Shown here in pieces: positions 1 to 64,000 of a stretch of DNA of 64,000 nucleotides. The notes under the pieces were generated by a model. It had not been told where the DNA came from and ran no database searches. It saw nothing but the letters and a program-made list of their open reading frames with translations. This stretch comes from Gracilinanus agilis (Eukaryota), in the NCBI RefSeq assembly GCF_016433145.1, contig NC_058132.1, positions 63,597,641-63,661,640 of the forward strand, written 5' to 3'. How positions within the stretch are numbered: position 1 is the stretch's first letter; each line of letters opens with the position of its first letter. Both the position numbers and the translations under genes were made by a program.

Positions 1-1399
1 CTCCTATTTTACCTTGCTTCAATCTACTGTTTGTATCTAAAATGTTCTCTACTTTCCACACTACTCTCTGGACCCAACTTTCCCCTTTTACTCTTCTTCA
101 GCATTATTTCAGTTTGTGTTTTCAAAATTAAATTTCCCTTTGTGTCCTCAACTTTTACTCTCCCTCTCGTTCAATGCTTCATTCCCACCTGATGTAAAGC
201 ACTTTGCAAACCTTCAAATGCCATATAAATTATTGTTATTCTTTTCTGTGGGTTTCCATTTCATCTATAAAATGAGGAAGTTGGACTCAGAGTGGTTCAT
301 GACTGAATCTTTGGCCTAGAATTCTGAGTCTGAGGATGTGTCCGGGGAGCATGAGTGGACCCAAGTTCACTGAGACAGAATAGAAGAGGCAGGGAAATAT
401 GCTTGGGGAATGGAGAGAATGGAACAGGATGGCACCCATGAACAGTGAATGCTTGTTGGTGTGTCATGAAGGTTTGGGAGTGGTTCAGATTTTAGTGTAT
501 TTTGGGACACCTAAGATGGGATTTAGGGGTCCCAGCTGTGACAGCTGCTAGATTAGGGGCAGAAAACTAAAAGAATGAGAGTATCTTCACAGTTAATTCC
601 AGGGGACAAAAATAAATCATTTAAGAAAGGGTGAAATAGTAAAAGGACAACCCTGCCCTCTTAATTTGGGCCAAAAAGAAGCAAAAGAGTTCTAGATTCA
701 AACAAGTAAATGACAAATATTAAACAACTGCTCTGTGAAAGAAATGGTTGCCCTTGAGCATCTACAGTCTAGGAGGAAATATGTGTTAAAAAATTCACTG
801 GGAAGAAAAGTGGAAGAATCTAAGTTACTAGATTCTAATGAGAGAACTTAAAAGCTCTTCTCTCTTCATTGCCTCCACGTAGTGAAGGATGAGCAGCAAT
901 ATAGCTGGCCCAATCAGGAAAAGGGCATTCTCTGCATAGTGAACACAAGCAAATGCAGAGACTGCATATGAAGAGTAGGACTCCTCACACTCCCGAGACT
1001 TATAAAATGATGTCCCTGTGTAAGAAAAGTATCCTTCACATTTTAGAAGTCAGGAAATAGACTAATAGCAGAGGTTAAGCAAATTGCCCAGGGTCATATA
1101 GCTAGTGAAACTGAATTTGAACTCATGAATTCCTTATAGTCCAATACTATATCCACCAAGTAATTGAAAGTCATTGAGACTTATTTTGACAATGGTTTGA
1201 AGAAAGGGTTGATGTTGTGGAAAGAAAACGGAATTTGGAATAACAAGACTTGGATTGAGTGCCAGCCTTTGTAGCTGCTGCCTACACAGCCTAGAGAGCA
1301 TGTTATTTGACCCCAATGATCCTCAATATATCTTTAAAATGTTGGGGTTACACTGAATGATCTTGGACTTTTTCTAGCTCGAAAATCCCAATTAAAAGA

Positions 1400-1900
1400 A
1401 AGGGTGGAGGCAGAGGAACCAGTCGGGAGGCTACTCAGTGGTCCAGGGGATTCAGGAGAAGTACCTGAACTAAGGTGGGTGAGGGTGGGAATGAAGAGCA
1501 GAGCTTGAACCAGTTACAGACCGTGGGTTGGTTAACTCCTTCGATGAAAGGGGGCGAGGAAGATGATAGACAGGCTGAGATGGCTAGGAGAACAGGGAAG
1601 TGGGACAGGGGCAAGCTTTGGCTACGGCTGCCCTTGGGGCTGAACGAGTATTGCAGAAAGAGAAAGAAGGATGGAACTAACGAAGTTGTCCCAGAGTAGG
1701 ACCGGCTCCATTGGCAGACCACGATGTACCCCGCGGAGAGTGGGCAGAGTTCTGCAGGGGTGGCCGTAGCCACGTCAGGGAACTCTGGGAGCCTGTTTTC
1801 TCAAATCGTTTCACTTTTGAACATGTGGAAATGAATGGAAGACTTAGCCTGCCAGAAAGGCGGAGAGCAGTAACTGGAGTCTTCTCCATCCTCACCCAGA
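1400..1900 (-). mobile_element. LINE-2 fragment
   Basis: Purine-rich reverse-L2 motifs (ggaggcagaggaaccagtcgggaggctact). Confidence 0.6.
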
Positions 1901-2700
1901 ACGAGAGGCGGAGGGCGGGGAGAGGATGCTGGTTGTGACGGCCACCGGGATGATCGGGTGAGGGTGGTGCTTCCAGGAAAGAGGCGGGGCTTGGCTCCGA
2001 GCCTAGCTCCACCTCCTCTATTTACTCCCCACGTGCTCCTCCCTGGTGGTCACGACCCCACCCTCTAGAATACGACTGTGGACGAAGGCTAAGGGGAAGC
2101 TCCACCGCAAGGCCTTCACGGAGAACCGGGAGTTCGGGGATGGGGGGGGGGGGTGGGGGAGGTGGAGGATGGCGCAGTGCGCAGGCGTGAAGGAGCACTT
2201 CCGCGGGACGGCGCGAGCGGAAAGGGAAGTGAGCGCTGGACCCGGCTGGCCGTGTCCGGGCCACTGAGGGAGGAGGAGCCGTGAGGTGAGTGAGGCCACT
2301 CGCCCGCCGGGTCACCCCGCGCCGTGCGTGCCCCTGGCGCAACCCGCTGCCCGCCCCCTTCCCCGGCACCTCAGGGACTGTCGCCCGGCCTCTGCACCAC
2401 AAGCCCGCTGGAACCCGAACAGGTGTCTCCTTGGTTCGAAGCCGAGCCGCGGCCTGGGGCTGAGTCGCGACCCCGAGCGCCGGAGGCGGTGCGCGGGACT
2501 GGCCCTGACCTTGGGGGCCGCGGGCTCAGAGCGCTCCGAGTGAGTGACCGCGGAGCCGTCTCTCCCCGAGCCCTTCCCTGCACCCGCACTCGGCGGCCCC
2601 AGCTTTGTTTGTGTTTGATAACGGCCGGCTCTTCCTCTAAGTAGCGCTTAGTCTGGTAACACCTTTACCCAGGGCGTGGGGGTTTGTAAAGGGCTCCTAC
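1900..2700 (+). promoter_or_regulatory. MTFR1L: CpG island, promoter and non-coding exon 1 of MTFR1L
   Basis: Strongly CpG-rich. NRF1-like TGCGCAGGCGTG at 2178-2189 and ETS/GABP-like CACTTCCG at 2196-2203. Strong donor GAG|GTGAGT after 2285 and a second donor CGA|GTGAGT after 2539 (possible alternative first exon). TSS not determinable. Confidence 0.8.
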
Positions 2701-3338
2701 TTCTTCATACCCTGACAGTCGTGCGGGATGGGGCCTGTGGCTGCTGGGCCTCGTTAAGGGGAGGAGGTCAAATCTTGGAGAGCGCCCCTTGCCCCAGTTC
2801 TGTAGCTAGTAAGATCTTTTCACTCTACTTGGCAATGCCGAAGTCCTCTCGCCTTGGACTGCCTAGGGAGTGTTGAGGCCACCAAACTCCCGGTTACTGT
2901 GACTTTCTCCGAGTTCTCTTTCTCTCTCTGGAATACCATAGTTATTAAATTAACATTTGAATCAGTACTCGAAAGGGTTACTCCCCACCCCCCAGAAACT
3001 CCAAACCTGTAATTTAGTGATGGTGAAGGCAAGTTGCTAAGATCCCCCAGAGTTCCTAACCTAAGCTAGGCTTGCAGAGCTAAGTTCTTGTTACAATATT
3101 ATCTTCGTTATAAAGTGGCTTGGTTTTACAAAGGCAATATTGCAAAAAGTCCAACACAAATGACCTTGATATTAGCTCACGCATTCACTAGTTCACTGGG
3201 ATCCCAGAAGATTTGTGTTTATTGGCATTAAGTGGCCTTTTGGGGATTCTTGCTTTACAGTGGGAGAGACCTGCTGTTCCCAAAGATGGCCTAACATGAG
3301 GAAGCCCTGCCAGGTGGGAGCCAGCTGTGATATCGGAG

Positions 3339-3353
3339 ATGGAAACAGATTCT
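3339..3353 (+). CDS. MTFR1L: MTFR1L first coding exon (METDS); exon spans 3261-3353
   Basis: Acceptor tgctttacag| before 3261. ATG in strong Kozak context (gagATGg). Donor TCT|gtaagt. Phase 0 joins the next exon to give METDS-TIPIWQ, like mammalian ME(A)xV-TIPIWQ. Confidence 0.7.
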
Positions 3354-3879
3354 GTAAGTTGTACACATCTGCAGTAGTTGCCAGGGTGGGGCAACAAAGA
3401 ACACTCCATCTGTTTAGTAACATAAGGGAGGACAGGCATGCTATATGATTCCATGAGTAGACGGTAAAATTTAATCATACTCCATAGACTTTTTTTTTTT
3501 AATTTTTATGTTTAACATTTCTATTCACAATTCTAAGACAGAAGGGCAAGGGCTAGGCTATTGGAGTTAAGTGACTTACTTGTCCAGGGTAGTACAGCTA
3601 GAAAGTGCCTGAGGCCATATCTGAACCAAAATCCTCTTGACTCCAGGTCTGGCCTCTATCCACTGTGCCACCTAACTGCCTCTGTACTTCTTTTCAAGCC
3701 ACTTATACCTTATAACTTTCTCCCTCACTCTGCTCCCCATTCCATTCTTCTTATCATGTCAGTGGCATACTCCATGCTTTCCCCCTTTGTTCCAATTTCA
3801 GAGGAAGAGGTGACCCTAACTGCCAACACCATCCTCTCTATTTGTGCCCCTGGTTGCAGAAGCTTACCCCTTCAGTCAT

Positions 3880-4830
3880 TTCTTCTTTCTTCCTAATTTT
3901 TATCCATTGATATCTCCCTTGCTGCATTAGGACATGCAAAGACCCTCCCTTTCTTTTTTTTCCCTCCCTCCCTTAAACCTTCATTGTCCTTATACTCCCC
4001 TAATGCTGTCATCCTATGTCTCTTTCCTTTCACAAACTCCTAGGAAAAGCTGTCTGTATTTGCTGCCTCTACTTTCTCATTTCCCACTCAGTTAACCCCT
4101 TTCAGTCTGTTTTCTATAAGTACTATTTAAATAATTCTGAAATCAACATAATTCTTACTGCTAAATCCCAATGGTCTTTCCTGAACCTTCCTCCTTCTTG
4201 ACCTCTCTGCATCTTTGACACTTGGCAAATCCTTTTTTCTGAAGAGTCCTTGGGTTTTATTGATATTTCTATGCTTTAATTCTCTTTGTACATGTCTCCC
4301 TGATCCACTCTGGTTTTTCTTTGTAGGAACATCAGCCATGCTCCATCTCCATGCTTAGATATATCCCAGCTCCTTAACCCATACCTGTTATTTAATCTGA
4401 GCTCCAAGATTGTATTTCCAACTGCCTGCTAGATATCTCAAACAAAACAAATCTAAACTGAGCTTATTATCTTTCCTTAAGCCAACTCTCCTGCCTCTTT
4501 TTTTCTTTCTTTTGAGGCACCACCAAATTAGTTACCTAGGTTCTCTAGCCTCTTAACTGTTCTCTCTTCATCCAGCCAGTCATTCTCACAGCTTTCAACT
4601 GTTATTCCTAAAGCCAAATCTGACCAGATCATTCCCTGTTCAAGAAGTTTTAGTCACTCCCTGTTGCCTTTAGGATAAAACAAAATCCACTATTTAGCAC
4701 TTTCAAGGCTTTTTTATTTTGTTTACAGCCAGTTTCTCCAGGCAGGTTACATATTACTCCTCCTCACAGACTCTAGTCCAGCTGGCTTGCTTACACTTAT
4801 GCAAATGCTGTGTTATATGATAGGATTAAC
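3880..4830 (+). mobile_element. LINE-2 fragment
   Basis: L2-like motifs (atggtctttcctgaaccttcctccttcttgacctctctgcatctttgacac). Confidence 0.7.
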
Positions 4831-4974
4831 TTAGTGATTTTAAATGTGTTAGAATTAAATATTTTAATTCATAATCATATACAAACATTATTGAGAAATT
4901 GATTTCCCCTATAAATTGACCTTGTTGCCAGGCTCTGGGGAAAGTAACAGAGTTGTGTTTTTCTTTTTGCCTAG

Positions 4975-5106
<132 letters not shown>

Positions 5107-7239
5107 TAGGCTGGGAAAAAATCAAATTTGTCTCAACATTGAGGCAGTAATAGAAAGATTACTGGGCCAGGGGACAGAAGGCCAGGTCCTTAGTCTGAGC
5201 CCTGCCCTTACTGTCTGTTATACCTCCCCAGGTCTAAATGGAAAAGACCAGATGATCTCTCATGTCCTTTCCAATCTGTGATTCCATGAATGAGATTTTA
5301 CTACTTCCATTTATTTTTTTAAAAATAGATTTTAATTGATATTTTTGTTTTTATATTACCTAGATTTCTCCCCTCCCAAAAATTCATCCCTTAAAACCTT
5401 TCTTTAAGAGGAAAATTCTGGCAAAACTGATCAATGCGTTTTTTAAATGTGACATATTCAGTTTCACCAGATGTTTATACCGAGCAAAATCATGACTATT
5501 TTGAATTATAAGGTGATCAGAAAAAAATCTTGATTTTTCAATTCTTCCTGTATTTTAAATAACTCCTTCCTATCCTTAGCCTTGTCATAAATAGAGTACT
5601 TGTAGAACCACATCACAGAATTGTTGTGAAGATTAAGAGATAATGTTTGTAAAGCACTTTACAAATTTTAAAGAACAGTAGGGCCTCCATATCCTCAAGG
5701 GGAAAGTTCCAAGAAGTATTATTGTGAATGGTTGAAACCAAAGATATAAGCTAACACCTGCTGGCCCCTATATGTGTGCTTTCTCTCCCTATTTCCTGCC
5801 TCTGGCTTGAGGCTCTGCAGCCTCCCTCTCTGTTCCCTCTTCCTCTTCTCCAATAAAAAAATTTATGAAAGTGAAAGCAAAAGAGACTGCAAGTCACTGC
5901 TATGGTTGCTCTCAGATGCTTCACTGAACAGTTTGCTTCACAGTTGAGAGCAGATCCAGATAAGGGGCCTGTTGTACTATGCAAACATCAGCTATTATTC
6001 CTAGAACCTTTGTGAGGAGTTACTTGTAATAAGACCCTTTCTGCATCTTATTTTCCCTATTAAGAATAAAGCCAGTTCTTGCTTAGTAAGTGGACCATTC
6101 TATAGCCCTTCTCCTCAAAAACTGTGGCCCCACTAGACCATCTTTAAGACTCCTGTGCTGCAGCTGCTGGCAAGCCTTGGGGGAAGGGGTTCTGCACTCC
6201 AGGAGTGAAATTTGGGTGATTCAAATTTATGTAAAGCAAGAAGTGTCACTATATAGTAATTCTAATGAAGAAGTTGTTTAAAATACATGAAGAATTGAAA
6301 TTCAAGGTATTCTGATCACCTTGTAATTCAGAATAATGACGATTTTGCTCATTGCAGACATCTACATGAATTTTATTTTCTTTTTCCAAAAATATTCCCT
6401 TCTTCCAAACTTCCTTATTACTGTCAAGGGCACACCACTACCTCCCAGTTACCCAGGCTTGCAACCTAGCGGTCATCCTCAGTCTAGTAAAGACTGAACA
6501 AAACTACTTGGAATGGAGCTATGCCTAAGACAAGTAAGGTGATAACACCTAGTTGCCCTTGATGAGTTTGTTACCTGTCCCAGAATTATTGTATTAGCCT
6601 TCTTAGTGATCTTGCTGCACCCATTCCAAAAGAACTAGAAGATATGATTTTTGAGCCACTGTCTGTGATCCTTGAGAGACTGTGGAGAAAATATTTTCAT
6701 CAGATATTTCTGATTTAGGTCTGATGTTCAAGATTTATAGGGATTTGATACAACTTTATAAGACCAGAAAAGTAGTCAAAAGATATGAACAGTCATCAGG
6801 AAAATTACAACCATTGATTACTACATGAAAGATTGTTCCAAATCATTATAAGAAGAAAAGTGCAAATTAAGATAAGAGGTTTTACCTCACAGGAAATTGG
6901 CCAGTGATGAAAAAAAGACTGAAATAGTCTATGCTAGAGAGGCTGTGTGGGAAGCACACCAATAAGGAATAGGGGAAGAAAAAGGGAAGGGACATTTACT
7001 AAACAGCTAGTATGTGCCAGGTACTATGCTAAGCACTATTCAAATATTATCTCACTTGATCCTCTCAACACCCTGGGAAGCAAGAGCTACTATTATCTCC
7101 ATTTTACAGTTGAAGAAACTCAGGCAAATAAATTAAGTGACTTGCCTAAGGTCACAATGCTGGTAAAGCCTGAGGTCATATTTGAACTTGGGTCTTCCTG
7201 ACTCCAAACCCAGCACTCTGTCTACTGTCCCAGCTGCCT

Positions 7240-7940
7240 CTGTGAATTAGCCATCCTTAATTCTTCCTTCTCTTTTATTACCTATATCCATCTAGTTGTC
7301 AAGTCTTATCAGTCCTATATCCATGACTTCTTTCACAACCATTCTCTCCCTTCACTCATTCAGCTCAATTTAGTAAACATTTATTAAATGTGCTAGGCAC
7401 TATGCTAAACAATGAAAATACAAAAAGAGGCAAGAGTCAGTCCTTGCCCTTAAGGAGCTTATAGTCTCATGGGGAAAACAGCATGCAAGCAAACAAAAAT
7501 GGGATAAGTAGAAACTGTTAAAAGAGGGAAAGTTCAGGAATGGAGAGGAGTCAAGGAAGGCTTTCTGTAGAAGGTGGGATATTACTTGGAATTTTAAGGA
7601 AGCTAGGGAGGTCAGAAGGTGGAGATGAGAAAGAAGAATTTTCCAGGCTTGAGGGACAGCCAGAGAGAAGGCCCAGAGCCAAAAGATGGTGTGTCTTCTT
7701 CTTTGGCTAAGAGGCCAATGTCATGGAATAAAGAATAAATGATGGGGAATAAGGTGTGAGGAGACTGAAAAGGTAGAAGGTTAGGAAGGACTTTGGATGC
7801 CAAACAATGCATTTTGTTTTTTCTCTTGGAAGCAATAGGGAGCTACTGGAGGTTACTGAGTGGAGGGAGGGAAGAGGGAGAGGTGACATGAGCAGATCTA
7901 TGCTTTAAGAAGTTCATTTTAATAGCTAAATGGATGTCAA
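7240..7940 (-). mobile_element. LINE-2 3' fragment(s)
   Basis: Reverse L2 tail (aaacatttattaaatgtgctaggcactatgctaa) followed by L2 body. Confidence 0.65.
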
Positions 7941-9345
7941 GGTATATATCTATATATATATTCCATTGAGAGGAAAAGAATATGGAGAAAGAAAATTAAA
8001 TGCAGGACATTCTGTCTCCTTCTTTGCCTTTATGCAAAAGGGTCTTCCAAGTCACTTTCTGCCTCACTGCTGCCTCATAGAATTCTGCTAACCCTCCCAA
8101 CAGTACATGTACACCTTTCCTGACCTTTCATCTTTGTCCCTTCTCTCCATATTAGCACTTTCTTCTTGAAAAATGTATATTTAGTTGTATTCATATTTCT
8201 TCAGTAGAATGTAAATTTCCCCAGGATCTAACACAATACTTTGCACATATTAGATACATAAATGGTCATTAAACAAAAAAAGACAAATGTAATCATTCTC
8301 TAAGGAAAGATTTCCTCTGAGAGTTGTCCAAAAGTCAAATGGGCTGCTTCAGATGTGGGTTCAATCTTATTACCACTAAAGTCAAGTATGTTATAGAGTA
8401 GGTCCTTGTCCAAAAGAAGGTGGGTTGTATTCTATCTTCTGAGATTCAATGAGGCCTATGCCTCTCAGGGAAATATTTCTCCTGGCCCCACTGATCTCAG
8501 AAGTGAAATTCCAAACAATTATTCAGTTCTTCCTGTATCAGGCCTTAGGACAGTCTGATAGGGAACCATGAGCTAGGAGGTATATGTGTTTGAAAGAATA
8601 AGACTGGGCAAAGTACTCCCCTTCACCTAAAAGTTTAGCTACCTCAGTTTTTCCATCAGAATCATTAACAGGTAAAGTCTAACACATAGCAAGCAGTTAT
8701 CACCCTTTGGACTCCCAAAATGGGACTTGGTTCTAGGTAATATAGTTACAATAAAAAGAGTATGCAACAAACACAAATCCTAGAATGGCAAGTGTACAAA
8801 AGAGAGCCCACATATGAGTCTTGCCTACAGAGAATATGTAGTCCAGGACACTAAGCAAACTTGTTGCCTATAATCATAAATGCCAGGTACATAACACTAG
8901 AGCTGGAAAGTGCCTCAAGCCATCTAGGCCAGCCCCAACATTGTACAGATAAGAAACCTTAAGCCCAGAGAGGTTAAAGGACACATGTAATTAATGAAGG
9001 AATTCAGCAATTCAGATTGGCAAACCTCAAGCAAAGTCCAGTGCTCAGTGATCTAATGGGGGGAGGATATAATAGGTGTACAGAGAAGTGTGATAAAGAC
9101 AAAGCACTTTTAAGAAAGGAAGTGGGGTGATGGGGGGAGGTACATCTAGGTGGCTCAGTGTATGGATAGCCAGGCTTGGAGATGGGAGGTCCTGAGTTCA
9201 AATCTGACCTCAGATACTTCCAAAGCTTTGTGATCCTGCACAAGTCACTTAACCCTGATTGTTTAGCCCTAACTACTCTTGTGCCTTAGAACCAATACAC
9301 AGTATTCTAAGACAGAAGGGATGGGTTTAAAAAAAAAAAAAAAAA

Positions 9346-9393
9346 GGAAGGAAGGAAGGAAGGAAGGAAGGAAGGAAGGAAGGAAGGAAGGAG
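9346..9393. repeat. (GGAA)n microsatellite grown from a SINE A-tail
   Basis: Directly visible. Confidence 0.95.
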
Positions 9394-11589
9394 GAAAAAG
9401 AGACAGAGCATGGTTGAATATTTGAGAAATAACATTGCACATTGTTGGGGTAGTTGTAATAGCTCCTCAGCTCAGCAGATTAGGCCATGGAAGAGCAGGG
9501 GAACCAAGGCCACATGTTGATTTCCATAAGAGACCAGTTAGCTTCATCATATAGAGCCTGCCCGGTGTCTGGCCAACTGTCTCACAAATGTGTCATTAAG
9601 GAAAACATTGAAAGCCTGAGTAAAAGATGACTGAGGCAGCCTCCAATAACTCTGCTGTCAGAAGAGCTCAGTGTAGTACAGGACTTGGGTATAGAAAGTG
9701 ATTCTTGGATGTTTTCTTTCTTTTCATCTGTTTATAGTTCCAATGAGAAGTCAGAAAATCTTTAGAGATGACCGACATGTAAAAATTCCCCTTTAAAGGT
9801 GTGCAGTTTTTTTTCCCATTGTTCTCTCTTACTTTGACTGTGCAACACATGCCTTCTTTCCACCATGCCAGCAAAGGACAATGAAGACTTGATCCTTGAC
9901 AGGGTTAAGAGGTGTCATATTCAAACTCTGGGAGTTGTGAGTCTCGCCTTGATTGACAGGTGAAGACAGTTGGAGACATCGGAATGTTCCCAGATGCCAT
10001 GAGGACAAGAGGAAAGGCAGTTGGCCAGAGGATATAAATACCCTGACAGCCATCTGACAGGGGCTTTTGGCTTTGACCCTTGGCCTGGAACCCTTGGCCT
10101 TGGACATTGATCTCTGATCTTGGAGCATTGACCTGTGGATCTCTTGACTGTGGGTCCTCTGATTCTCTCTGAATTCCCCCTAGATATTTAGACATCTGAA
10201 TCATCATTAGATATTTAGGTATCTGGGCCCAGGTGGGAACCAGGAAGAAGGAAGGAGAAGAAGCAGAGGGAGGTAAGGGAGGTATTTCCTGACAGCTGTA
10301 GGACTGACATAACAACTGGCAATAAGAAGCTGAGAGAGATCATCGATAAATGTATCAACCAAGTAGATCACTTTCTCTGATTTGGCTGTGGCCAAGCTGA
10401 ACCAGAGGAGGTGAAGAACAAGAGCTCCAGCATTACTGAAACAGCCTACAGTCCTGAGGGATTAGTGGTCATAGCCATTAGTGACAGGGTCTCCTATCCC
10501 CAATCCATTCCTGATTATTCCTTTCCCTTATTAACATCTATAGATAAAGTTTATTAAGTACCTTCCTGAGTAGTTATTAAATCACAACTCTTGGGGAGGG
10601 AGCAACGCAGTCAGATGAAAATGTTATCCAAGGCTAATAGAGCCAATCCAACCCCAGGTGGGACCTGAAAGGGTTACCCATTCACCTGACCTTTAGAGAT
10701 CCTGCCTGGGTGCTGTTATCAAGAAGGGGCAGTTATAACATCCAGCTGAGTGACAGGACTTGGGTGTCCTTGTACCAGCTATCAAGGGAATCTAAGGCAC
10801 AGCTTCCTTGATTAATATACCCTATAATAACTATAATAGTAGAAAAAGATACCTTCTTTATAACAAAGGGAAAACCTCTTCTAGCTTGTATAAAAGCCTA
10901 ATCACCTTAATTCGATCTTATGCCACTGTGGTAAAACTTCTTGATTCAGTAATAAAGTTTACTATTGCCCAGCCAGGGAATTAAAGAAACCAATCAAGGT
11001 TAGTTAGTGGTAGGAGCTATACTGAAGCAGCAGTAAGACCTCACACTAGGTCCGATTCAGGAAAACTTTGTGAGTCCAAATCTGACCTCAGACACTTACT
11101 ATATGACCCTGGACAAGTCAGTTAACCCTATTTGCCTCAGGTATCTCATCTGTAAAATGAGATGGAGAAGGACTGGCAAACCACTCCAGTATCTTTGCCA
11201 AGAAAACTCCAAATGGGATCATGAAGAGTTGGAATGACTGAGAAATAACTGAAATGAGGTTTAGAAAGTATTTTCCTCACACCCTGTGAGATAGGCATCT
11301 TCATTCAAGTGACTTATCTAAGCCAGGACTAGGGAAAAGCTACAGCAGTTCCACCCTCCTCCCCCCACCATCCCAAAGGATATTTCTGCTGCTGATAGAT
11401 TAGGAACTTCATCTTCAATTGTGGCCTTAAAACAAGAGTGACTCAACTTAATCAAAAACATTCCTTAGAATAGACTGCTTTTAAGCTCAGTTTTATAACT
11501 CATTATAAGGAAACTCCTATTGAACTCCCTTTCTTGGGATGGTATTTCTTTGGGCAAGAGCATCTAAGTCACTTGATAGGCTTATTTCT

Positions 11590-11990
11590 TATTTTTTAAA
11601 CCCTTACCTTCCCTCTTGGAATCAATATTGTGTTTTGGTTCCAAGGCAGAAGAGTGGTAAGGGCTAAGCATTGGGGGTTCAGTGACTTGCCCAGGATCAC
11701 ACAGCTAGGAAGTGTCTGAGGCCAGATTTGTATCAAGGACCTCCCATCTCTAGGCCTGGCTCTCAATCCAGAGCCACTCAGCTGCCCCTGGGTCTATTTT
11801 TTTTTTTTAATTTTTTAAACCCTTAACTTCTGTGTATTGACTTATTGGTGGAAGATTGGTAAGGGTAGGCAATGGGGGTCAAGTGACTTGCCCAGGGTCA
11901 CACAGCTGGGAAGTGTCTGAGGCCGGATTTGAACCTAGAACCTCCTGTCTCTAGGCCTGGCTCTCAATCCACTGAGCTACCCCCTGGGTC
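11590..11990 (-). mobile_element. Two tandem didelphid tRNA-derived SINEs (SINE1_Mdo-like)
   Basis: Repeated cccagggtcacacagct...gaggcc...gaacct...ctctcaatcc bodies. The younger copy is bounded by cccctgggtctattt at 11785 and 11981. Confidence 0.9.
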
Positions 11991-13132
11991 TATTTCTTTT
12001 TGAAAGTACCGAGGGGGAGTTTGGAAGGCTCTTCTAGGCCAGATCTGCACCATTTTGGTTTTCCTGAGCTGCTGATAACTCTTATCTTGCTAGTTCTAAA
12101 GCAGATTTTACCCTTCCTTCCCTACTCCCAGGCCTCTGGAAGTCATTAATAGCTGCTGAGTAGAGAATGACATTAGGAAGAAAGGAAGCCAGAAGAGATG
12201 GGTGGGAGTTTTCAGCAAATGAGGGATTTCTCTAAACCTTTGATCTGGCCCTGGAGCCAAACTTACTGTAACTCAGCCTGCTGTCCACTCCTCCTCACCT
12301 GTGTACAGTTCTACACCTCATCTGGCCTGGCCTGTGGACTATTGGAAAAGTATTGATTGGCTAGAGAGTCAGGTCACTTTTGATTCTTCTTTCTGGCCTT
12401 GTAGGAATGGAACAGAGCAAAGTCTTTGTTTTTGGAGGGATGTTAGGAAAGGCTGGAGAAAACAGTGAGAGAAGTGTGCTTTAGAGGTGAAAAACTTATG
12501 TAGAAAAACTCCTGTTCTATTGGATGTTTTCAAATGTCCAGAGGCTACCTGATATTTAGAAGTCACTGAGTGGTGACTATGACACAAATTTGTCAAACTC
12601 GAACATCTGCCTTTGCTAATTAGGCTGCATCCTGATTGAGAAAAAAATACTTTCTCAATAGAACAATGAGAAGTTTCCTATTTTAAGGAATCTTGTGGTG
12701 ATTTTTTGTCAGATGAATTTCATGGATGTCACCTGAGAAAAATATGTTTTGACCCAGAAGGTGGGCCAGTCATGTAATAAGCTCCAGCTCAGGTTCTAGT
12801 GGTATCCAGGTAATGTTAAGAGATGTAAAAGAAGGTATGAGGGCCCCTCACTGGCATGACAGATGGGCCTTTGTAAAAGATACATGAGAGCACAGGAACA
12901 AGACAGTGAGGGCAAGGAGGGCTGGTTGAGCAATGGCCTTTAGGGGAGCACTCTCATTGAATAGAAATGTGTTGTTAATGAAAACAACAATGTTGTGGTA
13001 CTTCTGAATATTTGTGGCATCACCAGATTTCTAATCTAGCAAAAAGGTCATCAAATGGCCTGAATTGGTTGTTTCTTCAATAAGATTATTTGGCCCAGCC
13101 CCAACCAAGAGCCTCTTTGCTTCTCTTCATAG

Positions 13133-13243
<111 letters not shown>

Positions 13244-14299
13244 TAAGGTGTGGGAACCAGGCCTACGTGCAGCAGAGCCTAGAATTTGACTGGTAAGGAC
13301 ATGAGAATTGTGGGTTCCCTGCCTCTTTGCAGCCTTAGAGTTCTAGGTCTTCATTAATTCAACAAACATTGTACAAGGGCTTGTGCTCCTTGCTGGAGAT
13401 AAAAAGATAAGAACAGCACAGTCCTTGATCTCAGTTTACGATCTCATTTGCATATATACATGTATGCAAATAGTTGTTACAGAAGTCAGTGAAGTGAATA
13501 AAGGAGGTATGGGCAAGGTGATCAAAGAAATTTGTAAGAAATTGCTTTTTTTCTGTGTGTGTGTGTGTTTTTTAAGAAGTTTATTGATGTCTTTTATTTA
13601 CATTTTCATAGTATGAATGTTCATATTCATATATTCACATCCTTCCTCCATCCCTACCCAGAGAGCCATCCCATGTAATAAATAGTATTTAAGAGGAGGA
13701 AAAATCATAACTGACCATAAAGGAATAGATTGGGGGTGTCCTCATATCTGAAGTGATAGTAAAGACACTAGCAGGTAGAAATTGCAGGTAGGGCCTTCTA
13801 CACATTGAAGCTTTTGAGCAAAAGCATGGGAATAGAAGAGTCCTTTGAAATTTGGTTGAGACACTGAATGTGTGAATAGGAGGTAAAATGAGAAATTTGG
13901 ACATGGGAGTTAGAATTGGATTATATGAAAGACTTTGATAATTTATACTTTTTTCAGTGTGCAGTGAAGAACCTCGGAAAATGTTTATATAGAGGAGTAG
14001 CCTGATCAGAATGGCACTTTGGAAACTTAATTCATATACAGCTTAGAAATAAATGTACTTCCTGGATCAAAAATGCTTTTAAAAGGACTTCAATTAAAAT
14101 GTATCCTATGAGGTTCTTTCCTAAGTAAATGGCAACACATTTTTCTGAATTTCATCATTTCTACTACATACTATCATCAGCAAATGCTGATTGTTGTCAG
14201 GGAGAATAATATTAGCTCTAATATATATCTCACATGCATTTCTCCCTTCTTAGAAGGTATCTGATTTCAAGATACCACAAGAAGCAGTTTTTGTCAAAT

Positions 14300-14868
14300 A
14301 GTGGGGGTTTTTGTCCCCAAAGCTGGGTTCTTTGGGTTTACCAAAGACCGTCTTGCTGAGGTCGCTTACCCCTAGTTTATTCCACTGATCCTCCCTTCTG
14401 TCTCTTTGCCAGTACCATATTGTTATGATGACCACTGCTTTATAGGACAGTTTAAGATCTGGTACTGCTAGGCCACTTTCCTTCATATTTTTTTTCATTA
14501 TTTCCCTTGATATTCTTGGTCTTTTGTTCTTCCAAATGAACTTGTCATAGTTTTTTGGTAATTTAATAGGTATGGCACTAAACAAGTAAATTAATTTGGA
14601 TAGAATAGTCATTTTTATCATGTTAGCTCATCCTACCCATTAGCACTCAATGTTTTTCCAATTGTTTTGATCTAGTTTTAATTGTGTGGAAAGGGTTTCA
14701 TAGTTGGGTTCGTATAATTTCTGCATTTGTCTTGGCAGATAGATTCCTAGGTATTTTATATTGTCTAGTATGATTTTGAATGGAATTTCTCTTTCTAACT
14801 CTTCCTGCTGTGATGTGTTGGAAATATATAGAAATGCTGATGATTTATGTGCATTTGTTTTGTATCAG
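14300..14868 (-). mobile_element. LINE-1 ORF2 fragment (post-RT region)
   Basis: ORF 14250-14621 reads MTILSKLIYLFSAIPIKLP...FIWKNKRPRI...GLAVPDLKLSYKAVVIITIWYW...DQWN, typical of L1 ORF2. Confidence 0.95.
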
Positions 14869-14987
14869 TAGGGACCTATTTAACCTAAGGCCTTGGACCC
14901 AAGGAAAGAATTATGACTACTTTTCATTTTAGTTGGATAGTTTGTGTTTGAAGATGGAAGCATGGGCAAGAATACTTGGACTTCTAG

Positions 14988-15317
<330 letters not shown>

Positions 15318-16520
15318 TAGGTCCCAGGAGGAAGCCAGTGTCTTGAGCATCAGTAGTAGTAGGACAAATATCCTGTAATAGGGGTTTCCTGAAACTCTCT
15401 TCATGTTTTTTTCATGGCAACAAGGAAACAAGTTTGAGAGGCACCTCACTCTGTTGTAGGCCTTCCTCTTCCCAATATGGGCAAAAGCTGAAGTCTTTAA
15501 CAAACCAACCTGAGATTTGAAACCAATTATGTTTCTTGGACTCCTCTGCCATAGAGACAAATCTCCAATCAGCTTTGTCCACACCTTCAAGTTCTTATTT
15601 TCAAAAAAATAAAGGCTCCACCTTTGCCAGCAAGAGATATTTCCCAAGAATTGTTTCTTTCCCCCTTCACCTGAAATCAGGACTCCATTGTGCCATTTCT
15701 CTGGTTGTTTCACACCTACAGAGATGAGCTTATCATAGAGACAGTAGGCACAGATGAAGTGGGGGAAAAGAGCATAAGGAACTACAATAGCCAGGAATAC
15801 TAGAAGTCTCTCTAGAGTTACTATATCTAGCCTTTTCCTACCCCTAACCTGCTAGTCACATTATTTTTCTCTCCCAAAATTTCATGTTTTTTTCTGCAGG
15901 GATGTTGAGAAATTAGAAGAAATTCAGCTCCCTAAATCAGGGCTTATGGAGAGTTTCCTTCATTTTTTGGTTTCTTAGTTTGAGAAGAATGACCAGGATA
16001 TGGTCTTACACGTAAAGCAGGGATCCCTTGCAGACCTGAAATAGATACCTGACTATTAAATGTATTAAATATGTTGAACTGGGGGTTGGAGAAATTAAAA
16101 GCAGGAGTTTCTTTAGGAGGGGAGGGTGCCAGGACAGGAGTTCTCTTTGCCATCTTCCAAGAGGAACATAATATAACGAAAAGAATACTGAATTTTGCAG
16201 AGATTCAAGTTTTGGTTCTACAGCTTGGCTATATGCCCCTAAGCAAGTTATTTCCCTTCAGTGGGCCTCTTCAGGAAGGTAATGATCTGAAAAGGCTCTT
16301 CTGCCTTGAACATTCTATGTGTTACCTAAAAAGCACATTGCAAACCTGTCCCTTAATAAATGGGAAGAAAGCTTCTATTGATTCCTGTTAGTGGTGCTTC
16401 CTGAGCTATGGCAGAATCCATAGCAAGACCATTTTGTCATGGCGACAACACAACTATTGCTCAATTGTCTTTTCTTGTGGTAAGAAAATGTTGTGTCTTG
16501 GCTCCAGTGCCCACCAACAC

Positions 16521-16668
16521 NNNNNNNNNNNNNNNNNNNNNNNNNNNNNNNNNNNNNNNNNNNNNNNNNNNNNNNNNNNNNNNNNNNNNNNNNNNNNNNN
16601 NNNNNNNNNNNNNNNNNNNNNNNNNNNNNNNNNNNNNNNNNNNNNNNNNNNNNNNNNNNNNNNNNNNN
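16521..16668. other. Assembly gap (148 N)
   Basis: N run. Confidence 1.
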
Positions 16669-16862
<194 letters not shown>

Positions 16863-18467
16863 TAAGTGGGGATGGGAAACTCAATCTTGCTTGTCCCTTT
16901 TGGTACCATTTAGCCATCATTTGGCAGCAGGGGTCCTCTGCACTGTTGGCCAGCTACCTTGCCCATAGGCCCCAGAAATCTCCATAAGGATTGATTTGTT
17001 GACACAAAACAACCTCTTGCTGCAATTACCATAGAATCAGAATCTTAGATCTGGACAATTCAGACCTTAGAGAGCTTGTTATGCAACCCCAGTGGCATCT
17101 AGTGGTTATCCAGGGGCTATGTTAAATATTTCACTGCTGAGGGAAAGACTCGTTTCTCATGTCCTTTCAAATGCATACACTTTCATTCATTCCCTCTTCT
17201 ACTCCCTCTCCCTCACCTCAACCTAAGGAAATCATCATTGACAGATTTCAGAATTTCTACTTTATTTCAGTTCAGCCTTAACTACTATTTGGAACTTCCT
17301 GTGTTGAATATAACAGTTGCCTTTGGAGACTGAAGAGGGAGACACTTCTTAACGTTTTTTTCATAGAGCTTTTCTGAAGGGACTGCTATTCTGTCTGGCC
17401 AAAGCAAGCAGCTTATAGGTCTTATTTCTTTTCTAAACTGGTTCCAAATGGGAGTAATTAACCCAACCTTTCTTAAAGCACCTATAGATCCTTGGTAGTC
17501 TTTCCTTTTTGTTTTTTGACATGAGTTATTTCTAAACATCTCTTATCCAGACTGAATCCTACCTTGTAACAAAAGCATTCAACCAGAATATCAGATGCAG
17601 TGATCACACCTTGCCTGATAGTTATTCTGCCTATAGTTTTCCTTTTCTGCCATGAGAAGGGAGATGTGTATTGTCACTTCTCCAAGACTGTTACTCAAGA
17701 ATTCAACTTCTTGGTCCTGGTAAACTGTACTAGATGTCTGTTTCAGCTTTGAGGTTCTATAATAACTGGCTCTCACACATTGCCCATTTCAGTTTTCAGG
17801 AAATGATTATACCACAACCCACTTTCTTCCCTATTTCTCTAATCTCAACTAAGCTGACATTGATACCCTTCGTGTCTTTTCCATGGTGTAGTTACTAGTT
17901 CATTGGCCTGAGAGTCAAGCAATCTGTGTCCTAGCCTAGGTTCTGCCACTGAGTACTGTAACCTATGAGCCTATGTCCTATCTATAAAAGGCCTTCCAAC
18001 TCTAAAGTCCAATTCTATTTAGTTTGTGGGAACCTGTAAAGGCCCAGGTGTCTGGCTATAATGCCTTTTCCTCTGAACATGACCCAGAAGTACCTTTGAC
18101 TCAGACCCAATTAAGAAGATGCCATATGATTTAAAGCTCCATACTGAGACTTCTTCCACTATTATATCTGTCCTCTTTCCTATCTTGATGGCCCAAATCC
18201 TCAAATCCTCCCAAGTGCAGTGAGTTTTCCCCAGCTTTTCTTTTGTGTTCACAAGTTTTCTAGGCCAATTACTAAAAAACTCATTCTCTGAAAATTCTTG
18301 GTTGTCTGTTTTGGGTTTTCATTATTGTATACTCAGTTTTAGCCTTCATCAAACCTGTTCTATTATCACCTCATTATACTTATATGGGTTGTATAACGAA
18401 GCATCTATTTCCTAGGTATCTGGGTGCCTGTCCTTTAATAAATAGCTCCCATTATTCAACACATAAT

Positions 18468-18955
18468 TGTAATAGTTAAAAAGGTTGTGTGGTTGCTGAT
18501 TATAATAATTAAATATTAAGTTACGAGGCTGTTAGTAGCTTTTAACAATTTAGTTAATTAAAATAGAGATATATAGTAGTAAAAGAGGGAAATGTGGGAA
18601 GGAGGTAGAAAATATTGTCTAGCTAAATATCCTATAATTGCTGATCCAGCTCATTGCCCACAAAGGCTCCCCCAAATCCTAGTGCGTGCGAATCCAAATG
18701 CGAATGTGAATTCCCCACTTCGTGTTGAGTCTCTCTCACCTTATAAACATTTTTCTCCACCCATTAGCTCTCTCACATCCCATGTCACACCTCAGTTTCC
18801 AATCGTATTTTCTTTATTTGTCTGGTACTGCCCAGTAGGGCAGTGGTTGTGAGATCTATTTCCTGTTTCTTAGGTTTCTACTTCCTTTCACTTTGGGCTG
18901 GTCTACCCCTGCACATCTCAATGGTAAAGGACCTCCAGGTTCCTGATTGATTACA
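18468..18955. mobile_element. Probable solo LTR
   Basis: TGTAA...TTACA inverted termini and LTR-like composition. TSD not clean. Confidence 0.5.
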
Positions 18956-19608
18956 TTAAAAGACAAAAAGGAAGATAATTCTGTTTTCACATTATGTATT
19001 CATACACACACAAACACTCCACCCCCACAGTTAATTCTCAGCCCTATAAGTTGTAGATAGTGTTAATGTTCTTGTCCTTATTTTCCCAATGAATTGGAGG
19101 CTATTGAGGGAAAAGTGACTTGCCCAAAACCACTCTCCTAATAGGTTTTAGAGTACCTGAGTTCCAGTCCCATCTCTGCTGCTTACTCTCTGTATTACCT
19201 TAGACAAGTCACCTTTTCTCTCCTCATCTGTATAGCTTTGGATTTAGATGATTCTAAGGTCTTATCCAGCTCTAATTACCAAGATTCCTTTCCACCAGTG
19301 TCTCATTGGTTTCCCCTTATTTTCATGATAGGAAGTTTATATTTATTTGTATTATCCTTCCTGTCAAGCCAACTCCCAGGATCCCCCTGGAATAAGCCCT
19401 CAGCACACTCTTTCCTAGAATTGCTGAAAAACAAAATAGCTTAAGAAAGAATCCCGTTTGCCCCCTAGGGAAGGACAAATGAGCAATGAGGTAGCCAAAA
19501 GCTGACAGCAGGATTAACAGAAGACCTGCATTCTCAGTCTATGGGTAGTGAAGCACCAGCTGTCTAAATTCCCTATCAAAATGTCAGCCCCTGTCTCTTA
19601 CTCCCTGA

Positions 19609-19737
<129 letters not shown>

Positions 19738-20621
19738 TGGCCCTTTCTGTGGAGCCCTATATATGATATGGCCCTTTCTTTATTATAAGCTGTCTCACAG
19801 CAGATACTTCTGCCTTGCAGTTAGAAATATCCTTCCACAATGGAAAACACTGACAGGCTAGAAATGGGGCGAAGAGAGAAAAATCGAAATGCTTCCCCAC
19901 ACTTCAAACCTTAGCAAAACTTTTTAAGGACAGTGTTCTAAGCATAGTTTTTGAGTTGAGGGTTTGCAGGTAATCAGTCATGTTGCTTTGATTGTTTTCT
20001 GTTGAAAGAGGTGGGAGTTTTAGTTTTCTTCGCCATGTGAAAATAGGCCCCAGACTGATGACTAGCTTCACTGCACTATCTACCCAGCTCCTGGTCTCAC
20101 TGGGCACATGCAGTATGTCCCTTAGACTCAGCTGCTTCCTTGCAGGGGGTCAGGGTGTTGGGGAGCCTTGAGGTTCACAGCACCAGTCATAAACTAACAT
20201 TTGCCCCCTGCCCTCATGCACCAATACTCAGCTGTGCTCAGGTCTCCTATAGGTCCCAGAGCTCCAGCTTTATGAACAGGCTGCTGCTGGCAGGCCAGGG
20301 CTTTTTTTTTTTTCTTGAACACATTTTGTAATACTGTAAAGAAACTAAATCCTTCCACCACCCCCCCAGGATCCTTGTGGCCTCCTCATCATCATGGCAT
20401 TATGTCTTGTTCCACTGCCATTGAGGGATCTCAGCAGGGAAGAGGAAGAGGGGAGGGGGCTGTGCTTCATTTGGGGCCACTTTTTCCCATATCTGAACCC
20501 ATTAGGTCATGCCAAAGTCCTCGCCCAACACACAATGCATGACCCAGCCTTCCTTGGGACCTCCTTCAGTAAAGGTGTGTGCACGTGTGTGTGGTGTGTT
20601 TGGGTTGAAGCACTACCTGGC

Positions 20622-20627
20622 ATTAAA
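20622..20627 (+). terminator. MTFR1L: Probable MTFR1L polyadenylation signal (ATTAAA)
   Basis: ATTAAA followed about 20 nt later by a GU-rich tract (tatgtttgttgtgtatgtggtg), implying a 3'UTR of about 0.9 kb. Confidence 0.5.
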
Positions 20628-23134
20628 GAAAATTTTTGAGTGGTTACTATGTTTGTTGTGTATGTGGTGCACATTGAGAGATTCACCTAAATCATTTCTA
20701 CAGCCTAAATCTACCATTTCTCCAGATATGAAATCATAAACCAAGTCCACTTTCTAGCTGCTTTCCACATAGCATAAATTGAAACAGAAAAAATACTAAG
20801 CTAGACACTGCTTGTGTCCTGCCAATAACTGAATATTCTGACCTTAGACAAGATCATTATTTCCCTTCTGAATCTCCAGTGATCTTGTATGCAAATTGCA
20901 CAAGTCCATTCTCAAATTATTACCCCATCTATCCCTCCTACCCAGGATAGGAAGTTGTCTTCCTTGGCTTTCTATCCCCCACCCCTTCTCCATAAGCTAA
21001 AACCAAGTGGTATATCTGACTTCATTTAACTTCTGTCCCACTAGTACCTGGTCAGAATATTGTGTTGGGTCCTAGCCACTATCAGTAAATAGTAAGCACT
21101 GAGCTAAACTCAAACCCTATTTGTGTGACCCCAGGGCAAGTACACTTCAGTTGTGAGGATCAAGTAAGATAAGCTTTTAAAAGCACAATGTGTGGCACAG
21201 AACAGGCCTTATAAAAATTCTTAATCTTCCATAGGACAGAAAAAACTCCTTTTTTGGCAAGGATAAATTACAAAAGGACAATGTTTTAGAGCACCAAACT
21301 GATGGTCTAAATCTACTTTAGGTATATTATTTTTGGACCTCCAATTCTTCCCACCTATGGAAGCTAGAGACCAAGTGCCCATACTGCAACCCTCATCCCC
21401 AGATGTGAGCCAAATCCCCCCCTTTACCCCAGCCAGGGAGAGTTCCCATTGGGCTGCTGGGCAGAGGGGCAGGTCATATGAGAAATGTCCTTGGGTGTGT
21501 GTGGAGAGGGGGAAGGGTGCAGCCCTCTGTGACACACTGGCTTTGACTGCAGTCAGCATTGGTGAAGGAAATATGCTCGAGACTACAGATCTATAAAAAT
21601 AAGGGCTTCAAATTAAAAACAGGGTGATTTTTCTCTTTTGAGGGGTGCATTCTTGGTGACCTTTTAAAGTAGAGCTATCACATCAAAGGCCAACCTCACC
21701 TCCATATGACCCACTGATTTCCAACTACTGACCTACTAGAGAATGTTTAGAGCCCAGGAAAAGTAGGGGAGGGTCCACTTAGAATCACAGAATCTTAGAC
21801 TGAGCTGATGGTATCCCTAGAGACTATCTAGTTCAATCCACTTGTGTTTGTTTTTTTTTTTTATTAACCTCATTACAACTTTAACATTCAACAAAAAATA
21901 AGGAATTGAATAGCAAACCAAACCATAAAATCTGAACCATTTTTATTTTAAACAATTATTTGCTCTGTTTCTCCTTCCGATTTCTATACTTAGTTTTGTT
22001 GCCATTTTTCTAGCTACACATTTACAGACTGCAGGGAGCTAGAACAGAGAAGAGATTCCAGTTCTATAGGACACAAATCTGAAATACTACTCTTCTAGAG
22101 AAGGAACTGACTTTGAACTTGGGACATAAACCACATTCCAACTCCAAAAGTCTGGCATTACTAAGCAGTGGGGTTAAGATATGGATTATACTTTTAGCAT
22201 AACTGCTGTGTGACTACAGGACAAATTATTTTACTTCTGTTCCTCAACCTCACAATTCATGCCCTAATTTGCCTAACAAAGCTTTTGGGTACGTGCATGT
22301 TTCTGAAACCCAACGCTTCCTCTGGGGCTATCAAAGTCCCTAGCATTTGGAAATGCTTGAGTTGTTTTGGTTTGGTTCTGAGTATGTCTCCAATCCTAGA
22401 AACAGGTTTATCAAAAACAAATTATAAGGAAGAATCATGGACCACACTTTCCACTTGAGTTTCAACTCAGCTGGAGCCAGCTCTTACCCCAGGATAAATG
22501 TAACACAAAGTTCCAGAGAGCAAGGCTTAAGATCTATAGATGAGGACATAACTGATGGAATTACAGCCAGAGGTGAAAGCAGCTGCAAACTAGTTTAGAA
22601 GTCAGACACAAAGCAATGGAAAGGTTCAAGTCAAATCTTGCAGGTTTTCTGCAGAGACAGAGTAAGAACAGTCTACATCAAAATGCTTTGCTTTGAGTAA
22701 CTGCCATGGTCATTCCACAGATCTCTTTGAAAGGAAATAGCCTACAGGTATACACTGAAAAATAACACCAATGCTAAGCCACACTCAGTTTTGATATTAG
22801 CTAGATTTAGAAGATGTGACCTATATTCAGATCAGTCCATTAGCTCTCTTTCATGAAGAGCTATGAAACCAACAATTCAGAGAAAGGATGGCTGCCAAAC
22901 TGTCTTCCAAAACTACTCCCTCAACAAGTGAGAATGTCTTTTTTATTTATGTTCCCAAAGAAAAAGCTCATAAGATGAAGCTAAACACTAGACTGCTTCC
23001 ATTCCTTCAAATCCAGAACCAGGGCCTACTTTTAAGACCACCACCCACCCTCACCAAATGACTACACGAGGTTATTGATGTTTTTTCTATCATCTGGATA
23101 CTTTAAGGGTTAAACATCCTGTCATCAAAACAGT

Positions 23135-23973
23135 TCAAGAGAAGCAGTGTTTGATAACCCTGTTTCCTTGAGAGTCCTGGGTAAAGAGCATATCAGGTTG
23201 GGAATTTGACTGAGAGGGGCCCACCACAGATCTGCCCTGGCATTGAACCTGGGGACTGAGGGATGTATGCAGGGGCTTTCTCAAAAGGTTGGCTACATCT
23301 TGGAAAGGGGCTCGAGATGAGTGAGCAATGACCCTCTGGCCCTGAGAATCCTCTGTGAACAACTGGCTCCTCAGGTCTGTATCACACCTCTCACTATTCC
23401 AAGAAAAGGCCTGACTGGAGCAGGATCTTTGTTCTACTAACTCTGTGTCCTCTCCCCTCCAGGACTCCCCGTTTTCTCCTTTCCCTGCCTTGCTTTTTTG
23501 GGAGCCTTGGGGAAGGACAGAGAATTGTTTGTTTTCTTTAGTAAATACTTTCCTTTCTGCCCTCTCTACTAGGCACTCCTTCTCTTGCCCTGGTCTATAA
23601 CGTATCCCCCCACCCCCTATTTCATGGGCTAGCACACAAAGGTCTTCTGAGTTCTGGGTGAAGGCAAAACCCACCTCAGCAGAACCTACAATCTCTGACT
23701 TGGGCAGAGGCAGTTTCTGGTCTTGGCTACTGAGCACAGCTGGTCTTGCCTCTCTGCAACAGTCAGATACCTCCTTGGAAGATGGAGGAGGGCAGATGAG
23801 CTCCTGAGGTTCTTTAGTGACTGAAGCCGCTGTAGTTTCAGGATACTGGGCACAATGATTCCCAGGAGTCAATGGAGGAGGATCCAACCACATCACATCT
23901 CTTTTTTGTTCTTTCCTTCTCTGACTTGCTGTACCAGGAGAAGGCCTTCCCTGCCCACCATCACTTGCCTTTC
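23135..23973 (-). CDS. AUNIP: AUNIP coding exon 3 (Aurora kinase A and ninein interacting protein)
   Basis: Acceptor ttgtttttcag| before 23973, in frame with ORF 23135-23896. Contains AUNIP hallmarks SQLFTEDSQGQRVIAH..RAPFQDV and LFTQDSQGNRVIKH. TGA at 23137-23135. Confidence 0.95.
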
Positions 23974-24765
23974 CTGAAAAACAACAAATCTAAACAAGTC
24001 TAGTGGTCTGACTAAAAGGCAGCTACATACTGATCACTGCAGGGATATCCAAGCCTCTGTGAGGCTTGACATTTAAAAAATAAACCACCATGGAAAAATT
24101 CTTATCATTTTACAGGAAGTCTTTGGATCCCTATAGCCTGCATAGGATCAGCCTACAAACAGCTTGATTTCTTCATAGGATGCACATGAATTTCTCATTA
24201 CACAACAGATTTTCCCCAAAAGCTGCACATAAATCAGACTATTTTGATATTTTAAAATTCCATTTTACCAATGAGTTGGCACCAAGATCATTCTGAAAAA
24301 CAGTTGACATCTATTAAAATGTAAATGTGAGTTACCTTATTGCTATCCTAGGATGGATTTCAGGAGAACAAAGACTTGGTACTCTGCTAAATAACTGACC
24401 AGTGATAAAATGAGTAAGGGGTAGGACTGAGACTAAAACCCTTTCCTGACTTCCTGCCCCATATGTTTTCACTGTACCATATTGCCTTTTTTTTTTTTTT
24501 AAACCCTTACCTTCCATTTTAAAATCAATACTATGATTGGTTCTAAGGCAGAAGAGCAGGGGAAACTAAGGCTTAAGAGACTTAAGAGTGTGGCTCCCTT
24601 AGGGTTATATACCTAATAAAAGCATAGAGCTAGGTCTTGAACCCAAGCCTCCTAATTCTAAATGCCATTTGTGCTCCTTTCACTAAAGAATAGTTGCCTA
24701 TACATTTCATTTCTTGGATTCTAGAATTAAAGTGAATTCTAAGTGCCCTCCAAAATGGTTAGTAC

Positions 24766-24907
24766 CTGACTTTGAAGTAAAAAATGATGCAATGACAGTC
24801 TGCCTGGTACCCACAGGTTGAGTTCTTCTTTGAGTAAAACCAACAATAGTTTCTCTCTCACCTCCAACTGGAGGCAGCATTCTGGTGATGGGATTGGATA
24901 ATCGAGT
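24766..24907 (-). CDS. AUNIP: AUNIP coding exon 2 (TRLSNPITRML...RQTVIASFFTSKS-G)
   Basis: 142 bp with cttttag| acceptor and G|gtac donor. Open frame aligns with human THLIKPGTKML...FTQRR...IASFFT. Phases join exons 1 and 3 into a 1062-bp CDS (353 aa). Confidence 0.93.
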
Positions 24908-25892
24908 CTAAAAGGGGGGAAAAAAGATCGTCAAACCTAAAGATGTAAAACATCAGCTGTAAAGAAGACAATAGTTAATTCCTTTGTTCTAGTATAGTAA
25001 ATTGGTCCCTCTAGACTCAGTCGATTTTATTCTATGTTCTGGCAACTTACTTCAAGTACAAACCCTGTACTTCTTATATCTGCCTTATAGCCAGTTTTTT
25101 AGGGAGTAGTTTATAATAGTAGTGTATAATAGCCCAGCTGTTTCCTTCCTCTAAAATATTCAGGCTAATTTCAAAACCAGAGTTTTGGGGGAAGATTTCA
25201 AATATAATACCATTAATACTACTAACCACGATCATTAGAACCATATATTTTGAGATGTTTTCCCAATAGAAGTAATGGTCAATAGCCACTCCCTCGATAC
25301 TGCCTGGAATGACAACAAAAGGAAATACTTCTGAACTCTAATAAGCTCCTGGTTCTAACATATAATTACTTAGTCACAAAGTATCTCCGATATCTCTCCA
25401 TCTCCCAAAGTATTTATGTGTTAGATGTATTAGAAAGAATTTCTTTCCCAAAAAGATCTTTAAAAAAAAAAGCCCAAAAGAAAAATAGGCAAACAGTCCT
25501 GCTTTGAAAGTTACATGTTGAACTTATTATATACTTGAAAAGAAAAAGTATATATTAGAGTTGCATGTAAAAATCTTCTTTTTCTGTTCTACTATGTATA
25601 TGAAAAACTTGTTTTAGTTTTGAATTGTTTAAAAATTTTTTAACTCTTACCTTCTGTCTTAGTATTGGTTCCAAGGCAGAAGAGTGGTAAGGGATAGGCA
25701 ATGGGGATTAAATTACTTCCCCGGGAAGTATCTGAAACCAAAATTGAACCCAGGACTTTCATCTCTGGGCCACCTAGCTGCCCCTTAAAATTAAGAAGAG
25801 AAGGGAGGGGAGGGGAGAAGAGGGAGGAGAGGGGAGAAAAAAAAAGAAAGAAGAAAAAAAGAATCTAAGTTAACCACCCATTTCTATTACAA

Positions 25893-26265
25893 CGAATTCA
25901 TAGTCGTACTATAATTCTAGCTTGAGGCCTACAATTAATTCTACCACTGATATGTACATGATGACTACTAGCTAGCCTAGCTAACCTAGCCTTACCCCCA
26001 TCCATCAATCTCCTAGGAGAACTAACAGTCATTATCTCATCGTTCTTATGATCCAACTTTTCCATTCTCCTCCTAGGAATTAACACAGTTATCACCGCCC
26101 TATACTCCTTATACATGCTTATTACCTCCCAACGAGGGAAATTTACCCATCATCTCATCCCCATCTACCCATCCCTCACACGAGAACATATACTAATGAT
26201 CCTTCACATCTTACCACTAATTATACTATCACTTAACCCAATATATATCCTAGGAATAACATACT
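25893..26265 (+). pseudogene. MT-ND4: NUMT MT-ND4 3' fragment
   Basis: In mitochondrial code reads RIHSRTMILA(W)GLQ...[22 protein letters not shown]...TREH with no frameshift. The conserved ARGLQ arginine codon appears as TGA (CGA>TGA) at 25923. Confidence 0.95.
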
Positions 26266-26334
26266 GCAAATATAGTTTAACAAAAACATTAGATTGTGAA
26301 TCTAAATATAGAAGTTTAAACCTTCTTATATGCC
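26266..26334 (+). tRNA. MT-TH: NUMT tRNA-His (mitochondrial pseudo-tRNA)
   Basis: Cloverleaf with anticodon stem TTAGA/TCTAA, GTG at 26296-26298, and one A:A mismatch in the acceptor stem. Confidence 0.92.
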
Positions 26335-26391
26335 GAGAAAGTATCAAGAACTGCTAACTCCTGAGACCATAACTAAAATTATGGCTTTCTC
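26335..26391 (+). tRNA. MT-TS2: NUMT tRNA-Ser(AGY), D-armless
   Basis: GAGAAAG...CTTTCTC acceptor stem, AAGAACTGCTAACTC anticodon arm, GCT at 26353-26355. Confidence 0.92.
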
Positions 26392-26462
26392 ACTTTTAAA
26401 GGATAGCAGTAATCCATTGGTCTTAGGAACCAAAAACTTTGGTGCAACTCCAAATAAAAGTA
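26392..26462 (+). tRNA. MT-TL2: NUMT tRNA-Leu(CUN)
   Basis: ACTTTTA...TAAAAGT acceptor stem, TTGGTCTTAGGAACCAA anticodon arm (TAG), and a canonical GGTGCAACTCC T arm. Confidence 0.93.
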
Positions 26463-28269
26463 ATTAATCCTATTCTCAATTCAACAGCTCTACTATCAAT
26501 TATACTACTAACACTACCTATCCTACATAACCTCATATTTCCTAATAAGACTAAACACTTTCCTTCCTATTGCAAAAACATAATTATATTAGCCTTTTTC
26601 GCCAGCCTACCTCCACTATTTACTTTTATCTACAATGGCCAAGAATCAATCATCACTAACTGACACTGATTCTCAATCCACTCATTCTCCATCTCAATAA
26701 GTTTTAAACTTGACTTCTTTTCCATCATCTTTATCCCCATTGCCCTATTTGTAACCTGATCCATCCTTGAATTCTCCCTCTGATATATACACGCTGACCC
26801 TAATATCTCCCGATTTTTTAAATACCTAACTACCTTCCTTATAACAATGATCATCTTAGTTTCAGCCAACAACCTATTCCAACTTTTCATTGGATGAGAA
26901 GGCGTAGGAATCATATCCTTTATACTCATCGGTTGATGGTACGGACGAACAGACGCTAATACCGCAGCCCTCCAGGCCATCCTATATAACCGCATTGGAG
27001 ACATTGGGTTTATACTATCCATAGCCTGACTAATACTAAATAACAACTCATGAGATCTTCAGCACATCTTCTCAACCAACATAGATACTATTGCCCTCCT
27101 TGGCCTAATTATTGCAGCCACCGGAAAATCTGCCCAATTTGGGCTTCACCCTTGACTCCCTTCCGCCATAGAAGGACCAACTCCCGTATCAGCCTTACTC
27201 CACTCCAGCACTATAGTAGTAGCCGGAATCTTCCTCCTAATCCGATTTCATCCTATAATCGAAAACAATCAAATTATTCTCACAACCGCTCTATGCTTAG
27301 GGGCCATAACAACTCTGTTCACAGCCATCTGCGCAATTACACAAAACGATATCAAAAAAATCGTAGCCTTTTCAACATCTAGTCAATTAGGTCTAATAAT
27401 AGTTACTGTAGGCCTCAACCAGCCTCACCTAGCATTCTTACATATCTGCACCCATGCTTTCTTCAAAGCAATGCTATTCCTATGCTCTGGATCTATCATC
27501 CACAGTCTTAATGACGAACAAGACATTCGAAAAATAGGAGGACTATTTAACTCAATACCTATCACATCCTCTGCCTTAATAACAGGCAGCCTTGCACTCA
27601 CAGGAACCCCTTTTCTAGCAGGCTACTACTCAAAAGACTCAATCATCGAAGCCCTAAATATATCATACACAAACTCGTGAGCCCTCATTATAACACTAAT
27701 TGCCACTTCCTTAACCGCTATCTACAGCCTACGTATTTATCTTCTATGCCCTCTTAGGCTACCCCCGATTTACACCAATAACCCCAATCAATGAAAACAA
27801 CCCTAACCTAATTAACCCTATTATACGACTCGCTCTAGGAAGCATTTTTGCAGGCTTCATCTTAACAGCTAACATTCCCCCAACATCATCCATCTCCATA
27901 ACCATGCCAACCATAATCAAACTATCTGCCCTAATAGTCACCCTTCTAGGCCTTTTAATCGGCATAGAACTAAACTCTCTTAGCAATAAACTCATAAACA
28001 CAACTAACCATACTGTCTTCTTCTCTAATTTACTAGGCTACTTCACTCACATTATTCATCGAATGACTCCCCTAATAAACCTATTTATAGGTCAACGAAT
28101 TGCTACCATACTAATTGATCTTAATTGATATGAGAAAGCAGGACCTAAAGGTCAAGCTTATACTCACTCCTTAGCATCTTCAAAACTTTCCTCAGCTCAA
28201 AAAGGACTAATAAAAACATACTTCCTATCTTTTCTTGTCTCAATAACACTCATTCTAGCACTTATATAA
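26463..28269 (+). pseudogene. MT-ND5: NUMT MT-ND5, full length with one +1 frameshift
   Basis: ATT start at 26463 (or ATA at 26454), TAA at 28267-28269. In mitochondrial code the frame is open except for an extra T at 27736-27738 (cgtatttatc versus RIIFY). Motifs [36 protein letters not shown] and HAFFKA are present. Confidence 0.96.
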
Positions 28270-28770
28270 TCTCCGCCCACGAACAACTTCTAATACAACA
28301 TAAATAGTAATAAATAAAATCCACCCTAACAAAGCTAAGGCTCAACCACCACATCAATACAATAACGAAACACCATTAAAATCTTGACCAATACAATGGG
28401 TCCCAGCAAAATCAAACAACTCAATAGCTATATTAATATGAACTTCTCCAGACAAATAATACCATACTGCTTCCATCAATAAAACAAACAATAACATACT
28501 TATAGCCACAACATTTCCAATCCATGTCTCCGGAAACTCTTCTGTAGCCATAGCAGCAGTGTAACCAAAAACTACCAATATGCCACCTAAGTAGACTAAA
28601 AAAACAACTAACCCTAAAAATACATCTTCTAAACATACCACCACCGCACAGCCTAAACCCCCACTAGCAACCAAACTTAACCCCCCATATACCGGAGAAG
28701 GCTTAGAAGCAAAAGCTACAAACCCTACGATCAATAACAAAGAAATAAAAAAAGTAATTATCATTTTTAT
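28270..28770 (-). pseudogene. MT-ND6: NUMT MT-ND6, intact frame in mitochondrial code
   Basis: 501 bp from ATA start to AGA stop. Reads MKM..FVAFASKPSPVYGGLSL...[24 protein letters not shown] with no frameshift. Confidence 0.95.
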
Positions 28771-28823
28771 TATTTTAGCATGGACTTTAACCATAACCTA
28801 TGGCATGAAAAACCATTGTTGTA
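28771..28823 (-). tRNA. MT-TE: NUMT tRNA-Glu, 5'-truncated at the NUMT junction
   Basis: Follows the ND6 start. TTC anticodon at 28809-28807. Mitochondrial similarity ends at cattgttgta. Confidence 0.85.
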
Positions 28824-30105
28824 GTATTACCTACTAGCTATGTAATCATCTATATCTGTGATGGAGAAACATCAAAAAAAAATAGCTGTAAGCCCAACCC
28901 CATCCCCTGAATGCAGGGGGGTGAGGGGTGGAATGCTGCATGCAGTGAGGCAGGGTATGGCACTCGGTCTCTAAAAGGTTCATCATCACTATAGTATCCT
29001 TAACTCTTTTTGTGTTTTACATAGATTTCTAAATAGCCCTTTCCTTTTCCTTCTTTTTCTCAATGAGTCATCCCTTAATAAAAAGAGGACAAGGGGGAAT
29101 GGAACATTGGGGCAGCGAGGTGGCTCAGTGGATACAGCCAGACGTGGAAACAGGAGGTCCTAGGTTCAAATCTGGCCTCAGATACTTCCTAGCTGTGTGA
29201 CCCTGGTCAAGTCACTTAATTCCCATTGCCTATCCCTTACCACTGTTCTGCCTTGCAACTAATAGATTCTAAAACCAAAGAATATGAGTTTTAAAATAAA
29301 AACAAACAAAAAAGTAACTGGCACTTCCAAAAAAGCCTGAAATTATATAAAGTGCACTACATGCATAGTTCCTCATCTCTACGAAGACAGAGACATACAT
29401 CTTCATATATCTCCCTAGTGGTTAAGCTTAGTCATAATATTTTACAACATTCAGTTTCAGTTGCTTTATTGTTTTTATTTACATTGTTGTAGGCAGCTAG
29501 CATTTTGCCTGAAGTGAGGGAGACATACCCAAGTTCAAATCTTTTCTCAGAAACTAGCTGTGTAACCCTGGTTAAGTCACTTAACTGCTATTTGCCTCAG
29601 TTTTCTCAACTGTAAAATGGGGATAATAATAATACCTACCTCCCAGGATTGTTGTAAGAAGCAAATGAGATAATGTTTGCAAAACTGGTGCTACAGAAAT
29701 GCTTATTTCCTTCCCTTCTCCTATCTCTTCCATCCCCACAGAGCATTGTTTTTCTTATTCTGCTTACTTCATTCTTTGTATTTTTCCCAAGCTGCTTCTA
29801 TATTCGTCAGATTCATCACTTCTGACAGTATAGTAATATTCTATTACATTAAATGTCACAACTTACTTAACCATTTCCCCAAATGATGGGCATATATACT
29901 TTGTCTATTTCTTTGCCACTACAAAAAGTACTATTTTATACATATACTCACGTATATGTATGCTAAGTAAACACAACTTTTAAAAATATCTCCCAAAGCA
30001 GCATGGCATAGTAAAAAATTGAGGATACAATGAGTCAGAAGACCTAAACTAAAATCTTAGTCCTTATATTTACTTGCCTACACTTTCTATTAACACCACT
30101 CTAAA

Positions 30106-30140
30106 GTGTGTGTGTATGTGTGTGTGTGTGTGTGTGTGCG
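30106..30140. repeat. (TG)n microsatellite
   Basis: Directly visible. Confidence 0.9.
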
Positions 30141-30501
30141 CGTGTGCACTCGAATGCGATCAACAAATGGAACTCTAAAAGTTGTAAACCTCAGTTCTTT
30201 CATTAATAAAATGGGGACGTTAAAGCTTGCTACTAACCTACCTCTGGGTCATTTTAAGAGGTCTGGCTATCTGCTACAAATGTACTACCTCCCCGTTCAA
30301 GAATTTCAGAATCTCCTTATCTAACCATAATCTATTAGCTTTTTACTATCTCTTCCTCCCCTTACATAACTCTATTCATCTGTGCTGTGCCTCCAACTCC
30401 TTGACCCTTCAATTCTCTCCCAGACCATTTCTGCCATACTAGTCACTCTCTCCTATTCTCTCCATCCTGATTCCTTGGCAAACCAATTCAACTCTCTACA
30501 C

Positions 30502-30692
30502 CAGTGGTTCCTAAATTTTTTTGGCCTACCACCCCCTTTCCAGAAAAAATATTACCTAGCCCCCTGGAAATTAATTTTTTTTATTTTAATAGCAATTAAC
30601 AGGAAAGATAAATGCACCTATAGCCATCACCGCCTCTCTGAATCACTGCAGCACCCACCAGGGGGCGGTGGCGCCCAGTTTGGGAATCACTG
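30502..30692 (+). mobile_element. hAT/Charlie-type MITE (191 bp)
   Basis: TIRs CAGTGGTTCCTAAA and TTTGGGAATCACTG. Perfect 8-bp TSD CTCTACAC at 30494-30501 and 30693-30700. Confidence 0.93.
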
Positions 30693-30873
30693 CTCTACAC
30701 TGTCCTACCTTCTTGAAGCCTTAGTCCCTTATATCACCAATTGTGCCCAGTCAAGCCTCAGCCTTGGGTCACTCCTACCATTGGTCACCTTCACTCCATA
30801 TACATATTACTGAACAAAGAGAAAGAAAATCAGGTAACTATTCTGGCTATAAATTTATATAAATTAACCTCAA

Positions 30874-31066
30874 GGGGGCAGCTGGGTAGCTCAGTGGATT
30901 GAGAGTCAGGCCTAGAGAAGGAAGGTCCTAGTTTCAAATTTGGCCTCAGACATTTCCCAGCTGTGTGACCCTGGGCAAATCACTTGACCCCCATTGCCCA
31001 CTCTTACCACTTTTCCACCCAGGAGCCAATACATAGAAGTTAAGGGTTAAAAAAAAATTTTTTTTA
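30874..31066 (+). mobile_element. SINE1_Mdo-like SINE
   Basis: gggggcagctgggtagctcagtggattgagag head, gaagttaagggtt-A tail, and ataaattaa-like flanking duplication. Confidence 0.92.
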
Positions 31067-31069
31067 AAT

Positions 31070-33230
31070 AAATTAATCTCAAGTAGGCCCTCACTATTGC
31101 TAGGCAATTCTACTGTTATCTCCCTTATCAATTCACTATCCCACTCTCCAAATCTTTTCATCCCTCCTTGAATCTCTCATGGCTCCCCTTCCCTCATTCT
31201 CTCAGCTGAGAACCTTGCCTCATATTTTAGAGAAAAAATTGAGGCTATTTGTTCTGAATTTCCTCTTTTCCTCATCTCACTCAGATGCCTCCTGCCACTT
31301 TCTACTCTTTTACTCCTGTTTCACATGAAGTGGCCTTACTCCTTAATCAAATCAAGGATAAGTCCTCTATTTGTTGTTCATGCAATTCTAATCTGTCCAT
31401 CTCTTCCAACAGATTGTCTCTTCTGTCATCCCATTTCTTTCACTTATTTTCAAACTCTCTCTATTGGCTAATTTCCTTCTGCTTAAACAAACCCTCATGT
31501 CTTTTCCATCCTCCCTTGATGCTTCCATCCCTGGGAAACATCATTTTTATATCTCTTCTGCCCTTTGTAGTTAAACTCCTTGAAAAGGCTACAATAAATC
31601 ACTCTGCATTCTCTTCTCTCTCTTAAATACTTACAATCTAGATTCCAACTTTATCGACACTGCTCTCTCCAAAATAACTAAAGATCTCTCTCTTTTTTTT
31701 TTTAACCCTTACCTTCCGTCTTGGAGTTGATACTGTGTATTGGCTCCAAGGCAGAAGAGTGGTAAGGGTAGGCAATGGGGGTTAAGTGACTTGCCCAGGG
31801 TCACTTGACTTCTCCTCAGCCTAGACACTGTTGATCTCTACTCTCGAATATTCCTTGTTACTCTCTTCTCTCTAGGTTTTCAGGACACCACTCTCTCCTA
31901 CCTATCTGACTATTTCTTGTCTGTCTCCTTTACTGGATCCTCCTCCAGATCAGTATTTCTAACTAGATATCCTTCAGGGTTTTGTCCAAGGTGGATTTCA
32001 TGTCTCTGCCTATGCTATTTCACTTGTTGGACTCATCTGCTCCCATAGATCAAATTACCGTCTCTATGCTAATAATTCCCAAATCTATCTTTCCATCCCC
32101 AGTCTTTCTGCTGACCTCCAATCTCACATTTCCAACTGCCTTTTAGATATCTCAAATTGGATGGCCAATAGACAAACTCATTATGTCCAAAACAAAACTT
32201 ATCATTCCTTCTAAAATCTCCTCTCATTCCTATCTTCCCTATTACCACAGAAAACACTGTTGTACCCGAATTTTAATACCTAACCCAGGTTTGTGGCCAG
32301 AGGAAGAATCACACTGACAATGCAATATGCAAGAAGAGGCTCATTCTTTACTAGCAATAATAGCTAGGGTTGCTAGGCAGAGAGGCTTGGCTGAACCAAC
32401 CCCTTGAAATTCTTAGTCAATGGTTTATATAGAAATGTTTGGGGAAGGGAGTTGGAACATGTCATCAAGGCAGGGACAGGGAATCAGGAAGCACCTGAGG
32501 GCCATCCATCAAAGGGGAAAAGAGGGGTGTTAGGGTCAGGGGTCAGAAAGCCTCTGGTAAGATATTTATGTCTTGGGAACTTTCTTGCCTGGAAATTGAT
32601 TTTAGGCCTGTCAGGGGAAGAAAAGAAAGACTGTACTGGGAAACTTTTGAGGCTGGGGGGTTTCAGGAGACTGACCAAGGTGAGGGCCAGGAAGCAGCTT
32701 ACTGAACAGGTTAGAAATAGTTCAGTAGTCTGTCAGGCTGATTTTTAAACCCAACAACACCATCCTCCAAGGCCCTCAGGCTCACAACCTAAAAGTCATC
32801 CTGGATTCCTCACTATCTTTCACCCCTCTATCCAAGCTGTTGCCAAGGGCCTGTCAATTTCACCTTTGCACCATCTCTCAAATATATGGCCCCCTTGTGA
32901 CATTGCCACCACTCTAGTGCAGACCTTCAACACCTCACAAGGCCTTGATTATTATAATAACATGCTGGTGAGTTTACCTCAAGTCTCTCCCCACTCCAAT
33001 CCATCTTCCATTGAGCAATTAAAGTTAATTTTCCTACAGGTTCAATAATGTCAAACCATCCTACCACCACCTCCAGGAACAAATATCAAATCATCTGTTT
33101 GACAGTGAAAGCCCCTGCCTCCTCCTACCTTTCTGGTTTTCTTAATCCTCCAGAGCAAAGACATATTTTGTGCCTCTTTTTGTATCCCCACCCCTTAGAA
33201 CATAGTAGATGCAAAATGTTTTTTGAATGA
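31070..33230 (+). mobile_element. LINE-2 3' fragment, interrupted by a partial SINE (about 31695-31805) and an LTR
   Basis: Pyrimidine-rich L2-like text (ctaggtttt-caggacaccactctctcc) ending in an L2 tail (catagtagatgcaaaatgttttttgaatga). Confidence 0.8.
32258..32756. mobile_element. Solo LTR (ERV1-like, 499 bp) inserted in L2
   Basis: TGTTG...CAACA termini and a perfect 4-bp TSD ACAC (32254-32257 and 32757-32760). L2 sequence continues across the insertion. Confidence 0.85.
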
Positions 33231-33458
33231 TTGGAATACAGCTTAAAGAACAAATTTAAGTTTTTCATGCCCATGTTTAGACAGCTCTTGAATAGGCATA
33301 TTTGTTTTCTTGAAAGGTCAATGGGATGGGATGGGATGGGAGTGACTTTAATTATTTTAATTAACCTAATTATTTTGAAGGGGAGATTGATCTACACCTG
33401 TGACTCTGCGAGGAACTTCCTAATGTGGAAAGTCACTATTAAAGAAGAACAATATAGG

Positions 33459-33712
33459 TTTTTGTTTGTTTGTTTGTTTGTTTGTTTTTGAGATTGGGTT
33501 TCCATATCTCACTGGGGATAGAAATGTAGTGGCCACTCATAGACCTGATTGATCCCACTACAAAACTGATAAGCATAGCAATGACTTGCTTCATCTTTTA
33601 TATGAACTGGTTTGCCCCTCCATAGGCAATAGCCCCTTAACATAAGCACTCCATCAGCTTTAGCCCTAATATAATTTAGGACTCTTGAATTCAAGAGATA
33701 CACTAGCCTTGG
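33459..33712 (-). pseudogene. Decayed 7SL (SRP) RNA retrocopy with an A-rich (CAAA)n tail
   Basis: Blocks align by eye to the 7SL reverse complement (gagattgggttt; gtagtggccactcatag; gatcccactac; ggtttgcccctcccataggcaa; ggactcttgaattcaagagat). (TTTG)n at 33459-33489 is the tail. Confidence 0.75.
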
Positions 33713-34560
33713 TTGCACTTCCCCATCCTAGGATAGTTTTAGAAGGTTGCCAGGGGTATTAAAAGGTTAAGTGAGTAACTTAAACTCAGTAATTTATGAC
33801 TCTGAGGCCAGCTCACAATTTATTATGCAACACAGACTCTCACTAAATAATAATAAACAAATAATAATTTATTTGATAATAACAAAAAAATAAACAAAAA
33901 ATAATAAAAATAGTAACCCTATCTTAGACTTCTATAGAACCTATTTTCCAAAGAAATTAAAATCCTTCACTTAAATTCTGCATCAAAATTCCTTTGCATT
34001 TTATGGTTATAAACTCAATTATTTCGGCTCTTTCATCCTCCTATCAGAAATTATGAGAATCAGAGTTATTGCTTCATTTTCAGATAGAAAAACAAAAATG
34101 TAGAGTAGAGAAATTGCAGGTACATGAGTTGTAGAGTCAAGACTAGTGTCCTCGTCAGTTAAAAGTTCTACTCAAGGGGCAACTACATGACTCAGGGGAT
34201 GGAGAGCCAGGCCCAGAGATGGAGGTCCTCAGTTCAATTCTAGTCTCAGACACTTCATAGCTATTGCCCAGCCTAAGCTCTTCTGCCTTAGAACCAATAT
34301 ACAGTATTGATTCTAAGATAGAAGGAAACGGTTTTAAAAAAAAAAGTTCTACCCAAAAGGTCCAGGAATCTAAACATTCAGCTAAGATTTCTAGCCTTCT
34401 AGTTCCATTCTCTGGCAGATATGTGCATGTCTATCAACATGCATACATACACACATACATAAATATTTTAGAAATACTTTTGTTTTGTGTCTCCTATCAA
34501 GCCTGCTTAAATTGACATCTTTGGCTGTTTTCCTTCTTTTTAAAAAAATTTTCCCAATAT

Positions 34561-35254
34561 TGTAGAATGTAAAAGGGAATTCTTTGTTCTCTTTGCCTAG
34601 TTAGAGCTAACACTTCGGTTAACAATAACTTAAGTACCACTACTTAGTACCTCACTAGATTGTGAAGACAGGATTAACCCTCCTTTGTCCACCTTTTGAT
34701 TGAATCAACAAAGGCTTGAATTAGATGGAAGAACTCACAAACCACTGTGATTGGCCCCTATGAAAAGGGGAAGAGACAAGAACCCACGATAAAAGGCCCA
34801 GAATTTCTGGGTGGGAGAGAAGGAAGTTCACTCCAAGAAGGAAGTCAGCTTCAAGAAGGAGTTGGATTTCAAGAGGGAAGTCAGCTTCAGGAAGATCAGC
34901 TCAAGGAAGACCTCAAGAATCACCTTCAGCTCAAGTCACGGTCTAGGCCTGCCTCTTGGAGGGAACATGAGTGAGTGGATAGCTGGCTTTCCCTGCCTGT
35001 CTTCTGGAATGAATTTAATTCCTTTTGAAGGTCAACAAGTTCTGGCTGAGTCAAGCACCAGAGCAATATTTAGTTAGATAGGCCAATGTCTTCTTTACCT
35101 TTTTTGTATTTCTCTGCTTTCAATCTTTCCACTCTTGCAAATAAAAGCTATTAAAGTCATTTCAACTTTGAGCAATAATACTTTGAATCGGCAACCACCA
35201 CTATTATTTATAATCTTCATATATTTTAGCCAACCATTAATTTTCACCTTTACA
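34561..35254 (+). mobile_element. Solo LTR with an internal 18-bp tandem repeat
   Basis: TGTA...TACA termini, AATAAA near 35139, and 4 copies of gaaggaagtcagcttcaa-like units at 34819-34890. Confidence 0.65.
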
Positions 35255-35580
35255 AGATACTACATGTGTGATATAGAATATGTGTCCAAGACAACTCTAA
35301 GGGACTTAATGACAAATAATGCTTTCCACTTCCAGAGAAAGAATTGTTGGAGTCAGAATGTAGATGAAAGCATATGATTTTTCATTTATTTATTTGAGTA
35401 TATTTAGGGGGGTTTGCTTTTATATGATCATTCACTTACAAAAACGAACACTATGGAAATATGTTTTGCATAAAAATATATTATAACCCAGATCTATTCA
35501 CTTGCTAGCTCTGGGAGGGGAAAGGGAATGGAGGGAGGAAGACAAATTTGATTATGTAACTTCAGAAAACTTACTGTGTG

Positions 35581-36508
35581 TGTGATAATGAGATTAAATC
35601 TACCTTGCCCAGTGTTGGGTAAACTATGGCCCTCAGGCCAGATGCAGCCCCCTGAAATGTTCTAAGGGGCTAGGGAGATATTATTCCTAATCTGATGAAT
35701 ACAATGAGTAGGATACAATACAATGAAACTTCAAAAGAGTTGCCTTAGAAACAGACTGACAGATGAGCACTTTTCCTTAGGCCTCCTTTTTAAAAAGTTT
35801 ACCCATCACTGACCTTCTTGCCCTTTCTCAAATCTAATCACTAAAAATGTAAACAACTCCACTTAACTCACAAGTTAGGAGGTCTGTGACCCACGTGTGC
35901 CAAAATGGGTAACTGAATTGTCAGAATTGACTGACTGCCCCCTACGCAGTCCTAAGAAAAAACGTCTATTGTGATTGGACACGTAAACTAAGAGGAAGGC
36001 ACAGAAGTGAAGAAAGAAATGGCCTGGATAAATTAAGAGCACTTCCAGGGTTCGACCCTTTTCGCTCATCTTATTCATGGCTTGGACCTGGAGGAGCTCT
36101 GGCTGGGACCCTGAGACCTTGTTGAGACTGTTCATAAATCTTTCTCTTAGAACTACAAGTGGTGAGTGAAGAAGGCTGACTGACTACCTTAACTTCCCTG
36201 GAGGTACTAGCCTCTGAGAGGTTCCCTTGATTGGGAGAAGCCCTAGTGGCTAAACCCCTTGCTAATTGACTTTTAGGCTCTCCAAGCAGAGGCCCTGCCA
36301 GAGTAAAGCCCAGACTTGAATATGATTCTAGTTCGTTAAGTTAGATCTCTTACTCTACCCTCTTCTCATCTCTCTACTTCCACCCTTCTCCTATATTTTG
36401 TAAATAAATTACTAAAATCATTTTAGGAATTGGTATTTATTCAGTTCCTTGGTGACCACACCTTAAATATTAATATATCCAACCAAAACCCCCTTTTTAC
36501 CCCTTACA
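35581..36508. mobile_element. Solo LTR interrupting an old L1-like 3' end and itself interrupted by a MITE
   Basis: TG...CA termini, possible TGTG duplication, CCAAT boxes and an aataaa-like signal. The flanks rejoin as gaaaacttac-tgtg-gaaatttg. Confidence 0.6.
35610..35811 (+). mobile_element. hAT MITE of a second family (202 bp) inserted in an LTR
   Basis: TIRs CAGTGTTGGGTAAACT and AGTTTACCCATCACTG. Degenerate TSD ACCTTGCC/ACCTTCTT. Confidence 0.85.
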
Positions 36509-38522
36509 TGTGGAAATTTGTTAATATATGTAATTGGTAAAAATGAAATAAAAAAATAAAAACATCCAAAAAACTAGAAAATGAGTAATACCCTGTGTTC
36601 AATAAACAAAGAATATAATATACTTGGAGAACTCCCTGTTTTTACAAGAACAGCTGAGAAACTATTAAGTAATTCGGAAGAATTAAACCAGCATCTTATA
36701 CCATGTATCACAGATAAACTAAAACACAGGCATGCCACTTAAATACAAAATAATCTCATAAAAAATTTGTAAGACACTGAGATATGGTCTCTTCTCAAGA
36801 TGGAATATTGAATATATTGTCAGACTCAGTTGACATGTTAATTAGGTTTGCTGATGTCCTTTTTTCCACCTTAAAAAAAAAAGTTCTTTGTTACAAGGAC
36901 TGGCTCACTTGTTAGAAGAGGGGTGAGGAAGTAATGTTAAAAAGATCATTTTTAAAATTTTTTTCAAGAAATTTAGTATTACAGAGAAAAATGGAGAAGA
37001 GCATGGTAGGTATTAGGGTGCTTCAACATATAAATAATCCTGAAGAATGGGAAATGTATAATTGAAAATAACCTTATTTAGGAAACCCCAAATTTACCCT
37101 TGTCCCAAGAGAACCTGACTACAAGAAAACCGCAGACTGACCCTTATCCCAAACTGAAGGAGAAACCATCTAGAACTCACAGAGCACTCAGAATAGGAGA
37201 GGCAGATGCAGTTAAATCTTAAGTACCTTTTTTGTCTTCTTAGTTTCTTATTCTATTTAGGCAGCTCCCAAGATAACCTAGCCTCAGGCTACAACCTTTT
37301 TTCAAGCCTCTGAATAACCAGTCATTTGTCCTTCTTTTCAAATATTACCTAAGGCATAAATATAACTCCAAGTTCTTTAATTCAATGGAAATTCCCATTA
37401 TTGGTTCCCCTACCCCCAGACATTGTTCTCAGAATTCCAGGGCTGGAAGTCTCAGTGTGGTATGTATATAATTGGTGGCAGTAGGGGCACTGTCTCCCTA
37501 TCCCTAATTAAAGACATGTTTCATTAACTACTTTGGTGATTCCGTGTTTTTTCAGGTTGACTAAAAGACGAAGCCTGGTGAAGTGATAAGGGCAAGTGAA
37601 GTGTTCCAATAGCTTCTAATTCTGTCATAGCCAAGAGAGGAAGGCCAGAACATCAGCTGAATACCCTGTGGCAAAAATAAAGGCGTATGAATCTACTGGA
37701 GTTCCACCAGAATGAGTAGGCATAGATAGTGATCTGCACTGCTGGAGGGAACAAAGATCACAGATCCATCTGAGTTTTAATTTTTGCCTACAATCTTAGA
37801 ATCTCGGTTCAAAGGCATTCAAACGGTAAGGGTTAGGCAACTGGGGTTAAATGACTTGCCCAGGGTCCCACAGCTAGTCTGAGACTAGATTTGAGCTCAA
37901 AACCTCCTGACTCTAGACCTGGCTCTCTATCCACTGAGTCACCTAGCTGCTTCGAATCTAACTGCATTTTAATAAATGTGTATAATATAGTCATTGCCCT
38001 CTCCATCATCTCATTAAGATAGGTCTTTCCTAGCCTCTCACTCAGTTCCTGTTCTGGCCCTTCTATTTCTGCATACCCTTTCATAGCAGTTTTTTCTTTT
38101 TATACATAAAACAAAAAACAGGACATTCCATACAATAAGCAAATTGGTAACTGAAGCCACTGAGATTTTAATGTTCACAGTCATATGTGTACCCTCCTTT
38201 TATACATAGGACATAGGCTCAGAACAGCCCCGTCCCTTCACTATATTCCACTATCACTTGGTTCCACTGCCCTCTTAACTCTTTCTCTATCCCCAGTCTC
38301 GGACCCTTAAACTTTCCCTAGACCCTACACCTCCAGTCGTCACTCTTCACTGGATTCCTACAATTATCAGCCCCCCAAAACCCTTCCTCCCCGCTCCACC
38401 GTCTCCCCTTAAGATACATGCCTCATCCCTGTCCCCCACACTCAAAGCATCTCCCGCCCCTTCCCCCAGGGTCCTCTCTGCTCCTCCCCCTCTCCACAGT
38501 CTCCCTGGCCCCCCACCCCTCC

Positions 38523-38860
38523 NNNNNNNNNNNNNNNNNNNNNNNNNNNNNNNNNNNNNNNNNNNNNNNNNNNNNNNNNNNNNNNNNNNNNNNNNNNNNN
38601 NNNNNNNNNNNNNNNNNNNNNNNNNNNNNNNNNNNNNNNNNNNNNNNNNNNNNNNNNNNNNNNNNNNNNNNNNNNNNNNNNNNNNNNNNNNNNNNNNNNN
38701 NNNNNNNNNNNNNNNNNNNNNNNNNNNNNNNNNNNNNNNNNNNNNNNNNNNNNNNNNNNNNNNNNNNNNNNNNNNNNNNNNNNNNNNNNNNNNNNNNNNN
38801 NNNNNNNNNNNNNNNNNNNNNNNNNNNNNNNNNNNNNNNNNNNNNNNNNNNNNNNNNNNN
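38523..38860. other. Assembly gap (338 N)
   Basis: N run. Confidence 1.
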
Positions 38861-39620
38861 CCCCCACCCCTCCCCGCTGCTCCCTCCTCTGGCTCCTCTC
38901 CTCAATCGTCCCCACGATTCCCTCCGCTGCTCCTCCAGCCCCTCCCCCCACAGTCCTCCCCGCGGGATTTCTGCTTCTCCCTCTTGCCAACGATCCACCT
39001 GCACTTTCCGTCTCTTCAACGCCGCGGCATCCAACCACACGCCGCAGGCCTCAGCCTCAGCGGGGCTTCTTCTCCTCATTGTCGCCTAGGGGGCCGGTCG
39101 AGACCTCCGAACCAGTCAGTGGTGTCTCTTGACAGACCTTCCCGCGGAGGCCGTCCCCGTGCGCCGACGGCCGTTTGGATCTCGCGCCGGCGCAGAGGGT
39201 GGAGCTGAGCGCGCGGCGCCCAACGAGAAAAGCGCGCGCAGAGACGGCCATGTCACGTGTACAGCTCCTCCAGAACTTCCTCCAGCCTTAGCCCCGCCTC
39301 CATTGCTCCAGGCCACGCCCCTCAAGGTTCTGCACCCCCCCCCCCTTACGTAGCGATTCTTCCCACCCGCTCCGGATTCCCTTTCTCCCGGTCCAGGCGG
39401 TCCCTTGGGTTAACGAGAGTTAACTAAGCCACGCCCCAGTTGCTGGACCTTCTCGGCCCCAAACCTTGGCCCCACCCCCGCAGCACCCTGAGGGCCTCAG
39501 AGACTGAGACGATGTTAGAATAGAGGTCCCAATTTCCTCTGGACCCCCTCCCTTGAACCCTCTTTGTCTCGAGTCCCCGCCCCCTCTACCGGCGAGGACC
39601 CCTGCCTCCGATGTCAGCCT
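38861..39620 (-). promoter_or_regulatory. AUNIP: CpG island and promoter of AUNIP
   Basis: Dense CpG around the start codon. E-box GTCACGTG at 39252-39259. E2F/CHR-like GGCGCGAGATCCAAA on the minus strand at about 39174-39189. Confidence 0.8.
38999..39079 (-). CDS. AUNIP: AUNIP coding exon 1 (MRRRSPAEAEACGVWLDAAALKRRKVQ)
   Basis: Matches human MRRTGPEEEACGVWLDAAALKRRKVQ. Donor CAG|gtggat. Confidence 0.96.
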
Positions 39621-39706
39621 GACTCTGGGCTCACACCAGGAACACCGTGTCCTTTCCCAGACAAAGGCTCTGGTCAGCCAGGCAGCAAATTCAGAATCAG
39701 CTAATA

Positions 39707-39712
39707 TTTATT
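39707..39712 (-). terminator. PAQR7: Probable PAQR7 polyadenylation signal (AATAAA) within an L2-tail-like sequence
   Basis: First canonical AATAAA I found downstream of the PAQR7 stop (about 1.5 kb away). The context cttAATAAAtattagctgattctgaat resembles the L2 3' end. Confidence 0.55.
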
Positions 39713-41227
39713 AAGGCCCACTGCAGGCCAGACCACTGGCCCGGAAAATCACGAAACGAGAAGCCCTGTCCCACGCTGCTCAGCCGATAGTAACTCAGGA
39801 AAGGGCTGACCTGGGCTTCCTTCCTCCCACGAACCTCCAGGACTTCTCCGTGGGGCTGATGGCCAGGGTAGAGAAGACAGGAAGTTGTGGTCAGGGCAGC
39901 TTGATTAAGCATGAAGGCCCGGATGTCTTCAACAACCCACTCCACCCTCTCCTACTCAGAGCAGCAGGAGCAGTGCGTCTCCCCTGACCCTCTGGGCAGC
40001 CCTCAGATCAGTACTCAGAGCTTGAGTGAAAAGATCTGGGACCCTCCCTGGGGGAAGGGGGGGAAGGAAAGTGCTATAGCATGGGGAAAGGGTGTCAGAG
40101 AACCTGAGTTTTAACCTTGGTTACACCACTCAATTGCTGGGTGCCTTTGGGCAAGTCCATCCTCATCTCTGGACCCCAGTTTCCCCACCGCCACTCCCCC
40201 TAGCTCAGGGAGAGGCAAGGGCTGAGCAGAGATCTTCTGAAAGACAGACCAGTAAACTCTAGGGGCCAGGAAAGGGGGGACCCATGGCAGCTGGAGTGGG
40301 GTGGGCTGAGCTAGCCAGATCAGTCCCCAAATTATCATCAAAGTTTTGGCCTGAAGTCCAAAAGGGAAAACACCTTTGGATAGGCTCTTCATGAGAAAGA
40401 AATGGCATACGGTTCCATTGCGAGGGTAGGCAGGACAGTACTGCTATCATGTACACCTCCAACCCACCCACTTCTGGTTTTTCTGTTCATGACAAACTCT
40501 TCAATACTTTCTGCTGCTGAAAAAATACCCACCAAGTTAAATTTAGTACCCTGTCCCAAAGACTCCAAGGCCCCAGTCCAAAGAATTCTAAAATGTCTTT
40601 CCCCATCTCCACCCCTGAGAGTTGCTGAGCTTTGAGAACACCCTAGAACCTCCTTTTCCCCCACTTTCAAATTCATCCTTGGTGACCTCGTTGTCCTCAT
40701 CTTCTAGTCAACTTCGGAGCTCTGGGTTTTGCCTCCAACCCAAGGAGGGTCCACATGCCTTAGCCATCTCACCCAAAGAAACATCAAAGAAAAGGAGAGA
40801 GGGGGAGACCCCAAGCATACCTTCAGGTGGCCACATATATCCCTCCTATAAATCTGTTTGGTTTTTTTTCCAACTGGACAGAGACAGACAAGGAAATCAT
40901 ATAGGTCAGGGTAGAAAGGAAGAGGGATCTGCCTAGAATCAGCAAGGCTGAAGACAACACTAAACCTCCGGGCACCAGCATCCTCAAGCTCCATACCCCA
41001 TCTTCCTATCAGAATCTAGATCCATTGTCCTCCCCCATCCCTATCGAGTTAAGAAAAGAAGGGTATTGGGGAGGAGAGGGAGGGAGCACTTTGATTCACA
41101 GTGGACCAGACACAAACAACTTTACTGGGGCTTCTAAAATAGTCTGATTGCTCTCCTCATCCTGAGCTGGGCACCGGGCCCTGGGCCCAGGCCCTTCCAC
41201 CTCCACCTAGCACTCTCCCACTGCCCT

Positions 41228-42283
41228 TCAGTCCTCTTTGCATCTGAGCTCCTGCCTCACTCGGTGACTAAGGAAGAGGGCAGTTAGGACACTACAGACC
41301 ACAGTAAGGAGAAAGAGGGCTGAGAAGTTGTGGAGGGCATGGCGGTGAAGCCCTTCGTAGATGGACCGCCGGGCCTCATAGTCCAAGGCCACGGCCTCAA
41401 GCTGGGCTAGTGTGCACAGCACCAGGAAAACATGAAACAGCTGGTGGCCCTGCCCAAACGTGTGGCACTTGCCAGGAAACCACCTCTCAGGGGAGCAGGC
41501 AGAGAAGAAGGCAGCTGCCAGGAGGAAGAATGCCACTTGGCACTTGTGATAGAGCACCGCCGGGTCTTCTTGACCCAGGACCTGGGCCACATAGATGCGG
41601 TGCACTACCGGGCTGATGTCCAAGGCATAGGCCAATCCTGAGGGCATCTCCTGGCAAATGCGGCCCAGCATCCCAGGCAGCTGGCGGTACTTGGTATAGC
41701 AGGAGCCAGCGCAAGACAGCCAGGCGAGGAAGGCGGCGGCAGGCAGGAAGATGGCTGCCACGCGGGCATGCCATGCTGGCTCAATGGCATAGTAGAAATG
41801 GACCAGGGCACTGCCAAACTGGTACACGGCCACACCCACGTAGTCCAAGAAGAAGAAACTGTAATGCCAGAACTCAGACTTAGCCTGCAGGAGATGGGCC
41901 ACAGCACTAAAGAACAGGTAGGTAATAGAGGCAAGGACAATGAGGAAAAGGGGCCGGGCATGGGGGTCACCCACAAAGTCCACACTGCCCGCAAAATATG
42001 CCAGGCGCAGAAGCAGCACCAGGGCAGCCACCAGGTGGGTCCAGACGTTGACAGCTTCATTGTGCTTTTGGAAAAGGCTCAGGAAGTAAAAACGCCAGGT
42101 ACGATGCAGGGGCCGGTAACCTGAGTAGATGTATGGCTTCCAGAAGAGGCGAGGCACCTCAGCTCGGCCCACGGTGCTGTCTGGCAGGGGGGCTGCCAGC
42201 TCCCCCAGGATCCTGGGCATCTGTCCCAGCTGCCGGACACTGGGAAAGAAGCGACTGAGCTTCTGGGCTATGGCTGTGGCCAT
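41228..42283 (-). CDS. PAQR7: PAQR7, membrane progestin receptor alpha (single coding exon, 351 aa)
   Basis: accATGg start at 42283 (MATAIAQKLSRFFPS). PAQR motifs NEAVNVWTH, SAVAH and GHQLFH and a seven-TM hydrophobic pattern. High similarity to recalled human PAQR7. Likely acceptor ttccatag| before 42305. Confidence 0.97.
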   Translation of the reverse strand: MATAIAQKLSRFFPSVRQLGQMPRILGELAAPLPDSTVGRAEVPRLFWKPYIYSGYRPLHRTWRFYFLSLFQKHNEAVNVWTHLVAALVLLLRLAYFAGSVDFVGDPHARPLFLIVLASITYLFFSAVAHLLQAKSEFWHYSFFFLDYVGVAVYQFGSALVHFYYAIEPAWHARVAAIFLPAAAFLAWLSCAGSCYTKYRQLPGMLGRICQEMPSGLAYALDISPVVHRIYVAQVLGQEDPAVLYHKCQVAFFLLAAAFFSACSPERWFPGKCHTFGQGHQLFHVFLVLCTLAQLEAVALDYEARRSIYEGLHRHALHNFSALFLLTVVCSVLTALFLSHRVRQELRCKED

Positions 42284-44114
42284 GGTAGGGGCTGAGGGCA
42301 GAGAGCTATGGAAAATGAACAAGATAGAATAATCATGAAAACAGCCTCTGTCTCTATGCCCTTCAGAGTTTACAAAACACAATAGCCTGGGAAGTGGTCA
42401 AAGTCATCAGTATTCTCGTTTAAAAAGAACAACAACCCAGTTCCTCTATAGGCTCTTCCTCCTCAGTAACTTAGGTCAGGGCAACCTGAACATCTCACTG
42501 AAAAGGCTCTTGAAAAGGACCTCTGCATCTCCAAATACTTCAGCCTGTTCAGTCAAACAGCCAACAGGCATTTGCTAAATACCTACTACTGGCCAGGCTC
42601 TGGGGTTGGTCCTGGGGATACAAAAACAAAAAGAACCTAAATTACATTGCCGGGGGCCATCAAAATTTACGCTGTATGACAAAGTCAAGTGCATCCTGAA
42701 GCCTGCAGAGCAGGCCACAGGGAAGATGGATGCACCCACTCAAACCCTTCTCTTACTAACACACTATTATTGGAACTGTAATGATCAACATCCCTACTCG
42801 GCCCCAGGAAAATACAGAACAGTAAAGGCTGTTATTAGAGCCTTTACAGGCCCCCCACAAACTCCTAGGAAAGCCCCACCTTTACATGCAGTGATACAGA
42901 AATGCCCCTAAAAAAGTCACTCCATAACAAACCAGCAATTAGTGAGTTAATATTAAAGATTTTAAAACCCCAGAAAAACTGCCCTTTAGATTTCTCAATC
43001 CCCATACACAGAAACTTGGAAAATAGCCTTCAAGCTTCCTTGGTCCTTGCCATGGAAAGGGAGGACAAGGGATGAAAAATAGAGCAAGTTACCGGACTGT
43101 TTTCATTAACCCCACAAGTTCAGAGAACATACTAAACTTACCTTTGAAAAATATTGAATAATGAAAGGCTGTATTGAAATATCTTTTGAAATCTGCTAGT
43201 GTAGCGAATCACTGCTTGATTAATTATGTAACTGAATAGAGCAAAAAATAATCATCCCTGACTTGATTGGTCAAAATGTAATTAACTAGTACTAAGCTGT
43301 AATGCATGAACTGCACCTCATGGATGGGCGGAAAATACCATTTCCAGCCCAGTTACTCCATGATGAATATTTCTTGCCAAAGCTTTGCATCTTTTGTTAA
43401 TCAAAATAGAATAATTATGGAATGTCAATCAAATGATTCTGTAATTCAGTAAAAGTTAATGTATGACTTGATCCATTACAAGAAAAAAATGTATATTGAA
43501 TATGAAAAACCATGCCAACATATATGTAATCTCAATTACATAAAAAATAAAGCCAGCCCACGGCTGACCAGAACAGTTTTTGGGATACATGACTGAAATT
43601 CTGACTGTTCTCATTCGTCTCAATCCACCGACGCCGTCATCCTCCAATAGACCCTGTACCAGCAGAGGCACCCCTCCGCATTATATTGACTCAAAGACCA
43701 ATGATCTCCTATTGCCCTCGCTGCCACTCAACCAACTTTTCTTTCCAATTCCATTCCCTTTCATTGGAATATCCTGCCTCCTACTCTCTACCAATCACAA
43801 AAATCACAGATTATCACCAAGCAGTCTGTCAGGACAACAGAGGGTTGGAACGGTGAGATGCCTCTGATCATGGGATATCATTAGACCTCAGAACCTGAAA
43901 TGTCAAAGCTGGGAGGGGCCACAAAACAGAGAATATCTTATTTGGAATGGATCTAGGAACATGCAATGTAGGGGCTGAAAGTAAACTCTGAACAAGGGAA
44001 GTCAGAGACTAGGGGCTTTAGAACACAGAATGGCAGCGATGGAAGGACCTTAGGACACAGAGTGTTGGAAGATAGGATGTAGGAACTAGAAGGGATCTTT
44101 GCAACCATCTAACC

Positions 44115-44291
44115 CAGTGGTTCCCAAACTTTTTTGGCCTACCGCCCCCTTTCCAGAAAAAATATTACTTAGCGCCCCCTGGAAATTATGAAATTATTTA
44201 TTGACCTCAGAATAGAATAGAATACAAAAAAAGTGAGGCCATCACTGCAGCACCCACCAGGGGGCGATAGCGCCCACTTTGGGAATCACTG
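44115..44291 (+). mobile_element. hAT/Charlie-type MITE (177 bp), same family as 30502-30692
   Basis: TIRs CAGTGGTTCCCAAA and TTTGGGAATCACTG. Perfect 8-bp TSD ATCTAACC at 44107-44114 and 44292-44299. Confidence 0.93.
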
Positions 44292-45202
44292 ATCTAACCC
44301 AACCCCTTAATTTGACAAATAGGAAAGTATTTTATAGGGTCAGGAGGAAAATTCATACATAGCAGCACACTTTTAAGCCATCTCAAATATCTTCTAATCC
44401 AACCCATTCATTTTACTGGAAACCGAGGGCGAGAGAAGTTAAACCTAGAGAAGACAGCAGAGCCAAGACAAGAAACAAACTCCATAATCATGATGGTGAG
44501 GATGATAAAATCACACTCACATTTCTAAAGCCCTAGCAAGCGAACATAGCATTTTCTTCACAAGTCAATGATGCATGCCCGGTGTAAAGATAACCCGTTT
44601 TCCATATAAAGGAAACAGAAATCGGTTCAGACTACGGGCCTGTGCATAGTCACTCAGATAGCAAAGGTCACAGCTAGACTCCAAACCTCACAGTCCCTTG
44701 CTTCTAAGTCCTGTTTTCTTTGCCTTTCTCCATCCTGCCTCATCTACCTTCCTTCCATAGGCTGAGATTTACAAGTCCCTCCCCTCCAGGAAATGTGGCC
44801 TCTTCATCCTAAACCCTGAAGAGCCTAATTTGTTCTTTTTACTTTGGATGACTTCAGTTGTTGCTTTATAAACATTAAGCCATTTCTGGAGTGTCCTGCC
44901 CCCAGATTAAGCTCTCTGAGGCCTGATCCCCTACAGCGGCCTCAGTCCCCAGGACAGGGTTCTGTCCCTAGCCACAAACTCAGTTCCTGTCATTGGTATA
45001 ATGTAACTATTTTATTTTCTGAAATCATTTTTATCTTCTTATATCATCTGCCCTGGGTTCACATGTTAACTCTACTACTTACTAATTCTTACTAAATGAG
45101 AAACTTTGAGCAGCTATTTCCTCTTCCTGGGCCTTGGCTTTCCTTCTCTGTAAAATGAGGTAGTTGGGCTAAACTTCTAGCTCTTGAGCTCTAGAGACAC
45201 CC

Positions 45203-45204
<2 letters not shown>

Positions 45205-45258
<54 letters not shown>
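45205..45258. repeat. (AC)27 microsatellite
   Basis: Directly visible. Confidence 0.97.
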
Positions 45259-45267
<9 letters not shown>

Positions 45268-48200
45268 TACTCACACACAATAACTTCTATTTCCCAGCAG
45301 CCCTCCATGCCACCTGTCCTTCCTTGGGCACACAGACCTCCTAAGGCTCCTATCTCCCCGGGAATCTCCTCTCTTCCCTTCTCCCAGAAAAAAAGCCCAA
45401 GAGAACAGGAAGGAAAGGCTGTTCAGGAAGGAGCAGTCTCCTGTTGAAAGTCCACAGATCTCCACTGGGGCTCTGTTTCACAACAGGTGCCCCATTCCAT
45501 TCAAGATCTGTTTTTCGAAAATATCCCTTATCCTGTACCCTACTAACTAGATGCTGGCAACATGAACACTGACTTGGTGGAAAGGAGTTCATAAGGGATG
45601 GACACCTGGCATGGGGTGCAATGGAGGTAGCCATCTGAATGCCTCCCTGGAAACTGCTTTGACCAGTCTAACAGCTGAACCCTGGCTGCCCTCGCCCATC
45701 AGGGACATGCAATTAATAAATACACCGGCCCAATGTCCCGCCCTTCAATCTTGATAAAACTTCCAAAGCATGCTAAGGTCACCTGGGGATAAGGGGGAAG
45801 GTTCTCTTGAGCCCGGGGCAGACGATCTCTGCTGGGGAATGAGCAACTTCTCAGGATGCCCCGTTGCTACAAGACGGGTGAGATTGCTAGGAGTGGGGTT
45901 TCCAGGGATCAGAGATGTCCTGTGTGATGTCACTAAAGGGTGGGGCTGAGAAGACACCTTGACTACTTGCCCACCACCATTCATTTCTTAAGGTAAAGAA
46001 GGGATTAACCTATAGGTTCCTATCCCCACTCTACTGGCCCTGAAAAAGTTCCACACCTTTTCTTCTTACATCAGGAAGAAGTAAGAGGAGGGAGGTATCA
46101 CAGCCACTGTCTTAATCTGCGGATGGAGAAAATGAGACCCAAAGAAGTTAGGGACTTACCCCAAATCACCCAGCAAGTCAGAAGCAAAGAGTCCCAGGTC
46201 TCAGGCCTCCAAGCTCCCAGTCCAAAGCTCTTCTCAGAGGGGATTAGGAAAAATAGATGCGTTCTCCAATCTACTCAAGGCAAATGGGAATAACTGTAAC
46301 AAAAGCAGAACTTTCAGAGATTATCCAATCCGAACTCATTTTTATATTTTTTTTTCAATTATCAAACATTTACTTTTTCCTTGTCTCCCAACACCCGCCA
46401 GGGAGAAAAAGAAAACACTTGTAATAAGTTTAATCAAGCACAACAAATTTCCACATTTTTCACATCCCAAAAATATGCCCCATTTTACTTCAAGAATCCA
46501 TCCCCTCTGTCTGGAGGTGGGGAGCAGGCTTCATCCTCATGCCTCTGCAATCATTGTTGATCACCATGTTGATTATAGTGTTCTTAAGTCTTTCAAAATG
46601 GTTCCCAACCCCCTCATTTCACACTGACAGAAATACCCAGCCAGGATTAGGCTCTGTGCTTCTAACCAGAATATCTCTTATCCTGTACCCTACTACCTTC
46701 CAATGGGATAGGCATCAAATATCAATACCCAAACCCTAGGGAGGGTTGTTATATTAAGGGATTCAATTCTCCCCAAGGACTTATTCACAGGTAAACCTTG
46801 GAGCACCAACGGGTCCCCTCTGGTCTTGCAGCCTTAAGAGTTCACCAACACTGATTCCTGGAGAGCCTCACCTTATTCCAAAGGAAACCCTTGTGGAGAG
46901 AGGGGAGGGGAGGAACAGAAGTTTGCCTGAGATGTTGGCAAGGATCGGACTTCCTAATGATGCTGTCATCAAGTGCATCTCTCCATTGGTAAATAGTTGC
47001 ACTGTTCACTGTCTAGAGCTCATCAGATCCATTCGAAGAGCCTTGAAAAGCAGCAGAAGCCTACATGGAAGCCCAAGGCGGAAGCCAGATCACAAAGTGT
47101 GGAATCTCAAGGGCTTGCCTGGTGGCCCTTCCCAGATGGGGAGGTATGGATAATTCCAAAGAAGAGATGCTCCAGATAACCTCTCCTATACTAGCACAAG
47201 ATGTATGATGTTGTAGGGAGTTGGGACATCAGAGTTTACCCTCCAAGTGGGGCAGGTGCTGAGATAGAAACCATTCTACGCTGCCTACATACACTTGGGC
47301 TAATAAGCAGTTTGGCTGTAGGGAATTCTGCGTAGTAGCACAACCTTTGGCAACTCCCTTTTAGGGACATGGTTGTCAACATCCTTGGAAGGATGAAGCA
47401 GGGAACCACTGGCTTAAGATGATGAAAGGGATCTTAGAAGTCATCTTGTCCAACCTCCTTCCTTTTAAAAAGGAAGAAACTGAAGACACTAAACAATAAC
47501 TCTAGTCCAACTATCAGTAATATGGAATTAGGTCTTAATCAATGATTTAAGTGGAACTGTGCATCGGCTACAGGGATGCTGCGGGGGTTAAGAGGAAGGG
47601 AAAGAACATGAAACATGTAACTATGGGAAAATAAATTAATCAAAATAAAAATAAATTAAAATAAAAATGAAGAAACTGAGACCTGAGGAGTTGACTTTGA
47701 CCAATGTAACATGAGTGGCAGAGTCAGGATTCAAACCCAAGTCCTCCTAGCACTCCAGCCACTCTGTCATTCTGCCTTGTCAGCTCTATGAGAGAAAGAC
47801 CTGGTGTTTGTTCTAAATCTAGGTATTCCCAGTGCTTAGCAGATTAGACATGATAAAAACTTGTTAATAGATGAATTCCACAAACAAAGAAATGGAGCCA
47901 GGAAGAAGGAAGTAATCTGCCCAAAATAACATAAGTAATAAAGTGGTGGGAAGCTAGGTAGCACAGCAGATAGAGTGCTGAGCCTGAAGTCAGGAAGACA
48001 CATCTTCGTGACTTCAGATGCTTACTAGCTATGTGACCCTAGGCAAGTCACTTCACCCTGTTTGCTTTGGTTTCCTCATCTGTAAAATGAGCAGGCGGAC
48101 CTGGCAAACCACTCCAGTGTCTGCCAAGAAAACCCCAAAAGGGGTCCTAAAGAGTCAGACATGGTTGAAAAATGACTAAACTGCCAACAAAGTGGTAAAA

Positions 48201-51200
48201 CTGGAGTTCCAATCCAGGGCCTCTGACTCAAGATTCAATACTCATGCTGCTACATACATGGCAGTGTTCAGCTTGGTGTAGTGGAGAGGGCACAGGGACT
48301 TGGGAATCTGGGAAGTCCTGGGTTCAAAATCCCCTCAGACGCTTCCTACCTTGTTCATCTCAGGTGCCTCCTCTCAAAAATGAAGGGGATGGGCCTCCAT
48401 GGCCTCTAAGTTTCACTCTGAGCTCTCAATCTAGATTATCCTGTGACTCTTGGACTCCATTCCTATTCCCTTGGCTAAATGGGAGAAATAAATGCCTTTG
48501 ACTTTGTGCTTTGGGGACTGTGCTAAGGTCAAGGCTCAAACCAAGTGATTAAGCTGTTAAGTGGTAGATGACCTGACTCTGACCCTGCCCTGGGCACCTT
48601 TCAGTTCAACCCAGGCAGACAGACAAAACCCTGCTTGACATCTGAGTTAATCATTTCTCTTCCTCTCTCCCAGAAAAACTCCTTTGTCCTCCTTTAAAGT
48701 TCTGAATAGTCTGGGTGTCTGTCTAAACCCTTTAAGAGGCTCACCTTACCCTTTAAAGCAAAGTTAAACAATATCATTACTAAGCCCTGCTATGATGTGG
48801 CTGTCTGTGGGGAGGCTCTAATCTGGGCACTTAGGGGGGAGATATAGATATGGGGTACTCGAGGTGTATATGAAGCCAGCATGAGCCAGTCGGAACTTTG
48901 ACCCAGGAGCCAGCATGGAAAGGGAGCTCTTTGCCCTCCCTTCCTAGCCCAGGCCCCTAGCTCTTGCCCCCACAGTTCAATGGCCCATCCCAGTAGAATT
49001 TGCTTTTCCAAAATGTACCTCCTGGCCTTGGGACACCAACCCTAATGTTTAACTCAGTCCTCTATCTTTTTCTGCCTTCCCTTTCTACTGTGCTCCCTGG
49101 AACTCTCCTCGATTGTTTTTATCTGCTTCTTTTTGTTTGTAGTCCTTACTTTCTGTCTTGGTGACAATTCTAAGGCGGAAGGGTAAGGGTTAGGCAAATG
49201 GGGTTAAGTGACTTGTCCAGAGTCACCTAAGCTAGGAAGTATCTGAGGCCAAATGTGAACCCAGAGCCTCCTGACTCCAGTCCTGGCTCTCTATCCACTG
49301 TGCCACTAAGCTGCCTCAACATCAGACCTATTCTTTCTGTCTCCTGGTACTCAATAAAACCTAGCTTTCTCTTGAAAACAACTTGTCTCTTGGTACCCTT
49401 TCCAATGCTGGCTGCTCCTCTCATGCCCCCTGACATCCAGAGCCAGGAGGAAGAGTTGGCACACTCCTTGCTCCCCAGTGTCACTTTCAAACCCTCCCTC
49501 CACCACCCATCGCTGAGCTACCACCACTCTCCTCCTCTAGAGTATACTTTATCAAACTATTTTGCATGATGATACATGGATAAAGACAGACCAAATTGCT
49601 TCACCATCTTCCGGAAGGAGGAAGGAGAGAGTTTGTCTCAGAAAACTTGTGTGGAAAAGTATTACATGTATAACTAGTAAAATAAAATATCTTTACAAAA
49701 TAAAATAAAATAAAGTATACTCTGTTTTGTCCAGCTTCTACTTGCTGACCTTTATGGCCCTCCAGGTAGCTCTCCTTCCTGGCTCATAGGTCTTTTTCTC
49801 TAACCTCACCTCATCTCCTGCTCTATTCTCATGATTTCTGTCTACAGTCTACCTGGGCCACATGAAGGGTATGGAGTGCAAGAGTACAGGAGTGGAGAAC
49901 AAGATGCCCCTAGTGTAGGTCCATGAGGTCCGTGGCAAAAGCAAAGGGGCCCCAGATAGAGGTAGGTGAGGCTTCTAGTGAGGTAAGCCCTTGAGGGGCA
50001 GGTTGTAAATATGGCCTCTGTACATGGGAATACATGAAGAGAGGGCTCTGTGGCAGGGGGCATCCAGAACTCCAGCAGGGGTAGATAGTGGTTAATGAGC
50101 GCAATGAATTTCTTGGAAGACAGAAAAGAGGAACTAGTTGTCCAATCAGCTGTCAATTATCTGCATTATGATTAGATGTTCATTATATCCATGGTAAAGA
50201 GAATTTAATATCTGGCTCGCTTTCTCCTGCCACAACATCTGGCTTACCTCTATGCTGAACCTTAGCCTGTTATGCTTTTTTAAAAAAGTAAATCCAACAA
50301 TGCATTCTAGAGCCACGTAGAAATGATTTAAAATTTTTCCTACTGTTATAAATGCATGTAAATGTGACTTGTTTTTCCTCTAATAATTTCAGAGCTCAAA
50401 GTTGAATAATAACAATTTCTCAGTTCCCAATTACAGCATGCTCCAAAAAATGGATTAGTCTTATTTATTTGGTACAAAGAGATTATGCTCAGGGGTCACA
50501 CAGCATATGAGGGACAGAAACAGAAATAGATCTCCTTGGCTTTTCCTCTAGGGAGCTCATGACTATCCCATAAGAGCTCCCTGATTCAGTCTCCTGTAGG
50601 GAACATAGGAAATAATACAAGGCCAGAGAAGAGTACACAGATGAGGGAAACTGAGGCCCAAATACAAGCGGTACCCTCAGCCAAAGGATCATGAATTTGG
50701 CATTGGTCCCAGGGAAGAAGGGATGCTCTGTCCCCTATCTCCTCTCTGAGCCAGGACGCAGTGTTTTGAACCGAACCACAAAGGACCAAAGGAAACATGA
50801 AAGCTTTAGTGAAGGGAGTGAAACTCTTCCTAAATCAGGAACCTGAAGACTATTATTTCTTTTACATTTACTGCTCACAATCCCTGGTTACTTCTCCCCT
50901 CCCTTCCCCACTCATCTCATCTAAGGGCTTTTTCATCTTGTTCTGGGAAAAAGATCCCAAGACCTTCCTGGATCTCCAGGAGCTTCTTCTCCATTAAGAT
51001 TTCTCCACCCTTCCCTGGTCCTGTGGGGGTAGGCACTAGGGCCACCTTGGCCTTCTGAATGTGCCACCTACAATAGGGTCTTCTACATAGAAAGGTGTAT
51101 TTAATTATTTGTCAGTTGGATTAACTAGCTGGGCACCTTCACCTCTCTGGTCCTCCATTTTCTCAACCATCAAATAAGAAGGTTGGACAAGTGGTCTTTA

Positions 51201-51549
51201 AGTCATCTTCCCTTGCTAACTTGCATCCTGGCCTCCTCTGTTCTAAAGATCCTCCTGATCTGACTTTTTTTGTTCTAAGGACCCTCCCAGCTCTGTCATA
51301 GATATCTATGAATTTATGAATATTAAGGGCTCCATGTATCTAGGCCTTTATCTCCCTGCAACTTTCTGAAAGACTCCCTCTCTGAGGAACCCACCCTCGT
51401 GCTGAGGGGTCGGCTGTTCCTAGGGGTAGCGAAGAGGCTCCATCCAATCCCCTTTCCCACCTCCCCCGGAGCTTTCCTAAAGTATCAGGAAAGCTCAGAT
51501 CCCTTAAAACCTCTGACCCCATTTTTTTCTTGCTCGTTCTCCAGCTGGG

Positions 51550-52650
51550 TGGGCAGTGAAGGTAGGTCCCCCTCCTACCAGCTCAACTCATTCATTTCCG
51601 GCCTCCCCCGAGGAGCGCCCCCCCCCCCACCTCCAGCTGTGGGCTTCCTTTCTTGACCTCTGGGCACACTCAGCTCCAGCTGCGCGCTTCTTCCTCTGCT
51701 CATCGCAGGCTTCCCTCCCTCCTTTTTCCCCCTTTTCCCTTTCCATCCCTCTCTCCCGAGCCTCCTTACGTACCTGCTGCCCGAGTCCCTCCGGACCGTG
51801 GTCAGGAGAGGCTGAAGTCGCCGCTTTCCCAAACTGACCCAAGCCAGCCCCAGCCCCAACCCCTGCCCCACACTTGGTCTCCAGAGAAGCCAGGAAAGAG
51901 AAGAGGCAAAGAGGAACAGTCAGCGGGGAGCTCGGAGCGACTCCGCCCCGGTCTCGGCCTGACTCCCCCTCCTCCCCCAAGGGAGCGGCCCAGACTGCCG
52001 GCCTCCCTCCCTCCTCCCTCTGTCCCTCCCCGTTGGGAGCGGCTCCCCCCGCCTCCCCCAACCGGACAACCCTCCCCCCAGCTGGGGAGACCTCGGTAAA
52101 GAGGATCCCCAAGCGTCCAGGCTCTCTGTATCCCCCCCCCCCTCCTCCTCCGCCTCTCCCCGGGTGCCTAGCACAGAACCTGGAACACAGCAGAAGATGG
52201 GGAATAAGGAATGAATGAATGAAAGTACCATCAGGCAACTGGATCTCCAAACTCCGTATCCCTTCAGGGCGCCGCCTGCCTTGTTATATAAACCCAGACC
52301 AGACAGATCCCTCCTCCACGGGGCTGTTCCTCCCCCCTCCCCGCGCGCCGCGTTCCGGTCCGATCCGTCTGTCTCCAAAAAGGTTTCAGCTCTGAGCAGC
52401 TTCAGGGAGCTGCCAGGCCTGGCGATTCTGCCCAGAAGTGATGGAATCTTGGAGTTGGGAGGAACTTTGGACATCCTCCCTCCCTCTCTGGCCCCCGTAG
52501 CTCAGCCCTTCTTCACGCCATCGCCCCCCACCCCGACACACATCCAGCCAGAGCGCTCCCTGCTCGTGTTGCTGGCTGAACGGGGGGAGGGAGCTTGATG
52601 GAAAGGATTCTGGCCGGAGCAAGCGATGGCCGAGCTTAGAGCTAAAAAAT
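51550..52650 (-). promoter_or_regulatory. PAQR7: CpG island, promoter and 5' non-coding exons of PAQR7
   Basis: GC/CpG-rich block about 9.5 kb upstream of the PAQR7 CDS, as expected for a gene with non-coding 5' exons. Confidence 0.75.
51774..51878 (-). other. PAQR7: Candidate PAQR7 5'UTR exon
   Basis: Minus strand has branch-like gctgac and a long pyrimidine tract, then AG at 51880-51879 (alternative AG at 51874-51873). Donor CAG|GTACGT after 51774. Confidence 0.5.
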
Positions 52651-53173
52651 AAAAGAAATACTAGAATGGCCCCACAGGCTGGGACTAGAACGTTCAGAAA
52701 GCGCCAAGAGCCTGCCCCACCTTACTGGTCACATCACTTCTGAAGTGCTGACCCACTCCACGTTACAGGAAATGTCCAGAGGGGGGCAATCAGAATGGCG
52801 GTGAGAGGCCTGGAGTTGAAGGGAACTGGGGGTGTTTAAAACGGAGGGAAAAAGGCTTGAAAAGGAGAAAAGGAAATACAGAACCGAAGGGATGGTTGGA
52901 TTTAACACTGGGTTTCTTCTGCACAGGGGCATTTAAAAATGTGCATTAAAAAAAATAAAATTAAAATTAAAAAATTAAAAAAAAGTACTTTGCAAATTCC
53001 AGAGTACTATATAAAAGCCAGCTTTCCAATTAGATTATGAGCTCCTTGAGGGCAGGGATTGTCTTCTGCATCTTTGTATATCCCCCAGAGCTTAGCACAA
53101 TGCCTGCTACATAGTATACGCTTAATAAATATTGATTGATTTAAAAAAATGTGCATTAAAAAATATACATTAA

Positions 53174-53370
53174 GGGGGGCAGCTGGGTAGCTCAGTGGAT
53201 TGAGAGCCAGGCCTAGAGACAGGAGGTCCTAGGTTCAAACCTGGCCTCAGCCACTTCCCAGCTGTGTGACCCTGGGCAAGTCACTTGACCCCCATTGCCC
53301 ACCCTTACCAATCTTCCACCTATATATAAGTCAATACACAGAAGTTAAGGGTTTAAAATAACAAAAAATA
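53174..53370 (+). mobile_element. SINE1_Mdo-like SINE (young)
   Basis: Near-consensus body with flanking acattaagg duplication. Confidence 0.92.
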
Positions 53371-55486
53371 AAATATATATATACACATTAAGGCAGAGGT
53401 AGCTAGGTGGTTCAGAGGATTGAGAGCCAAGCCTAAGGAGGGTTGAGGGCCTGGGTTCAAATCCCATCTCAGGAGCCTTGCTAGCTGCATGATCCTGGGC
53501 AAGTCACCTAACTCGCCTTGAAACCAATACATAGTATTGATTCTAAGATAGAAGGTAAGGATTTAAAAGTATATACATATATACACACACATATACATAT
53601 AATTTATTATTAAATAAATCATTACAATAAATTATATATAATACAAAAAATAAAATTTAAAAATACATATTTATTAAAATTCTATAATCATAATTATATA
53701 TATATATACACATACAACAATACCAGGTGTCAAGGCACAAAGAAACTTTACATAATATTAAAAAAAGTAACACAGCAAAAATACTGAACATATCCTGTTA
53801 CAGACCATGGTGCAGGAAAAAATGATTGGCACAAGAAACACAAAGACACACAAAGAGGACTTAATGGTGAAGGGGCAGTTGCGTAGACACCGTGGATAGA
53901 GGGCCAGGCCCAGAGTTGGGAGGACCTAGGTTCAAATGTGGTGTTAGATACTAGCTGTGTGACCCTGGATGAGTCATTTAACCCTAAATGCCTAGCCCTT
54001 ACTGCTCTTCTGTCTTTGAATGGATATCAATTCTAAGGCAGAAGACAAGGAATTAAAAAAATTTAATAATGATCACATCCTGAATAAAAAGTAGGCTAAA
54101 GAAACAATAACTATGTGAAAGGTTAATTTATAATAAGATTGCATTTCAAAATTCCTGGGGCACACTAAAGCAGTCCTATGGGAAAAATCTCATCTCAGAC
54201 GCTAACACTGTCAAAACCAACAAAGACGACAAACCAAATATTCAGTTTAAAAATTTTTAAGTCAACAAATATATGAATTCCAAATAAGTATAAATTAGAT
54301 GAGAAAAATCTAAATTGGAAACCAATCAACAAAACCAAAGCTGGTTCTTTGGGATATCATGAGGAGGAATGGTCAAGTAACTGAAAGGTTTTCATATAAA
54401 CTTATTTGTCAGGTAGACTATGATTGGCCCCAAATTACGAAATTAGAATTAGAATGTGGCAATTGCAAAGGGGAAAATTTAAGTTTGGTTTAAGGAAAAA
54501 TTTCCTAATGATTTTGTTATTGTTCAGTAGAGTCTGACTCTCTAAGACTCCTTTTGAGGTTTTCTTCACTGGAGTCGTTTGCCATTTCCCTCTCAGTTCA
54601 TTTTAAAGGTGAGAAAATTTATGTGAACAAGGTTAAGTGACTCGCCCAGGGTCACCCAGCTAGTAAGTTTCTGAGGCCAGATTTGAAGACGAGTCATCTT
54701 GACTTCAGACCCTACTGAGCATGCCACCTAGCAGCAACTCCAGTGAGTTAACCAAAAGTAGGAGGTGGAAGAAAGCAGTGGGTTCCCTGTGTCTACAGGT
54801 CTTCAAGCAAAGATTAGATGAGCTTGTGATGGAGAAAGGATGACTTGTAGAGAGGATGACTGGGTCTGAGGTTCTTCCAAGTTAGAATATGGCAAGTTTG
54901 GGACAAAGAAAAAATCCAAACTTCAGCTCCATCTTCCACCCTGAATTTTGGCTAGGTTTCATCCAACTAGTTTACCTAGAAGATGGTAGGAAAAGGTAAA
55001 TTATTTTGCCATCAGAGCCCCCACCAGGAATGCTCGTCTATCTGATTGTTGTTGTTGTTGTTTTCCAGTGGACCTGGGGAGGATACCAAGGGGATAACTA
55101 GGAGTTAAGCACAAATATTCATTGAGCACTATGTTAGGCATGGTAGGAAAATGCAAAGAGAAATAAGATGTGGTCCCTAATCTAAGATTTAATTACAGAC
55201 ATAATACAAATTCAGATATGATAAATGTATATGAGAATTCCTGGGCAAGGCCCCAGGCAGAAACACAGATTCCAAAGCATCAACAGCACTTTTCCTAGTA
55301 GCAAAGAGCTAGTTGGTTGGTTGTTGTCCTCAATTCCCAGACAGGAATTAAAGGACTCACTATCTAATCAGGTATTACACCCCCTTGAGAGACAACATGA
55401 TGGTATGCTGCCTTTGTAGGTTTAAGGAAGCCACCATGCAAACCAATTTGGACTTCTGCTCCATGTATCACACACAGTATACATGA

Positions 55487-55621
55487 NNNNNNNNNNNNNN
55501 NNNNNNNNNNNNNNNNNNNNNNNNNNNNNNNNNNNNNNNNNNNNNNNNNNNNNNNNNNNNNNNNNNNNNNNNNNNNNNNNNNNNNNNNNNNNNNNNNNNN
55601 NNNNNNNNNNNNNNNNNNNNN
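55487..55621. other. Assembly gap (135 N)
   Basis: N run. Confidence 1.
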
Positions 55622-55887
55622 AGAGGCTCATTAAAAGAGACAATTCTGAATAACTGAAAAATGAAAAAGGCTCTCAAGAATAGATAATGTTACCTCTCTC
55701 TTCTGGGCAGAGTAGGAGAAAACCATACTAGAGGAAAATATTGCAAATATTGTCAGAAACAGTCTCTATACTAGTTGTTTTTGTTTACCTACTTTGTTAT
55801 TTTTAAAATTCAATATTGTATTATTTTCAGTTCCAAATTTTCACTTTCTCCCATTCCCCTATTTCTCATTCATTGAAAAACAAGAGG

Positions 55888-56095
55888 AGGGGGCAGCTGG
55901 GTGGCTCAGAGGATGAGGAGCCAGGCCTAGAGACAAGAGGTCCTGGGTTCAAATCTGGCCACAGACACTTCCTAGCTGTGTGACCCTGGGCAAGTCACTT
56001 ACTCCCCATTCCCTAGCCCTTATCACTCTTCTGCCTTGGAGCCAATACACAGTATTGACTCCAAGATGGAAGGTCAGGGTTTAAAAAAAAAAGAA
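55888..56095 (+). mobile_element. SINE1_Mdo-like SINE
   Basis: ggggcagctgggtggctcag head and A-rich tail. Confidence 0.9.
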
Positions 56096-57776
56096 AAGAA
56101 AAACAGGAGGAACAAACCCTATTATTATGAATATTAGTCATGCAAACAAATTCTCACATGATCTATGTCAAAAAAAGAGTCCCATGATCCTTAGGGTACA
56201 GGAACAAAATAGATGGTGATATACCTCTTCTTTAATGTCATTTCCACTGATAAGATCATCATTTCTGATGGACCAGTTCAAGGACTTTGGTGATAAGGAC
56301 TTTTTTCTCAGTTTTCAGTAGCTGTGACTGAATCACCTACAGGAGAAGTTCTGCATCTCTATAGGGATCTTCCAAGCATGATGGCTGTCCCCAAGGTTCA
56401 AGGTCCTGGGCTGACTCCATCAGGATCTGAGGGGAAATGCCAGAGGGTCAAGGCGGTGGTGGCAGTAGTCTGACTTCCCTGACTATATGCTACTCTCACT
56501 GCTTCAGCTAGGCAGGCTTGGCTGCCCTGTATATGGCAGTTGGTTAGCAGTTAATGAACATGGCTGGTAGCTCCACAACACAGGAGTTGCTTCCCTGGAT
56601 AATGGCTCTGAGGCTGGGTTGGAAGCAGGACTGGCAATCTAGAAGGTGCTGCCATTCTCAGGGTTCCTGTGCCTTTATGACTATTGGGGGCAGTTGGTCA
56701 GCAGTTGCTGCTGGTGGTGGTGAAGAAGCTTGGCCCCCTCTCCACAATGATTTCTCCCACCAGTGACGGTTATGGGGGCTGAGCTAGAAACATATTTGAT
56801 GGTTTGGGGGACTCTGCTCTTCCCAAGAGTCTTGGACTCCAGGTCCTGGCTCCCACCTCCTCTTCCTCAGGGTGCCCTGCTGTTTCTGCTGGAGATTCTA
56901 GAGTTAGAATAGGAAGGAACCTCAGAGGCCGACTACTCCAGCCCTCTCATTTTACAGATGAATAAACTCAGACCTAAAATGACTTGACCAAGATCACCCA
57001 CCTACTCATAAATATCAGAGCTGGGAATTGAACTCTGGTCCTCTGACTCCAAATTCAGCTATACCACACTGCCTGACTAGACCATCTAGTCCAACTCCTT
57101 TTCCCCTTCAGACTTTACATAACACTTTGCCTGCATCTCACTCATGGACTTGGCTATGATACACAATAATACATGCTATCTGTCCATCTCTTTTATCTTA
57201 CTGAACTTTCAAGGACATAAACAGCTGTTATATTATCTAATCTTTGTAGAGGCATGAAGTGTCTCCCAATCTTTTTATAGGGTAAGGTGCATATCTTATC
57301 TTCTTCACATCTTTTCTGACTCCTCTTCTGGCAGCTAGTGAATGTCTCATTTATTAAATTAGGAACTTGAAAGCTTGTTGCATTGAATTAGACGCCTTCA
57401 TTTTTTTTTCAGAGGAGGAAACTGTAGCCCTGGGATGGTATAGGATTTGTGTGTGGTTACGTAGCTAACCTAGTGCTTCTAATCCCAAATTTAGCTTCCT
57501 TTCCATGAGACCCCACTGCTTTTAAGCTTCAGGGATATCCTGCTCTGATGAAAAGGGGTGTCACAAAGAGAAAATTTGATGGAGGAGACACCAGCTTTGA
57601 CACCTCAAGAACCTTATAGTCTGATAAGTTGGACATGGAAACATGAAAAAGTCCAAAAATAAATGGGTGGTGTGGAAAAGATAATTGGTTTTAGAATCAG
57701 AGGATCCTGGCTTTTTTTGGATTTTTTTGGATTTGGATCTTTATACTCCCTGAGCCTCAGTTTCCTCATCTTTTAC

Positions 57777-57962
57777 TTTTTTTTTTTAAACCCTTAACTT
57801 CTGTGTATTGGCTCCTTGGTGGAAGAGTGGTAAGGGTGGGCAATGGAGGTCAAGTGAATTGCCCAGGGTCACACAGCTGGGAAGTGTCTGAGGCCAGATT
57901 TGAACCTAGGACCTCCCGTCTCTAGGCCTGACTCTCAATCCAATGAGCTACCCAGCTGCCCC
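57777..57962 (-). mobile_element. SINE1_Mdo-like SINE
   Basis: Poly-T tail then aacccttaacttctgtgtattggctcc...gagctacccagctgccccc. Further related copies lie near 3.5, 9.14, 25.64, 29.11, 34.18, 37.8, 49.13, 53.4, 53.87, 60.02, 61.02 and 63.6 kb. Confidence 0.92.
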
Positions 57963-60900
57963 CTCCTCATCATCTTTTAAATGAGGGCACTGAATTGGAT
58001 ATTCTCTGAGGTCCCTTCTGGCTTGAGATCTGTGATTCCATGATCCTAAGTGCAGACTGATTAATCTCTTCTCAATTATCCATGGGGAGAAGGTTAAAGA
58101 TAGAGGCATAAATAATTCAAAATACTGGGTAATAAAAACATCACTTGGCTTTGAGGTGGATATAGCCCATGAATAGCGATAATCATGTGTCCAAAGATGT
58201 ATAATATATACAAATGTATAATGGTTACAAAACACAAGGCTTGTCACTCCAAGGTAGTCATAGAAAAGCTTATCAAAAGATTTCTTGTCAAACTAGAAGA
58301 TTGATACACATTCTCAAAGCATATGACAAACTGGTTAAACATTTACAGAAATACTTTTGGGACAAATAGATCTCATATTGCAAGAGTAAAGGCTAAAAAC
58401 TAGTCATTGCCGCTTGATTTGCTGAATTCAACAAAAATTGATTTATCCCTAGGTGGAACCTATTAAATTAAGACCACTCAGTGCAGCTGAGGACTCTCTA
58501 CTAAGTGACTTCCTACATTCGGTGGCCAAGGCCCCTCCAAATGAACGATGATGTTCGGTTAGCTCTCAGCATTTGCCATAGAGAGGAAAAGGCCCATAAA
58601 GTCCAAAGATTTGATAATGGATACTCTCGTCAACAGAGGCTCCAGGAGTCTAGAGATGGGAATAGGGTGCTTCAAACCAGCATCTGAATTGGAGTAGTGG
58701 CATGGTAGCTCTGAAGATGACTCCCCAGTTTCCCCTTTTTTAAAAATAATTATATATATAATTTTATGATTGAAATTCCTAGCTCTGCAGTGTGTTAGAG
58801 ATGCTTCCTCCTTTTCAGAAGTTCCAGGATAGGGACTGGGAAGGAGCAAGTTGTTACCTGCTACTTCCATTTCCAGACCTTCACTTTGGGAATTTTGAGT
58901 TCAGTAAATAATTAAGGGGATTAAGAGTATTCATTTAGAAAATTTCCCTAAGTTTAGCTAAGAAGGGGGAGGTAGACAGTAATGTCTATGATGTCAGGGC
59001 TGTTTTGGTATCAGAGAAATTCTTTTCTGTAAGTTTTTATTGGAGAGAAAAGAGAGAGACCTTTTTAGTTATTTTAAAAAGATAAAAGCAAAATAAAGTA
59101 AGGAACAATTACCACTTACAGGATACTAGCCAATTGATATAGATGCAAGTATTCCCAGGGAGGTCCGCCTCAAATTGCATAGCTAGTGTCAAGAGAATGG
59201 ATCTGGGCTTCTTCTTCAAATGAGAAACTGAAGGCCTCCTAGAGGTGCTTATTTGTCTCAGGATTTGATTCTACAATAAGAATGCTAACTTGGAATCTTC
59301 TGGGGGTGGGGTTAAAAACAAACTTCTAACATACAGAGATCCTTTAATCATTATTATTATTATTATTATATGTTTTATATATATATTGAGACCTGTGATC
59401 TCATGATCCTAAGTGCAGATTGATTAATCTACTCTCAATTATCTATGGGGAAGAGTAAAGATAGAGGCATAAATAATTCAAAATACAAAAATTTCAAAAT
59501 TATAATATATACTTTATTACTAAATTATTAAATTGTTAATTATTGAATTATTAATTTTGCCATGTATAAATGTATGCATGTATATATATGTGTGCATGTG
59601 TATATACTGTGATGGGGGGGATGAATGATGGGGATGAGGGTTTGGAAGGAATGGTGTTTTCACAATAATTATCCTCTATAGAATATATGTCTATATGTCT
59701 TCTCTCACAGCTTGACAAACATAGAAATATGTGTTGCAAGATAGTACATGTATAACCTATATCATCTGACCTACTATCTTGGCAAGGGGGGATGGGAGAG
59801 GAGAGAACATGAATAGAAACATGTTAAAATGATTATTAAAATAAAATAAAATGTGTCTACATGTAAACTGGAAAACAAAAATGTAATAAAAAATTTTTAA
59901 ATAAAAAATGTCTCTCTCTATATACACATATATATATTCTATAGTAAGCACTATCAATTCATTTATCCAGAGGGAAGATAACACTTTCAGTTACAAAATT
60001 CTAAGTTGTTAAAATGTTCTTCTAGGGGGCAGGGGATTGAGAGCCAGGCCTAGAGACGGGAGGTCCTGGGTTCAAATCAGACCTCAGATATTTCCTAGCT
60101 GTTTGACCCTGGGCAAGTCACTTAAACTCCCATTGCCTAGCCCTTACCATTCTTGGAACCAATATATGGTATTGATTCTAAAATGGAAGGTAAGGGTTTA
60201 AAAAGTATATATTCTTCTCTAAATAATAAGGTTTCACAGAAACCACAAATGGGACAGCAGAAAATTAATTATGGGAGTCACAATTGAAGAGATCTTACAC
60301 CACCTATGAAACAGCTAGGATCCAAGAGTGGAATTAAATGGCCCACCTTGGGTGACAGCCACAGAAGCTCAATTAAAATCTATCATCAATGGAGTGTTGA
60401 ACAAATGGCTGTTACGAAAATTTGTTTTCAGAAATAATTTGTTTATGATAGTGATTTAGGATTAGCTCATTTCCACTAGAAGTAACAGAAAGATTATCTT
60501 TAAGGAGTCTCGAAGCCAGTTACAGGGTGTGTGTGTGTTAGGGGGTGAATTATGGCATAAATTAGGGAACTTAATAACTATAGAACCAACTTTTAGGGCA
60601 GGAATAGCAACCAGGTTAACTGTATGCTTGTGCCCACAAGCCAGGGTGGTGAGTGGTATCAGAATCCAGAGCAGGCCTGAGCCTGTCAGTGAAAGGGAAG
60701 GAGGCCCAGATGTCTTCTAGGTGATGAAGGGTGGGAAGGGGTGGAGAGAGAAGCATGCAGCCAGGTGCAACTTCTTCAAACAGAGAATGTGGATAGGTGC
60801 CAGAGGATACAAAGAGTCTAATAACAGCATAGTTTCTACCCCCAAGGAACTCTGAATCTGAGTGAGGAGAAATGACTTCAAATGAAAACTAATAGGACAA

Positions 60901-61399
60901 AGGGCTAAAATTTTTCTTCAGATTGAGCTAACACCAGGCATTCAACAAAATAAAATTCATGAAATATTTGTTAAATGCCTACACAGTGATTTTTGAACTT
61001 AAAAAAAAAAAATTCATGCTGAGGAATAGCTGAGAGCCAAGTGTATTCACAAAAGGTCCTGGGTTCAAACTCAGCTTCAGACACTTTCTAGCTGTGTGAC
61101 CCTGGGCAAATCACTTACCCCAATTGCTTAGCCCTTAACGTTCTTCTTTCTTGAAACCAATACTTAGGATAGATTCTAGGACAGAAGAATTTTTTAAAAT
61201 TGTTTCTACATGTACTTGAAAAGAAAATGAAATTACAATATGATGAATATGGAAATATGTATTGCATGATAGCACATGTATAACATATATCATATTGCCT
61301 CAGGGGAAAGAGAAGGGAGGGAGGGAAGAAAAGAATTTAGACTGAAAAACAAATGTTTAAAATTGTTCCTGCAGGCATTTGGAAAAAAATACACACACA

Positions 61400-63500
61400 C
61401 ACATATAAAATAAAATCTTGGGGGAGGAGAAAAACTTGGTTGTAGAGTTTCTTAACGTATTAAGAGGCTATATTTGCTCAGGCATCATAGGCATGAATCC
61501 TATTTTGAATCTGAAGCCAAGTCTTCCTATATTGGTCTGTTCTAATTTTTGGGGAGTTGTTGTTTGAGCAAAGTTTTGTACCTCTTGTGCCAAATTGTTT
61601 ATTCATTTTCCAACTCATTCTTTTGTAGTTCTCATTTCTTTTCCCATTTTTTTCTAACCACTAACACTTTTTTCACTAATAAAAGCATTTTAAACTCTCT
61701 TTTTAAACTTAAGCATCCCTAGCCCCATAAAAGCTGTTTACAATGAGATTCCTTTTTTGTTTGCTCATTCTTCCAGGCTACTTCCTGACTTGTGACTTGA
61801 CTTTAGGGCCATTCGCTCTACACTTTTGGAAGAAATGTCTAGGTTAACTTTTCTCTTACTTTCTTGGGAGTATTGTTATGCTATGGCAGGATCTCAAGGA
61901 GAGCTCAGACTGGGGACCTGAAAGCTTTCAGTGATCCTAAAGTGGTCTGATCCAGAGCAAAGTCTGACCACTGCTCCCCTCATCCGAGCTCTGCAAACTC
62001 CTGTTGTGGGCTTGCATTTGAGCAATAGGCCTGAGAGCCTGTCTATTTATTTGGAGTTCCAGTAGATCGCTGTGGGATTCACCCACTATTAGTCAGCTGG
62101 GAATTTCTGCTGGTTCAGTGGGACAGAACTGAATGCTCCCCTTCAGTCTGGGATTCCTGCTCTGGTTCTTCTGCTACAGGTTTCAGACAGGGCTAGGGGC
62201 GGGAACTGAGCCCCTACTCTTTTCCTGGGGTCAGGAACTTGCTTTCAAATTTGTTCTCTGCTCAATACACAGCCTGGTTCCCACAATCATTTGTTACCCC
62301 TAGGTGCAAGTCTCTTCATCTCTCCACTTTGGATGAGTCCTGGACCAGAGAAGTAAGCAACCGAGTTGCCACTTGACACTTGTTCCTATGGCTTACAACA
62401 GGCTAAGATCTTCCATGTTGATCTGGGACCTTCTTGTCTTGCCCTGGTTCATGGCTTCTCCCAGGCAACAAGTCAAGAAACATGTACTAAATGCTTGCTA
62501 TGTGCCCCAGTGATGGAATGCTTCTGTGCTCCTGCCTAGATCCTCCCTAGCATAAGCTGACCTCCCTTTGTGTCTCCCTGCATTGATCTGGAGTGTAAAA
62601 ATGATTCATTGTAATTTTCCTTCTTGGATTTCCTGATAAAGATTCAGTCTGGAGCATTTGTAGATCTTTTTTTGAAGAGGATTTTTTTACCCCTGTGGCG
62701 GCCTGGGGAGATGAAGAGCTCATTGTACTTCTTCCTGTTATTCTACTATTTAGAACCTTCCTCTAGATTCTACATTTTAAACTAGTGTTTATAGACTACA
62801 ATTAGTTGACATCAGAATCCAAGTCTTCCATATTACATTCATTTAAAAATATATCAATATCATGTAATAGCTTTCTTGATGTGTCACTGCCACTAACAAG
62901 TAGCAAATCCTCCCTAGCATTATTTCAACATGTCGTTTATATGTAATTAGACAAATACCTTTTTTCTATAATTTCTCTTTTATCCACTTGCAGTACAAAG
63001 TAGAAAGATTTTATCTTAACTGAGTGCAAAGGTCTTCATACATATGGACAATTCTCTTTTCTCCTATATTTATCATCTTCAGGTGGAATTACTGGAAACT
63101 CTTTTGCATGTTTGTATAATCAGCAGGTATCAGTGTGACCATATCAATAATAGCACTGTTTCTCCTATTGAACAATGCTTTTTACTCTTAGAAATACTAT
63201 GTCATCTCATACAGACAAGCAATGTTATTGACATCACAGATGTAGTCTTTACAAAAAGTTTGATTTTGCTAATTAAATAACCTAATTTTTTAAAAACAAT
63301 TCTTTTGGCTTATCGATGTTTTCTGCTACTCACCAACTCTCATGGGTGAGTTCATTCCATTCACATTCAGGGTTAAAATGATTATTTGTGGTTTTCCCAG
63401 CACATCTTCTTATATCCTCTTTGCTTTCTACTCACCTTTTTACAAAGAAAAAGCAAATAGGGAAAGAAAGGGATCGGTGTTAATAATCTTTAAGAAAAAT
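61400..63500 (-). mobile_element. Old LINE-1-like fragments (ORF1/5' region to endonuclease)
   Basis: T-rich reverse-L1 text (gagttcattccattcacattcag; aagtcttcctatattggtctg), heavily decayed. Confidence 0.5.
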
Positions 63501-64000
63501 GGTCTAATCCCACTCTAAATGCCCTTCTCTTTTTCTAGTCCACAATTTGATCACTAATTCTGACACTTTCTTCTTTTAGTCATTTTATAATCTGCTCCCC
63601 TTCTGTCTTAGAATTGATCCTAAGTATCTGTTCAAAGGCCCAAGAGTAATAAGGGCAATGCAGTGGAAGTTAAGTGACTTGCTCAGGGTCACATAGCTAG
63701 GAAGAACATGAGATCAGATTTGAACCCAGGACCTCTCATCTCTAAGCCTGGCTTCTCAATACACTGAGCCAAATAGCTGCCCCCTTAACATTATATTTTA
63801 AAATCAAGTCAATATGCAGCCGCCTGTAGGCATCCTCAGGTCTGGTTCAGAGGTCCCCATTTCCATTTGAGCTTGACTAACCACCATTCTAGAGAGTCCC
63901 TAGCAGAAGGGGACTCCTTAGGTGCCTCTGTGCCATTCTCTTCTCCTTGTAAAAGTCATCTACCAAGAAATGAATTTGTCCTTTGATATGACTCCAACGA

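What the first reader, a model, noticed from the sequence alone, without database searches (positions are those of the whole stretch)
25891..28824. Young, almost intact 2.9-kb NUMT inside intron 1 of a DSB-repair gene
Seen: ND4(3')-H-S-L-ND5-ND6-E(partial) with only one frameshift in ND5 (27736-27738), an intact ND6 frame, and many CpGs retained. There is one clear CGA>TGA change at the conserved ND4 ARGLQ, typical of nuclear CpG decay. Known: NUMTs enter at DSBs via end-joining and preserve the donor mtDNA state. Inference: a recent, possibly polymorphic insertion. If its differences from extant mtDNA are mostly synonymous, it records an ancestral or introgressed mitochondrial lineage. It can also confound ND5/ND6 phylogenetics, heteroplasmy calls and mt-tRNA fragment mapping.
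Basis: partly seen in the sequence, partly recalled or inferred. Interest (0 to 1): 0.7.

Follow-up and report, generated by a model that had tools for sequence, protein, structure and literature searches.

The report
Recent mitochondrial DNA insert in AUNIP intron
A 2.9-kb piece of mitochondrial DNA was pasted fairly recently into the first intron of the DNA-repair gene AUNIP in the agile gracile opossum; it is a well-preserved but ordinary example of a well-known kind of genomic fossil.

Summary
Window 25890-28822 (+) is one block of mitochondrial DNA, in mitochondrial gene order: ND4 3' end, tRNA-His, tRNA-Ser(AGY), tRNA-Leu(CUN), ND5, ND6 (minus strand) and 52 nt of tRNA-Glu.

- **ND5:** 601 codons, broken only by one extra T at 27736-27738.
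- **ND6:** fully open in the mitochondrial code.
- **CpG:** observed/expected is 0.55, against 0.115 in the flanks.
- **Host:** Gracilinanus agilis assembly GCA/GCF_016433145.1.
- **Divergence:** against that assembly's own mitogenome, ND5 is 581/601 and ND6 160/166 amino acids identical. So this is not misplaced mtDNA, and it is not brand new.
- **Location:** intron 1 (14.1 kb) of AUNIP, antisense, 982 bp from exon 2.

The differences sit at variable sites. About half fall on the insert's own branch. Only a few look degenerative: the frameshift, ND4 R>W, ND5 F388Y and T400M. My inferred age is about 0.3-3 Myr, and the donor may have been a sister mitochondrial lineage.

Two things were not testable. 

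The scan has noted two other, rearranged mitochondrial inserts elsewhere in this genome. Verdict: a new member of a known kind, of low interest.

The parts
25890..28822 (+). Whole NUMT: one uninterrupted block in mitochondrial gene order (about 2.93 kb). Its + strand is the mitochondrial L-strand sequence and is antisense to AUNIP.
   Evidence: GC-skew step. Single blastn block against mitochondrial contigs L001-L007, 25891-28822, about 76% identity. Base composition A 0.34, C 0.27, G 0.105, T 0.28.
25890..26265 (+). ND4 3' fragment: the last 125 codons, open in the mitochondrial code.
   Evidence: Translation and alignment to macropod ND4. Contains 4 TGA codons.
25923..25925 (+). TGA codon (Trp in mitochondria, stop in the nucleus) where marsupial ND4 has Arg in ILARGLQ. 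A candidate CpG C>T change after insertion.
   Evidence: The macropod mitogenomes L001 and L002 have CGT here. G. agilis ND4 was not available.
26266..26334 (+). tRNA-His.
   Evidence: Same position as tRNA-His in L001.
26335..26391 (+). tRNA-Ser(AGY): 57 nt, GCU anticodon, no D arm.
   Evidence: Sequence reading, position between tRNA-His and tRNA-Leu, fold.
26392..26462 (+). tRNA-Leu(CUN), anticodon TAG.
   Evidence: ARAGORN, Rfam 58 bits.
26463..28269 (+). ND5: 601 codons + TAA, complete. 581/601 residues are identical to G. agilis mitochondrial ND5.
   Evidence: P0383 is the G. agilis ND5.
27736..27738 (+). The single frameshift in ND5: one extra T in the run ATTTATC.
   Evidence: Frame 0 changes to frame 1 here. 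Length is 1807 nt against 1806 nt in the mitogenome gene.
28270..28770 (-). ND6: 166 codons + AGA stop, intact in the mitochondrial code. 160/166 residues are identical to G. agilis mitochondrial ND6. It is in the sense orientation relative to AUNIP.
28771..28822 (-). tRNA-Glu, 3' 52 nt only. The 5' 17 nt are missing, and this is the right end of the insert.
   Evidence: All outgroup alignments stop at 28822, while L001's tRNA-Glu runs 17 nt further. The Rfam match to 28836 is below threshold, 23.9 bits against 29.
24908..38998 (-). AUNIP intron 1 (14,091 bp), which holds the NUMT. The NUMT makes up 21% of it and ends 982 bp from the exon 2 acceptor. An assembly gap at 38523-38860 lies inside the intron and was left as it is.
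   Evidence: Splice sites read, sizes, gap.
38999..39079 (-). AUNIP exon 1 coding part (27 codons, ATG to CAG|GT), inside a CpG island.
   Evidence: CpG island. Too short for a Pfam match.
24766..24907 (-). AUNIP exon 2 (TTTTAG|ACT ... TCAG|GTAC).
   Evidence: Pfam AIB PF15334, E = 2.7e-19, profile positions 2-54. Splice sites.
23135..23973 (-). AUNIP exon 3 coding part, through the stop codon.
   Evidence: Pfam AIB, E = 1.2e-75. ORF, acceptor site.

Best explanation
This is a lineage-specific nuclear copy of mitochondrial DNA (a NUMT) in the agile gracile opossum, Gracilinanus agilis.

How it arose (inferred): a linear 2.93-kb mtDNA fragment, running from ND4 codon about 335 to the middle of tRNA-Glu, was captured in one piece when a germline chromosome break in intron 1 of AUNIP was rejoined by end-joining. 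This is the established route for NUMTs and was not shown here.

What it does: nothing, as far as the evidence goes.
- In the nuclear code its 17 TGA Trp codons read as stops.
- ND5 carries a +1 frameshift.
- It lies antisense to AUNIP, well inside the intron.

Age (inferred): the donor molecule split from the line leading to today's reference mitogenome about 1-3 Myr ago. The insertion happened at or after that split, perhaps 0.3-3 Myr ago.

Since then the nuclear copy has picked up only a handful of degenerative changes: the extra T, ND4 R>W, ND5 F388Y and T400M, and perhaps ND6 I6T. It still keeps mitochondrial-level CpG content.

Shown: identity, extent, gene content, host gene and intron, and amino-acid divergence from the same assembly's mitogenome. 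Inferred: mechanism, dates and fixation status.
For: - One block colinear with mitochondrial contigs, covering 25891-28822.
- tRNAs found by Rfam and ARAGORN.
- ND6 best match is G. agilis: 92% as scored under table 11, and 160/166 in the mitochondrial code.
- ND5 is 581/601 identical to G. agilis ND5, with a single extra T.
- The window belongs to the G. agilis assembly. An exact 351-aa PAQR7-like protein lies on a 683-Mb contig of GCA_016433145.1, and the mitogenome proteins come from the same assembly.
- NUMT and G. agilis mitochondrial sequences are sisters on the ML tree, with short branches of 0.021 and 0.013.
- CpG observed/expected is 0.55 against 0.115 in the flanks.
- AUNIP exons flank the insert.
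- Didelphid calibration comes from PMC11336674: subfamily splits at 19.5-20.9 Ma.
Against: - No read-level check of the two junctions was possible. The assembly has gaps nearby, so a consensus partly polished with abundant mtDNA reads cannot be excluded.
There is therefore no nucleotide divergence and no dN/dS.
- The dates rest on 25 amino-acid differences and on nuclear mutation rates that I assumed.
- Outgroups for ND5 are distant (Monodelphis and Australian marsupials), so polarisation at hypervariable sites is shaky.
Confidence: 0.88

Rival explanations
1. The NUMT is real, but the donor was not the ancestor of today's reference mitogenome. It came from a sister or introgressed Gracilinanus mitochondrial lineage that had evolved as working mtDNA for some time before transfer. 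The insertion itself is then much younger than the 3.3% amino-acid divergence suggests, and it may still be polymorphic.
For: - About half of the polarisable ND5 differences fall on the NUMT branch (8 NUMT-derived, 8 mitogenome-derived, 4 ambiguous).
- The NUMT-derived changes still sit at variable sites: mean conservation 0.58 against 0.84 for all sites, permutation P = 0.0016.
- All six ND6 differences are at variable sites, P = 0.0002.
- Only about 3-4 changes hit conserved sites.
- G. agilis is reported to be split into geographic mitochondrial lineages (PMC4494643, citing Faria et al. 2013).
Against: - Numbers are small.
- Polarisation with distant outgroups at hypervariable sites can mis-assign mitogenome changes to the NUMT branch.
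- Counting invariant sites alone, 1 hit out of about 8 is only weakly unlikely under neutral decay (about P = 0.1, my calculation).
- No synonymous-site data are available.
Confidence: 0.35
2. Assembly artefact: mitochondrial reads, the animal's own or a contaminant's, were stitched into a nuclear scaffold. Alternatively, a shorter or more decayed NUMT was over-polished with mtDNA reads.
For: - The window has three N gaps, so it is a scaffolded draft.
- Junction reads could not be examined.
- The best-holding run carries only 36% of the sampled words.
Against: - The block differs from the same assembly's mitogenome at 25 or more residues and has a frameshift.
- Both ends break inside genes (ND4, tRNA-Glu) and run straight into nuclear intron sequence of one gene, with no gap at either junction.
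- A double chimera inside one intron is unlikely.
Confidence: 0.05
3. A functional 'coding NUMT': the intact ND6 frame, which runs in the same direction as AUNIP, is kept by selection or expressed from the intron.
For: - ND6 is fully open in the mitochondrial code.
- In the nuclear code it has a 147-codon stop-free stretch in AUNIP's orientation.
- NUMTs with an intact mitochondrial gene are a described class (PMC12129016).
Against: - ND6 is short, and the insert is young enough for an open frame to survive by chance.
- Two in-frame TGA codons truncate it in the nuclear code.
- There is no promoter, splice or RNA evidence.
- ND5 next to it is already frameshifted.
Confidence: 0.02

Closest known systems
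Mammalian NUMTs in general (for example the 45-species survey PMC10764098)
   Same: A colinear mtDNA fragment in a nuclear, non-coding position, non-functional, lineage-specific. About one NUMT in four in that survey is intronic, and polymorphic NUMTs are common.
   Different: At 2.9 kb with only one frameshift it is at the young, well-preserved end of the range. This particular insert and species are not mentioned in the papers held.
Coding NUMTs (cNUMT) and divergent coding NUMTs (dcNUMT), Genome Res 2025, PMC12129016
   Same: [quoted passage not shown] That paper explains many such cases by substitutions that arose in mtDNA before integration, which is the same reading as the rival above.
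   Different: The dcNUMT class requires dS > 0.1 against the host mitogenome, which could not be measured here. At 96-97% amino-acid identity this insert is probably below that.
NUMT bursts in marsupials (Dasyuridae; Monodelphis domestica with about 800-1,100 NUMTs)
   Same: A didelphid host. It shows that mtDNA transfer was still happening recently in opossums.
   Different: This is a single locus. No genome-wide count for G. agilis was made here.
Other mitochondrial inserts noted by this scan in the same genome (s1-179290, s1-173158)
   Same: Same genome, same class of element.
   Different: Those are described as rearranged or circularly permuted and old. This one is a simple, uninterrupted, young block.

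Membership tests
NUMT (nuclear mitochondrial DNA segment) | Sequence homologous to mtDNA and colinear with the mitochondrial gene order | tested here: met
   ND4-H-S-L-ND5-ND6-E as one block. Seen by blastn to seven mitochondrial contigs, by the tRNA tools and by protein matches.
NUMT (nuclear mitochondrial DNA segment) | Embedded in nuclear chromosomal sequence on both sides | tested here: met
   No gap at either junction. AUNIP exons lie on both sides. The window is part of a 683-Mb contig of GCA_016433145.1. This is met at assembly level only.
NUMT (nuclear mitochondrial DNA segment) | Distinct from the organism's working mitogenome | tested here: met
   19/600 ND5 and 6/166 ND6 replacements plus a +1 frameshift against the same assembly's mitochondrial proteins.
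NUMT (nuclear mitochondrial DNA segment) | Individual reads or PCR products span the nuclear-mitochondrial junctions | not testable with these tools
Coding NUMT (cNUMT, PMC12129016) | [quoted passage not shown] | tested here: met
   ND6 has 166 codons + AGA, the same length as the G. agilis protein.
Divergent coding NUMT (dcNUMT, PMC12129016) | Synonymous divergence dS > 0.1 from the host mitogenome | not testable with these tools
No Logan mitochondrial contig of this species is in the protein collection.
AUNIP (host gene) | Protein matches the AIB family (PF15334) over its length, with a three-exon gene next to PAQR7 | tested here: met
   Exon 2 has E = 2.7e-19 and exon 3 has E = 1.2e-75. GT-AG splice sites and reading phases fit. 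A PAQR-family gene lies upstream. Exons were searched one by one; the joined model was not searched.

The most novel reading that the evidence does not exclude
The insert is a nuclear snapshot of a Gracilinanus mitochondrial lineage that is not the direct ancestor of the reference mitogenome: a deep phylogroup, or an introgressed or now-lost lineage. The insertion would be under about 1 Myr old and still polymorphic. That would make it both a presence/absence marker for G. agilis phylogeography and a record of past mitochondrial diversity.
Probability: 0.22. Interest if true: 0.35.

Novelty: new member of a known kind. Interest (0 to 1): 0.18.

Why it matters
The main value is practical. At about 97% amino-acid identity to the real genes, with an open ND6 and a near-open ND5, this copy can be co-amplified or mis-mapped. 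That could distort ND5/ND6 phylogenies, heteroplasmy calls or mitochondrial tRNA fragment mapping in Gracilinanus.

It also gives a datable presence/absence marker for the G. agilis species complex. If the donor was a sister lineage, it offers a glimpse of past mitochondrial diversity.

It shows that mtDNA transfer was still going on recently in didelphids. It does not change what is known about NUMTs, and its position in a break-repair gene appears to be coincidence.

Tried and rejected
1. **Reads across the junctions.** Local scripts split the query around them. One local blastn aligned the whole window file to locus L001 inside the closed sandbox.

2. **G. agilis mitogenome DNA.** The look-up of encoding contigs located the 16,336-bp mitochondrial contig but served no DNA. 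A search with the 174-aa ND5 piece found no Logan contig of this species; the best hit was 90% identical. No count of synonymous differences was therefore possible.

3. **Closer outgroups.** Logan contigs L001-L003 turned out to be macropod (ND6 97.6% to Notamacropus). L004-L007 are another Australian diprotodontian. All are about 76% identical in DNA and no better than Monodelphis.

4. **Fetching full-length ND5.** Alignments A1-A3 (a fish or whale-NUMT scaffold plus fragments) were badly misaligned by MAFFT. The trimmed alignment A4 worked and returned G. agilis ND5.

5. **Both flanks as halves of one SINE copy split by the insert.** The alignment across the rejoined flanks scored 28, against a shuffle maximum of 41, so the idea was dropped.

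6. **Mutation spectrum as a test of nuclear versus mitochondrial origin of the NUMT-branch changes.** There were too few changes.

7. **Joined AUNIP model.** The joined three-exon AUNIP protein was not searched.
Full report
**What is there**

Between about 25890 and 28822 the window switches to a composition typical of the mitochondrial L-strand sequence. G is 10.5%, and GC skew is -0.3 to -0.5 against about 0 in the flanks.

In the vertebrate mitochondrial code the + strand reads as follows:
- the last 125 codons of ND4 (25890-26265);
- three tRNAs: His 26266-26334, Ser(AGY) 26335-26391 and Leu(CUN) 26392-26462;
- a complete ND5 (26463-28269).

The minus strand reads a complete ND6 (28770-28270), followed upstream by the 3' 52 nt of tRNA-Glu (28771-28822).

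Local blastn against seven marsupial mitochondrial contigs fetched from Logan assemblies gives one colinear block, 25891-28822. It is about 76% identical, with the same end points each time. No other mitochondrial-like piece occurs in the 64 kb.

The right end falls inside tRNA-Glu. The macropod gene runs 17 nt further. The Rfam match that extends to 28836 is below threshold.

**State of preservation**

- ND5 is 1807 nt, that is 601 codons + TAA + one extra T in ATTTATC at 27736-27738. With that T skipped there is no stop in the mitochondrial code.
- ND6 is 166 codons + AGA, exactly the length of the G. agilis protein.
- The ND4 fragment is open.
- In the nuclear code the block is untranslatable, with 4 + 11 + 2 in-frame TGA codons.
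- There are 46 CpGs, observed/expected 0.55. The flanking intron has 0.115, and the same region of a macropod mitogenome has 0.46. Methylation-driven CpG decay has therefore hardly begun.
- One candidate for such decay is the TGA at 25923-25925, where macropod ND4 has Arg (CGT) in ILARGLQ. The G. agilis ND4 could not be fetched, so CGA>TGA remains an inference.

**Whose genome and which mitogenome**

- The best ND6 match by far is Gracilinanus agilis, with Thylamys elegans next at 85.5%.
- That protein lies on a 16,336-bp mitochondrial contig of GCF_016433145.1.
- A 351-aa PAQR7-like protein encoded at 41231-42283 (-) is found, residue for residue, on a 683.5-Mb contig of GCA_016433145.1.

The window is therefore from the G. 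agilis assembly, and the insert can be compared with that assembly's own mitogenome proteins.

**Divergence**

Getting the full-length ND5 took an indirect route. I built a profile from a NUMT-derived whale protein as a length scaffold plus stop-free pieces of the window and of a macropod contig. That profile returned G. agilis ND5 (P0383) as its second hit.

- ND5: 581/601 identical. One of the 20 differences is the start codon.
- ND6: 160/166 identical.
- Every difference can be explained by a single base change, mostly transitions.

On an ML amino-acid tree (ND5 + ND6, mtMAM+G) the insert and the G. agilis mitogenome are sisters. Their branches are 0.021 and 0.013, and the path to Monodelphis is 0.35.

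PMC11336674 places the didelphid subfamily splits at 19.5-20.9 Ma. With that calibration the mitogenome branch corresponds to roughly 1.4 Myr and the insert branch to roughly 2.4 Myr at the mitochondrial rate. The two branch lengths, about 10 versus 16 changes, do not differ significantly (my calculation).

**Which lineage changed, and under what regime**

Outgroup polarisation of the ND5 differences gives 8 on the insert branch, 8 on the mitogenome branch and 4 ambiguous. At the amino-acid level, then, the insert is not a frozen fossil.

The differences are strongly concentrated at sites that vary among mammals:

| Set of differences | Comparison | Permutation P |
|---|---|---|
| ND5, all differences | against all ND5 sites | 0.00015 |
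| ND5, insert-branch differences only | mean conservation 0.58 against 0.84 | 0.0016 |
| ND6, all six differences | against all ND6 sites | 0.0002 |

Random nuclear mutations should hit invariant sites about half the time.

Only a few insert-side changes look like loss of constraint:
- the frameshift;
- ND4 R>W;
- ND5 F388Y, where Phe is found in 118 of 118 mammals;
- ND5 T400M, where Thr is found in 112 of 118;
- perhaps ND6 I6T, where Thr is never seen in 86 marsupials.

My reading is that much of the insert-branch change probably arose while the donor was still working mtDNA. In that case the donor was a sister haplotype rather than the direct ancestor of the reference mitogenome, and the time spent in the nucleus is shorter than the total divergence suggests. 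I hold this with moderate confidence.

Two caveats apply. Numbers are small, and the ND5 outgroups are distant, so some polarisations at hypervariable sites may be wrong. Without the mitogenome DNA, the decisive count of synonymous against non-synonymous changes could not be made.

I assumed a nuclear rate of 2-5e-9 per site per year (my own knowledge, not measured here). At that rate, about 4-6 post-insertion events in 2.9 kb suggest at least 0.2-0.6 Myr in the nucleus. The upper bound is the lineage split, about 1-3 Myr.

**Host gene**

On the minus strand the window carries AUNIP.
- Exon 1 coding part: 39079-38999 (ATG to CAG|GT), in a CpG island.
- Exon 2: 24907-24766.
- Exon 3: 23973-23135.
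- Splice sites are GT-AG with matching phases, giving 353 codons.
- Pfam AIB (PF15334) matches exon 2 (E = 2.7e-19) and exon 3 (E = 1.2e-75).

The exons were searched one by one by reference. The joined model was not searched.

AUNIP steers double-strand breaks towards homologous recombination through CtIP (PMC5645412).

The insert fills 21% of the 14.1-kb intron, lies antisense and ends 982 bp from the exon 2 acceptor. On AUNIP's strand it contributes one AATAAA (at 28771) and one ATTAAA. Nothing shows any effect on the gene. The irony of the location appears to be chance.

Gene order around it is an MTFR1L-like gene (+), then AUNIP (-), then a PAQR7-like gene (-). From my memory, this matches the human arrangement.

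**What could not be done**

The misassembly test and the polymorphism question therefore stay open.
Scripts split the query around them. One sandbox blastn used the whole window file.
- Against an artefact: the block differs from the mitogenome at 25 residues and a frameshift; both junctions are gap-free; and both flanks belong to one intron.
- The index search found only three runs. The best holds 36% of the sampled words, which cannot be interpreted without laying reads.

**Comparison with what is known**

NUMTs are a textbook class.
- About a quarter are intronic, and polymorphic ones are common (PMC10764098).
[quoted passage not shown] Apparent signs of selection in many of these are attributed to evolution in mtDNA before integration (PMC12129016).
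- Didelphids and dasyurids are known to have many NUMTs.
- No held paper mentions NUMTs of G. agilis.
- This scan has noted two other mitochondrial inserts elsewhere in this genome, both rearranged and older. I did not test them.

**Verdict**

This is a real, simple, young and well-preserved NUMT, and a new member of a known kind.

It is useful as a caution for mitochondrial work on Gracilinanus and as a possible phylogeographic marker. It is not surprising.

Noticed in passing
window 25885-25890 and 28825-28830: The hexamer TATTAC stands at both junctions: it ends the left flank, and it sits 2 nt into the right flank after 'AG'. It could be a short target duplication or microhomology with a 2-nt filler, or it could be chance. 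The left copy could also be the diverged ND4 codons AAT TAY.
   Followed up: partly
window 41228-42382 (-): A single-exon PAQR-family gene (PAQR7-like; Pfam HlyIII, E = 2e-53) lies just upstream of the AUNIP promoter. The 351-aa product from the ATG at 42283 is found exactly in GCA_016433145.1, which identifies the genome.
   Followed up: yes
window 14994-15317 (+) and 16671-16862 (+); CpG island about 1500-3000: Exons of a mitochondrial fission regulator gene (Pfam Mito_fiss_reg; MTFR1L-like) on the + strand, tail to tail with AUNIP. The CpG island at about 1500-3000 is probably its promoter. An assembly gap (16521-16668) sits between the two exons.
   Followed up: partly
window 28357-28797 (-): ND6 runs in the same direction as AUNIP, so the intron RNA would carry a 147-codon stop-free stretch in the nuclear code. 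There is also one AATAAA at 28771 on that strand. No evidence of use.
   Followed up: no
protein P0249 (Balaenoptera physalus, 359 aa) and P0095 (Monodelphis domestica, 110 aa): Public 'hypothetical proteins' on nuclear contigs are plainly translated NUMTs: ND5-like stretches interrupted by junk, and an ND6 fragment. NUMT-derived gene models pollute protein databases.
   Followed up: no
window 38523-38860: An assembly gap lies inside AUNIP intron 1, about 140 bp downstream of exon 1's donor in the gene's direction. It was left as it is, so the intron length of 14,091 bp includes 338 N.
   Followed up: no
loci L001-L007: The Logan contigs fetched as outgroups are complete or partial mitogenomes of Australian marsupials. 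L001-L003 are macropod, with ND6 97.6% identical to Notamacropus irma. L004-L007 are an unnamed diprotodontian, about 88% to Hypsiprymnodon and Burramys. None is a didelphid.
   Followed up: partly
G. agilis mitochondrial ND5 (P0383), residues 202, 412, 522: The reference mitogenome itself carries rare residues at well-conserved sites: V202, M412 and S522, each seen in 2 of 118 mammals. The insert keeps the common residue at all three, so here the nuclear copy preserves the older state.
   Followed up: partly
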